Assembly (NCBI GenBank): GCA_022605425.2
Contig: CM061253.1
Span: 744,001 to 808,000, forward strand
Reading direction: 5' to 3'
From: Hamiltosporidium tvaerminnensis FI-OER-3-3
Taxonomy: Eukaryota > Fungi > Microsporidia
Length of the DNA: 64,000 bases
Part shown: positions 1 to 64,000 of the stretch, in pieces
Numbering within the stretch: the stretch's first letter is position 1
How the letters are laid out: the number at the start of each line of letters is the position of its first letter
Notes under the pieces: model-generated
Database searches by the model: none
Told to the model about the DNA's origin: nothing
Seen by the model: the letters and a program-made list of their open reading frames with translations, nothing else
Program-made: the position numbers and the translations under genes

Positions 1-570
1 ATAGTGAGACTTCTTCTCAAAATCACTTCGTAGTTTATAGGTAAAACTAGATTGAAATCGCGACCGAACTTAAGATAATTGTCATGCAAAAGCATTCAAA
101 TCTAGATTGAATCATTCAAGCTAGAAGAATTAGCATCGGTGAGATACAAAAATACTTGCTCTTTATAAAACCAGAAAAGCTAAGTAACAAGTTATATCTG
201 CAAGTAGAACATTTTAATATCTAGGTAGACTCCATATGAATTACAAATATATGTTTTGGATGTAATTTTATTTGGTTGAGTAGCTGCAGAGCAACTAGAA
301 ATACGGTTGGCCTTGGGTGCTCAGGATGGGTTTAGACTTGAAATCACATGCCATGCAGCAGACAATGTCGAACATCGAGCAACTTCTTAGCCAATTCAAT
401 GGAGTTTCCTGTTTTTTTAGCGTAAAAATTCTAGGCGTTACGTATCGTATGAATTACTTATGGAATGCACGAAGAGTTATCTATTGTTAATCTACTGCTT
501 AAATATCCTGAAAACCATGTAAAACATGCCACTTGTAAAAGTATTTGCTATTTTTTAAAGAAAAAAAATA
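1..570 (+). mobile_element. Diverged copy of the ~730-bp SINE-like element (cut by window edge)
   Basis: Collinear similarity to 52125-52857, e.g. TAATTGTCATGCAAAAGCA, TAGAAGAATTAGC, GAGATACAAAA, CCAGAAAAGCTAAGTAACAAGTTATA, ATGGAGTT. Confidence 0.75.
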
Positions 571-3500
571 TTAAGGATAATTTATAAATTTTCAAAACAT
601 ATCTACCTTTGATTATTCCAAGAATATTTGTATTTCATTACAAGCTTAATTATAAACTTGCTATATCAGTTAAATCCAAACCTTGTTTTTTCAAATTCTC
701 TATATCAACGAATTATATAAACTTGAAAAACTCAAATATTTCAACACTAAAAACTTTATTCTACCCAATATTTGCAACTAAAGAAGTTCTTATAGCAAAT
801 TTTGAACTTTTTCTGTCAATAGTAGAAAAAAGGCAATGTTAAAAAAAAATATATGGTATACTTTTGAGAAAATATAAAATATAATAAGAGAAAAAATTTC
901 ATTGGAAAATTCAGAACCAAGCGAACTAATATGGCTCATAAAATGTTATTTTATAGTTTTTATCACGGTTTACATTAGAAGACGTGTGAAGTGTGAAGAA
1001 TTTAAAAAAACTAGATTCAAATTTAAAGTAATCCATTGTATATGTATTATATGTATCAGAAAACCGAAAAGTAGAAATACAGGAACTTCCTTTGTGTAGT
1101 TGCTTCATACAAAAATAAGAAGGAAAGTGCAAAACATCTATTAAAATTAGAGCACGAAAAATGATTTCGTTTAACCCTTTAAGTAATATTCGAAGTATAT
1201 TTTTCTTATAACATTCTAAAATTTGCTCATTTGCTTATATTTAAATATTGCAATAATGTAAGTAAATAAACTAAAATGTGAAACCATTTTTTGCAAAAAA
1301 TAAAATATTGATACAGAGACAAAAGATTGCTTTTAAAAACCAAACATTTGGAAATAAAAAAATTGGTTAAAATGATTCCTACCTAACGACAAATATACGA
1401 TCATATTGGTTTCTGTGTTTCAAGCAAAAGAATTGGAAATATTATTCAAATAATTGTTTATATGTACAAACCTTCCGTGGTTCGTTGATCATGCGTGTTT
1501 TTAAAATGTTTAGACATACTATTCTTACTTCGTAATCGGATTTTTGCGATCTATTTTCTAAAGGCTGCAAAACAAAGCCGATCGAACAAACAAAAAACCA
1601 AAGTTAATTGTTCTGAAAAATTTACTAACTTAGAAACAATATCAAATAATTATTTTTTAATCAACCTAAGTTTTCAATATAACATAAAAGATACCAATAC
1701 ATATTTAGGGAACTACACAAATATATTCTTGATATTATTAATACATTGTCTATAGCCGATGAAACAATAAATTCACAATAAAGTTGCCAAAAAGGCTAAT
1801 TTTATATATCTGTATATTTGTTTCGGAATTCGATTAAATCGACCAGTATTCAATTTTAACGAAAAAAAAATCGATTAAGCATAGAATATTTCAATTTTTT
1901 CGCTATATTAAGTTGAGATGACTATGATAATTTCTATACTCATCAAAAGAGAATAAAATTAGATTTAATAGCGAGCAGGAAAATGTAATCTAAAAATCCA
2001 ACATATAAAAAAAATCTAGACATGAATACACTTATAGGCGTAAATAATTTCATATTAGAGACTTTTAAAATAGCTAAAATTGTAATTTCCTTGATAATAG
2101 AGCATATTTTACGCAATTAATGGGCAAATGAGATTATAAATTCAAGCAAATTCATAAAATATTTTTAAATTAAAAATAGAATTCTATTGATTTTAAAGGT
2201 CTATTTGTAGCAATATTCTATCAATTTTTATACATATCGAATATTTTAAACAAAAAATACAGAAATATATAATATATATTAGACCGAAGGATTATAATAT
2301 AAGATAAAAATATTGTTTATAAAAATAGTATTGGTAGGTTATTATTTAATTTTCTAAATTTATATTTTCGAGCAATTGGATATATAACAACAAAAATATC
2401 GTTAAACGAGGTTAGCAATACAAATGTCCAAGAAATTTATAAAGAGTTAAATATGATATTTGTCTTAAAAAACCTTAGGCATGTTTTATTATTGCTTCAA
2501 AAATATATTTCTTGGAAAATCTTAAATAAAATTATTAATTTCTAATTTTTTATCATATTTGAGGAAAAGAATTCTTTTTAATAAAATTTCAATAATTTGA
2601 ACTAGTATTTATAAGATAATTGTAATCGCAAAAAAACCTTTAAAAGAAGCGAACAGAGATTAAGATGGTGTTAACATTTTAAAAACAAAACAAAAAATAA
2701 TTCACCCCTTATTTCACAAGGAGGAACCGCGTTAGAGGAACCGATCATAAACATAAATAAAGAGTCGAATTTCGAGGAAGAATCAACCGTGGTAAAAGAT
2801 GTTGATGAAAATATATAAAAATAGTAAACAAAAAATATTTTAACCCAGAATTTTATTAAATAAATGCCCAAAAAATATAACCATTTTAGATATAAAGCTT
2901 CTTTCACAGAATGATCAAAACATAAACAATCATTACAAAATAAACATTTTTTTTTATTTTTTTTTAAAGTATAAAATTAGATTTTCTTTGAAGCATAGAA
3001 TTCAATTGTATTGTTATAAAAATAAATTCGATTTACATTTTAAAGCCTTATTATTTTTTTTTAATGAGAATTTAGTTATTTTGTAAAAATATTCTAGCCG
3101 ATACAAATAGATCTATAAAGAAAAATTAAAAATTATACATTTTTGCATATTCTGAGGGTTTTACACTGAATTTTTTTTAAAAACGACTGATTATAGATGT
3201 TGAAAAAATATACAAGTATTTAAAGACAAAGAATAAGTCAAATACTACGTAGACATCTGAATTAAAGCCATTGTCCGCCAATAAATCAGTCAAACTAAAA
3301 TTATAAAAAATATTTTACTAATTTTAAAAGATTTAGCCACCTTAATTTACACAAACACCTAATAAAATAGAAATTAAATTTATATTGAACTAAATATCTT
3401 AAATACTTGAGGATTTAAATATTAAGAGAAAAATAAATATTAAAAATAAAGTTAATCCGCATGCTTTCACTACTATTATATTTTTTATATTTTCGAACCA

Positions 3501-3728
3501 TATATTAAAAGAAGCTCATTTTATGATCTCTAATTTTATTTATTTATCACCTAATTTGAGTACAATAGAATAAAGATTTATATTATGTTTCTATGAAATA
3601 TTTGAAAAAAATCTCGCCACTAAATAGAAACAAATGATATTAAAGAAAATAAATATTAAAAACAACATTATAATGTGTTATATGGGTAAAAACATGTCAA
3701 AAAGATAAAATAAATCATAAAAAAGCTT

Positions 3729-5036
3729 TTAATTGAACAAGTATCGCAACCATAAAGAAAAGAATGTTTCTTCGGGATATTTGATTTGAATGTTATGGTT
3801 TGTAGGTTGTATTTCGCAATTTTTCTTTAAAAAGAGATACAATGCTTTTGCAATCAACTCTTTTTGAATAACGAAATCGTAAATTTTTTTGTATTTAAAA
3901 AAATATTTGTTTAAAATATTATTAAACTCATCTAATTTTCTTTTTATAGAATCAATTAAAGAAGAAAGTTTATTTGAGGATTTTAGAGCGAGATATGCTA
4001 TAGTTTCAGAATTTTCATTAATTAAACAACTTAATGTTCTAATATCTGAACATATGCGATTTAGTGTTTCCTGGTTTGAGAATGATGAAGTGAATGGTTT
4101 TATTTGCAAGGATATTATTACTTTACGAATTTTTCTTTTTAAACATTTTATTTTTGACACAAAGTTAGAAGGTGAATCGGCACAGTTAGGAAACATGAAA
4201 TCTTGCCCAAAAATTAGAACATTTTTGATATCTTGCCCTAGGTTAACATAAAGATTACACAATTTTTCATATCCAATAGCTTGTCTTTTTATTATTTTAT
4301 CAAAAATCATTTTGTGTTTTTTATCTCTATAGTTAGCAATATTTTTTCGAAAATTTTCATATTCCTTCATTGCATCAGGATTATTCAAAATTTTTTTTAT
4401 ATCATCAACTCTTAGAACATGATCAAGATATATTGGTTGTTTTTTAATTTTAATTTTTATTTTTTCGATATTTATTTCGGATTTGGTAGTAAAGTATATT
4501 ATATTAATCGTGTTTAATTCAGAATATGTAAATACCTTGGATACTTCCTCATAAAATTTTATGTATTTATAGCAAGGTAATTCGTAGTAAAAATATTTTT
4601 TGATAAAACCAATTAGAAACTCGTTTCTATACAAAGAATCAGCCAGGATTACTTCTTTTAATCCTTTTAAATCCAAACCATTTATCATATTGACAATCTT
4701 ATTTACTTCTGTTTTATGAATATATTCATGATCTTCCTTCAAAAAATCTTTAAAAGTTGTTTCATGATAATAATCACTGGTAAAACGTATAGGTACCAAC
4801 AAACATACATTTCTGTTATTTAAATTTATCATAGAAAGCAAAAAACTATCATTTTGAATGAAATATTTAGCCAATGAATCGTTTGAAATTTGAAGTTTCA
4901 TCATTTCCTGTCTTAAATGCCCAATAATACAAATAGATCTAATATTGATCCAAATAAATATTATTATTACGATTTGAAGTAACAATGATACTGTCACAAA
5001 TATATTTATGAAACATAAGAATATTCTTCCTTTCAT
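3729..5036 (-). CDS. Hypothetical protein with N-terminal transmembrane/signal anchor
   Basis: 440-aa ORF in AT-rich DNA; hydrophobic N-terminus (IFLCFINIFVTVSLLLQIVIIIFIW). Start placed at the second Met (5036), which follows a CCC motif; the track start is 5051. Confidence 0.7.
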   Translation of the reverse strand: MKGRIFLCFINIFVTVSLLLQIVIIIFIWINIRSICIIGHLRQEMMKLQISNDSLAKYFIQNDSFLLSMINLNNRNVCLLVPIRFTSDYYHETTFKDFLKEDHEYIHKTEVNKIVNMINGLDLKGLKEVILADSLYRNEFLIGFIKKYFYYELPCYKYIKFYEEVSKVFTYSELNTINIIYFTTKSEINIEKIKIKIKKQPIYLDHVLRVDDIKKILNNPDAMKEYENFRKNIANYRDKKHKMIFDKIIKRQAIGYEKLCNLYVNLGQDIKNVLIFGQDFMFPNCADSPSNFVSKIKCLKRKIRKVIISLQIKPFTSSFSNQETLNRICSDIRTLSCLINENSETIAYLALKSSNKLSSLIDSIKRKLDEFNNILNKYFFKYKKIYDFVIQKELIAKALYLFLKKNCEIQPTNHNIQIKYPEETFFSLWLRYLFN

Positions 5037-6674
5037 TAATGAGGGATACATTTGTTGTCGTAATCTGTTATTAAATTAATATCAAATATTTTTTCATTAA
5101 TTTAATTTAATTAATATTTTACAAAATATTCATTTAATTGTTTTTATCAGTAAAATTAGTAGTTATGTTTCTCAAATTATTCCATTTTCTAGTTTATATT
5201 TAATTAGTTTACATTATTAAGATGGTTATTATCCGATAAAAAATTTTAAAATTAAATTTATCAAACATGTTAGATATTAAAATCAAATCTAAAAATAAAT
5301 ATATACCTTTAAACTATGTTTATAATTTATGTTCGTCGAAAATTTACACATTTTTATATTTTGAAAAAAAAAATAATGTATTTTATCTTTTGAAAGAAAT
5401 ATTCTTTTTAGGATTGGTTTTTTTATTTTTTAATTAATTATTTCCTTCTGCTAAAATTTTTAATTTTTGTAAAAAATATTTTCATATCTGAAAAATATCT
5501 ATATTCAAAAACATTAAAAGAGTTTAAATTAAATAATTATGGTGTTGATGCTCTATTTCCTTGCGTTGCTGTATCAAAATCTGGTTTTATTTTCTTTTTT
5601 TTATGTTTGACTATTTTCTATGTTTTGAGTCAATACTTTTGTTATTTGTTTTATTGTCTTTAGAGAATTAATAAGCGCCGATATTTAAGCAGTGAGTGTA
5701 TCGGAATTTACCTCCTAAGTGACGGATTGATCTCTGCTTGGTGCACTTCATATCTTTCGTAAAGAATGTTTACGTTGGAATGGCAACCTAAACAATCAAA
5801 AGAAAAATGTCTCCGGAGCGCCAATAACTTGGTTAAGCCTTACTCCCTTCTCGGATTGTGTTTTTCTGTGGAGAAAGTGCTACGAAATATAATTAAAAAC
5901 CCAACGCATGATTTTAAAACACATTTTATCATTAGTATAATAATAAAATAATAACGAGTTATTAATATATTTTATGTGATTTTAGTAATATTTCAATTCT
6001 TTACGGCTCTCGTCAGCATTTTTCCTAGTATTGAATTCCTTAGTCAATGTAAAAAAAAATTGTAGTTTTTTTTAAGCATTATCGATTGGATATATATTAT
6101 TATTCTTAAAATTATTTAAAGCCTTTTGGCTTGTATCTGATATTTTCTTAAAACTATACTCATTTATCTTTTTTGTATGAGATTATATTCAAATACTTCT
6201 ACAAACAATACATGTTTCCTTATGGAACAGAAGATGTGTTAGAGCAGTATTTAAACGTTTAAAATATATAACGCATTAATTCAAACTATATTGGTGTTTT
6301 CATACCATGTTTTTTCAGCTAAAACAAATGCATTAAAAATTTTTGGAACTTCATGACAGTCACTATTATTACTAAAAGATTATTCTCGAGATATCATTTT
6401 AGAAGATTGCCCTACCGAAAGACTCTGAATTCGTTTTGTAAACCTAAATTATGTATTTTTTAATGTGAAGTAGATTGATGCCAAAAAATCGAATTCCACT
6501 ATCATAAGCCTCATACAATATCCATTTATACCATTATTTCGTGTTTATAATTAATTTAAACTGCTATTAAAAACATAATTGGCTTTTCTCCGATCTCTAA
6601 GAATAATTTTTTTTGAATATACAATTAGAAAAACATTTATTTGGCAACATACGTTCATATTAAATCAGATAGAG

Positions 6675-6910
6675 CAGCGGTTCTTAATCGGGGTTGCCCG
6701 CACCCCGGGAGTGCAAGAAGTATTTTTTTTGGAGTGGACAGAAGCTTCCGTCAGAAGCTTAAGCTCATACACAAATTTTGATTATGGTTTTATTGTAAAG
6801 AAGTCAAACAACAAATTTACAAAAAATCGAAACACATTTTCATTCGGAATGCGGGATCCAATTTTCAGATTCAAAGAAAAACAGCTCACTTAAAAGGTTT
6901 AGGACCACTG
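6675..6910. mobile_element. Non-autonomous hAT (Buster/Charlie-like) MITE
   Basis: Imperfect TIRs CAGCGGTTCTTAA ... TTAGGACCACTG; 8-bp flanks AGATAGAG / TCATAGAG (6/8 identical, central TA typical of Buster TSDs). Confidence 0.75.
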
Positions 6911-7650
6911 TCATAGAGGAATTCAACAAAGAAACAATTTATTTTTAGTTTAGATACTTATAAACCATGTTTTCGGTCTCACTATAAAATTCTTAGCCGT
7001 TGGGCCATTTGAAACGGACTTACTTTTATATTCTATAAAGAAACAAAATTACATTAAATTACATTCTTAAACTCATTAATTAAGCAAATTTTCTTACTAT
7101 TTTCATTTAGTCTGTTTTACTGATACCTAGTCAGTTTGCTAGTATGTTTTTGAAGTCTTAAACCTGCAATTTTATATAAATATTTCAAAATAATTTGCTA
7201 CAAAGTTATTTTTCCTCTACAGTTTCATATATTTAGCAATTTTTAGTTAATTTAGTTCATTATTTAATTTTTGCTCAATTAAGTTAACAAACTATTCTCA
7301 TAAATTTCATTTGCTTTTTTGTTAGCTGCTATTCATGTGAACTGTTTTTTTTGCCAGAAAATAGCGGTTTGTTTAAATATTCTTAATTGTTTAGGTCCTT
7401 ATAATCATGATTCTAATTCATATTTTCGAAATTTTTTTTATTCAGGTATAAAACTCCTTGAGTCTATTCAAAGAATAATTATTTTATCAACTTTAAACTG
7501 TAATCTAAATCAACTACAGAGAGAAAAGACACAAAAACCATTAATTATGCCATAAATTTGTTTATATATTTGTTATTAGTGCTTAAAAAGCCATTTAAAT
7601 TAAATCTTACTTTAAAAATTGTAAAGAGTATATTTATTGATGCTTTATTG

Positions 7651-8386
7651 GTGGAGAGAATATGAGCACATAAAAAAATTTCTGCTTGGAGATGAGTGTG
7701 TTACACTGGTGTGGGGATCATTGTTGGATTTTCGGTAGGAATAAAACCACACTAAATCTTCGGTTATTCCATGGGAGTTATTATGATTAGTAGAAGTCTT
7801 TGAAATGGCGAAACATTTTCTACAAATTTATTTGTAGTTTTTTATGTAACTAGATTGTAGACCGCAGCTGAATTTGCAGGTAATTGTCATGTAAAAATAT
7901 GAAAATCTAGCCTTGCTTACTCGGGGTTAGAAGACTTAGCACCCGGGAGATATAAAAATAGAAACCATTAAAAGCCAGGAAAGCTAAGAATCAGGTTATA
8001 CATGTTGGTAGGACATTGCACTGTCTAAATGAACCTAATGTAAGTCTCTGAAATATATCTTATCTAAAAGTTTATGAAGATCAAAAAGTTTAGAGTAAGT
8101 AGGAATTCTGCATAGTCTCGCAGAAGCCTAATTAAGGGGTTTCGGCCTCCAATCACTTTCCGTGCAACAGACATTAACAACTCCGAGCAACTGCCTCGAC
8201 TATTAATTTGATTTTAAATACGGGGTAGTTGAAAGGCCTTGAGACGTAGGTATCGCAGAGGGTACCAATGGAGTGTTAGTAGTAGTTATTTATGTTAAAC
8301 CTTGAACTGCGTCTATGTCATGAAAACAAATATAAAACTTGCCACTGTTTTTAAAAAAAGATGTGATACTTTTAAATAAAGTCTGT
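7651..8386 (+). mobile_element. Full-length ~730-bp SINE-like element
   Basis: End-to-end similarity to 52125-52857; degenerate TSD TTGATGCTTTATTG (7637-7650) / TTGATACTTTTATTG (8387-8401); AATAAA near the 3' end. Confidence 0.85.
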
Positions 8387-8665
8387 TTGATACTTTTATT
8401 GTGATGTAGTGTATAGCAGCGCAAAAAGCTGATTTAAAATTATAAGTGCAAATATTTTTTATTCAATGGCCGTTTTAAAGTTTTTCATGCACTTCATCCG
8501 CACATCATTATTGGTTGTATAAGATTTATGAACAAATAATTGGTGCACTACTTCATTCCAAAAAATTAATCCTTTCTAAATCAGTCATCGCTTTGGTCGT
8601 ACATTACTAAATTATATAAATGATTATTAGATCAATGAAAAATTTACAATGAAATCTTTTTTTAA

Positions 8666-9610
8666 TTAAAAAATCAATAAACTTATAAGAAGAAATAGAA
8701 AACCATTGATATAATTCATTCCATAACAAGAATTTTTTTCATTTTTAGAATCCATTGCTTGTACCAACGAGTCTGACTCTTCTATATTACTTTCACTGTC
8801 AACATTTGTACCTGGATTAGGAAAAACAGGATCAAAATCATCACTTTCGTCTGTTTTAACCTTATCATCTCCATTTTTATTCTTTTCTGATTTCTCTAGA
8901 TTATTCTTAGCCTTTTTACTGCCTTCGTCTTTAAACTCTTCTTCCTCAATATCTTCTTCATTTTTCTTTATAATAGGAATTAAATCTGTATTTCGATTGA
9001 GTAAAGTAGAATATTTTGTAAGTGTAAATTCTTTATGCTTCAACATTTCAATAAAAATTTCCAATTCACTTACTGACGTATCAATCCTTTCTCTAAACAC
9101 AATAGAGAAATTTTCTATATTTTTATCTAATTGAAGTATTTCATTTTTGACTAAACAAATATAATTTGGAGTTTCTACATCTTCAGAATCTATTAAGGGA
9201 TCTGTTACAATAAATCCCAAATCCTCAGCAATTTGTTTGGATTCGGATGGATGAAAAGATCGAGGAAGACGTAAGAGTATAGGTGTGTATCCCGTAAGTT
9301 CTTCAAATTCTTTTTTACGACTAATAATAATCTCCTTAATCAAATCTGTATCCAAAGCATATAAATCATCAGTTATTGATATTCCGATTTCAACATTTTT
9401 ATCTTTTATATTTTTAAAAACATCCAAATTTTTTTTTAGAGAATCTGTACAAAAATGAAAAACAATTGGAACATTCAAATTTTCCGATATTTCAAGTATT
9501 TTTTCTATTTTATCCGTTGGTCCTTCATCGTAAGAAATTATGGCTTGTCCTACACATTCGGCTTGTATAATGTTAATAAGTAAGAGAATACTTAATATTA
9601 AACTCAACAT
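8666..9610 (-). CDS. Polysaccharide (chitin) deacetylase-like CE4/NodB protein, signal peptide plus probable GPI anchor, likely inactive
   Basis: Signal peptide; ISYDEGP (motif 1 TFDDGP); LLRLP (motif 3 RxPY); acidic linker; hydrophobic C-terminal tail. Confidence 0.85.
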   Translation of the reverse strand: MLSLILSILLLINIIQAECVGQAIISYDEGPTDKIEKILEISENLNVPIVFHFCTDSLKKNLDVFKNIKDKNVEIGISITDDLYALDTDLIKEIIISRKKEFEELTGYTPILLRLPRSFHPSESKQIAEDLGFIVTDPLIDSEDVETPNYICLVKNEILQLDKNIENFSIVFRERIDTSVSELEIFIEMLKHKEFTLTKYSTLLNRNTDLIPIIKKNEEDIEEEEFKDEGSKKAKNNLEKSEKNKNGDDKVKTDESDDFDPVFPNPGTNVDSESNIEESDSLVQAMDSKNEKNSCYGMNYINGFLFLLISLLIF

Positions 9611-9649
9611 AAATTTTATGATTTTCTATTTATTTATACTTTTACGCAT

Positions 9650-10150
9650 AAATTAAACCTTAAATATTTATGCGTTAATTAATCTTATATCTTTGACTGT
9701 TAAAATTGATTTTTTTTGATAAAAACCTTAAATATTTATGCGTTTAATTAATTATAAATCTTATTTGTTTAAATTTAAATTTCAAGGAAAAAGCCTTAAA
9801 TATTTTAGATCCACTTTATTCAATATCTTTATTTGTTTACATTTAAATTCCAAAGAGAAAACCTTAAATATTTATACATCCACTTTATTTAATATCTTTA
9901 TTTTTTACATTTAAATTCCAAAGAGAAAACCTTAAATATTTTACATCCACTTTATTCAATATCTTTATTTGTTTACATTTAAATTCCAAAGAGAAAACCT
10001 TAAATATTTATACATCCACTTTATTTAATATCTTTATTTTTTACATTTAAATTCCAAAGAGAAAACCTTAAATATTTATACATCCACTTTATTTAATATC
10101 TTTATTTGTTTAAATTTGATTTTTTTAATTTAGTAAAAGCCTTAATTACT
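9650..10150. repeat. Minisatellite, 68-bp unit, immediately upstream of the deacetylase gene
   Basis: GAGAAAACCTTAAATA recurs at about 9855, 9923, 9991 and 10059, with degenerate units on either side. Confidence 0.9.
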
Positions 10151-13049
10151 AAATAATATTTTCTTTTAAATTTTGAAAAATTTAATGACAAGCATTTATT
10201 TTGAAAGTATTTACTGGACTTAAATCAATTCCCAAAGTAAATTTTACTTTTTTTTTAGAAAAATTACTTGAAAAGAATAAATTAAATTATAAACTACAAT
10301 TTAATTGATTGTCATTCATTAAATCAAAAACTTTAAATTATATTTCAATTTAATTGACACTAAAAACATTAATTACCTCAATAAATTAAAATTGAAAATT
10401 TATAAAGAAAAAATTACATAAAAAATGTAAATAAAGAAAAATAGAGTGAGTAAGAAATAAATCAAACGAGATGTAACAAATAATACGCTATGAAACGAGC
10501 CAGAACTACCGACCAGGAACATTCTCTATTGAATTGTCAGCTATAATATCTCTTCGTCAATATCAAAATACATATAAAAAGTCGTATAAATGTTCTATTC
10601 TAGATTGTTGCATTCTTTTCTCTATGTAATGAAATTAGCGGGTAAATAGCAATTTAAATTATGGAAATTCTTATTATGGACTTACTTTCAAATAAACTGA
10701 CTTGTAGTAAATATTTCAACACTCGGTTTTTTGGAAGAAGAAAAGTATAATGACTGCTATTTTTTTTTCTAAAATACGAAATTTATAAGAAGAATAACAT
10801 ATAAAAACGGATTTGTTTGGATACATTGCAATTCGACGTTTTCATTTATCAAAATTTCGCATGTGATACAGGATTTATCAGATAAAGAAATATAAGAGGA
10901 GATTCAATTATCTGTCACGAATGGCGAATAAGAGATGTTCATTTCTCCATATAATAGTATTATTTAATCAATTGAACTTTTTACAACAACATGAAAGAAT
11001 CGTATTTGAGAATCATTAAAGGAATTAAGAAAATTAAATAGGAAAATCTGTGATTTTACACCAGAGTATCTGATTAATTTAATTTAAATAAATTTTAATA
11101 TCTAAATAATTGTACATCAGAACACAAAGATACATGGTCTGATTATCACAAAAAAATATTTATATCCCAGATATATGTTATATGACTTCTGAATGAAAAG
11201 AAGCTTAAATTTATTTAGTTTTAAACATAATAAGTATTAGGTTCTTTTATAAAGCTTTCATAAATCTTTTGGAAAAACATCAGTAAGTGAATTTTTTTTT
11301 GAAACGAACAATAAGAAAAAATTTTTGTGTATTTATTTATAAACTAAACAAAATTATAAATCACAAGCTTTTGTACTAAAAATAAGAGTTTTAATTGCTA
11401 TGCTATAAAAAATTAGTCAATAAAAATCGTATGTTTAAGCTATTTCGAGGTCGATATTATTCAAGATTTTGGATAAATTAATTAATTAATACAGCGATAA
11501 TTCTAAATTCAGTATGGATTTTTGTTTTTTTTATTATCAAAATCTATAAACAGCGATACGTGGGAATTATCGCATACCATTTGTATTGAATGATTTTTAA
11601 GTCATGTTTACACTCTTTTATGAATTCTTAAATATCACTAAGTAGCTTCGTTAATAGAATACTGCAGAAAAATATGTAAATGTGCTTTTGTTTGACAAAA
11701 AATTATGAGATTAATCGATATTTTTATGATATTCTTAAATTCATATGTTCCTGAGAAAACCTTGAACCAATAGTTAAATATAAAAATTGCTTAGTTAATG
11801 TAAAAAAACCATATATTCATTGTAAAACCACAAACACATCATATATATAAATGAATAAATTAATCTTTGAATTATGTAAAGTGGTTGTTAGCCTGTATTT
11901 GGGAAATTTTGAATGTTTATAAACAATTAACTGTTAAGGTAAAATATATGTAATTCTTACAATACCATGATCTATTCAAAGTTCTCTTAATAAATACATG
12001 GTAGACTTGAATGTAACTTAATTCGTATCAAACAGGACTATTATTCTTACATTAAGTCATATTAAATTCAATTAATTTAAAACTTGGGAAATTTGATAAA
12101 GCAGAATATACCAAAAAATAAAAATTATATTTAATCAAGCACCATAATGATTAAATACGAAATTCAAATATAATGCTGCTAAAAAAAGATATTGTCTCAT
12201 TTTATATGTGTTATATATGAATATATTAAGTTGCAATATATTCAAGACATGTTTTTTACTGGACGATTTCGCTCTTATATCGTGATTGAAGCTTCAGAAC
12301 AAATGATGTAAAACTTAAATTTTCAAAAATAATCTAAAAAAACTAGAATATCCCAGCTACAAATGATGTACTTTAAAACCTCTTTACCATCTTATAATTT
12401 CCATGCACTTAAAAATGCTTAGAAAATAATATAGGGTAGCTAATGGAAAATTGCATGTCATTATTTTGAAGATTAAAACAATAATCCTATGTTGAGTGAA
12501 GAAAGTTTTTTCATTCAAATTAGATTTCATAAAAAAATTTTCATGAAACAGATAGGCATGTGATATTGTTGATTAGCTATCAAGTAAAGGTACTTTGACT
12601 ATAGTCTCCGATTTATGGTATAAGATCATGCAATATAAGAAAGGTCGATAATTAAACAAGTTATGATTAGATGTGATAATATCGAGGCCTTTTTTCGAAA
12701 AAAAACCTTGTAAGGAGAAGCGTTGTGTCGAGTTTCTTATTGAATGTATTATTTTGTAACACTTGCATAATATGGAGTATATAAAGACTTTGCCACCTCA
12801 GAGTGTAATTCTAAATGAGAAGAAATATTTGAGACTTAGCCGCACGGACAAAGGTTTCTTTCTGGTTGAATAAACCATTACTAAGATTTTGAATAATATA
12901 AAAGAAAAAATTCAATTAGTAAAATTTTTCAACAAAATCCAATAGAAATCTCATTCAATGTTATTCAAAATTTTACACAAAAAATGCGATATTATTGCCG
13001 TTTTTACATGTCCTTCGAAAATCATAAAGAACCAGGAGAATATAAAATT

Positions 13050-14480
13050 TCACCGAGCTTGTAAAATATGGGAGGTGATAAATTAAACGAAAATATACAA
13101 GAACTATTTAAAGTCATTTTAAAAAAGAAAAAATGCCCGATCAATAGAATTTAAACCTGATAATATCTTTAAATGCGCAAAGAACAAATATTAAATGCGC
13201 TAAATATAGAGAAGGATCTCTGTTAAACATTTCTTATAAATTTTTAAGGTGAATAGTTGCAAATATGTTAGATATATGCGCTGAGAGAATTATCGGGATT
13301 ATCAATGTAGATTCGGTAAAGTCAAGTCGACTAAGGATCAAACATCTACAATGAGAATGATATTGAAAATATTTTACGAATAAAATATTCCTATACCTCA
13401 AATTTCCAGATTTTATGCAAGCCTGTGATAGTATTGATCTTAAATACACGTTTAATGCTCTATGCTTTTAGAATTCCTAATAAACTGATAAGGATGATAA
13501 AATTACTCTAGCTAAAGCGAGAGGGAAAGATTGACAAGAAAGATACTTCAAATGACTTCGACATATGTCGCAGAGTAAACGAGGAGCTAAACTATAGTAA
13601 ATATTATTCGAATTTGCAATGTAAAATATTATTAGTAAGCTTAAACCCAATGAAGTCAAATTAAATTTTATAGACGAACCTTAAAAATAGTATGTAGCAT
13701 AAACCTAGATATCTGCAGAAACGAAGACTAATAAAACCTTCTCATAGTACTATCGCAAAAAAATAGCAAAGCCGGATTAAAGATTAATTAAAGCAAAACT
13801 AAGTATATGGAAATAGCATTTCCGCAAGGAACTTGAAAAATACTCTATAAATTGACTCAATAAAGTTCTAAAATGTATTGAGCTTTAAATTTCTCAGAAA
13901 CTTTCATAAATGAAAACAACAAAAGCAATGAGTAAAATTAAAGAACGGATGAAAGCAGGAAAAAGTCTACTTTACGATGCAAAATTTGATTAACTCAAGA
14001 TATATAAGATGGAATTCAAAAAAGAATATATCTAGACCTATCATACGAACTGATGTAATGTATAAATCTGATACTTAGGCCATGACAAAAAGAATGAAAT
14101 ACTTTTAGCCAAGTGGGAAACAAGGATATTTCTAAGAATTCATGCCTCGAAACCCATAAATAATAAGCTAAAAATGCAAACAGACCAAGAAATCTATGAT
14201 CTCTATCTTGAATCAAATTTGGTAACAGAAATAAAAAGAGAAAAATTAAGATGACTAGAACATGTAATACGAATACATTCTGATCGAAAGACAAACCAAG
14301 CCTATATGTATAAACCCAATAGCAAAAATAAAAAAGTTAGACTACGGAAAAGAAAATTTATGCAGTAGAAAATGATACTAGGATGCTTAATGTAAAGCTG
14401 TGAAAGAAGAAGGTGAGCTAGAGAAGAAATTCGAAAAATATTCAAGGAGGTTTGGGTGCTTTAAGAGATGTTATGCGCGA
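13050..14480 (+). mobile_element. Degraded RTE-clade non-LTR retrotransposon (RT and C-terminal relic)
   Basis: Interrupted translations AFRIPNKLIRMIKL, AGLKIN*SKTKYM and VTEIKREKLR*LEHVIRIHSDRKTNQAYMYKPNSKNKKVRLRKR resemble RTE motifs (GLKINxxKTKYM; RRLRWAGHVxRM...GRPRKRW). Confidence 0.75.
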
Positions 14481-14837
14481 ATTGTATTAGTAATACTCAT
14501 AACTTAATATTGGGAATAATGATGCTAATACAAGGATTATCTTCTGTGTATATTCAGATAACCTATGTATTTAATTGTGCAAATGAAAATTTCATTAAAC
14601 CAGACTTTTTAGCATGCTTGTATATTATTAAACATATTAACGTAAAAGATTCATTGACACAATTATACACGACAAAAATATAATAATATTCTATCTGTAC
14701 TAATTTTTTTTTAATAAATATAGATTTAAGTCTTCGAAAAAATTGGAAAATAAAATTTTTAAAATATTCTTGTAAATATAAATGCAAAAACTAGATGTGC
14801 ATCTAGATTAATAAAAATACTAATTTGAGACATTACT

Positions 14838-14886
14838 AAGGGAGGCCAAGGCTCACCCAGAGCTGTAGTGCCAAGGATGAATGAAT
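14838..14886 (+). mobile_element. Isolated RTE-like 3' terminus
   Basis: GGAGGCCAAGGCTCACCCAGAGCTGTAGTGCCAAGG followed by a short ATGA tail repeat; resembles arthropod RTE 3' ends as I recall them. Confidence 0.5.
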
Positions 14887-15752
14887 TTGAGACATTTTAT
14901 TACTTATGATGTCTTTTTAAAAATTAAATTTTTTACTTTCATTTTAATAGAAGTTATAACGCTTGAATTTTTTTTAAATCATAATAAACAAAAAATAATG
15001 TAAGATTGTTCTGCTAAACGGGTCAAGTTATATCAATAGATTTAGTATTACGCTAATCCTATATTAATAATATAGAATTATATTGTATAGAAATATAATC
15101 TATATGTATCTTAAAGGGCCCACAATTTCAATAAATCGTAAATATATTCTCCCTAAGTATTTAAAAAATTAAGTCGTTTTTTTTTTGATTTGCAGAGTAC
15201 CAGGAAAGAGACCTATAGACCAAGTGGAAGATCATAGTACGCAATTATATCATATTAGAACATTAAATTTTTAAATAATTCATACTTTCATTAAACGTAA
15301 GAAACGTATAGTGAATGTAAGGTAAATTAAATTCAAGATATTGTGCCTAAATTATGAAGAAAAATATTAAACCAATTTGAAACTTTATATAGATATCTAA
15401 TCTAGAGAATTCAGCAAAGAAAAAATTCCAGGCAATGGATTTTAAGCAAATCATTTAGTGATATCACCTACCATGATATAAATTCTAAAACATTTGAAAT
15501 ATATAACAGAACAAATCAAACATATTTACCTGAAAAAAAGTATTAATATGCAATCTTTTTTTTCTAAATTTATATTTATGTGAATATAAAATTATAAAAA
15601 AAACCTATTAACGTTTTAACTTTATATATAAAAATACAAATTTTATTTTTAAACTACAAAATTTATAGAAAAAGAAGAAATTTCTAGCGGAACCTATGTC
15701 CATAATATATTTAAAATATGGTCTTAATATCAAATCCAAAAAAATACAAATT

Positions 15753-16445
15753 TTAATCTTTTTCATTATTTTCTAATTCTTTGATCTCTCCGATAACTTT
15801 ATTATATTCTTCTTTCAAAGCAAAAATGGATTCTTGAAACCTTTTCTTAAGAATAATATTACTGGCCGTATTAAGAAGTTCTTCTTTGGTTTTTATTTTT
15901 TCCTCCAATTCCTTCAACAATTCTTTCTTTTGTTTTATCTCATCGCTCTCTTCAGTAACAATATTTTTTTCAGATGCAATAAGATTATATTCAAGTTCGG
16001 CTGCTAATGATGAGACATCTTCACTTTCTTCTTTTTGTTCGCCTTCTCCAAATATTAACTCGACACCAACACAATTCTTATCTCTCTCAAGCAATTCCTT
16101 GACTCTGTTTTCTATTTCCTCTACCATTTGTGTTTTTACAACACGTTTTCTAAATCTGTGCTTGGTATTGTACATCGGTGGCGTAATGCCATGTTCTCCT
16201 TTACTCTTATTGCCTATAACCACAATATGTGATATATCACTTATTTTATAAAATTGTTGATTGTCCATAGTTTTATGAGATTCAATTATACATGGTAATT
16301 TAGAAATATATCCGGTATATTCTATTGAGTTGTGTCTCAGAATAATAGTATCTTCCCCAATAACTTCCAATTCAATACTTTTTGTATTTGTTTGTAACAT
16401 TTCTTTCAATTCTTCATTTACACGGAGTATGAATTGTTGTTCCAT
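15753..16445 (-). CDS. TAF7: TFIID subunit 7 (TAFII55)
   Basis: MEQQFILR, LPCIIESHKTMD..FYKISDISH, HGITPPM...RFRK motifs; C-terminal coiled coil; CCC before the ATG. Confidence 0.93.
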   Translation of the reverse strand: MEQQFILRVNEELKEMLQTNTKSIELEVIGEDTIILRHNSIEYTGYISKLPCIIESHKTMDNQQFYKISDISHIVVIGNKSKGEHGITPPMYNTKHRFRKRVVKTQMVEEIENRVKELLERDKNCVGVELIFGEGEQKEESEDVSSLAAELEYNLIASEKNIVTEESDEIKQKKELLKELEEKIKTKEELLNTASNIILKKRFQESIFALKEEYNKVIGEIKELENNEKD

Positions 16446-16878
16446 ACAGGGTTTTATTTTAAAGGAAATTCTTAATTTTTTACGAAGAAAAAAACTGCAT
16501 TGAAATTTTTATGAAACTTAAATTTACATTGAAAAATTTTTAATTTTGTTTACAAAAGAAAATCGGTTCTGTAATGTTTTTACTTTTCAGACTTTTTTTT
16601 TTTTATAAAAATCTAAATTTTCCAATGCAAAAGAAAAACCGGTTTTTAAACTAAATATCTATTAAAATTTTTATTTCATTTTTGACTTATTTGAATAAAA
16701 AAATATTTGTTGTTTCTAATTTAGAAATATTCGAATGAATCAAATACTACTCCTTCATGAATTAAATAAAATTACACTTGACTTGAGATTTTATTTATGG
16801 CTGAAAAAAGTATTAAAAATGCAAATTAATTCTTTGATATATGTCCTGGTTTAAAATAAATTCATTTTCCGGCTGAAA

Positions 16879-17585
16879 GGTGAAGCAAGAATAACCACAA
16901 AAAAAATTATCCACTTGACAGCGAAATAATGAAATATTTTTTAGATTTTTGATAAGATGAAAATCACATTAAATTTTTGGTTTTTCGATAGAGAAGCGAT
17001 AAGGTGGAAAAGGTCTACGAAATAGAGAAAATCTTTCTACAAATAAGTTTGTAATTTTTTCATTCAAACTAGAGCTTTGACTAAAGCTGAATTTGAAGTG
17101 ATTACAACATAAAGTCATGAAATAAGTCTTGCTACTTTAAGTTTTGAGACACTGAGCCTGAGAGATTTAGAAAAAAAAATATCCATTTAAAAGCTAAGAA
17201 GTTCAAGTGGCTGGCTATATATGTTTATATGGTTTGTAACTTATAGGTGAATTTCTTATAAATAGCCGAAATATATTTTAGCTGAATGTCTATTCGGTTC
17301 GAAAAACGTAGAGTAACTGTGATTGCTGCTAGTTTAAGATATTCCTAATGTAGGTTTCAATCTGTGATCAACACCAGCATACGAATATTAAAATCGTGTA
17401 CGACTGTTCGCTTCTTCAATGAAATTTATATATATTTTAGATAAAAAAGGCTTTTGGTTTGGATCTCGTATAGAGTACTTATGGAGTTTCTAAGAAAAAC
17501 TATATATGACGTCCTATAACCATGTTAATGTCATAAAATAATATAAAACAAATGAAATCTTTAAAAAGATCTGATGTTCATTGAA
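16879..17585 (+). mobile_element. Highly diverged full-length copy of the SINE-like element
   Basis: Matches the 5' end (GAATAACCACAAAAA), middle (AGGTCTACGAAAT, TTTCTACAAAT, CCATTTAAAAGC, GAAATATATTTTAGCT, GTAGAGTAA) and 3' end (ATGGAGTTT, GTTAATGTCATAAAA). Confidence 0.7.
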
Positions 17586-18115
17586 TATAAAATGATTAGA
17601 AATATAAAATTTTCTTTTTAATTTTTTTTACTAACTATTTCTAGTTCATTTTGTTGCTTCTATTTGTATGTACTTTCGTATGATTTGGCTTTTTTTACAT
17701 TTTTGTTGTATACTTCAATCTTGTTTCAATTTTCGGTCTTGTCTATATTAATTTGAGATTTTTTCTAAAAGTATTAAATCATAAACCATTTTTTAAATAA
17801 AAGTTCCGATATTTTTTATTCCCAAAAAGGAGTTATTTTCTATTTTTCTATTTTTTTTAGAATCATTGATTATTAGCCAAATATTACAAATTAATTTATC
17901 AAATTGATAATAAAAAAATATTTTTCAATTAGGAGTGCAATTTAGATGGTATCAAATCAAATTAATTTTTAAAATAACCAATCGAAAACGCTTAAGAAAA
18001 AATTTGATTTGTGATTCATAAATTAAATCCAATTTTTTATTGGAGAATTAATTATCTGGTTTTGGAATATTTGATCATTTTTTTTTATTTTTTTACGTGA
18101 AAAAATGTTATCCAA

Positions 18116-18820
18116 ATGGTGAGTAAAAGAAACAAAATACGCATTGCATTAGGAGTTGTTGGTTCAATATTGGCTATATCTGGCATAATGTGTGTTGTGG
18201 GATACATTAAAGCTGGTAATGTCATTAAGAGCTTCGAAGACGATTATAAGAAATTTTCGGCTTTAGAGGATGATAAAAAATTCACATCTTTAGTGAATCT
18301 TTACAAGTTTTGTTATTTCGCTTCTATTAAAGAAGGAAGTGCTTTTGCATTAATTGTAGAAGAAAACAAAGGGTCAAGCGTGAAAATGTTGAAAGAAGCA
18401 TTAGAAAAGAAAAATACAAAGGAATTTGAGGAGTTATCCATAGCTCCGGACTCGATCAAAGGATTCGATATGGATATTTCTAAGTTGGAAAAGGTAGTTG
18501 GTGATGTCGGGCTTTTAGTTAGACTTGGTTTCTGTTTCAAAGGCTACCATCCTATCAAACCAACATATGCTTTATCTTCGTTTATACATAAGACCATAAA
18601 AAAACCTAAAAAAGACGAAATAAATGCTGCATTTTTAGATATAGTAAATGATTCTGTCGTGAGAATATTTGATGTTAAACGCGATGCTATGGATGATAAG
18701 GGTGCTAAAAGTATTTCTTCGGCTAAAAAATTTAAGTTTGAAGCACCTAAAAATGGAATATCCGGTAAACCTGCTGATTTTATTGCTTATATTTGTCATA
18801 AAGTAGAAAAGAAGGCTTAA
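18116..18820 (+). CDS. Hypothetical membrane-anchored protein (single N-terminal TM)
   Basis: 234-aa ORF, basic N-terminus followed by TM segment IALGVVGSILAISGIMCVVGYI, gene-like composition. Confidence 0.8.
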   Translation: MVSKRNKIRIALGVVGSILAISGIMCVVGYIKAGNVIKSFEDDYKKFSALEDDKKFTSLVNLYKFCYFASIKEGSAFALIVEENKGSSVKMLKEALEKKNTKEFEELSIAPDSIKGFDMDISKLEKVVGDVGLLVRLGFCFKGYHPIKPTYALSSFIHKTIKKPKKDEINAAFLDIVNDSVVRIFDVKRDAMDDKGAKSISSAKKFKFEAPKNGISGKPADFIAYICHKVEKKA

Positions 18821-19054
18821 AGTCTGCTCTATGATGCGAAAATGGTTTTTATATTCAATCTCCAGTTTGATATGATTAAAATTCATTTTTAGCTTTTTCT
18901 TTACTTTATTTCATATTTCTTTTTTTGAATTTTAAATATTGCACCAGTTTTTATTTACTTCGTACGCTTGTATGTCTTGAAAATCTTAGTTTGTGATTTT
19001 TAGATTAAAAATATGCCTTTTTTTCTCATAATTTTTCTTTGTTAGTGCGCGATA

Positions 19055-19500
19055 TCTAGTTCAAGAAATTTTTAAAAATGAATATGTAGATATAAGAGTG
19101 GCCATCGGACTAAAAACTGATGTCAAAATTCGGAATAATAGATCCGAAATATTTATTTTGAATAAGACTAGAAAAAGGAAACTTAAATTGAAGTAGAATT
19201 ACTTCCCAAGTTTCCCTTCAAATTGAATAAACTAAAAAAATCGGAAAACATAAGGTTTTAACATTCTTTAAGTCTTATTTATAAGTATAGTCTTGAGATA
19301 ATCTTGTATATGATGAACCCGGATGGTATTGTAACAAAATTCCATAAGACGTATGGTAAAAAGTAATATTGCTGAATATAGAGGCATATATTCAGTTGAT
19401 TGTACTTAGAAAACAGTTTAGAGATTTCATATGATCAATGAAGAAGAATTGAGTCGGCCCAAATGCCGGAAAAGAGCAGTTATGGGTGTTATCGGAGACT
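19055..19500 (+). mobile_element. Relic of the restriction-like endonuclease (REL) domain of a non-LTR retrotransposon
   Basis: KNEYVDIRVAIGLKTDVKIRNNRSEIFILNK...IEV...EIILYMMNPDGIVTKFHK with stops and frameshifts; homologous to 41265-41550. Confidence 0.75.
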
Positions 19501-19928
19501 AGGTGAATGAGGAATCATCATAGCCTTTAAAACAAACGAGTAAAGAATAATATGGCGTTAAATATTTTTTTTAAAAAATAATAGCTCCTTATTTTATACT
19601 TAGAAGAACCATATAAAAGGAACTGCCAATAAAAATAAATGAAAATTCGATTCTGAAAAGTAAAAGACGATGGTACAAAAAGTAGAAGAAAATATATAAA
19701 ATTCTGGAAAGAATTTTAAAATCAAAATATATTCAATTGTATTTAGAGCATTAAAACATTTTTTTAACATATTTTTTACAAAACTAATATTTTTCGATAG
19801 CAAATAAATGCATCCAAATTTTTATTTTTTAAAAAATATATTTTTCATTAAAAAGCGAATGTAAATCTTTACTAACTGGCAATACAAATTATCTAAAAAT
19901 TTATACATAAAAAACCTCCCCTCTTTTT

Positions 19929-20792
19929 ATGGACGATCAAGCCTATTCGATGTTACCATATTTTTATGAAAATATATTTCCATTGGAAAGAATATTTCAA
20001 TGGTTAAAAATTGACGAGAAACGAGAAATATCTTTCACATTACAAAACGGCATGTATTTACGGTATTTAAATTTCAAATCAAAAGAAGAATTACTGACAA
20101 AGATTTTATCAACCGTTCCTGTCAAAATAGATTTTGGAGCTGTATATGCCAATAGACTAAGAAAAGGAACGGAATGTATTCCAGTGGAAAAAGAACTTGT
20201 CTTCGATATTGATTTGACAGATTATAAAAGAACATGTTGTACGGGAAGAAATACTTGTGAAACATGTTTTGTGTTGGTAAAATCTGCTATAAAATTGCTA
20301 AATTATTCTTTGAAAGAAGAATTTGGATTTGAAAAAGTACTTTTTGTATTTTCAGGAGGACGTGGTATACATTGTTGGGTATCGGATGACAATGCTCGTT
20401 CGTTAAATAATTCTGAACGTCAAAGTGTGACAAAATTTTTTGATTCGGTTTCTAAAAGAAAGATATTTCCAACGGAATATTGTAATATTTTGATGGAAAA
20501 TATTGCAGAGTTTAATGAACCAGATCTAAATATTAAACCCGAAACTGCCACAGTCGAAGAGATATTTGAACATTTATATATAAAACTTGATAAAAATGTT
20601 ACATCGGAGATTAAACACCTACTCAAATCTCCCTTCTGTGTTCATTCTTCTACAACCAAAGTATGCGTTCCCCTAGATCCTGAAAACATTGATACCGTTC
20701 TCATTGAACATCTTCCAACACTACAAAATGTCATGGATAATCCAAAAACATTGGATCCATACATTAGAATATTTGATCAAATATTTTTTTAA
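19929..20792 (+). CDS. PRI1: DNA primase small (catalytic) subunit
   Basis: REISF, KIDFGAVY, KELVFDIDLTDY, FSGGRGIHCWV, HLLKSPFCVH motifs. Confidence 0.97.
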   Translation: MDDQAYSMLPYFYENIFPLERIFQWLKIDEKREISFTLQNGMYLRYLNFKSKEELLTKILSTVPVKIDFGAVYANRLRKGTECIPVEKELVFDIDLTDYKRTCCTGRNTCETCFVLVKSAIKLLNYSLKEEFGFEKVLFVFSGGRGIHCWVSDDNARSLNNSERQSVTKFFDSVSKRKIFPTEYCNILMENIAEFNEPDLNIKPETATVEEIFEHLYIKLDKNVTSEIKHLLKSPFCVHSSTTKVCVPLDPENIDTVLIEHLPTLQNVMDNPKTLDPYIRIFDQIFF

Positions 20793-20869
20793 TTTTTTAC
20801 AAATAAATTAATATTTGTAATTATTTTTAAAATTAAAATTTAAACTTCTCAGTATTATATTAGATTGTA

Positions 20870-21580
20870 TTAATTTTAAAGGTTATTTTTTTAAAAATAG
20901 TAGGAAGTATTCAATTGTTTGCATGGAATTAACCCAGTCCTTGGGTTAATATAAGTAACTGCTTATTCAACACTTCATCGATACACCCTCCACGATATCC
21001 TAATCTTAACTCCCGCTCATTTAAAGAAAGAATAATGCAAAATTAATGTGCGAAATAATTGCCCCGAACTTTTTAATGTTCGTTGCATTGAGTAGTATTG
21101 TAATTCGAAACCCCTAATGAGCTCTTTCATTACATCAAGCATTTTCACTTACTCTACACTTTCTGATTCATATTTACTTCTAGCTAAGATATATTTAAAA
21201 GACTTACATGAGGCCCAAGTAGACAAAGCAATATCATACAAACAAATATAACCTGTTACTTAACTTCACGGGCTTTAGAGGGTTTATTTTTTATATATCC
21301 CAGTCGCTAAGCCTTCCAACTCGAGTGAGCAAGGTTAGGTTTCCATGTTTTTACAAAGCGATTCTTTACAGTTTGAATCGCGCTTTGTAATCTAGCTATA
21401 CATAAAAACCCAAAACTGCTCTGTAGAGAAGTTTTAACTGTACAGATTCGTATACATCAACGAAAATATAATTCACTTCTAATTCCACAAAAATATAAAC
21501 ATTGAATTTTGTTTCTAATTCAATCAACCTTTGTTAAACAAAAGATTTTTAACAAGCTTGTTCTTTCTGTATCATTCTAA
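20870..21580 (-). mobile_element. Diverged inverted copy of the SINE-like element
   Basis: Reverse complement contains TCAGAAAGTGTAGAGTAAGTG, CCTCATGTAAGTC, ATATATCTTAGCTAGAAG, CATGGAAACCTAACCTTGCTCACTCG. Confidence 0.85.
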
Positions 21581-22304
21581 AAAGAAATATTATAAAGTAG
21601 CATATTAACCCAAAACCAAATTGAAAATATTTTTATCAGTAAAAATTACTTAAATAAATATTATTTGAAATATCTTTTATAGTGTTTGTATATAATTATA
21701 CTTTTAATTTAAGCCATAATTATACAATACTTCTTAAAAAACACTTAAAACATTTATCTTTAAATCATAAAATACAGTTTAAAAGCCACAAATACTCAAT
21801 ACAAACCAGTATATAAGATAAGCAGCTTAGGTATACAATTAACACAATTGATACAATTAGAGATAAAAAAAATATTATAAGATTCATTTGAATATAATTT
21901 CTTAATAAGTATAAAAACAAAATAAATCCAAACAAGCAATAATAAAATATCAAGGATGAGTTTTTACAGAATTATAAAATGTTTGTAAAGAATATTTTTT
22001 AAATCAAAATAAAATTAAAAACGATATTCATGTGTCAGTTCTGTAAAATAATAGATTTTATTAAATAAACTAATATTTCTATAACTACTTGTAAATATAT
22101 AAAAACCAAGCGTATATTTAAAAAAAAAATTACCTTTTAAGGATACTAATTAAAGGTATGAAAATCACGAGTATATTTTATGAAATAAACTTGTCTTTCC
22201 ATAACCGCCAATCAAAAATATTTAAACCTTATCTAATCAATTTTAATTGGTTATTTTTCTTATCAAAAAGATATAAAATACAAAACCAGAAAAAAAATAA
22301 AAAA

Positions 22305-23225
22305 ATGTTACAAAAAAAAGTAAAATTAAACAACGGAAAAGAGATTCCTATAATAGGATTAGGTACATGGAGAATAAATGGTAAAGAATATATAAGAAAT
22401 TCCATTACATCTGCGTTAGAAATAGGATATAGACATATAGATACTGCATGGGTATATGAAAACGAACAAGATATAGGAATAATATTATCAGATATTCTAA
22501 AAAATAAAAAATTTAATATAAAACGAGAAGATCTGTTCATCACATCTAAGTTATGGAACACATTCCATCACAATGTTAAGGAAGGTGTGATACAGACCTT
22601 AAGACACCTAAAATTAGAATATTTAGATTTATATTTAGTGCATTGGCCAGTAAGTTTCAAAAGTAAAAATAATTACGAAACTGACCGAGATAAAGAAGGA
22701 AATCCGATTTTATTAGACTTTGATCCTGTGTCTGTATGGAAACAAATGGAAGAATTGGTGGAAAGCGGTCTCACAAAATCAATTGGTGTAGCTAATTTTG
22801 GAACACAAAATCTCACAAAAATACTGGAAAATTGCAGAATAAAACCCGTCATAAACCAGTTTGAATTACATCCTTACTTAAAACAAACCGATTTACAAAA
22901 TTTCTGTACAAATCACAACATTCAAATACAATCTTACTCGTCACTCGGATCTTCTGATAACGAAAACACCGCCCCGAATCTCAAAGAAGACCCCCTCTTG
23001 TCAAAATTAGCCCAAAATAGAAATATTACCACCTCACAACTCATACTCAGCTACTTAACTCACAAAAATATTTGTGTCATTCCCAAAAGCACCAACCCTA
23101 CCCATATCCACCAAAACTCTCAATTAATTCCACTCACAGACCAAGAAGTACAACAAATAGAAAGTATTAAAACAGAATACCGATACGTAGATCTTCCATC
23201 CTTCGGAAAAGACAGATTTAAATAA
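22305..23225 (+). CDS. Aldo/keto reductase (aldose reductase-like)
   Basis: IGLGTW, GYRHIDTAWVY, DLFITSKLW, YLDLYLVHWP, KSIGVANF, IPKS motifs. Start placed at Met50 (MLQKKVKLNNG) of the track ORF. Confidence 0.95.
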   Translation: MLQKKVKLNNGKEIPIIGLGTWRINGKEYIRNSITSALEIGYRHIDTAWVYENEQDIGIILSDILKNKKFNIKREDLFITSKLWNTFHHNVKEGVIQTLRHLKLEYLDLYLVHWPVSFKSKNNYETDRDKEGNPILLDFDPVSVWKQMEELVESGLTKSIGVANFGTQNLTKILENCRIKPVINQFELHPYLKQTDLQNFCTNHNIQIQSYSSLGSSDNENTAPNLKEDPLLSKLAQNRNITTSQLILSYLTHKNICVIPKSTNPTHIHQNSQLIPLTDQEVQQIESIKTEYRYVDLPSFGKDRFK

Positions 23226-23439
23226 AAAGCAATACAATTCTTATCCATATATTTTGTTCTTATATGTATAAATATTATTATATTTCTTATATATTTTATT
23301 ACATCTCTTACTATATTTCATATATCTCTATATTTTTTTTATTATTATATCTTACAAACTCTTTTATCTTCTAATGATATATCTTCTTTAAAAAAATTAT
23401 AATTCAACAAAACCTTCTTTCAGTTAAAAAAACAATAAT

Positions 23440-23960
23440 TTATATTTAAAACCCTCTTAATAGTATATCTGTTACTAAAATCTTCTTAATATTCTATACT
23501 GTGGGTAGAACTTCTTAATAATGTACACTGTTACCAATACCCTCTTATTTACTATCTTTATTTTAAACCCTTTTATTTACTACTCTTATTAAAAACCCCC
23601 TTATTTACACCTCTATGATTTACACCCCAATATTTACTATCCTATTAAAAACCCCCTTATTTACTACCATATTGATTAACACCCTCATATCTACTATCTG
23701 TATGATTTACACCCCAATATTTACTATCTCTATTAATAACACCCTCTTATTTAATACCAAATTAATAAAACCCCCTTGTTAATAACACCCGCTTATTTAC
23801 TACTCTTATTAATAACACCCTCATCATACACACTACTATCACTAAAACCCCCCCCCTCACCCACTATCCCTAACACCCCCCTCACCCTCACACTTACCCC
23901 CACTTCTCCCTCCATATTTCCCTCCAAATAACCTATAAAACAACACTCCCTTCTCTTCCT
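23440..23960. repeat. C-rich degenerate repeats (AACACCC / AAAACCCC ... TTTACTA) upstream of the cyclin gene
   Basis: Recurrent ACCC-TCTTATTTACTA-like units ending in a C-rich tract. Confidence 0.75.
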
Positions 23961-24581
23961 ATGAAAAGACTCTTCCAAGACATTACAAACGTAATAAAAA
24001 AGAACATAAAACTAACCATCCACAGAAACAACCACAGAAAGAAACTAATACAATGGTTATACGAAGTATGCACAGAATTCTCATACTCTCCCATAACATA
24101 CACTCTCTGTGTCCAAATACTAGACAAATACACTTCTCTAACCCCAATAAATTACAAAATATACCAATTAATAGGAATAACCTGTCTTTTTATATCCGCC
24201 AAAATAGAAGAATCCACTACAAAAGATATACACGAATATATAACAGTAACTGATAATTCAGTATCTTTACAACAAATTTTAAATACAGAAAAAGATATTC
24301 TTTGTAATTTAAATTTTAATTTATTTTTTATCTCACCACACTCATATATAAATATTTTTTATTTAGAAAATATTTCTTATAAATATAATATTTCAATAGA
24401 ACATACATCACACCTATTACATTGTTTTGTTGCTAGTGTTATGGAAAAAGAAGAAGTTAATATGTATTGGTTATATGAAGAAGCTAAGACACTATTTGAG
24501 AAGTGCTTAGAAAAAAAAGAAATTGATAAAGAAATAAGACTATATATACCGTTATATAACAAGGATATAATAAAAGGGTAG
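23961..24581 (+). CDS. Cyclin (N-terminal cyclin box)
   Basis: RKKLIQWLYEV, LDKY, YQLIGITCLFISAKIEE, ILNTEKDILCNLNFNL. Confidence 0.92.
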   Translation: MKRLFQDITNVIKKNIKLTIHRNNHRKKLIQWLYEVCTEFSYSPITYTLCVQILDKYTSLTPINYKIYQLIGITCLFISAKIEESTTKDIHEYITVTDNSVSLQQILNTEKDILCNLNFNLFFISPHSYINIFYLENISYKYNISIEHTSHLLHCFVASVMEKEEVNMYWLYEEAKTLFEKCLEKKEIDKEIRLYIPLYNKDIIKG

Positions 24582-24889
24582 ATAAGGTACTGTAAGGATA
24601 AAGATTATTAGTAGTATATTAGGGATTGATAGGATATAATAAAAGGGTAGATAAGGTACAGTAAGGATAAAGTATTATTAGTAGTATATTGGGAGAAGGA
24701 TATAAAAAAGGGAAAAAAAAAAAATTTTTTATTAGTATTATAAGGTTACTGTGATTAGTATTTATATTTGTATTTGTATCAAGGTTAGTATTAGAGTTAT
24801 ACATGAATTGGTGTTAGTGTTTATACTTACTTATTATTTAGATGGTTATTGGTATTAAAGGTTGTAAAGGGTAAATTATTTTACTGGTT

Positions 24890-26880
24890 CTACTAATTGT
24901 TAATTAACACCCTATTATTTTACTATACACTACTAATTCTTAATTAACACCTTATTATTACTATACACTACTAATTCTTAATTAACACCCTCTTATTTAC
25001 TAGTTCTACTACTTCTTAATTAACACCCTTTTATTTTACTAGTTATACTAATTGTTAATTAACACCCTCTTATTTACTAGTTATACTAATTGTTAATTAA
25101 CACCCTATTATTTTACTAGTTATACTAATTGTTAATTAACACCCTCTTATTTACTAGTTATACTAATTGTTAATTAACACCCTATTATTTTACTAGTTAT
25201 ACTAATTGTTAATTAACACCCTCTTATTTTACTAGTTATACTAATTGTTAATTAATACCCTATTATTACTATACACTACTACTTCTTAATTAACACCCTT
25301 TTATTTTACTAGTTATACTAATTGTTAATTAATACCCTATTATTACTATATACTACTAATTGTTAATTAATACCCTATTATTTTACTATACACTACTACT
25401 TCTTAATTAACACCCTCTTATTTTACTACCCCAGTATAAATATTTAATTAACACCCTTTATTTATTATACCCCAGTATAAATATTTAATTGATACCCCTA
25501 TTATTTTACTATACTTACTAAACAATAAATTAACACCCTCTTATTTTACTATACACTACTAATTCTTAATTAACACCCTCTTATTTTACTATACACTACT
25601 AATTCTTAATTAACACCCTCTTATTTACTAGTTCTACTAATTGTTAATTAACACCCTATTATTACTATACACTACTAATTGTTAATTAACACCCTATTAT
25701 TTTAGTGGTTCTACTAATTGTTAATTAACACCCTATTATTACTATACACTACTAATTGTTAATTAACACCCTATTATTTTACTACCCCTGTATAAATATT
25801 TAATTAACACCCTTTATTTATTATACCCCAGTATAAATATTTAATTGATACCCCTATTATTTTACTATACTTACTAAACAATAAATTAACACCCTATTAT
25901 TTTACTATACACTACTACTTCTTAATTAACACCCTCTTATTTTACTATACACTACTAATTCTTAATTAACACCCTCTTATTTACTAGTTCTACTAATTCT
26001 TAATTAACACCCTCTTATTTTACTATACACTACTAATTGTTAATTAACACCCTCTTATTTTACTATACACTACTAATTCTTAATTAACACCCCTTATTAT
26101 TACTATACACTACTAATTCTTAATTAACACCCTTTAATTACTATACACTACTAATTATTAATTAACACCCTCTTATTTACTAGTTCTACTACTTCTTAAT
26201 TAACACCCTTTTATTTTACTAGTTATACTAATTGTTAATTAATACCCTATTATTACTATACACTACTACTTCTTAATTAACACCCTTTTATTTTACTAGT
26301 TATACTAATTGTTAATTAATACCCTATTATTACTATACACTACTAATTGTTAATTAACACCCTATTATTTTACTATACACTACTAATTGTTAATTAACAC
26401 CCTATTATTTTACTAGTTATACTAATTGTTAATTAACACCCTATTATTACTATACACTACTAATTGTTAATTAACACCCCTGTTATTTACTATACTTACT
26501 AAACAATAAATTAACACATTTTAATTTACTATATTTACTAAACAATAAATTAACACCCTGTTATTTACTACCATATTTAAACAATAAATTATCACCCCTT
26601 TATCTACTATACCCCTGTATAAATATTTAATTAACACCCTGTTATTTACTACCATATTTAAACTATTAATTAACACCCCTTTATCTACTATACCCCAGTA
26701 TAAATATTTAATTAACACCCTTTATTTTACTACAATATTTAAACTATAAATTAACACCCCTTTATTTACTATACTTACTAAACAATAAATTAACACCCTT
26801 TTATTTTACTATCATACTAAACAATAAATTAACACCCTATTATTTTACTACCCCATATAAACTATAAATTAACACCCCCC
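24890..26880. repeat. ~2-kb minisatellite of ~40-bp variant units with core TTAATTAACACCC
   Basis: Dozens of units like TACTATACACTACTAATTCTTAATTAACACCCTCTTATTT, with higher-order duplicated blocks. Confidence 0.95.
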
Positions 26881-26927
26881 TCTTTATACTACCACCCTAC
26901 ATTCTTTACCCCTTAAATACAATATTT

Positions 26928-27140
26928 ATGAACATCAAAAGTAAATATGAACAAGAAATATCCAAAATATTAGGTAAAGCCATGCAAAGCAGTTACCAAA
27001 AAAATAAAATACAACAACTTATTACCACTGCAATAGAAAAAACCAATATTTTAATAGAAAATAAAGAAATTGATATTTATGAAATTAAAAATGAATTTAA
27101 AAAGATAAAAGAAGAAATTGAAAGAGAAATTATAATGTAA
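26928..27140 (+). CDS. Small hypothetical coiled-coil protein (70 aa)
   Basis: Non-repetitive ORF between two repeat arrays, CCCC upstream, E/K-rich helical composition. Confidence 0.55.
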   Translation: MNIKSKYEQEISKILGKAMQSSYQKNKIQQLITTAIEKTNILIENKEIDIYEIKNEFKKIKEEIEREIIM

Positions 27141-27590
27141 GAGTAAGGGTTAGTGATAGTGATAGTGATAGTTGTAGTGATAGTGATAGTTGTAAGATAA
27201 AAAGAGAAATTATAATGTAAGAGTAAGGGTTAGTTGTAGTTGTAAGATATTAAGGGGTGTTAAGGATAATAATTATATTAAAAGGTTATAATAACAACTA
27301 CTAGTAAATAAGATGTGTTAAATATCCTAATGATATTAAAAGGGTTATAATAACAACTACTATTAAATAAAAGGGTTAACAACAAAGATAGTAAATAAGA
27401 TGTGTTAATAACTACTAGTAAATAAGATGTGTTAAATATCCTAATGATATTAAAAGGGTTATAATAAAAGTACTGGTAAATAAGATGTGTTAACAACAAA
27501 GATAGTAAATAAGATGTGTTAATAACTACTAGTAAATAAGAAGGGTTAAATATCCTAATGATATTAAAAGGGTTATAACAATAATACTTA
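27141..27590. repeat. G-rich degenerate repeats (GATGTGTTAA / AAAGGGTTA)
   Basis: Repeated TAGTAAATAAGATGTGTTAA and ATATTAAAAGGGTTATAA blocks. Confidence 0.8.
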
Positions 27591-27699
27591 TAAACAATAA
27601 CTTAACAACAACACTTATAATTAAAACAAATAGAAAATATTAAATATTCCTTCTTTAATAATATTTATTATAAATTAAGACCAACAAGGTATAATATAT

Positions 27700-27965
27700 G
27701 TCTATATTCTTATATTCTTATATTCTTATATTCTTATATTCTTATATTCTTATATTCTTATATTCTTATATTCTTATATTCTTATATTCTTATATTCTTA
27801 TATTCTTATATTCTTATATTCTTATATTCTTATATTCATATGTCTTATATGTCTTATATTCTTATATGTCTTATATTCTTATATGTCTTATATTCTTATA
27901 TGTCTTATATTCTTATATTCTTATATGTCTTATATGTCTTATATTCTTATATAATATAATCTTAT
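27700..27965. repeat. 8-bp microsatellite (TATTCTTA)n with TATGTCTTA variants
   Basis: Directly visible tandem array. Confidence 0.95.
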
Positions 27966-28065
27966 ATCCCTATTAATCATACTATCTATCCCTAATCCCT
28001 ATCTAAAACTATATCCCTCTTTATCCACTACCACACTCCATCCCCACACTCCACTACCCCCCCCT

Positions 28066-31000
28066 TTACAAATACAATGAACTTGCAAATACTATATCCC
28101 TCTTTATCTTACTAACACCTAAACTAAATATACCTTCTAACTCACTATTACCAATACCTCTAGCAGCACAACTAAGCTGTCTCATTAACTCTTCTAACCT
28201 TCTAAAACACCTAATAATACTTCCTTCAAATACATTAGTCTTACAACATATCTCACTAAAAGTAAACCCTAACACCCACATCCTAACAACATCCATTAAT
28301 TCATAAGAAAACCTTTTATAATAACACTGTATATCAACATATAACCCACATTCACTCATAACCTTAGATATCTTATCAACTGTACCTTTTAAAAGTCTAT
28401 ACGTTTTATTATTTTGTTCACTAAGTTCTAAATCATTATTTTCTTCCCATTCACTAAATACCATACAAGATAATAAAGGTACTATCTCATCAACACCTAA
28501 ACTTATAAAATCTCCATTAAATATCATTTCTGTTAATATTAATTCATCACTACTACTTATTTCACATGCTACTCTTCCTTTTACTAATACTTTATTGTTT
28601 ATATCACAATATTCTAATCTTCTTAAAACACTTATCATTTTCTTACAATCCTCCATATGATATATCTCATTTAAAGAATTTAAAGTATTATATTTCCTTA
28701 TAATAAGGTTTTTAGAATAAAGGAGTCTAAAGTGTTTAAGGGGTGTGGGTGTGGTATTAGTGGGGGTGTTATTGGTGTTGGGGGATGTGGGTGTGTATAT
28801 GTTGTTGTTATTGGTATTACTTCTTTTATTAGTGTTAGTGGTATTACTAGTTTTATTAGTGTTAGTGTTATCATATCTATTACTATCCCTAACCCTCTAC
28901 TACTATCCAACACACTATCCATACTGTCATACTCTGCTATTGGGTCGTAACATATACCCTCTATACACTTACTTACTATATATTCTCTACCACATAAATA
29001 ACACCCTTTACTAATACTATCATATCCTTTACTCTCATATCTATTAATACCTTTACTAATACTATCATATCCTTTACTCTCATATCCTTTACTCTCATAT
29101 CCTTTACTCTCATATCCTTTACTCTCATATCCTTTACTCTCATATCCTTTACTATCATACCCTTTACTTATACTCTCATATCTTTTACTCTCATATCCTT
29201 TACTCTCATATCCTTTACTTATACTCTCAATCTCACTTTCACTCTCATACCCTTTACTCTCAATCCCACTCTCAATCTCACTTTCTATTTCATATATTTT
29301 ATAATCATATTCACTTTTAATATTAATAAAAGGTATTTTATTATTTTCTTTAAAAATAAAATCTTCTTTTACTCTTATATCATAAATATTGTTTATGCAT
29401 GTTTTATTTATTTGCATTCTTTTTATACCCCCACGCATAAAAGCATGAACAGATAAGGTGTTAGTATTAGTATTAGTATTATGGTTAGGGTTGTTGTTAC
29501 TTATAGGGTTAGAGTTACTTATAGGGTTAGTGTTATTACTTATAGGGTTAGTAATAAGGTTATTATTAACCTACCCTTACCACTATCCCTACCCTTACCC
29601 CTACTACTATCACCCCCTGTTATTATTATTGCATTGATAAATAGGGTTGCTCCTTCTCTTGGTATAAATATATTTAATAATCTACCTACTTTTAAATAAG
29701 GTTTAAATACTTCTTGTAAACTAACACTTCTCTCTATTAACAGTCTCTCTCTCTCAAGACAAAGAAGAGGGAGTTGGTTAATAATAGTAGTATTTGGTTG
29801 GTTGTTACTGTTATTAGTATTGTTATTTAGTTGGTTGTTAGTATTGTTGTTAGTAGTATTGTTATTATGTATGTTACTATCCCTACTACTAACACTACCA
29901 CTATCCCCACTACCACTATCCCCACTACCACTATCCCCACTACCACACTCCCCACTACCACACCCCCCACTACCACTACCACTACCCCCACCACACTCAT
30001 ACTCATACTTATCTATAATGTGTCTTATCTTCTTTATCTCTTTAAATACCTCTTCTCTCTTATATATATTTTGAAAATGATAAAAACTTCTTCCTAAAAG
30101 AAATAAAGGATCTAATCCTTCTACTCTCATAAGATTTAACACCATATTATAACTAAGATAAAAAGCACTATCTAACCTATCACATACACCACTAAATAAT
30201 TTAACACCTTCTTCTTCTTCTATAGTATCACCTAACATAACAATAACAATTCCTTTATCATCTAAACCTCTTCTACCTGCTCTACCACTCATTTGTATAT
30301 ATTCACCACTACTAAGTATTCTTTTTAAAATACCATCAAATTTATATAAAGAAGTAAAAATAACAGTCTTTGCTGGCATATTTAAACCAATAGAAAAGGT
30401 TTCAGTTGCAAATAAAATTTTTAAAAGATTTTCTTGAAATAATATTTCTATAACTTCTTTAAGTATAGGAAGTAAACCACTATGATGTATACCTATACCT
30501 TTCATAAGTAATGGTAATATGTTTGTTATTAATGGTAGGTTTCTATCTTCTGTTCTTAAAGTACTTAAAGCATTTGAGAAAATTATTTTTATCATTTTTT
30601 TTTCTTCTGAATTTAAAAAGTCTTGTTCTATGCTTAAAGCGTGTTTTTCACAGTCTTTTCTACTGAAACTGAAGAAAATTGCGGGTAAATTGTTATTTTG
30701 TATAAGGGTTTCTGTAATTTGAAATATATTTTTACTTTCAATTCTTTTACTTCTTTTAATAGATTTAACAACAGAGGTAAATGCTTTACGGTCAAAGAAG
30801 GTGTTATTATTTGTAGGGGTAGTGGTGGTAGTGGTGGTAGGGTGGGTGTTTTGGTTGTTGGAGGGGTGTTGTTTATTAGATAGGTTGTTAACACCCTGTT
30901 GTTTATTAGATAGGTTGTTAACACCTTGTTGTTTATTAGATAGGTTGTTAACACCCTGTTGTTTATTGGTACTGGTGTTAACACCCTGTTGTTTATTAGA

Positions 31001-32164
31001 TAGGTTGTTAACACCCTGTTGTTTATTGGTACTGGTGTTAACACCCTGTTGTTTACTATCTGTATCAATAACACCCTTATAACTACTATCTCTGTCAATA
31101 TCACCCTTATAATTACTATCCTTATAATTAACACCCTGTTGTTTACTACCTGTATCAATATCACCCTTATAATCACACACCTTACTATCAATATCACCCT
31201 TATAATCACACACCTTACTATCAATAACACCCTTACTGTCAATATCACCCTCATACCCCACACCCTTACTATCACTATCACAATCTACGTTATAACATAC
31301 CTTTGTCATTCCTTTCTCTCCTAATGGTGCTATATAATGAATTAAAGGTGTTGGTCTCTTATCTGTATAAATAACATGTGTTGTCTGTTGATGTATATAC
31401 GTTATCCACTCAGCAAACTGTAAAGCATTAGGAACAGTAGCACTAAGAAATACCATTCTAACACTACAAGGTAATAAAACAATACTCTCTTCCCATACAA
31501 CACCTCTCTCTTTATCTTTCATATAATGTATCTCATCAAATATAATATACTTTACTTCTCTTAATATCTCACTACCTTTATATAACATATTACGTAATAT
31601 CTCTGTTGTCATTACTATACATGAAGATGAAGGGTTAAGTGTTACATCTCCTGTCATTAATCCTACATCATTAAATTTTTCAAGTAATTCTCTGTATTTT
31701 TGATTTGATAATGCTTTTATAGGTGATGTGTATATAACACGTTGGTTGTTACTTATACATGTGTGTATAGCATGTTCTGCTACTAAAGTCTTACCAGAAG
31801 AAGTATGTGCACTAACAAGGACACTTTCGTTTCTTTCAATAGCGTTAATTGCTAGTAATTGGAATGTGTCTAATTTAAAGGGGTATATCTTAGAAGGGGG
31901 TGTTAGTGTAAGAGGTATGTATGTAGTAGAGAGGGGTGTTACAGCTAAGTGTCTAGTATGTTGATAAGTAGTAACACATGATATCTTAGTATTTGTGATT
32001 GGTGTATTTGTAATATTTGTGTTTGTATTTGATATAGTGTTTGGTATAGTGTTTGTATTTGGTATAAGTGTCATATTATAAGTGTTATAAGCGTCATTTG
32101 TGTTACTAGTGTTAGTTATGGTGTTGAAGACTGAGAATGGATCATCGGGGTTTTCAAATGACAT
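28066..32164 (-). CDS. MTR4: Ski2-like exosome RNA helicase Mtr4/Dob1, with several low-complexity inserts and two apparent frameshifts (~29570, ~28895)
   Basis: SAHTSSGKT, YTSPIKALSNQK, DEIH, SAT, QMSGRAGRRG in 29540-32164; DSHCT domain (KGRVACEI...EGSIIR...IKRDIVFASSLYL) in 28066-28656; three ORFs join via two -1 shifts. Confidence 0.9.
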
Positions 32165-32169
32165 GGGTG

Positions 32170-33010
32170 TTAAGGGTAAGGAGGTGTTTTATAATAAAGA
32201 GGGGAGAGAGGTAAGAGGGTGATAAGTAAAAGGAGTAGAAGTAAGAGGGTGTTAAGGATAAGGAGTAGTATGTAAGAGGGTGTTAAGTATAAGGAGTAGT
32301 ATGTAAGAGGGTGTTAAGTATAAGGAGTAGTATGTAAGAGGGTGATAAGTATAGTACTTTAAATAACCCGTTAGTAACAGTATTTTTAAATAACCCGTTA
32401 GTAATAGTATTTTTAAATAACCCGTTAGTAATAGTATTTTTAAATAACCAGTTAGTAATAGTACTTGTAAATAACAATAGGGTGTTAACACCTTGTTAAA
32501 AATAACACTAACAATAACAGTCTCTTATTAATTATCTTGTTAGTAACATAACTTATAAATAACCTTGTTGAAATATCACTAACAATAACAGTCTCTTATA
32601 AATTATCTTGTTAGTAACATAACTTATAAATAACACTAATAATAACCCTAATAATAACCTTTAATTAACTCATTACTAACCTATTAAAGTATTACTAAGC
32701 TAGTAGCAATCCTTACTTATCAATAATCTTAACCTAACCCTAACTCTTTACTAACTTTTACAAACAATACTCCTACCACATATACTTAATACAAATTCTA
32801 CTTAATAATCCATCTAATCCTACATATTCCTAACCTATTCCTATACCTATTCCTATACCTATACTGACTTATTATTATTCCTAATTCTAGTTTCTCTGAT
32901 ATTTTCCCTACAACCTATTCATAACCCTACCCTACCACCTATCCTTAACCTTTCCCTACCATCAGTTCTTAATCCAACCCTACATTCACCTACCCAATAA
33001 CCTTAATCCT
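32170..33010. repeat. G-rich (GAGGGTGTTAAG) then C-rich (TAACCC / CCTA) repeats between MTR4 and the next gene
   Basis: Tandem ~30-bp AGTATGTAAGAGGGTGTTAAG and ~27-bp TTTAAATAACCCGTTAGTAATAG units. Confidence 0.8.
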
Positions 33011-33014
33011 AATC

Positions 33015-33860
33015 CTACTTGTAATCTGCCCACAGTTCCTCTTCATTAGAGTAATCCTCTGTAGGAAACACTCTAAATCCATCTCCATGTGCTTTTAAGA
33101 AATAAGTGTCATCATTCGGATCATGTATCTTAAGTTTAGCACCTGGTTTAAGTATATATTCTTCTGTACCAAGGTGTCTTACAGACTTTAAGTCTCTAAT
33201 ATATTCTCCATATACAGTTTCACTGTTACTAATACAATTATCTGTGTATCTACACAGTTCACTATTAAAAGAGGTATTAACAGTACCCATGTCTTTATAT
33301 TTGACACGAGAAATCATTCTGAATATAGAATCGTAAATTGAAGTCTTAAGTTGATGTATTTCTCCAAAAGTAAATCCTATGATGTTATCGCATGTACCAA
33401 ATGGTAATATGGATGTCTGTGGAGGTGTCATAAGTAAATTGGGACAGAAAAATACTAAAAGTCTATTTCCAAGCTGTCCTTTTTCTTTGGCTTGTATAAA
33501 TGTACGGGACATGGCTGATCGGGCTTGTGAAGGAGATCCTTCCATACACTTGGTTTTGTCGTAGGGTACTTTGTAATCGTCTAAAGATAAATTGTCGAAG
33601 TATCCTCGTACTTGTACACCGTACGGTTGAAGGTCGCGGTTTACCATGTCAAAAATACCGCCGTAAAATTTCATGTTGGCGGTTATTACGTTATAGTCCA
33701 TGCTAAATTCTGGGTTGAGCATAGATTTTAGGGCTATCATGGCTCCTCCGTCGATATGGACGTGTATCTTTATTACGTTGGTGCCTCTTTTGTTTGCACA
33801 ATTTCTTATCATTCCCATTTCTTTTTGTAGAAAAATTGGAAAAAATAGAAAGAAAAGCAT
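33015..33860 (-). CDS. Secreted microsporidian protein, possibly spore wall protein 7-like
   Basis: Signal peptide MLFFLFFPIFL; IRNCA..G.NVIKIHV motif and Cys spacing resemble the SWP7 family as I recall it (unverified). Confidence 0.6.
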   Translation of the reverse strand: MLFFLFFPIFLQKEMGMIRNCANKRGTNVIKIHVHIDGGAMIALKSMLNPEFSMDYNVITANMKFYGGIFDMVNRDLQPYGVQVRGYFDNLSLDDYKVPYDKTKCMEGSPSQARSAMSRTFIQAKEKGQLGNRLLVFFCPNLLMTPPQTSILPFGTCDNIIGFTFGEIHQLKTSIYDSIFRMISRVKYKDMGTVNTSFNSELCRYTDNCISNSETVYGEYIRDLKSVRHLGTEEYILKPGAKLKIHDPNDDTYFLKAHGDGFRVFPTEDYSNEEELWADYK

Positions 33861-33899
33861 TTGTGTATATTTTTTTGTTTGGAATAAAAGAGATTTGTT

Positions 33900-34200
33900 T
33901 ATTTAAAACGTATTGTTTTAAGAAATCGCGAAGAAAAAATATATTGTGGTTTATTATATTAGACTTATTAATATTTAAAACATAATGTTTTAAGAAATAG
34001 GGGAATACATTGACGTAACGGCTATTATATTAGACTTTTTAATTTATCAAACGTATTGTTTTAAAGAATTTGAAGAAATACGGTTAGTTTTTACAATAAT
34101 AGACTTTTTAATTTATCAAACGTATTGTTTTAAAGAATTTGAAGAAAATCCGCGATCATATTTAAGTATATTTAATATGAAACAGATTGTTTTGAATAAA
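33900..34200. repeat. Degenerate ~70-bp tandem repeat upstream of the SWP7-like gene
   Basis: AAACGTATTGTTTTAA(A)GAA and TAGACTTTTTAATTT recur about every 70 bp. Confidence 0.75.
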
Positions 34201-34329
34201 TTAGTTTTTAAGATATGTCCATGGGTTATGTAGGGTTGGTTAGAAGGGCTTGATGTGTATGCCTGGTATTATATATTAGGAAATATCAAAGAATGGAAAT
34301 AATATTTGAAGTATAAAATTCATGTTTGA

Positions 34330-35050
34330 AATTTTATACTATCAATATATTATTTTTTATGAAAAGGAAGCATTTTTTATTTGTTTTCATGACATTAACG
34401 TTGTTTTAAATTTTACATAGATAAATATTCCCAGTAAACTCCTGAAATCTATTAGATGGCTAAATTGCGAATCAATCATCTAAGCGGGTCTAGAATATGA
34501 TTAATACATAAGACAGTTATCTAAAGCATTATTTTGCATTACCTGCAGTATGAATACAAATTGAATCCCTCTTTTTGATTCAAGAGACCTCGGAATTTCA
34601 ATTGCTATAAACTTCTGAACAAATAGATTTACAGCTAAGATATATTCCTGCGCTTATATTAGTCTATTTAGACGTTTACATGTCATACAAACAGATATAA
34701 CCTGCTTATCAGGGTTCCCCAGTATTTTACAGAGTATATTTATTTTTAGTATTTCATAACCGCTAAGTCTTCCATTCTTAATGAAAACCTAGATTTCCAA
34801 GCGATTAAGGCCGAATATATTACTTTTTAATCCTGGTATACAATTCTAGGAGCATAAAAAACTACGAGTAAATTTATAGATAATTTTTTTCATATTTTTG
34901 TTTATTCTATCATTCTTATACGAATTTCAATGTAACAGCCAAAAATCTAACTTAATTTTCATTTCACCTAAAATTCAATCACCCGTAAAACAAATTAAAG
35001 GAATCATTTATAAAAAGATATATTTTAATCAGGCGATTATCTCTTCACTT
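34330..35050 (-). mobile_element. Diverged inverted copy of the SINE-like element
   Basis: + strand shows ATTTGTTTTCATGACATTAACG, AGCTAAGATATATT, ATGTCATACAAACAGATATAACCTGC, CGCTAAGTCTTC, CATAAAAAACTAC (reverse complement of the element). Confidence 0.8.
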
Positions 35051-37614
35051 AAGATTCAATAAGAATCATATGTAATATTATTTTTGTTATCACGAATTCT
35101 TATTTTTAGAAAGTCAGAGAGTTAAAATGGCAAGACAAGCAATAAATTATATTAAATACAGGAACCAATAAAATACACTGCTAGATTACACTCTTTCTAT
35201 ATATTTTATTGGCTTTTCACTTATATCTTTTAAATTATAAATTCTTTTTTGATTTCAAAAGAAAGCTTTCAATTGAAAAAGTTTATTTATTAAAAGATTG
35301 ATATTTTAACAGTGGCTGATCAATACTTCTTTAGTTGTTTGTGTTGTTTTTTTAGGAATTTTGTGTTTTATTGTTATACCTTGTATATTCTTATAATTTT
35401 TTTTGCCTTTGGCTATGAATCAGCACATCTGAAAATTTGAATAACCCATAAATTTGGCAGTTTTTATATAATTAGTGTTTTTATTTTCATTATGGCTTAA
35501 TGATACTGTTCAGCTAAATCAAAAATTGTTATTGCAAATTTTTTTTTTTAATATAAGTTTAAACAATTTCTGGCAAAATCAATAGAAAAAAGTTATCTTT
35601 TTTTCTTAACTGATTCCTATATTGAATATTAGAGTTTTAATACTAGAAACAAATCATATATCAAAGTTTCATTTCAATTGCTTCAGATTTTTATTTGAAA
35701 TTATAGTAAGTTTTAAAATTTGTAATTGTAAAATATGATTTTTCTATTTTTTAGTTCTATAACTACTTTTTATAAGCTTTAAAAAGTACACATGTGTTAG
35801 AAATCACAAATATTCAAATAATACAAATAAAAAATCTTTTACTACTGTATTTTAGACTTCTATTATAGAAATATCAACTATTGTTTTACATTGAATTACA
35901 AAATACTAAGAGTGTTTCAAAATGTTTTATATGCCTATATATAGTTTATTATCTTTATCATATATACATTTACTTCAAATAAATAATCGGGTTTTCTGGG
36001 TTCTATATCAATATACATGCTATTTAAAGAAATTGGTTATTTATATGAGTGTTTTTTTTAAAGCCACTAGTTTTTTTTCGGTTTTTTAGCTTCTAATTAT
36101 AGATATTTGAGAATTCTATTTTAATTTAACAATGCAAGAAGAAATCTAATAACTTAAACAAAAAAAATTATCTTTGAGCTCAATTTACATTTGGTTCCAA
36201 TTTATAACGCATTTATATTTGATATCGTATATTATTTATCAAATATGGATTTATGTAAATAATAACTTTATATGTTTACACATGATATAATATTATATAG
36301 TTTCTCTTCTAGATATTTACATGTATATAAATAACTATGTGTCTTAGATCGAATCATATTTCCAAAAGACTAATTAACATGTATAGTATTTCTAAATTAC
36401 ATCGGATTTTCTCACGAAGTGCTTTTTTAAAATCTGTTCATATGAATATTTATTTCATGAATTATATAAAATACTCTTCTTGGTAAATTTAAAATTTCTT
36501 AAATATTGATTGCAATAAAAAAAAATCAACTTCTTAGTCTGGAGTTTGAATATAATTTTACTTTAGTTTAAGAAATTTAATAAAATTTTTAAATAGAAAA
36601 TATTCTTGGATTTATAAAAAAATCGTTATAAAACATAAATAGACTTTTATAATATTAGTTGAAATGAAAGTTTTTAAAATAATTATTTTTTTTAAAATTC
36701 TAAAGATTATCGATATTAAAAAAAATTGATAGAACTATAATAACCTTATTATTTTGTAATTAATTTACTTTTCATTTTTAAAAATATTTTTTTTATAATA
36801 TTTTGGTATATTTGTGCTTCAAAGTTAAATTCAAATTATAAAAAGTTAAAAATTTGACTTTTTGCTTATCAGTCGCTATATATTAGCTTTATAAAAAGAA
36901 CTTTTAAGATATTTTAGATTTAAAATGGTTGAAAATAAACTTAGAAAAGTAGAATTAAAGATTTTCATGGTATATTGATAAAAAAAAATAACAACTTATT
37001 AAATTTTTATCAATATTGAGAGCTATAAAGTTTCTAAGACTTATAATTTTACACACGGTTGATATTTGCAACTTTTATCAGAAAAAATCTTATTTATCAG
37101 CTTTTGGTTATAACAATATTTCTTTTTGAATAAAATAATAATTCACTTGTGGTTTTCTAAAAGATATATTTGATGATTTTTCATTGTGTTATAATTAAAC
37201 CTGATTGTAATATAATTTGAAGTATAGCTTGCTAGATTATATATTTACAATTCAAATAATTTTTTTTAGGATTTTGTAAGAATATTCATACAGATTACAA
37301 AATCCTCTTTAGGAAAATAATTAAAATTTTGGCTTGAATCGAGTATCAGGTAAATAAAAATATGATATACATTTCGGTTGAAATTTATATTTGTATTTAA
37401 AATATCAATGTATTATAAATAATTTCTTTAGCAAATTAGCAGCAAACATATTGATAAAATATGTATTGTTCTTGTTCCTTGGTAGCTTTAAATGTAATAG
37501 AATAAATTAAAGAATATAAAAAAATTCCAAATAACGTCAAATTATATATAGAATAGTCAATGCCTAAGAAAATCGATATTTTACAATATAAAAATCAAAT
37601 TCCATTCCCATAAA

Positions 37615-38841
37615 ATGAATTTAATATGTTTTTGGTTTATTCGAGGTTTATATTTTTTGGAGGTTCTTTACGCAGCACTTATACCGTTTTCTAATACAAA
37701 CGGTCGAAAGAAAATAGAAGAAACCTATTTACACTTTTTAAGTTGCAGAATATATAAATATTATTCATATACTGATATAGAATATCTTTCAAGTGGTGGA
37801 TATGGCCATATATTAAAAGCTACATATATTGCGACTAGAGAAACCGTGGTAATTAAAGTAGCAAAATCAAATGAATATCAAATTTCTCTTACAAATGAAA
37901 AGAGTTTTTTGGATAAATTGAATCATCTAAATATTATAAAATATATTCGGGAAATAAAAATTAATAATAAAACATGTTTGGTATTTCCATTCTATGAAAA
38001 TACCTTAGAATCAGCATTTTTACATAAATTTTTTGATGACAATGAAATAAGATTTATACTTAAACAAATTTTAGATGCTTTAAGGTATATGCATAATAAA
38101 GGAATAATACACAACGATATCAAACCCGGAAATGTTTTACTCCAAGGCAAAGGATGTGTTAAAATTATAGACTTTGGTATAAGCTGTAACGTAAATAGGC
38201 CAATAAAAATATTTGAAGGTTATGGTAAAAGCGATATCGATCAGAAATTTGAATTCTATTCACCTGAAATTAGAACAAATGATCTATATAACGAAAAAAG
38301 CGATATGTGGAGTTTTGGATATATAATTAGGTATTTAAAGTACAAAAATAAATGGAAATCGATATACGAATTGGCATTTAAAGTTCAAGATTATTCTCAT
38401 TTTATTTCATTTTTTATAAATAATGAATCCGATAAAAGAGTAAGTGCATCAACTGCACTCATGAGTAACTTTTTTGAAGGTTTTTATGAATTTATTTTTT
38501 GTTTTTGTTCAATTAAAGACCAATCTATTTGCGGACCAGAATATAAATTTTCCAAATTTGATAATAGACTTCATATTACCAATAACAAATTAAATATTGT
38601 GTTTTATTGTGGTTGTAGTGTTGAAGCGAAAAGTTTTTGCTCTGAAAAAATAATTCAAGCCAAGAGAAAAGATATGGTATTTTTTAACTCAGATCATTCG
38701 CAATATTTTAGTTTTGGAAACCACTGCAGTTTTATGATAATAATTGACACTCGTTTTTATTTATTATGCGAATTAAATATGAGCGAATTGGAATGTTTAC
38801 AAGTGATTTTTCAATATCTTAGGATTAACACTATGAAATAG
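37615..38841 (+). CDS. Ser/Thr protein kinase paralog 1, putative signal peptide
   Basis: SSGGYG, VVIK, HNDIKPGN, DFG, YSPE, DMWSFG; hydrophobic N-terminus; Cys-containing C-terminal domain. Confidence 0.92.
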   Translation: MNLICFWFIRGLYFLEVLYAALIPFSNTNGRKKIEETYLHFLSCRIYKYYSYTDIEYLSSGGYGHILKATYIATRETVVIKVAKSNEYQISLTNEKSFLDKLNHLNIIKYIREIKINNKTCLVFPFYENTLESAFLHKFFDDNEIRFILKQILDALRYMHNKGIIHNDIKPGNVLLQGKGCVKIIDFGISCNVNRPIKIFEGYGKSDIDQKFEFYSPEIRTNDLYNEKSDMWSFGYIIRYLKYKNKWKSIYELAFKVQDYSHFISFFINNESDKRVSASTALMSNFFEGFYEFIFCFCSIKDQSICGPEYKFSKFDNRLHITNNKLNIVFYCGCSVEAKSFCSEKIIQAKRKDMVFFNSDHSQYFSFGNHCSFMIIIDTRFYLLCELNMSELECLQVIFQYLRINTMK

Positions 38842-40149
38842 TTATTTAAATTAATTCATTAAAACCGATTTTTTACGAGTCTATTTGAAATGATTTAAAG
38901 CCAATTTTTTTTTCCATATCTAAGTTACAATAAATATTTGATTGCATTTAAATGATATTTACAATATTATAAGTATAATGATTAGACTTTGGCAAAACTT
39001 TGTCAAACAGAATTAACTACTACTAATTAGTGCTACAGCTTTTAAAGAGGCCAAGCTCATAAATATTGTTTTAATTTTTATCATTTGGTTTCAGTTTCGT
39101 AGAAATATGGTTTTGTGAGATAAGCGTTTTAGCCCTATATCCACCCTTCTCTTTATCCGGACTTAGGACTTGCAGAGCAAAACTCATCGTATCTCTGGCG
39201 GAGTTAAAACAGAATAGAATATAAGATGTTTATTATAAGAAAATAATCAAAATGTGGTATCTTTGAGCCCTATTACGGTAATATAGAAATCGAACAATTT
39301 TTTTTTGAGTGCGATTATGTGGTATGTTCCCCTGTTGTATTACTGATATATCTCAGAAAAAAGATATAATGTGTGCTCATATATACCTAGATTGAAGATT
39401 ATAAGACACTTTCGGTTTGAAAGAAAATCAGAAAATATATTGTCTGACTTTTGAATTATTCGGAATCAAATAAAAAAATATCTATCAGAAATTCAGTAGA
39501 TATTAAAATTTAACAGAATAATAAAAAACATCATAAAGTAATAGTACTTTTTTCCTGGTAAAAGATAGTTGTAATAAAAAGATCAATAAAAAGTTATTGA
39601 AAAACTTAACTACAAAATATATTTTACGATTTAAAAAAAGGAATTGGAGACAAGGTAAAAAATCTAGCAAAATTAATTATAAGTATTGTTATTTCTCCAA
39701 TAGCCTGGGAAATTGAGAACAAAATAATATGATAAAGTAAACTTTTGTTGGTATTAATGTTTAAATAAATGTTTTAATACAATAAAACCTTTCAATATTG
39801 TGGAAATAGCAGAAAATCGGTAGAGTATTTACCAAAAACAAAATGTCCTGGTATTAATATATAAGAATTTATAATGGTTTAATTAGGTATTTATTCCTGT
39901 CTTTTTCAATATATATACTTGCGATTTACAACGAAAGAGCGCTTATATTCAAGAAACATTAAAAATAGAATATGCGGAAATATGAGTAGATACATGAATA
40001 AAAACCAATTATTTATAAATCATTAAAAACATATATTTATTTTGGATAAGAAATAAAATTAAAACATTCATATAGCTAAGGAAACATTTCGATTCGCGCA
40101 TATTCCTGAAATAAAGAAATCCAAAACTACGAAATATAAGCAAAGACTA

Positions 40150-41650
40150 TTGATCTTATTAAGTGTATAGTATAGAGAAGATCCCTTATTTGATAAATAG
40201 AGACAGTTTCGTAACAAGACATCATGAAAACGAGTCTAAATAGCCCCATGTATAAATAGAAAGACGATTTTGCTTCGGTAAATATTATTCAAATGACAGG
40301 CGAAACATTTCTGTTTATTGAGGAAAATATTCGTACTCAAGTAAAAATTCAACTTAGATCTATAAAGTGCATAGTTGAGGCTATGCAAAGAGCTAAGTAA
40401 GGCGTAAAACGTTTACTTACAGTATAATACTCTTTAATAATAAGAAGGATTATAGAACAGCAGTAAAATTAATGAACTCAACTGTAACTATAATGACTGA
40501 AATTGTGGAATTTGGTCTAGATAAAAGACTTGGTAAGTAAAAAACGGAAAGAATCAGAATCAAGCCCTCTTATATAAGAGGGAAAAATAAATTATATCAA
40601 ATAAATTTTATTTTTAAGCATGAGCCTATCAAAGTCATTTTATGATTAAAATAGAAAATAATTCCTCTTTTAGAACATTTCTATCTAATAATTCTAAATA
40701 AAATAACAGAATATATAGAAAGAATATACTCTGGAATAAAATAAAGCAAGAATGATAAATATTTGGTTATTTACATATTTATTCGAGTTATTTGTTAAAT
40801 CCTGGTATTGTTGATTAAACAAACATATTTGTATATCAAGCATTTTGGTGAAAGAAGAATTCTTACAAAAGAAATTATAATAAATCCCACTTTCAAAGTT
40901 ATATAACGAAATCGAAAACCGAAAAATTCACTCAAAATTATATAATGCAAGCGAAATTAACCTTGAAACTGTTTGTAAGTCTTCAAAATGGCTAAAGAAA
41001 GGAACATTGGCTTACTGGATAAAACAGTGTTCAGCTATATTCAAAGTAGAAATGTATTCTAGAGACTAGAAGATATGTGCAGCTTGGAAATATATCTGGT
41101 ACTTCAAGAAGATCAAGTAGCGAATCAATGTGAGAATAATTTTGATCATGACCATAACAGAAAGAATGTTGAAATGTTTTGAAGCCCAGATCTGCTTCTA
41201 CTAAATATATTCAAGTTTAAGTCATTAAAACATGCAGGACCAGTCAGTTTGAGGCACAATTGAAAATGAATATTCAGAAATTAGAGTTTATACCAGAATA
41301 AAAACGGATGTCAAGATTCTGAACAAATAATTCGATTTATTTATTTCAAAAAAAAGAAGAAATAGGGTAAAGCTCGGTATTTTAGGAATTAATTACGAAG
41401 ACTTACTTCAAATGATTGAAATTGAATAACTAAGAAGTATGGCTTATAAGCAATGATATACGTCTTTTTAATGAATGTAATATTGAAATACTCTATTTTA
41501 TGAAGACTTGGAACGTTACTGTGACAAAATACTATAAAGATTACCTTAAAAGAGAAGAAATATTCATAAATGTGGAGGCATATAATCCGTCGATATACTT
41601 ATAAATACAGTCGAAACAATTTCCTTTGAACGACAAAAAACCTAATTTAA
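40150..41650 (+). mobile_element. Degraded REL-type non-LTR retrotransposon (RT C-terminus plus endonuclease)
   Basis: SSKWLKKGNI, VFSYIQSRNVF, ENEYSEIRVYTRIKTDVKILN, KRRNRVKLGILGINYEDLLQMIEIE fragments with many stops. Confidence 0.75.
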
Positions 41651-44453
41651 AACCAAACGTCGAAGTGAGTTGTGAACTAGCGTCAAAGAAAAGGGTGTTA
41701 TTAAGAGAGCCAAGATACCCGAGGAACCAATACTGCTTTAAACAAGCCAGTAGCGAGGAATTATTTATTAATAATTCTACAAATAATATTACACTCTTAT
41801 TTTAGATCGAGAAACATACTAAAGAAACTGTCAATAAAATAAATGAAGATTCCGATTTGAAGAAGAAAATATGGTGTTACAAGAAAATAAGAAAATATAT
41901 AAAAGTGTGATAAACCATTTTAACTCAGAAATCTATCAAATAATCATATGCATTTCTTAGAAAAAAATCTTTGAAAATTTTTTTAAGAAACCAAAAAAAC
42001 CTAAATCCACTTAATTGCGCTGCTGACAATTCTTTTTTTTACATTATCGTCTTCTAATTCTACTATAATATTAATAAGTATTTAAGCTACGATAAAAACC
42101 GAAACATTTTGAAAAGAATAAAACAAAGCGCGTTTGTCTTTGTATTCATATCGACCTTTTATTTTATTAGAACTCTATGATAAATATGGAGTTTTATTAT
42201 GATCTAATTAAACCTTCAAAGTCTATGAGTTTTTTTTATATTTGTAAGAATACTTACATACCTATGCATCAGTTTCAAGATTCTTATCAATATCAAAGCC
42301 ATGGGTGTAGAAGTTAAAGCAAAATAGGAGAATAATTGACTAACTTATACATTTCAGATGTAATCTCTAAATTCCACTGTGTATATTTTCAATTATTATC
42401 ATTATAAGCTTATACTTCATAACCAATTTTGTCAAAAAATACAAAGTCTTTGTTTATTTTGTGTCAATATATCACCCAAAACCAGCTTAATAAACGCGAA
42501 TTGTACAAAAAAAGCTGAAAATGAGATATTTCTTGAGACCATGTATTGTTCTATCAACTTCATATAACACCATTGTGAAAATATGCCAAATTTTGAACCA
42601 GGTTCGTATAACTTTTATGTTACCTATCTTTTATTGTTTGATTTCAAAGTTCAAACAATGTCTTCGTGCTTTGAGGTTGCATGGGGTTTCATTCATGATT
42701 TAATGCTAAGATCCCCTAAGAATTTTTCTATCATTTAACTTTTAACTTTTTTACTCATATCAGACTGGATTGCTATTTGGCTATTTAATACTCAAAAAAG
42801 AATGTTAATAGATCTTTTATAGGCCGTGAAGCTGCTTATATCCCCTTAAAACACCTGAGATAACTCTAAAATTGGATGAAATTTAGAACATAATAATACT
42901 CCTTCTTTGGATAAGTCATTCTACAGCGATTTACACAATAAATCAAATTTATGTGTAATATTGTTTCTATGAATTGGCAGGATTATCTGCAAATAATCTA
43001 ATCTACTATGTTTCTGGCATATTTTAGATATTCACTGCTCATTATGCTTTAGAAATTTCATAATATTTTTGTTTAATAACCAATTATTTATGAATTCGCA
43101 ATGCGCTAATAGTGATTTGTCTTAATAATATGTTGAATTAACATCATTTACAAATCATAAAACAACCTTCCGCATTTTTCCAACGCTCTTTTAAGCAACG
43201 AATATCACAAGGCATTGTGATTGATTTGAATTTCTTCTCATAATATTTTTTTTATTATGTTAAGTTTAAGTATCTAGTAATCAGCTGGTCTTACAAAAAA
43301 GCACCTGAAATATAGTTATCTTCTTTGTTTTGACAACCCAAAACCTTGAAACCTGACTTACATTGTTTTCTATTAATAATAATCTATAAATTTCGGAAGA
43401 AATATGAAATTAAGATTTATATTGATTTTAAAAGCATATTCATTGGTATAGAACATTTAAGCCAAAATTTGGTTGCTTGCAATTTGCTATCGAGCTTCAA
43501 AGCATTTAATCAACCTATAATTTAAAAAAAATATAGAATGTAGTAAAATTTTGCACTGTAATTATTTGTATATAGATTGTCTATCCTTCGTTTAGATATA
43601 AAGGCTATAATAAGACAGTTTTTTTATGGGTAATACAAGTGGAGCAATGCATGGTGAAGAAAATACGAAATAATCTGAAATTTTAGGATAGAAGGATAGA
43701 GTAAATAACATATATCTATTGTTAAAAAATGTGTTAATAATATATAAAAGTATGTAGGAATTAACGGGTGTGTATAAGGCAAACAGTGCACTTTGGGCCT
43801 TGAACATTTATTTCCTAATGTAACTTCTAATTTCCATTAAAAATTTCGAGACATATAATTGGTCTTAAATTATAAATTTAAAGTTTTAAAAAAAATATTT
43901 CCTATTTGTCAATATTTTTAAGATTACTATTTTTCAGAAAACTTCATGTCCGTGAAAAAATAAAGCTAAGAAATATTTCATGCAAAGTAGAATGCTAACT
44001 ATAATAAAATAAAAAATTCTCATATAAAATGAAATGAGTTGATATTTTGCAAATAAATTCTATATGTGTTTTAGATAAATTTACTTGTAATATTATTCTG
44101 TCATATAAGAAGTTCGGATTTTTAAATCCGATAATACAACATATTTAAATCATAGATCTTATTATCAAAATATAAATTGTATATACAATTGAAGATAATT
44201 TAGTTTATAGGAATATAATCCAAGTATTAAAATATTACATTTATTCATAATCTTCTGCAGTGAAACAAATTTGAGATGATACTGAAGTTTGATAAATAGC
44301 TTTTTCTATATAGAATTTTTTGTAGTCTAATGTGTATTCTGAAAAATTTGATTGTAAAAAAATTCTAAAAAATGTCAAATAAAAAATAGAATATTCGAGA
44401 TTTTAAAATATAGATTTTTTTCAAATATAAAATGAAATTCAAATCACCATACA

Positions 44454-45680
44454 ATGAATTTCAATCGTTTATGCCTTTTTATATATTTATATATTCCAAA
44501 TTTTCTCTACGCAACATTTACGAATATTTTGCCTAAAGATGGTGAAGAAAGAAGGCGCGATATTAATTTTACATTGTTAAGTCTCGAAATAATCGCAAAT
44601 TATCCATATAAAAATATAGAATATCTTGCGAGCGGTGGATATAGTTACATATTCAAAGCTACTGATGTTTTCAATGGTGAAACTGTAGTAATAAAAATAC
44701 CAAAATCGGAGAAAGATCAAATTTCTCTTCCTACCGAGAAAGAGTTTTTGGATAATTGTGATCATCCAAATATCATAAAATGCAATCGTGAAATAGAAAT
44801 AAATAATAAATCATGTCTGGTGTTACCTTTCTATGAAGATACCTTAGAATCAGTATTTTTAAACGATTCTTTGGATGACAATGACATAAGATTTATTCTC
44901 AAACAAATTTTAGATGCTTTAAAACATTTACATAGTAAAGGAAAAATACATAACGACATAAAAAGGAATAATATTTTACTTAAAGACAAAAAATTTGTGA
45001 AAATTATTGATTTTGGTTTGAGCTGTAGAACGAATGAATTAATACACATATTCGAAGGTTATGATTCAAATGAAATAGAGAAAATACCCGATTTTTATTC
45101 ACCTGAAATGAAAAGAAACGAGCCATTAAACGAAAAAAGCGATATGTGGAGTCTTGGATACATCGTTAAATATTTAAAACAGAAAATTAGGTGGATTTCA
45201 CTGTACGAAGAAATGTTCAAATCTTCAGATTATTCCAATTTTGTGTCATGTTTTCTAAATAACGAAGCTGAGAAGAGAATAAGTGCATCAACTGCACTTA
45301 TGAGTAATTTTTTTGAAGGTTTTTATGAATTTATGTATTGTTTTTGCAAAATTAAAGATCAATCTTTTAGCACACCCGGATATACATTTTTTAAACTAAA
45401 AAATCGACTTCATATTAATTATTACGAATATAATATTATCATTTATTGTGGTTGTAGTATTGAAGCAAAAAACTTTTGCAGTGAAAAAATAGTTCAAGCC
45501 AAAACCAAGGATATATCATTTTTCAACTCAGATAATTCGCAATATTTTAATTTTGGTGTACATTGTACTTATATGATAAAGATTAACTCCGCTTATTATT
45601 TATTATGTGAATTGAATGTGTTTGAATTAGAAAATTTAAGCCGGATTTTTAAATATTTTATAGAGAATATTTTAAAGTAA
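44454..45680 (+). CDS. Ser/Thr protein kinase paralog 2, putative signal peptide
   Basis: ASGGYS, VVIK, HNDIKRNN, DFG, YSPE, DMWSLG; same length (408 aa) as paralog 1. Confidence 0.92.
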   Translation: MNFNRLCLFIYLYIPNFLYATFTNILPKDGEERRRDINFTLLSLEIIANYPYKNIEYLASGGYSYIFKATDVFNGETVVIKIPKSEKDQISLPTEKEFLDNCDHPNIIKCNREIEINNKSCLVLPFYEDTLESVFLNDSLDDNDIRFILKQILDALKHLHSKGKIHNDIKRNNILLKDKKFVKIIDFGLSCRTNELIHIFEGYDSNEIEKIPDFYSPEMKRNEPLNEKSDMWSLGYIVKYLKQKIRWISLYEEMFKSSDYSNFVSCFLNNEAEKRISASTALMSNFFEGFYEFMYCFCKIKDQSFSTPGYTFFKLKNRLHINYYEYNIIIYCGCSIEAKNFCSEKIVQAKTKDISFFNSDNSQYFNFGVHCTYMIKINSAYYLLCELNVFELENLSRIFKYFIENILK

Positions 45681-46899
45681 TTCAAAAGTAAATTTATTAA
45701 AAATAATCTTAAAAATGTTTTTTTTCAAAGTATTTGTAATTTTTATATTTCTCAAATAATATAAATATGGTGGCTCTAATTGTTTGATTTCATTATTGAT
45801 AAATAATGTCTCGGAGATTAAAATTTAAATTATTTTTTACACTGTACCAAACATAAGGAAATTATTTTCTTAATATTGTCTAATCAAATATTTGTTTTAA
45901 AAAAAATGGATTTAGATGAAGTAAATTATTATAAAATTCAATAATAAGTGTTATAAGAAAAAATTAAGCATTCTAGGTTCTAACACTGATTATCTAAAAA
46001 CAATCAAGTATTCAGGATCTTTTCTGCAAAATAAAATGTATAAAAACCTATTTACTTTCTAAATATTTATTTAATATATAATTTAAACGAAGGACACATT
46101 ATTATTATACTCTTGAAAAAAACTAAATTTATCTTTCTTGTAGCTCTCTTATTCATTATTTCTTATTTATACAATATACTCTTCTTAAATATATAATACT
46201 TGTTTCTGTAACAGGATGCATATAATATTTTGGTTAATAATCCATTAGTTAAAACTCCACCAATCTTGTATCCCATTATATTTTTGTTTTCGATACTCAA
46301 CCAACTTTTTAAGTCTGAAGAAGATGGTGTTGTTTATTTTTAAAAACATGAGTATTTAAAACACTTGCGTTTTAAATCAATAAATATTATTACAAGGAAA
46401 TACATAAAATAAAATTCTTATAGAATTAATATCAGCTTTATGTTTACTAAGAATCTTATTGAATTTTATGAAAATAAAATGAGATGCCCGGTAAATTTTA
46501 ATATTATTAACATTGAAATCTACTTGAATGAACTGAGCAAGTAAAGTTCTAATATCTAAACTTTATATTTCAATGGTTTTAGAGGGTAGGCCTAACCCTC
46601 TGGCCAGATGATTTGTAATATCGAGAAGTGAAATCAAATAATTCGCATCTGCTATTTTTAAAATTTTTTTTGATAAACTAGCATGATTTGAAAAATGAAT
46701 TTATAATTAAAATTTCAGCTATTGAATTTATCTAAATTATAAACCAAACATATTGTATATGAAGTAAAAAATTTATAACTGTAAATTACCAAGTTATTAA
46801 ACAATTTTTAAATAATAGATATGTCACGGGCAATTTAAATTATTGTGCATTATCATAATAACCAAAAGGAATGGGCAATTTGATAAATTTTATATTTCG

Positions 46900-47400
46900 T
46901 TTGAAAATAACTAATATATTGAAGAAAAGGGAGATTTCAGCAAAAAAATCTTGACAAACAAGCTGAAAAAATGCTTAAAATAACCATTTAATATACGCTG
47001 GCGTTAAAAGGGTATCATTGTGAAAGTTTAGGTCTCAGATGTCGATAGAGGTTGCTCTGATGCAAGAAACATTATGGCATTTGTTCTGGAAATAACAGAT
47101 GCCAATCTTCAATTATTAGGCCTCAAACATAAAATCTTGGGCCAAGTTTACGGGAGTTATCAATTTACAATATGCAATTCAAACGTTTTTTTCTGCATTG
47201 AAGAAATTCCAAAAGTTGAGATTTTGTTAAGGGAATGTGCAAGAATGTCATCCAAGACGGAGTGCAAAGGTGATAATCAATCTGGCTAGAAAGTTAGATG
47301 TACATATGACAAATGCAAGTGCCGTAAAGGAAAAAAGCATTGCGACTCAAAATGCTACGAAAAAAAGCTGCCTAATAAATAAAAAGCTTAGATTTGACAT
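46900..47400 (+). mobile_element. Relic C-terminus of a KRBA2/Ginger-like integrase
   Basis: DVDRGCSDARNIMAFVLEIT...KHKIL...QFTICN...LRECAR then Cys-rich KCKCRKGKKHCDSKCY, typical of KRBA2/SCAND3-type integrase tails. Confidence 0.65.
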
Positions 47401-49049
47401 ATTTATTGTTTGTACATTTGCTTTTCGTTATAAGAGCTTTTTTCTATAATTTTTTTTACATTGGTGAAAGTTTCTCTTATTTTTGTATGCTATAAAATAT
47501 TTGTAAAAATTCTCTCAAATTTCCCAATTTTATTGGTCATTATGTATAATGCCCAAAAATTTTACTTACTCTTAACATAAAATTCCAAACAGAATATATT
47601 CGATTGAATAAATAAAAGAAAATCTTATATATTTACTGTCTTAATATATTTTGAATATTTTAAAGAATTAAGATTCAAGAAAATATACTTCTTATTATTT
47701 TTTCTTATAAAACTTTTTTTTTAGAATCCAACTTTTCACATTTCATACTTATATCGTACAAAATATCCTTGAAAGGCTTGGCTTTACACTAATAATCCTC
47801 ATTCATCAGATATTTGCACCAAATTATTAATAGAAACACAATGAGATATTCTGGAATCTCTCTACTAGCATCTATCCATTAATTTTTTAGTGGATTTTAA
47901 TTCTTTTATTATAAAATGTGTCTTTCAAATTTTACAACAGCTCTTTCGCAGATAATTTTCTAAATGCTTAATTACCTTGGTTTCTTATCTTAATACCGAG
48001 ACCATGCTATCTTTATGTCCTATATAACTTAATTCTTTTTAGGCCTCTATCTTCTAATCTAGAATATCGTTGCCTGACTTCTTTGATTAATTTTTCATCC
48101 TTTGTCTAAGCAAACCACACTTTACATGCCATTATTTATTGTTTCAAAACATACATCAATTCGCTCAATCATGAACAATTATATTTGCTTTCTCGCGTTT
48201 AAGCACATTTGAGTTTAGAATCAACAAATTGTAGAGAAAATTCAGTCTTATTGTCTTTTCATTAGATTTGTAGTGTTATTACCACGCTGGTTCGGAAATT
48301 TTTTTAACTATGTAACTCTATAACCTTAAATTTTTATGAGTCTATTCATAAAAAAACTTGCAAATTACTTAGCAGTTGTGAAATTTCAAACATTACGTTC
48401 TCGCTTTCATTCATTTTGATATAAATTCTTTTAATCTGAAGCTATGAGTCAAGAAGCAGTTTCAACTCCTTGTTTTGCGTTGCCTATACTCTGGTCATAC
48501 GCACAAACTACGCATTAAGCCATCCTATCAAATACAGAGCAATTAAGGGTTTTCATCAACTTGAATAACATTTCTTCCAATTTATTGCCATTTCTTACAA
48601 GATTTCATTCCTGTTTTTTTATTCCTCAATACATGTCACAATGTAAAACATTTACTGCGAACGACTATATTTAATTTGCTCAAACTGATCATTTAAATAC
48701 ACCAATAATATTCATAGGAATTACCTGTCTTCTGATGTCTTTATGAATTCATTAAGATCAATAATATTATAGACTTTCCAGTAATAAAAAGCAAATTATT
48801 GGTTCGGGAAGTTACAGTTAGAACATTTTTCGATAATAATTATTTGGCAAACTGCATAATTTCGAAGTTAACAAGCTAAGTTTAAGTATTTTCTACTCAA
48901 AATATTGTCTCTCAGGATATTTTTGTTTGCTAAAATAGAACCCATTTTGGGGAATTTAGAAAATTAAATTCTTTAATTAAATCCATTATTTGGTATCATT
49001 TTTTGTGTAAATCTGTCAAATTAATCCTTCTGGCCATTCGGTCTCTTTC

Positions 49050-49765
49050 TTTTTTAAATCAATATCATATCCTTTGAAAACAACGACAACTGTAATATCC
49101 ATTCGTGACGTTAAAGCAGTTCTAGGTTTAATGTAAATGCTGTTCTCCCAGTACATCACAGAGTCCTCATATAATACTTACATCACCAAGCCTTTCATCT
49201 AAAAGTATTTAGAACCTAATTAATGGGTTAAACGGATACCTGGTGTTCGTTTATAATCATTGCAGGAGCCGAAATCGTAGGTCGAAACCTACCCTGGATT
49301 AGCTTCAGATTAAGCAGCATCTCCACATATTCTCTGGATTTTTGACCTAAAAACATTGAGCTATACATATCTCGGCGACGTACATGGTTCACACAGACAG
49401 TTCAACATCATACCAACAGATATCTTCTGATACTAAGATCTCATGGCTTTTAAATTTTTTGTTTTTTCATCTCGAAGATGTCATATCTTTAACCCAAATG
49501 ACTAAAGCTGGTTTTGCGTGCTTTAACGTGGCAGTTACCTACAAGTTTGATTTTACTTTGCGATCTAGTTATTATAAAAAAAGAAGTTAGGTTTTAAGAC
49601 TGTGATTGCACTGATTTCGTTGATCTTCTCCTTTAATAAACATCAAGGAAATAACAAAAATTTACCGAGGCTTTTTTCTCCTAAAACTAAAGAAAAAAAA
49701 TTTTAAATAAATTTAACCATATCATTGATAAGCCAATTGTTTTTAACTTTGTTATCTTCTATTCA
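49050..49765 (-). mobile_element. Diverged inverted copy of the SINE-like element
   Basis: + strand GCAGTTCTAGGTTTAA, AAGCCTTTCATCTA, TAGAACCTAATTAAT, GTTCGTT, GGCAGTTACCTA match the reverse complement of 52125-52857. Confidence 0.8.
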
Positions 49766-49949
49766 TCAATATTTTATAAATACTTAGAAAATATTTTATT
49801 TACTAAGTTTCCGATTGCAAACTCATTTTAAAACAATTATATATTTTTTTCTACTTCCTAAACCACTAACTTTTATGATGTAAATATAAAATAATCATTT
49901 ATATTTATCTACAGTTCTTGTTGTGTAATTTGTTCCTCTATTAAAGAAT

Positions 49950-50300
49950 AAGGATATAATATTTTTTGTTTTTACGTATTTGACACCATCTTCCTCGTTC
50001 CTAGTCTTTCTTAAAATAGAAGTTGATTGTCGGTGATTTGAATTTTTGTATAACCAGATAAATGCCTTATCAACGCTCTTCGGTGTTTACTTCTGGCTTA
50101 TTTCCTCTTAGTCGATCCAAAAAAATCTTTTGACTTCCTTTTTATGCCTTATCAAGTCGATTCATGCCAATATGCTCATGTATATTTACAGTCTCTCTGA
50201 AAACAAAGCTATGTTCTAGAAATTATGCAATATGAAACACAGACGAAAATTTAATATTTTTAGCCAAATTATTGACATGCACACTAAAGTTGACTCATTG
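49950..50300 (-). mobile_element. Possible integrase HHCC-region relic
   Basis: Minus-strand translation HEHIGMNRLDKA; heavily degraded. Confidence 0.35.
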
Positions 50301-52124
50301 TAACAAAAATGATTTTATAACTAGATAATTTAAATAAAAATTGATCATTTACTTTACCGAATACATACCGAGGTCAAAACTGGATATAATTTATGTTTTT
50401 GGTGATTACATTTGTGTTTACAAAAGTTTTGTTATTACCTAGTTTAAGCACGACATTATATTTGTCCAGTTTTTATCTTTCAACACCTAGTATCAGATAA
50501 ATAGATATTGAAGTGAGCTTTTAAAATGTTCCAAATAAGGTAAATTAGAAAACCTTACCTTTTTCTGTTCCGAAGATATCTTCATGGGTATTTTACAGCA
50601 ATTTGTTCCCTTATCTTATTTGTTATTATGTAACAATGTAAAGCTCTATAATAAATTTTTATTTTATCTTTTTAATACAGTTTTTGGTGTATTTTCGAGG
50701 ATTTCAATTCCGAATCTATAGTATTTAATAGTTAAAGATTCCGGATGGTTTTATTGCTCAGAAATTTCAACTTAGGTAATTTTTATTGTTTATAAAGTTT
50801 TTAGAGAGGATTTGAACAGAAATTAAAACATGAATTTGTTTTAACTAAGATAAAAATAAAATATTATTTAACTGATAAAAAATGCGCTTTCATAGTGTTA
50901 TTGCTAAAAAAATAATTTAATAAAAAAAATCAAAAGCTACGAGTTCATAAAACAAAAAATTGTTTAGAAAAACACAAAAACATTTATAAAAAAGCACTTT
51001 ATGACGAAAGGTTTTAAAATGGCATTAGATACACAATATATTCGCTATATGTTCACAAATATGGCAAAGATAATATTAAAAAATTAAAAATTCCTTTATA
51101 TTGATCAAGATGAAGAAATAAATGAATAAATAGCAAATTTCTTACTCTACTTGAGATATCAATCAAACGGGAGAATATTTCTATAATACACACTGATTTA
51201 CAATATCTGAGAATTCATGCAACAGATCGTGTTGATCTAAGAAATCCTGCGAATGAAAATTCCAAATATGAGTGAATTGTAATTAGTACAGATTGTAATT
51301 TAAAACTTTTTTTCATTTGTATTGAAAAATAAAACATCCTAATTATAGTGCCTGCCTCAAAGGGAATATTAAATATTAACGCGCCTCGAATACTTTAAAA
51401 AGCGATAACGATAATTCCCAATTTCGTTGTTATATAATTTCTAAGTTTGCATGGAGTAAGGGTTGAATGAGAAAGGCCATGTTGAAATAATGCATTAAAT
51501 GGTGTTAAGAAAAATTGCTAAGAGATTTCTGGTTTCGAAGAGGTTGAAATTTTTGATAAGATTGTATCAGAATAACATATATCTTGAAGTAAGCAGATAA
51601 TATACCACTAGTGCAGACATTTCGAGTTCGGACAGGTATATAATAGTGCCTTCCGTCACCAATTCAAAATACGGAAGAATTTTCCGAATCAATTGAAGAC
51701 AAATCAGTCCTTAAATATAATTTAGAATTTACAGAAGAAACAAACTATATACCAATATAGTAACGTAAAACCGCAAATCAAAATGATTAGCAACGAAACA
51801 ATTGATATGATATGTAGATACATTTAATTTCAAGAACATTCAAAGACTCCGATGTTTATTACCATTATATCGCATTTAATCCGAGGGAACATGATACTTA
51901 TTTGAAGATCTTTCGATAAAAATCAATTCACACGAAAAAATAAAATAGAGAGGTTGCATGAAAAAATGAAGTTATTTGTTATAAATAAAAGACTGGTTCT
52001 ATTTTTTTAGAGTCACCTTCGAAAAGGATTCAGGTTTCTTAAAAATTATTTCTAAAAACAGATTGAAGAAACAAAAAAATCAAGTATCGTTCGTTATTAT
52101 TATTTATTTCTTTATATTTATTTG

Positions 52125-52857
52125 TAGTGGAGGGAGGATAACCACATAAAGAACTTTCTGCTTGGCAATGAGTGTATGAAACTGATATAAGGTCATTGTT
52201 TGGATTTTTACTTGGAATTAAACCACACTACATCTTCGGTTGTTCCATGGGAGTTGTTATGAGGAGAAGAGGTCTATGAAATGGCGAAACTTTTTCTACA
52301 AATTTATTTGTAGTTTTTTATGTAACCAGATTACAGACCGCAGCTGAACATATAGGTAATTGCCATGATAAAGCATGGAAACCTAGCCTTGCTCACTCGG
52401 GTTAGAAGACTTAGCGCCTGGGAGATACAAAACAAAAAACCATTTAAAGCCAGGAAAGCTAAGTAGCAGGTTATACCTGTTCGTATGACATTGCACTGTC
52501 TAGGTAAACCTCATGTAAATCTCTGAAATATATCTTAGCTAGAAGTTTATTGGGTTCAGAAAGTGTAGAGTAAGTGGGAATGCTGCATAGTCTTGGGGGA
52601 GCCAAGGGGGGGGGGCTTCGGCCTTCGATCACACTCCATGCAACGGACATTAACGAACTCCGGGCAACTACCTCGCCTATTAATTAGGTTCTATACACCT
52701 AGTAGATGAAAGGCTTTGGGGCGTAGGTATCGCAGGGGTTACCGATGGAGTTTTGGGTAGCAGTTATTTATGTTAAACCTAGAACTGCGTTAATGTCATA
52801 AAAACAAATATAACACTTGCCACTATTTTAAAAAGATGTGATACTTTTAAATAAAGT
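52125..52857 (+). mobile_element. Best-preserved full-length SINE-like element (733 bp) with perfect 14-bp TSD
   Basis: TTTATATTTATTTG at 52111-52124 and 52858-52871; no long ORF; AATAAA at the 3' end; GGC-TTCG-GCC hairpin. Confidence 0.88.
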
Positions 52858-53431
52858 TTTATATTTATTTGCTTTACATTCCTTTTCTCTTATTTTCTTT
52901 TTTATTTTTTTTGCAGTTAATTTTTCATATATTTTTTGGGTTTAGTGGTATTTCAGTATAAATTCGTTTATGGCATACTCCGTATATCGGTATGGTATGA
53001 CATTTAACACTACAGACTTTTTTAAGTAATTTTAATTGCATAAATTTCATAAAATTCGAATAAGGTTCCTTTGATTTACGATAATTAAATTATTGATTTT
53101 GACATTTTTTTATCTAAAAAAAAATTTATGAAAAAAAAAATTTTACTATTAAATTTAATTAAATAAAAACAAAAATAATGTATGAAATGTGCAGAAAATT
53201 TGAATTACAAAAAAAATAAAAGTTTATTTCATTAGACAGTTATGAAAGATTAAAGTTGAAAGTCTTTTAAATTAAAGATTATGTTGATTTGATTGTGTTA
53301 GGTTGCAATCTTAAACGCTAAAAATAATTAAGAAAAAATGTCAAAAACTGTTATATTAATTAATGAGATATTTGAAGCTTTCAATTTGTTATTTTTTCAA
53401 ATATAAAATAATTAAATTGAATAACCGTCGA

Positions 53432-54661
53432 ATGAAAATCAGTAATTTTTGCCTTTTCAAATATTTATATTTTCCACATTTTCTTCACGCAACACTTACG
53501 AATATTCCTACTACAGATGTTCAAGAAATAAATGACGAGAGCAATTTTACATTGATAAGTCACGAAATAATCTCAAATTATTCATATATTAACATAGAAT
53601 ATCTTGCAAGCGGTGGATATGGTCATATATTCAAAGCTACGAATGTTTTTAGTGGTGAAACCGTAGTAATAAAAGTACCAAAATCGGAGAAAAATCAAAT
53701 TTCTCTTCATACCGAGAAAGATTTTTTGGATAATTGTGATCATCCAAATATCATAAAATATAATCGTGAATTAAAAATAAATAATAAATCATGTCTGGTG
53801 TTACCTTTCTATGAAGATACTTTAGCATCAGCATGTTTAAACGAATCTTTAGGTGACAGTGATATAAGATTTATTCTCAAACAAATTTTAGATGCTTTAA
53901 AGCATTTACATAGTAAAGGAATAATACATAACGACATAAAAATGGATAATATTTTAGTTAAAGACAAAAAATTTGTGAAAATTATTGATTTTGGTTTGAG
54001 CTGTAGAACGAATAAACCACTAAAAATATTTAAAAATGATGGTTTAGATACTCTCTATTATACATATGAATACCTTTCACCTGAACTCAGAAGAAACATG
54101 CTATATAATGAAAAAAGCGATATGTGGAGTTTTGGGTTTACAGTTAAACAATTGGAACAAAAAAACGGGTGGAACCCAAAATACCTAAAAAGTATCGGAT
54201 TTTTTGATTACAATAATTTTATTTCGTGTTTTCTAAATGATAAAGCGGAACACAGAATAAGTGCCTCAACTGCACTTATGAGTAGTTTTTTTGATTTTCT
54301 TTATGAATTTATATATTGTTTTTGTCCTATCGAAGATTACTATTTTATAAAAGATGATTTCATATATACCAAAAAAGATGATCAACTTATCATAACTTAT
54401 TACAAATCAAAAATTATATTGCATTGTAGTTGCAGTATAAAAGCAAAAAATTTTTATTATGAAAAAATACTTCAAGCAAAAATCAAAGACAGTGCATTTT
54501 TTTACTCAAATTATTCGCATAATTTTCAGTTCGGAAATCATTGTAACTTTATGATTACTTTTGGCTCAGTTAATTTTTTACTTTGTGAATTGGATGTATT
54601 TGAATTAGAAAACTTAAGAATTTGTTTTAATTTTCTTACAATTGGAAGAATTATTTATTAA
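53432..54661 (+). CDS. Ser/Thr protein kinase paralog 3, putative signal peptide
   Basis: ASGGYG, VVIK, HNDIKMDN, DFG, LSPE, DMWSFG. Start placed at Met24 (MKISNF) by alignment with the paralogs and a shared upstream TATAAAA. Confidence 0.92.
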   Translation: MKISNFCLFKYLYFPHFLHATLTNIPTTDVQEINDESNFTLISHEIISNYSYINIEYLASGGYGHIFKATNVFSGETVVIKVPKSEKNQISLHTEKDFLDNCDHPNIIKYNRELKINNKSCLVLPFYEDTLASACLNESLGDSDIRFILKQILDALKHLHSKGIIHNDIKMDNILVKDKKFVKIIDFGLSCRTNKPLKIFKNDGLDTLYYTYEYLSPELRRNMLYNEKSDMWSFGFTVKQLEQKNGWNPKYLKSIGFFDYNNFISCFLNDKAEHRISASTALMSSFFDFLYEFIYCFCPIEDYYFIKDDFIYTKKDDQLIITYYKSKIILHCSCSIKAKNFYYEKILQAKIKDSAFFYSNYSHNFQFGNHCNFMITFGSVNFLLCELDVFELENLRICFNFLTIGRIIY

Positions 54662-55098
54662 AAAGATAAATTTATAAAAATTTTTATTACTTTCAATTTT
54701 TTTTATCAGTGAAATTATCATTTGTTAGAAAAATTAATTTTTAAAATTTTGATTATTAGTTTCTTCAAAGTTTGTAGTTTTAAGAAGTTAAATGTATCTT
54801 GATAGCATCTTTTCAGTGCTTTAAATTAAAAAATAAATAATATTTAGATTTGGATTTGGTAATTGATGAAGATAGAAAAAATCTACAAAATACAATCTGC
54901 TTGGTGATGATTATCTGAAATAGGTGCAAAAATTATTATTTGAATTTTTGAAGGATAGAAACAAAAAAATAAATTTTTATTTGCCCATCTGAACATGTAT
55001 AAGAAGGAGATGGTCTATAAAATAAGGAAATTTTTTTAAAAAAAGTATGTTTAAAGTATTCTATATACCTAAATTAGAAATCAAAATCAATATTGAAG

Positions 55099-55595
55099 GT
55101 AATTGTCATGTAAAAGCATGGAAACCTAGCCTTGCTCACTCGGGTTAGAAGACTTAGCGCCTGGGAGATACAAAACAAAAAACCATTTAAAGCCAGGAAA
55201 GCTAAGTAGCAGGTTATACCTGTTCGTATGACATTGCACTGTCTAGGTAAACCTCATGTAAATCTCTGAAATATATCTTAGCTAGAAGTTTATTGGGTTC
55301 AGAAAGTGTAGAGTAAGTGGCAATGCTGCATAGTCTTGGGGGAGCTCAGGGGGGCTTCGGCCTTCGATCACACTCCATGCAACGGACATTAAAGAACTCC
55401 GGGCAATGCCTCGCCTAGTAATATGGTTTTACACACCTGGTAGATGAAAGGCTTTGAGACATAGGTATCGCAGAGGCTACCAATGGAGTGTTCGAGTAGC
55501 AGTTATTTATGCTAACCTTAGAACTGCGTTAATGTCATGAAAACAAATATAAAACTTGCTACTGTTTTAAAAAAAGATGTGATATTTTCAAAAAA
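55099..55595 (+). mobile_element. 5'-truncated copy of the SINE-like element
   Basis: Near-identical to 52355-52850; begins abruptly at GGTAATTG. Confidence 0.9.
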
Positions 55596-56195
55596 AGACT
55601 AGAAATATGTGCAGATAACAATAAAAGGATAAAGAAAACGAATATCACACATATCTAGTATCATAATCAGCAACAAAAATATATTTAGTAGTAAAATATT
55701 AGAATAAAAAAAATATTCATTGCTTGTTTTTGTTGTTCATCTAGATCAGTATTTTTTAAATAATTATTTGCAAACGTTCCTCGATTTTGTTTGTATTAAG
55801 AAGCTTTATTCTTCAGTTGATACCTTTTTGAAGAATAAAGTTGTTATTTAAACAATTATTTCGTTCATATTTAATGTCTTTTGTTACTCTAATATTTTCA
55901 ATCTCCTTATAATATCATTATCATACGAATGCAATAATTAAATATAAAATTTTCTATTTTTGCTTTAAAACCAAAAATTCCTAATAAAAGTTCGAAACAA
56001 TAAAAACTGATGAAAATGATAGTAACATGGATTTGAAATGTATTATAAGCAAACTAACCAAACACTATTAATTCTAAAGTACAGTAAAAATATAAAAATA
56101 GAAATATTATTTGGAACTAAAAAAATATAATTTATTAGTTCATGCTTTTTAAGAAACACAAATATTTGTTTATTAAATTTTTTTTTTTCAAAATT

Positions 56196-57437
56196 TTAAA
56201 ATTCCATTTCTCCCTTTAAATTTTCTATAATTTTCTCTTTCCAATATTTTTTTGGGAAATTTTTAAGAACAAAAGCCAATTTACAATATGCTGCTTCACT
56301 TGTAATCCATTTGCCTAATACGCAACCAAATGTTTTTAAAACATTTCCACATTCATACAAATCTTCAACATTACCTTCTAAACACTGAGAAACCACCACA
56401 ACAATATTTCCTCTCTCAATATATTCTTTTAACAAAGAAAGTAAATCTGTACGTAAAATACAAAAATTTCCACTTCCATAACACTCCAATACACATCCCA
56501 TACTTTCTTTGAGAAATATTTCAAAAATATTTTTAGAAATACCAGGATATATTTTTAGTAGAGCAACATTCTTAGAAAATTTATATTTTTGTTCAAATCC
56601 AATATTTTTTAAATCTACGGAATTTTTCTCAAATTTTTCATTTTCACTATTTTGGAGTATAAACTCAAAAAAATTCAAAGTTTCTTTATTTTTAGATAAA
56701 TTAAACTCTTCACCTATAAATTGCTTTGAAATTTCATTTTGTATATTTTCTATCAATTCGATACTTTCTGCTTTTCCAATACCGAATACTTTCTCTTTTC
56801 TAGACCAGAATCCTTTAAAACCACATGAAGTTATTTTACGTGCTTTTACACCGCTGTGTAAAAAACCGCTAAAATACAACCAAACATTACATTTCATCTC
56901 TCTTTCTAACATAAGACCGCATATTTCTATCGCTCCTATTAAATTATTCATTCCTTTTAAATCAATAACTACTGGCAGTTGTGCACCAGTAAATATTATT
57001 GGACTTTTTGTATTTTTTATTGCGAATGAAACAGCTGCCATCGCATATGACATCGTATCTGTACCATATATAACGACATATCCATCATAACGACATGTAT
57101 CTATAATATTACATAACATACTCCAATCACTGATATCTACATTAGATGAATCTATTATTTTATTCAACTCACACAATTTAAATTCTATTTCAAGATATGA
57201 ATTTTTCAATAAAAAAGTTTTTTTATACAAAACATATGATTTATTTTTTTCACGTATTTCACCATCAAATATATTCTTTTTAAAATTACTTTTTTCAGAT
57301 TCAAAATTTTTTTTAAAAATTTCATACACATTATTTTTTTTAACTGTAAAACCGTTTTCACTAGAAACCATTCCAAATGTACCGCCACAATGAATTACTA
57401 GTATTTTGTTTTGTTTGGACTCTTCACCCTTCATCAT
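56196..57437 (-). CDS. L-asparaginase, type I (AnsA-like)
   Basis: HCGGTFGM, IDSSN, YGTDTM, IIFTGAQLP, LECYGSGN, SQCLEG, TSEAAYCKL, NLKGEM. Start placed at Met30 of the track ORF. Confidence 0.92.
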   Translation of the reverse strand: MMKGEESKQNKILVIHCGGTFGMVSSENGFTVKKNNVYEIFKKNFESEKSNFKKNIFDGEIREKNKSYVLYKKTFLLKNSYLEIEFKLCELNKIIDSSNVDISDWSMLCNIIDTCRYDGYVVIYGTDTMSYAMAAVSFAIKNTKSPIIFTGAQLPVVIDLKGMNNLIGAIEICGLMLEREMKCNVWLYFSGFLHSGVKARKITSCGFKGFWSRKEKVFGIGKAESIELIENIQNEISKQFIGEEFNLSKNKETLNFFEFILQNSENEKFEKNSVDLKNIGFEQKYKFSKNVALLKIYPGISKNIFEIFLKESMGCVLECYGSGNFCILRTDLLSLLKEYIERGNIVVVVSQCLEGNVEDLYECGNVLKTFGCVLGKWITSEAAYCKLAFVLKNFPKKYWKEKIIENLKGEMEF

Positions 57438-57804
57438 AATAAGTTTTAATTTATTTTTTTTATATATTTTTATAATCAATATTTTTTCTTCTAATTCTAG
57501 AATAAAACAAATATTGATTGGCATCTAAGCAATATGACTAGTTTTTAATTAATTGTAATTTTGATTAATTACAAATTTATTTCTTTAAATATTTTCTTAA
57601 AAAGGTTTAAGCGCTTCATTTTTTTCTTTGAATCTAACTTTGAAATTTATAAGAAATCTTAAAGTATTTTTATATTTTAAAAATATAAAAATATTTGGAT
57701 GAAAATTTGTTATGTTCGTTATTTTAGATTTTCATATTGAAATATCAAAGAATAGAAATTTTAAATAAATTTAAATTCCATTTTAGTTTATAAGTTTTGT
57801 ATGT

Positions 57805-58310
57805 TTTATCTTTTTTTTTTTTGGATTTACGATGAGAGTTACTTTGAAAAGTAAATAAAGAAATGAAATACTATTTTAAAGAACTTCGAATTAGTTTATC
57901 TTTTTTTTTGGATTTACGATGAGAGTTACTTTGAAAAGTAAATAAAGAAATGAAATACTATTTTAAAGAACTTCGAATTAGTTTATCTTTTTTTCTGGAT
58001 TTACGATGAGAGTTACTTTGAAAAGTAAATAAAGAAATGAAATACTATTTTAAAGAACTTCGAATTAGTTTATCTTTTTTTCTGGATTTACGATGAGAGT
58101 TACTTTGAAAAGTAAATAAAGAAATGAAATACTATTTTAAAGAACTTCGAATTAGTTTATCTTTTTTTCTGGATTTACGATGAGAGTTACTTTGAGAAGT
58201 AAATAAAGAAATGAAATACTATTTTAAAGAACTTCGACTTAGTTTATCATTTTTTAATTAAAGAATGATTTGAAAAGTACAAAAAAATAAAATATTATTT
58301 AAAGAACTTA
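57805..58310. repeat. Minisatellite, 87-bp unit, 5 near-perfect copies plus a degenerate one, upstream of the asparaginase gene
   Basis: GGATTTACGATGAGAG at 57823, 57910, 57997, 58084 and 58171. Confidence 0.95.
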
Positions 58311-61300
58311 GAATACTTTTAACATTAATTACATTTAAGTCAGGTATGATTTTAACGTGTTTTCTGAAACTACAATTTTTTTAAATTTTGATTAATTTTT
58401 TACTTAAAATAAGAAATTGTAGAATCTAAATTCAAACAAAAAATCAATTTAACCATAAACAGTAATTTTATATATAATTTAAAACAAAAAACCAATTTAT
58501 CAGTTATTTAATTAAAAAGTTTAAAATGACTAAAATGGATGTTAAAAAGTATAAAAATACGTAAAAAATTTGCAGATAAAATGAAAAAATCAAGTACCAT
58601 CATTGTTTAAAAAACTTTTTATAAACTTCTTTGACATTACTATTTTTATTTTAATAAAGTTTTCTGATTATTACACGAAACTAGAATCACATTTTTTAAA
58701 TATATTTAGCAAGAGTACTAAATAATAAATACCAACAAGACTTACACGTAAAAACCAGGAAAAAAAATATTTGCCGAATATAATGAAATATTTTTGAATG
58801 ATTTTAGAAAAGCGTTCTTATCTTGCAATGTATTATGAAATAAATATTTGATAACAAAAATTCGATTAAATAGAATTATAAGCATTGTAAATATAAAAGA
58901 ATAATAACCTACTTGTACTTCAATTTTAACATTTTTCTAAGCTTTTTTAATACATAGAAACTTTTTTAGCCCAAATAAGGAAACTAGCTTATTGATTTAA
59001 AACTGAAAATATTCCTAAAAATAACAGAAAATGTAATTTAAGTTGGAATATAATGTGTTTTGTATATGAAAATGGTTTTGAATATCTGAAAAGCATTTCT
59101 TCTCTTTTAAATTATTTAAAAATAAAATCACTGTACTTCTAATATATTCTAAAAGCGTAAGTAGATATCATTTTTAAAACATTTTTGTAAGAACCAAATC
59201 TAATATTATTAAACACAATGATGTTTAAAAAATGAAATTAAAGAAAAAAGAATTATTTTGATCGTTTTTGAAGACTGGAAACTATTTTGGTAAATTTGTT
59301 TTTAGCAACTAATTAATAAAGGATATTTTATGAATTTATATATAAGCTGAGAAAAGCTCAAATATTGCAAAAATATTTAATCCTCTACTATTATTATATA
59401 ATTGATTTATATAGATTTATTGATTTAATCATGATTATAAATCAGATTACTAATAGATTTTAAAATAATTTTTTATAAAAATCAACTTTATATTTGTTGA
59501 TTTACAAATTATGACATGCTTATACAATGGCATTAAGCCCAGAAGAGCCTTGTCTGATTCTTTAGTAAATATTACAAATTTATAGCTTAAATATGATTAA
59601 ACCAGGCTGTGTTTCTATAAAAAACATAAATATCTACAAAATAACTATATAATTGAATTTTAAGTAATAAATCGCATATTTTCATGTCCAAATGACTTCA
59701 AGAAAAAAATTTACAATAAATTTGTCTAAAAAAGTGACAAATATAAAAATTTAAAGCTTAATTATATTGTAAAGCTAATCAACTATTATATAAAAATTAT
59801 TCATTAAAATTATGAATTAAAGGTATATCATAAATAATTCGGAAAAGCTTTTGGTTGTCAAAAGCTTGTAATTTTGCTTTAAGATACTTATTTGATTCTA
59901 TATATTCATATATATTTGAGATTATATCGTCATTGAACGGTTAAAAAAGTTCTATTAATGAATTTTTGTATCAAAATGATCAAGTTTATAACAAAAGTGG
60001 TAAAAATGACCAATTTTTTTTACTGGTAAATCGTTCGTAAACTAAAAATAAACTTACTAGAAAAAAGCCATTTTTTACAGCGCGTAATGTAAAACCATCT
60101 CATATCTATACGGAATTTAAATGCAAACTAAGATATAATTAAGAAGTTTGAATAGACTGAAAGTGAAAAGTCTATTGTTTTTTTATGAATCATTGGCCCG
60201 AAATGGAATAATTCTATACAATATATCATATACATAGAGTATTGCAAAAATAGACATATTCCGTGTAGTTAATCTCTTCGAATATATTGAAAATCCAAAT
60301 AAATCAATTTCAAGTATTTTATAACTATCTGATGGAAGAATCTCAAAAAAATACCACGAGTTTTCAACTTAATACTACTAATATAAATATATTATTAAAG
60401 AAGAAATCATGGCAAATTTTGTTAGCTGCCATTTATTTCTTATCTAATAAAATTCAAAAAATAAATCTAATTATTACTTTTCTAGATTAATCGAAAATAA
60501 TTATCTATATTAAGTAAATATATCGAAGAAATATTTAATTTGAAAAAAAAATGATTCTAGTTCGAAAATTATATGGAAAAACGCATAAAAAACTAATAGA
60601 ATAGAAACCTTAAAGATAAATTGCATTGAAAAAATTATAAAAAATCCATTACAAAAAATATGATTAATCGACTCATTAGAATATTCATCTTTTAAAAAAC
60701 AATCTATCTTAATATGAAGGCAGATAAAGAATAAAGTAATAAATTTGGCGCTGAAAATTACCAGTATATAAGTATATTTTTTATAATAATTTCCAGATAT
60801 AAAATCTAGGCTATGATTATAATTTGAAATGAGTTTCTGTAAATTTTAAAACTGAAATATTTGGTATGCGCTAAAAACTGATCACAAATATATAAAAAGT
60901 ACAAATCTTTATATGAAAAATTAAGGATTTCAAAGGTAAAAAAACGTAAAAATATGGCTGTTTATATTCAACAGATGGTTAAAGAAAATTAAATTTCGAA
61001 TTTTTCTTTAAAATATTGAGAGTTAATACATTCTAGCTTGTTCTTATTATAAATTTTTAATGATTTAATTTATAATCTAGTGATCAATCTTTCAAGCTTA
61101 AAGATAATTCTAAAAGTATTTTATATGCTAAAAATACTTTTTTTAATAAATTTTCCTAAAAACGTAGATAATTCTCATTAAAGAAAATATGCTATCCTTC
61201 AATCTTATATTAAAAATATTTGTATGATATAATAGTCTATCATATTGCTTTACGATTTCGAACATATTGAGTAAACCTTTATCCGTTTAAATAATGAAGT

Positions 61301-64000
61301 GAATTCAAGTTAAATAATGGCAATCAAATCATTATCTTTGATCTTATCTAATAGCCGTTATGGATTGATAATGAGAATTTTATATAAATTAGAACAATAA
61401 TACATTCTAGGAAAATTTCTTTAATACAACAGATCAAAAACCAAGGATAAAAAAATTTAAAATATAGAATATTAATCACGAAAACTTAAGTTTCGGTTAG
61501 AATATAATAAAAATAAAAAGGAGTTAGGTAATTGAAGGAACATTGACTTTACAATTAAACAAAAAAATATTGTTTTCTTAAACTTCATTAGCGAGCTACA
61601 GGTTCCAAAATTCTTATTTCTGTTATTATAATCAAAATTGGTCTAATTAGTCGTATATTTTTTTTATTGCTTCATAACAGCTCTTCTGAAACCCTTGTGT
61701 CCCTAGCAAAATTTTAAGATCTTAGTAAGTTATCATAATTTCCGCCCTTTTTCTATTTGCTTTTAATTTTCTAAAATTTCAAATAATTTCTACTATTGTC
61801 ATCTAAGTTTATCATAGATTTTCTTTTTATTCAACTCCTTTTTCGTCGCCATTTATTCTTTCTACGTGTTCTCTTTGTCTGAAAAAGAAAGCATTTTACG
61901 ATCCTGATGTATTTATTGTTCAATTGAATTTTTTTTTTTTTATCTTTGATATTATTTTTATTAGTGATTTTTAAATTTAAGCAAGTATAGAATTTTATTA
62001 TAATATTCGGACTTTTTAATATTATAGAATTAATAAGAATATAAATACTCAGATAATAGTCATCAAAACATAAATTATAAATATTATTTTTACGTATTAG
62101 TAAAAAATATTGGCAATGAAATCAGAACAAATGAATTAAATTAAATCTTAATTTAAAAAAAAAGCAAAACAAATTTTTAGAGTTATTCTTAATATATTAC
62201 AATCTATGAAGAGTATTTAAAATATTTAGTGCAAATATCTTTATGGATCAATTTATTGTTTTGAGATGTTTTATGTTCTACTTCTGCACACAATTATTGG
62301 TTGTATAAGATTTATTTATATTACTATGAGTCATATTTTTAATCAGAACATTGATGGGTTATATTTTTCGATTCAATTAAAGACACCAAAGTATATCTTC
62401 CCGTTGTGACATTACTCGAATATATAAAAGAAGATATGAAAATTATAATAAAGACAAGAAAATTTCATTTAAATATACAATTAATAAAAATAAAATCAAA
62501 AAATGCATACAGTAAATTATTAATAATCTTCTATTTATTTTATACATATCGCGTTTTTTACCAATAATGCGTATTACAAATCTTACTTAAAACCTACCAA
62601 TTATTTTAAGCTGAATAAGAAACTTAATCTAGAAACCACATTTTATAGCTTTTTATTCATAAAATTTCATAACAAAACAGATAAATTACAAACAGATACA
62701 ACCAACCAAAAATTTTAATAAATACTTTTAAAATATATTTTTATTTTTTATTAGACCGCAGAAAATATATGTAAGGATATAATATTTTTTTAAAAAAACT
62801 TTATTTTTTGTATTTAGATTTTTTTATAATTATAATTCAGAGCTATAATTTTAATTTCGATTTTTTAAGAATTACTTCTTGATCATTTTTATATTATCCA
62901 GTGTTTTAAATTGAATCGATATATTATTAAGTATAGGCGTACATAAATTTCAACAAATTTTATTATTTCAAAAATATAAATTAAACAATATAATAATTTC
63001 TTAAAAAGAAATAGTAAATACATAGTAAAAATATTTTTTTAATAAATCATACGCTTTCGTTAATATTTTTATTTTATATTAAAAATATCAATACTACAAT
63101 ATAAGAAATAAAATCCGATTAATTAGATATGATTTCTGATTCTTTGTTATTTTAAAGAAAATTCGTTAAATTTTTTAGAACAAAATGTTTGCTTGCCTGC
63201 ATTCCAGCAAGAAATGCAATATGTTTAAATTATTCTAATAGAATTCTTTCTTTCCTAAGATTCCTTTAATTCGAAAAAAGGTTTATATCATAGATTGACA
63301 TTTTCATTTAAAATTTCAATTAAAAATTATAGGATTTCAAAATATAGTAAATATTTTCCACGCAATTCATTCATAGTCTGTATAGATCTGCATAAAAAAT
63401 TAAAATCTAAACATATCACATTCCTTTAATTATATCCAAAATGGCTGTTATAAATATAATTGATATTTGCTCTTGCAGCCGATCCTCTTTTTATATTAAA
63501 GCAAAAAACTCGAATTGTATGTTTGAGCACTAAGTTCTGAATATATGATATTAACTTTAGATATTCATTAAAAAATAAAATATAACTGTGATACTCACGA
63601 ATATTGTAAAGTTTTGTTAAATATAAAATAGAACGCAATAAATGCGGGCTTCGATCAAAAAAACAAGCTAGGAAAAAACCCCCGATCGTTTTTCTAAAAA
63701 TTTCATACAATCAAATAAGCCAATTCATAAAAATAGACTAAAATTTTTTAAATCAGCTAAAAATTCAAAATTATTAAATTCGTGATATTTTATAAAATAT
63801 AAATTCGATTAAAACACCCTCAATGAACATCATAAATTTTTGTTTTTTGAAACGCTTATATTTTTTGAATTTAGTTTGCTCATCACATATTTCTAATACA
63901 AATAAACACAAAAAAATAAGCAAAGAAGATTTTCAAAATTTGGGCCACGAAATAACGACATATTATTCGTACGAGGATACAATTCATTCTTCGCCTGATA

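What the first reader, a model, noticed from the sequence alone, without database searches (positions are those of the whole stretch)
23440..33010. 10-kb island of polarised repeats: expansions run G-rich then C-rich around a GGGTGTTAA/TTAACACCC core
Seen: at least seven G-rich to C-rich switches on the + strand, at about 24880, 27590, 28875, 29570, 29878, 30885 and 32360. They occur in spacers and inside the MTR4 CDS alike. The same core motif flips orientation across switches (GGGTGTTAA before, TTAACACCC after), and skew drifts back from C to G across conserved coding segments. The rest of the window lacks this pattern. Established: G-strand then C-strand is the geometry of head-to-head telomere-like fusions or fold-backs. 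Inference: a locus-specific, strand-polarised expansion process (addition of G-rich repeats to both broken 3' ends followed by rejoining, or bidirectional slippage from fixed points), or selection for arrays of a DNA-binding site. This could be an undescribed genome-expansion mechanism.
Basis: partly seen in the sequence, partly recalled or inferred. Interest (0 to 1): 0.8.

Follow-up and report, generated by a model that had tools for sequence, protein, structure and literature searches.

The report
Strand-polar repeat inserts in microsporidian genes
A 10-kb stretch of a microsporidian (Hamiltosporidium) chromosome, like many others in this genome, carries repeat blocks that always read G-rich then C-rich, sit in frame inside essential genes and are flanked by a matching one-strand mutation bias in conserved codons. 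This looks like the footprint of recurrent DNA breaks, not of telomere-like additions, and I found no published description of it.

Summary
The 64-kb window has no comparable skew outside 22.99-33.02 kb. All 54 exact copies of the 9-mer core lie in the island, oriented with the local skew. It is not an assembly artefact: an independent assembly of another isolate and short-read contigs from four studies bridge the junctions.

The genome statistics fit Hamiltosporidium tvaerminnensis. The true telomere repeat, TTAGGG, is not enriched in the arms.

The core belongs to a dispersed minisatellite family:
- Units are about 30 nt (10 codons).
- GGGTGTTAA occurs 2,667 times against 90 for the reversed word.
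- The family forms head-to-head G-array/C-array pairs in spacers and in frame in MTR4, and in RPB2-like, SNF2, GCP, PRP8 and TAF2 genes at other loci.

The skew also reaches synonymous sites of conserved domains. The pattern there is C-to-T plus A-to-G on the G-rich strand, so inserted repeats alone cannot explain it.

Best reading (about 0.4): the switch points are recurrent break sites, 5'-to-3' resection exposes one strand on each side, and repair expands the repeats.

Main rival (about 0.25): a palindromic selfish element whose polarity is inherited.

The telomerase-like model is unlikely. Four literature searches found no description.

The parts
22991..33018 (.). The skew island: alternating G-less and C-less domains of 50 to 2,000 nt. 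The left border lies inside the AKR coding sequence (about 22,850-22,990). The right border is at the 3' end of ORF 33,015-33,860.
   Evidence: HMM segmentation; composition profiles
22158..23225 (+). Aldo-keto reductase gene. Its last ~120 codons are G-poor (third-position G:C 3:35) with no insert at the point where the skew begins.
   Evidence: Pfam PF00248; codon-position counts
23226..23960 (+). C-rich spacer upstream of the cyclin gene, with 30/57/87-nt repeats carrying AACACCC-type cores.
23961..24581 (+). Cyclin gene. The 5' two-thirds are C-rich and the 3' third G-rich, with the C-to-G flip at 24,420/24,424.
   Evidence: Pfam PF00134
24424..24887 (+). G arm. It includes 69-nt repeats at 24,561-24,712. 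The H. magnivora contig L043 has about 240 nt more here.
24887..24890 (.). G-to-C switch 1 (spacer). L043 lacks 54 nt at 24,882.
24890..26920 (+). C arm: about 50 copies of a 38-40-nt unit (TTAATTAACACCC...) organised as a higher-order repeat. G:C is 48:432.
   Evidence: TRF
26928..27140 (+). 70-aa ORF with no family match, lying on a C-to-G flip.
27057..27590 (+). G arm with 6-, 18-, 59- and 114-nt repeats carrying GTGTTAA-type and GGGTTA cores.
27590..27702 (.). G-to-C switch 2 (a broad zone between convergent genes).
27703..27967 (+). (TATATTCT)n microsatellite at the start of the next C domain. It is 161 nt shorter in isolate L021.
28066..32164 (-). MTR4/DOB1 helicase gene (DEAD, Helicase_C, DSHCT domains) with five lineage-specific inserts. 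In this assembly it reads as three ORFs: 32,164-29,540, 29,438-28,698 and 28,656-28,066. The cause is a missing 64 nt at 28,895 and a missing 1 nt at 29,569 relative to the intact ORF of L021.
28066..28656 (-). Conserved DSHCT domain encoded almost without C on the coding strand (third-position G:C 34:1).
   Evidence: Pfam 2.5e-49
28867..28872 (.). G-to-C switch 3, inside an MTR4 insert. The arms match in composition but not in sequence (fold z = +0.7).
29015..29285 (-). 15-nt (5-codon) repeat encoding SKGYE, with no C on the coding strand.
29559..29570 (.). G-to-C switch 4, inside MTR4 insert 3, at the site of the 1-nt difference.
29873..29877 (.). G-to-C switch 5, in MTR4 insert 2 (about 29,795-30,016).
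30797..31321 (-). MTR4 insert 1 (about 170 codons). It has three parts: a segment G-rich on the + strand (30,797-30,887), 30/60-nt units with the near-palindromic core GGTTGTTAACACCC (30,892-31,062), and a segment C-rich on the + strand (31,066-31,321). It contains switch 6. Read depth here is 40-100 times single copy.
31855..32354 (+). Segment G-rich on the + strand. It covers the low-complexity N-terminus of MTR4 and its 5' flank, with 31-nt GGGTGTTAAG units. On the minus strand TTAACACCC directly abuts the MTR4 ATG.
32354..32618 (.). G-to-C switch 7 (broad). It contains the exact palindrome GGGTGTTAACACC at 32,480.
32618..33018 (+). Last C arm, with 12/24-nt repeats, ending at the stop codon of ORF 33,015-33,860.

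Best explanation
The island is one of many in this genome, which fits Hamiltosporidium tvaerminnensis.

Two things are shown.

(1) A dispersed minisatellite family always occurs as a head-to-head pair.
- The consensus unit is about 30 nt (10 codons): GGGTGTTA[AG]T[AG]ATAGTA..ATAAACAACA.
- Copies in G orientation are followed directly by copies in C orientation.
- The pairs lie in spacers and, in frame, inside large housekeeping genes.
- Copy number differs between lineages.

(2) A strand-specific substitution bias extends from these arms into conserved coding sequence. At synonymous sites the G-rich strand has lost C to T and gained G from A.

Inferred mechanism:
- The G-to-C switch points are recurrent DNA break sites.
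- 5'-to-3' resection leaves the top strand single-stranded on the left of a break and the bottom strand single-stranded on the right.
- Deamination-type damage of exposed C and A makes each 3'-ending strand C-poor and G-rich. On one strand this reads as G-rich then C-rich, whatever the orientation of the gene.
- Repair synthesis, slippage or copying from other arrays at the break expands the repeats. In coding sequence only changes in multiples of three survive.

The repeats are not telomeric.
For: Real and inherited:
- The same skew pattern is present in an independent assembly of another isolate.
- The AKR-cyclin region of the two H. magnivora contigs is about 97-98% identical to the window.
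- Logan contigs of four studies bridge switches 3, 4, 5 and the G side of switch 6.

Family and polarity:
- GGGTGTTAA occurs 2,667 times against 90 for the reversed word.
- A 22-nt word recurs on at least 12 contigs against 0 for the control.
- Twelve other loci all show G arrays abutting C arrays.
- Neighbouring-motif spacing has a median of 38 nt for G-to-C against 202 nt for C-to-G, p = 4e-5.
- Abrupt G-to-C junctions number 18 against 7 abrupt C-to-G junctions. Only the G-to-C arms share inverted similarity.
- G arms and C arms share one unit consensus.

Bias in conserved codons:
- DSHCT third positions have G:C 34:1.
- In conserved blocks with a G-rich coding strand, NNY codons end in C in 1/94 cases and NNR codons in G in 34%. 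Neutral genes of the window give 20% and 14%.
- In blocks with a C-rich coding strand, NNY ends in C in 50% and NNR in G in 5%.
- Pfam domains of six other island genes give 7/156 and 48% against 25% and 20%.
- Amino-acid composition shifts the same way.

Polarity rule: bidirectional 5'-to-3' resection with damage to single-stranded DNA gives mutated C on the left and mutated G on the right of a break (PMC6786661).

Instability at the switches: the largest differences between lineages (161, 64 and 54 nt) lie at switch points.
Against: - No break has been observed. The mechanism rests on composition only.
- The bias does not decay smoothly with distance. The C domain over DSHCT keeps full strength for about 1 kb, then flips within 8 nt only 200 nt from the next switch.
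- The left edge of the island (about 22,850-22,990, inside AKR) goes from neutral to C-rich with no G arm and no insert.
- Non-coding arms are purine-rich (A at least equal to T on the G-rich strand). Simple C-to-T decay predicts T-rich arms. G+C is not lowered.
- Only 10 substitutions could be polarised among five lineages, and they show no clear bias.
- Exact core motifs are not significantly denser near the switch than far from it (77 against 61, p = 0.11).
- Indels lie within 85 nt of a switch zone in 9 of 19 cases against 29% expected. This is my own count, roughly p = 0.07.
- Nothing explains why the switches cluster in islands beside neutral core genes such as primase and TAF7.
Confidence: 0.4

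Rival explanations
1. A selfish palindromic element, foldback-like or in the manner of Rickettsia palindromic elements. Its two arms are tandem sub-repeats. Because it is a palindrome with a G-rich left arm, it reads G then C in either orientation, so the polarity is inherited rather than produced by a process. It spreads by transposition or ectopic conversion and survives in genes only when in frame.
For: - The family is dispersed and shares one unit consensus in both arms.
- Inverted similarity is found only across G-to-C junctions.
- One junction folds as a long hairpin, z = -4.0.
- Exact palindromic centres GGTGTTAACACC occur at some junctions.
- Unit lengths are multiples of three.
- Read depth over the 30-nt units is 40-100 times single copy.
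Against: - It does not explain the strand bias at synonymous sites of conserved domains.
- No defined termini or target-site duplications were seen.
- No insert is present in one lineage and absent in another. Only copy number changes.
- Some junctions have arms that match only in composition, z = +0.7.
- The full palindrome is rare, with 5 sites in the genome.
- The skew starts inside AKR without any insert.
Confidence: 0.25
2. G-rich repeats are added to both 3' ends of a break by a telomerase-like or other templated activity, and the ends then rejoin head to head, for example through the self-complementary GTTAAC.
For: - The geometry fits.
- Some junctions are exactly GGGTGTTAACACC(C).
- The same unit recurs at many loci, as a common template would give.
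Against: - The telomere repeat is TTAGGG. Its permutations are not enriched in the arms (13 against a mean of 10 for same-composition words).
- Units vary (24-40 nt, many variants), unlike the product of a fixed template.
- It cannot produce skew at homologous conserved codons.
- Exact palindromic junctions are rare.
Confidence: 0.08
3. Selection or transcription. One version: the arrays are binding sites or expanded promoter-type C-rich signals (TTAACACCC abuts the MTR4 ATG), with mirrored sites on the 3' side. Another version: R-loops on G-rich transcripts expose the non-template strand.
For: - Short C-rich words precede the ATG of neutral genes too.
- 5' flanks are C-rich and 3' flanks G-rich in the sense direction for every island gene in this window except the AKR 3' flank.
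- G-rich domains on the coding strand are the longer class in 9 of 11 genes examined (my count).
Against: - The skew alternates several times within one transcription unit (MTR4). No single direction of transcription explains it.
- The pattern is symmetric under reverse complement, so it carries no information about gene orientation.
- Neutral neighbouring genes lack it.
- No factor is known.
Confidence: 0.1
4. Replication-associated skew, with C-to-G flips as origins and G-to-C switches as termini.
For: The sign of the skew would fit exposure of the lagging-strand template.
Against: - It would need origins every 0.3-2.7 kb, and only inside islands.
- It offers no link to repeat expansion.
Confidence: 0.03
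5. An assembly or polishing artefact.
For: The reference has two frame-breaking differences at the junctions.
Against: - The same structure is found in four independent Illumina assemblies: the MTR4 part in L021, the AKR-cyclin part in L043-L046.
- It is also found in contigs of runs from four studies.
Confidence: 0.01

Closest known systems
Strand-switching mutation clusters around double-strand breaks ('5'C to 3'G single-switch' clusters in yeast; PMC6786661)
   Same: Same polarity: the top strand is affected on the left of a point and the bottom strand on the right. Same kilobase scale. The bases affected on the exposed strand include C.
   Different: Those are single somatic events of a few mutations made with an added deaminase or damaging agent. 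Here the pattern is saturated, inherited, shared by lineages, repeated every 0.3-2.7 kb and tied to repeat arrays.
Strand asymmetry of vertebrate mitochondrial DNA (C-to-T and A-to-G on the strand left single-stranded during replication; from my own knowledge)
   Same: The same pair of transitions on one strand, visible at synonymous sites.
   Different: That case has one polarity per genome, set by replication. This one is nuclear and alternates many times within a gene.
Rickettsia palindromic elements and yeast mitochondrial GC clusters (selfish palindromic repeats, some inserted in frame in genes; from my own knowledge)
   Same: A dispersed repeat with inverted symmetry, tolerated in frame inside conserved proteins of a reduced, AT-rich genome.
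   Different: Those are short single units with defined ends. Here the inserts are arrays of variable copy number with diffuse ends, and the conserved flanks are skewed too.
Foldback transposons (long inverted arms made of tandem sub-repeats; from my own knowledge)
   Same: Two inverted arms, each a tandem array of short units, with variable arm lengths.
   Different: No termini, target-site duplications, transposase or insertion polymorphism were found. The inserts are in frame in essential genes.
Head-to-head telomere fusions and interstitial telomeric repeats
   Same: The G strand is followed by the C strand.
   Different: The unit is not the telomere repeat TTAGGG, and conserved codons share the skew.
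Low-complexity inserts in conserved proteins of AT-rich parasites such as Plasmodium (from my own knowledge)
   Same: Lineage-specific, length-polymorphic, in-frame inserts in housekeeping proteins.
   Different: Those inserts have no two-part G-then-C structure and no dispersed unit shared with spacers.

Membership tests
Telomere-derived repeats (head-to-head fusion or interstitial telomeric sequence) | The unit is the organism's telomere repeat or a close variant. | tested here: not met
   Long (TTAGGG)n arrays exist in this genome (PMC10542269). In the arms TTAGGG occurs 13 times against a mean of 10 for words of the same composition. The top 8-mer is GGGTGTTA at 81 times expectation.
Telomere-derived repeats (head-to-head fusion or interstitial telomeric sequence) | The skew is confined to the added repeats. 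| tested here: not met
   Synonymous sites of conserved domains carry the same skew.
Foldback or MITE-type transposon | Two inverted arms of related sequence. | tested here: inconclusive
   Met at motif-rich junctions (hairpin z = -4.0). Not met at others (z = +0.7).
Foldback or MITE-type transposon | Defined termini with target-site duplication, and presence/absence polymorphism of the insert. | tested here: not met
   The outer ends are diffuse. Across the lineages compared (window against L021 for the MTR4 part; window against L043-L046 for the AKR-cyclin part), only copy-number changes and small indels are seen. The comparison is limited to this island.
Foldback or MITE-type transposon | Many dispersed copies. 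| tested here: met
   2,667 core copies; a 22-nt word on at least 12 contigs.
Minisatellite | Tandem units of 10-100 nt whose copy number varies between individuals. | tested here: met
   TRF arrays of 15-114 nt. Differences of 9, 33, 54, 64 and about 240 nt between lineages.
Break-centred single-strand damage footprint | C affected on the top strand to the left of a point and on the bottom strand to the right. | tested here: met
   C is depleted on the + strand left of each switch and on the - strand right of it, including at synonymous sites. The rule is taken from PMC6786661.
Break-centred single-strand damage footprint | Breaks actually occur at the switch points. | not testable with these tools
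   Only indirect evidence: the largest indels between lineages lie at switches.
Break-centred single-strand damage footprint | The bias falls off with distance from the break. | tested here: inconclusive
   Within MTR4, third-position G+C and skew are highest next to the arms and low in the middle of conserved blocks. The DSHCT domain, however, is uniformly skewed over 600 nt with an abrupt flip.
Spliced or eliminated sequence (intron-like or IES-like) | The insert is removed, so it need not keep the reading frame. | tested here: not met
   Reading frames stay open through the inserts for 700-1,000 codons in AT-rich DNA. Indels in coding arrays are multiples of three apart from the two frame-breaking ones. 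The genome paper reports only 17 confirmed introns with a mean length of 28 nt.

The most novel reading that the evidence does not exclude
Hamiltosporidium has an undescribed, possibly still active process of break and repair, or of an element that provokes breaks. It writes strand-polar minisatellites into spacers and in frame into essential genes. It leaves kilobase-scale resection footprints fixed in the germ line, so that recombination or fragility hotspots can be read directly from the base composition of a eukaryotic nuclear genome.
Probability: 0.35. Interest if true: 0.85.

Novelty: new variant of a known kind. Interest (0 to 1): 0.75.

Why it matters
If the reading holds, three things follow.
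- Local composition in this genome records where DNA breaks recur and how far resection runs. No microsporidian has such a map.
- It would give a concrete mechanism for genome and protein expansion in a large-genome microsporidium, a question the genome papers leave open.
- It shows how far essential proteins (MTR4, RPB2-like, PRP8, SNF2) tolerate long two-part low-complexity inserts.

There are also practical consequences.
- The arrays are length-polymorphic markers for isolates.
- The reference assembly breaks reading frames at these junctions, so gene models in islands need checking.
- The bias distorts codon usage and amino-acid composition, which affects phylogenetic and selection analyses of these genes.

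Tried and rejected
- **Telomere origin.** Rejected.
- **Assembly chimera.** Rejected.
- **'Islands are simply the core genes'.** Rejected. Primase and TAF7 next door are neutral.
- **One island per chromosome, centromere-like.** Rejected. The listed part of contig 1 already shows at least seven motif clusters.
- **Transcription-coupled asymmetry.** Rejected as sole cause, because the skew alternates within one gene.
- **Mutation spectrum from singleton variants in the 2-kb array.** Too few variants; the array is too homogeneous.
- **Polarising substitutions with five Hamiltosporidium lineages.** Only 10 usable sites in skewed DNA, uninformative.
- **Growth from the junction (core motif denser near the switch).** Not significant.
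- **Genome-wide junction counts by G-less/C-less run patterns.** A local trial showed the approach is insensitive and confounded by AT-only runs.
- **Further genome sampling.** Genome-wide statements therefore rest on 264 kb of contig 8, twelve 3-kb loci chosen by motif, and pattern counts.
- **Skew in a more distant relative.** A relative with a 1,174-aa MTR4 (L022) shows no skew.

Full report
**Identity of the genome.** The window is G000:C8:744,001-808,000 of a 21,638,905-base, 17-contig assembly. Size, contig number and 26.6% G+C match the published Hamiltosporidium tvaerminnensis assembly, whose telomere repeat is TTAGGG (PMC10542269). The nearest database proteins are named H. tvaerminnensis and H. 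magnivora. Long (TTAGGG)n arrays are present.

**Check of the observation.**
- Composition profiles and a three-state HMM on the G/C letters show strongly skewed domains only between 22,991 and 33,018, apart from one 166-nt segment.
- The seven G-to-C switches lie at 24,887/24,890, 27,285-27,702, 28,867/28,872, 29,559/29,570, 29,873/29,877, 30,887-31,066 and 32,354-32,618.
- All 54 exact copies of the 9-mer core in the window lie in the island, oriented with the local skew.
- C-to-G changes are often as sharp as G-to-C changes, so 'square wave' describes the profile better than 'saw-tooth'.

**Genes.**
- The island holds the 3' third of an aldo-keto reductase gene, a cyclin gene, a 70-codon ORF and MTR4 on the minus strand.
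- Against nine orthologs, MTR4 has five lineage-specific inserts. Every G-to-C switch within the gene lies in or at the edge of an insert. The C-to-G changes lie in or at the edge of conserved blocks.
- Because a G-then-C block is its own reverse complement in composition, the same polarity appears whatever the gene's orientation.

**Not an artefact.**
- Contig L021, from an Illumina assembly of another isolate, shows the same domains.
- The window differs from L021 by 0.8% in neutral parts, 2.1% in C domains and 4.7% in G domains.
- Indels are confined to repeats and are mostly multiples of three within the coding sequence.
- Logan contigs from four studies bridge switches 3, 4 and 5 and the G side of switch 6.
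- H. magnivora contigs carry the same AKR-cyclin region, with about 240 nt more of the 69-nt repeat and 54 nt less at switch 1.

**MTR4 frameshifts.**
- The two frameshifts that split MTR4 into three ORFs here correspond to a missing 64 nt at 28,895 and a missing 1 nt at 29,569 relative to L021, whose ORF is intact (1,345 codons).
- Contigs from other runs carry +1 nt over 29,274-29,807 and -2 nt over 28,064-29,034, which would restore the frame.
- The gene is therefore probably intact, and the reference is probably wrong or polymorphic at these junctions.

**A genome-wide repeat family.**
- GGGTGTTAA occurs 2,667 times against 90 for the reversed word.
- A 22-nt word occurs on at least 12 contigs with no control hits.
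- Twelve 3-kb loci fetched around such words, on seven other contigs, are all islands in which arrays of GGGTGTT are followed directly by arrays of AACACCC.
- Neighbouring motifs of opposite orientation are a median of 38 nt apart in the G-to-C order and 202 nt in the C-to-G order (p = 4e-5).
- Same-orientation spacing is mostly 30 nt, followed by 39, 27 and 60 nt.
- G arms and C arms share one consensus unit.
- Open frames of 700-1,000 codons run through these arrays in genes for an RPB2-like subunit, an SNF2 helicase, a gamma-tubulin complex protein, PRP8, TAF2 and a second DSHCT helicase.
- Read depth over the 30-nt units in MTR4 is 40-100 times single copy.
- Telomere-type hexamers are not enriched.
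- In 264 kb of contig 8, skewed domains cover about 5%, and this is the largest island.

**The skew is not only in inserted DNA.**
- Third codon positions of conserved domains follow the local domain. DSHCT has G:C 34:1, the last 100 AKR codons 3:35 and the first 100 cyclin codons 4:29. Within MTR4 the sign alternates along the gene.
- The table gives synonymous-site usage in conserved blocks only.

| Class of block | NNY ending in C | NNR ending in G |
|---|---|---|
| Coding strand G-rich, this window | 1/94 | 34% |
| Coding strand C-rich, this window | 50% | 5% |
| Neutral genes, this window | 20% | 14% |
| Coding strand G-rich, Pfam domains of six other island genes | 7/156 | 48% |
| Neutral state, same six genes | 25% | 20% |

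- Leu, Arg and Ser codon families and amino-acid composition shift the same way.
- In every class this amounts to C-to-T and A-to-G on the strand that ends up G-rich.
- Neighbouring core genes (primase, TAF7) are neutral, so this is a regional property, not a property of conserved genes.

**Mechanism.**
- Adding repeats, by any route, cannot change homologous conserved codons. A strand-specific substitution process is required.
- The pair C-to-T plus A-to-G on one strand is the asymmetry expected from deamination of single-stranded DNA.
- The polarity (the + strand affected left of a point, the - strand right of it) is the one shown experimentally for bidirectional 5'-to-3' resection at a double-strand break (PMC6786661).
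- I therefore propose that the G-to-C switches are recurrent break sites, and that the same repair events expand the arrays.
- Some arrays could provoke breaks themselves. One junction folds into a long hairpin (z = -4.0), but another does not (z = +0.7).
- The three largest indels between lineages lie at switches.
- This is inference, with several misfits:
  - The bias does not decay smoothly.
  - The left border of the island has no G arm.
  - Non-coding arms are purine-rich rather than T-rich.
  - The few polarisable substitutions show no bias.
  - Motif integrity is not significantly higher near the junction.

**Rivals.**
- A palindromic selfish element whose polarity is inherited explains the family and its symmetry. 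It does not explain the conserved-codon bias, and no termini or empty sites were seen.
It fails on the repeat sequence, the variability of the units and the conserved codons.
- Binding-site, promoter or R-loop readings cannot account for several sign changes within one transcription unit.
- Replication would need origins every kilobase or two.

**Novelty.** Full-text searches for GC skew or strand asymmetry in microsporidia, and the two Hamiltosporidium genome papers, mention nothing of the kind. Each ingredient is known: minisatellites, in-frame selfish repeats, resection-linked strand bias. Their combination as a fixed, genome-wide, kilobase-scale pattern in a nuclear genome is not known to me.

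**Limits.**
Generality rests on 264 kb, twelve motif-selected loci and pattern counts.
- RNA was not examined.
- First-stage notes by other readers on this genome report the same pattern in RPA1, ValRS, a P5A-ATPase and Sec27. I used them as leads only.

Noticed in passing
window 28,895 and 29,569: The reference assembly breaks MTR4 into three ORFs. Another isolate (L021) has an intact 1,345-codon ORF, and contigs of other runs carry compensating +1 and -2 nt. These are probably reference errors or polymorphism at repeat junctions, so gene models in such islands may be broken in the same way.
   Followed up: partly
L021:5651-5725: The database protein P0002 (1,361 aa) skips the true stop codon (...ASSLYL*) through a 21-nt 'intron' and adds a spurious 16-residue tail.
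   Followed up: yes
window 27,703-27,967: The (TATATTCT)n microsatellite of about 33 copies is 161 nt shorter in isolate L021.
   Followed up: partly
window 37,615-54,661: Three paralogous protein-kinase genes of about 410-430 aa (Pkinase, DUF5898) lie in tandem in compositionally neutral DNA.
   Followed up: no
window 57,814-58,255 and 9,722-10,117: Tandem repeats of 87 nt (5 copies, 98% alike) and 68 nt (6 copies) lie outside the island. The 87-nt array shows no strong skew; the 68-nt array includes a 300-nt stretch with skew below -0.5 (9,801-10,100).
   Followed up: no
L022 (Logan contig of SRR31913119): An unidentified microsporidian relative has a 1,174-aa MTR4 with its own inserts but no G/C skew domains, so the phenomenon is specific to this lineage.
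   Followed up: partly
window 16,446-16,460, 19,905-19,928, 37,600-37,614: Short C-rich words (AACCCTGT, CCTCCCCTC, CCATTCCC) lie just upstream of the ATG of neutral genes. The island's C arms may be expansions of this kind of signal.
   Followed up: no
window 18,300-25,600 against L043-L046: In this region the contigs labelled H. magnivora and H. tvaerminnensis differ by only 1-3% and do not separate cleanly by species label.
   Followed up: no
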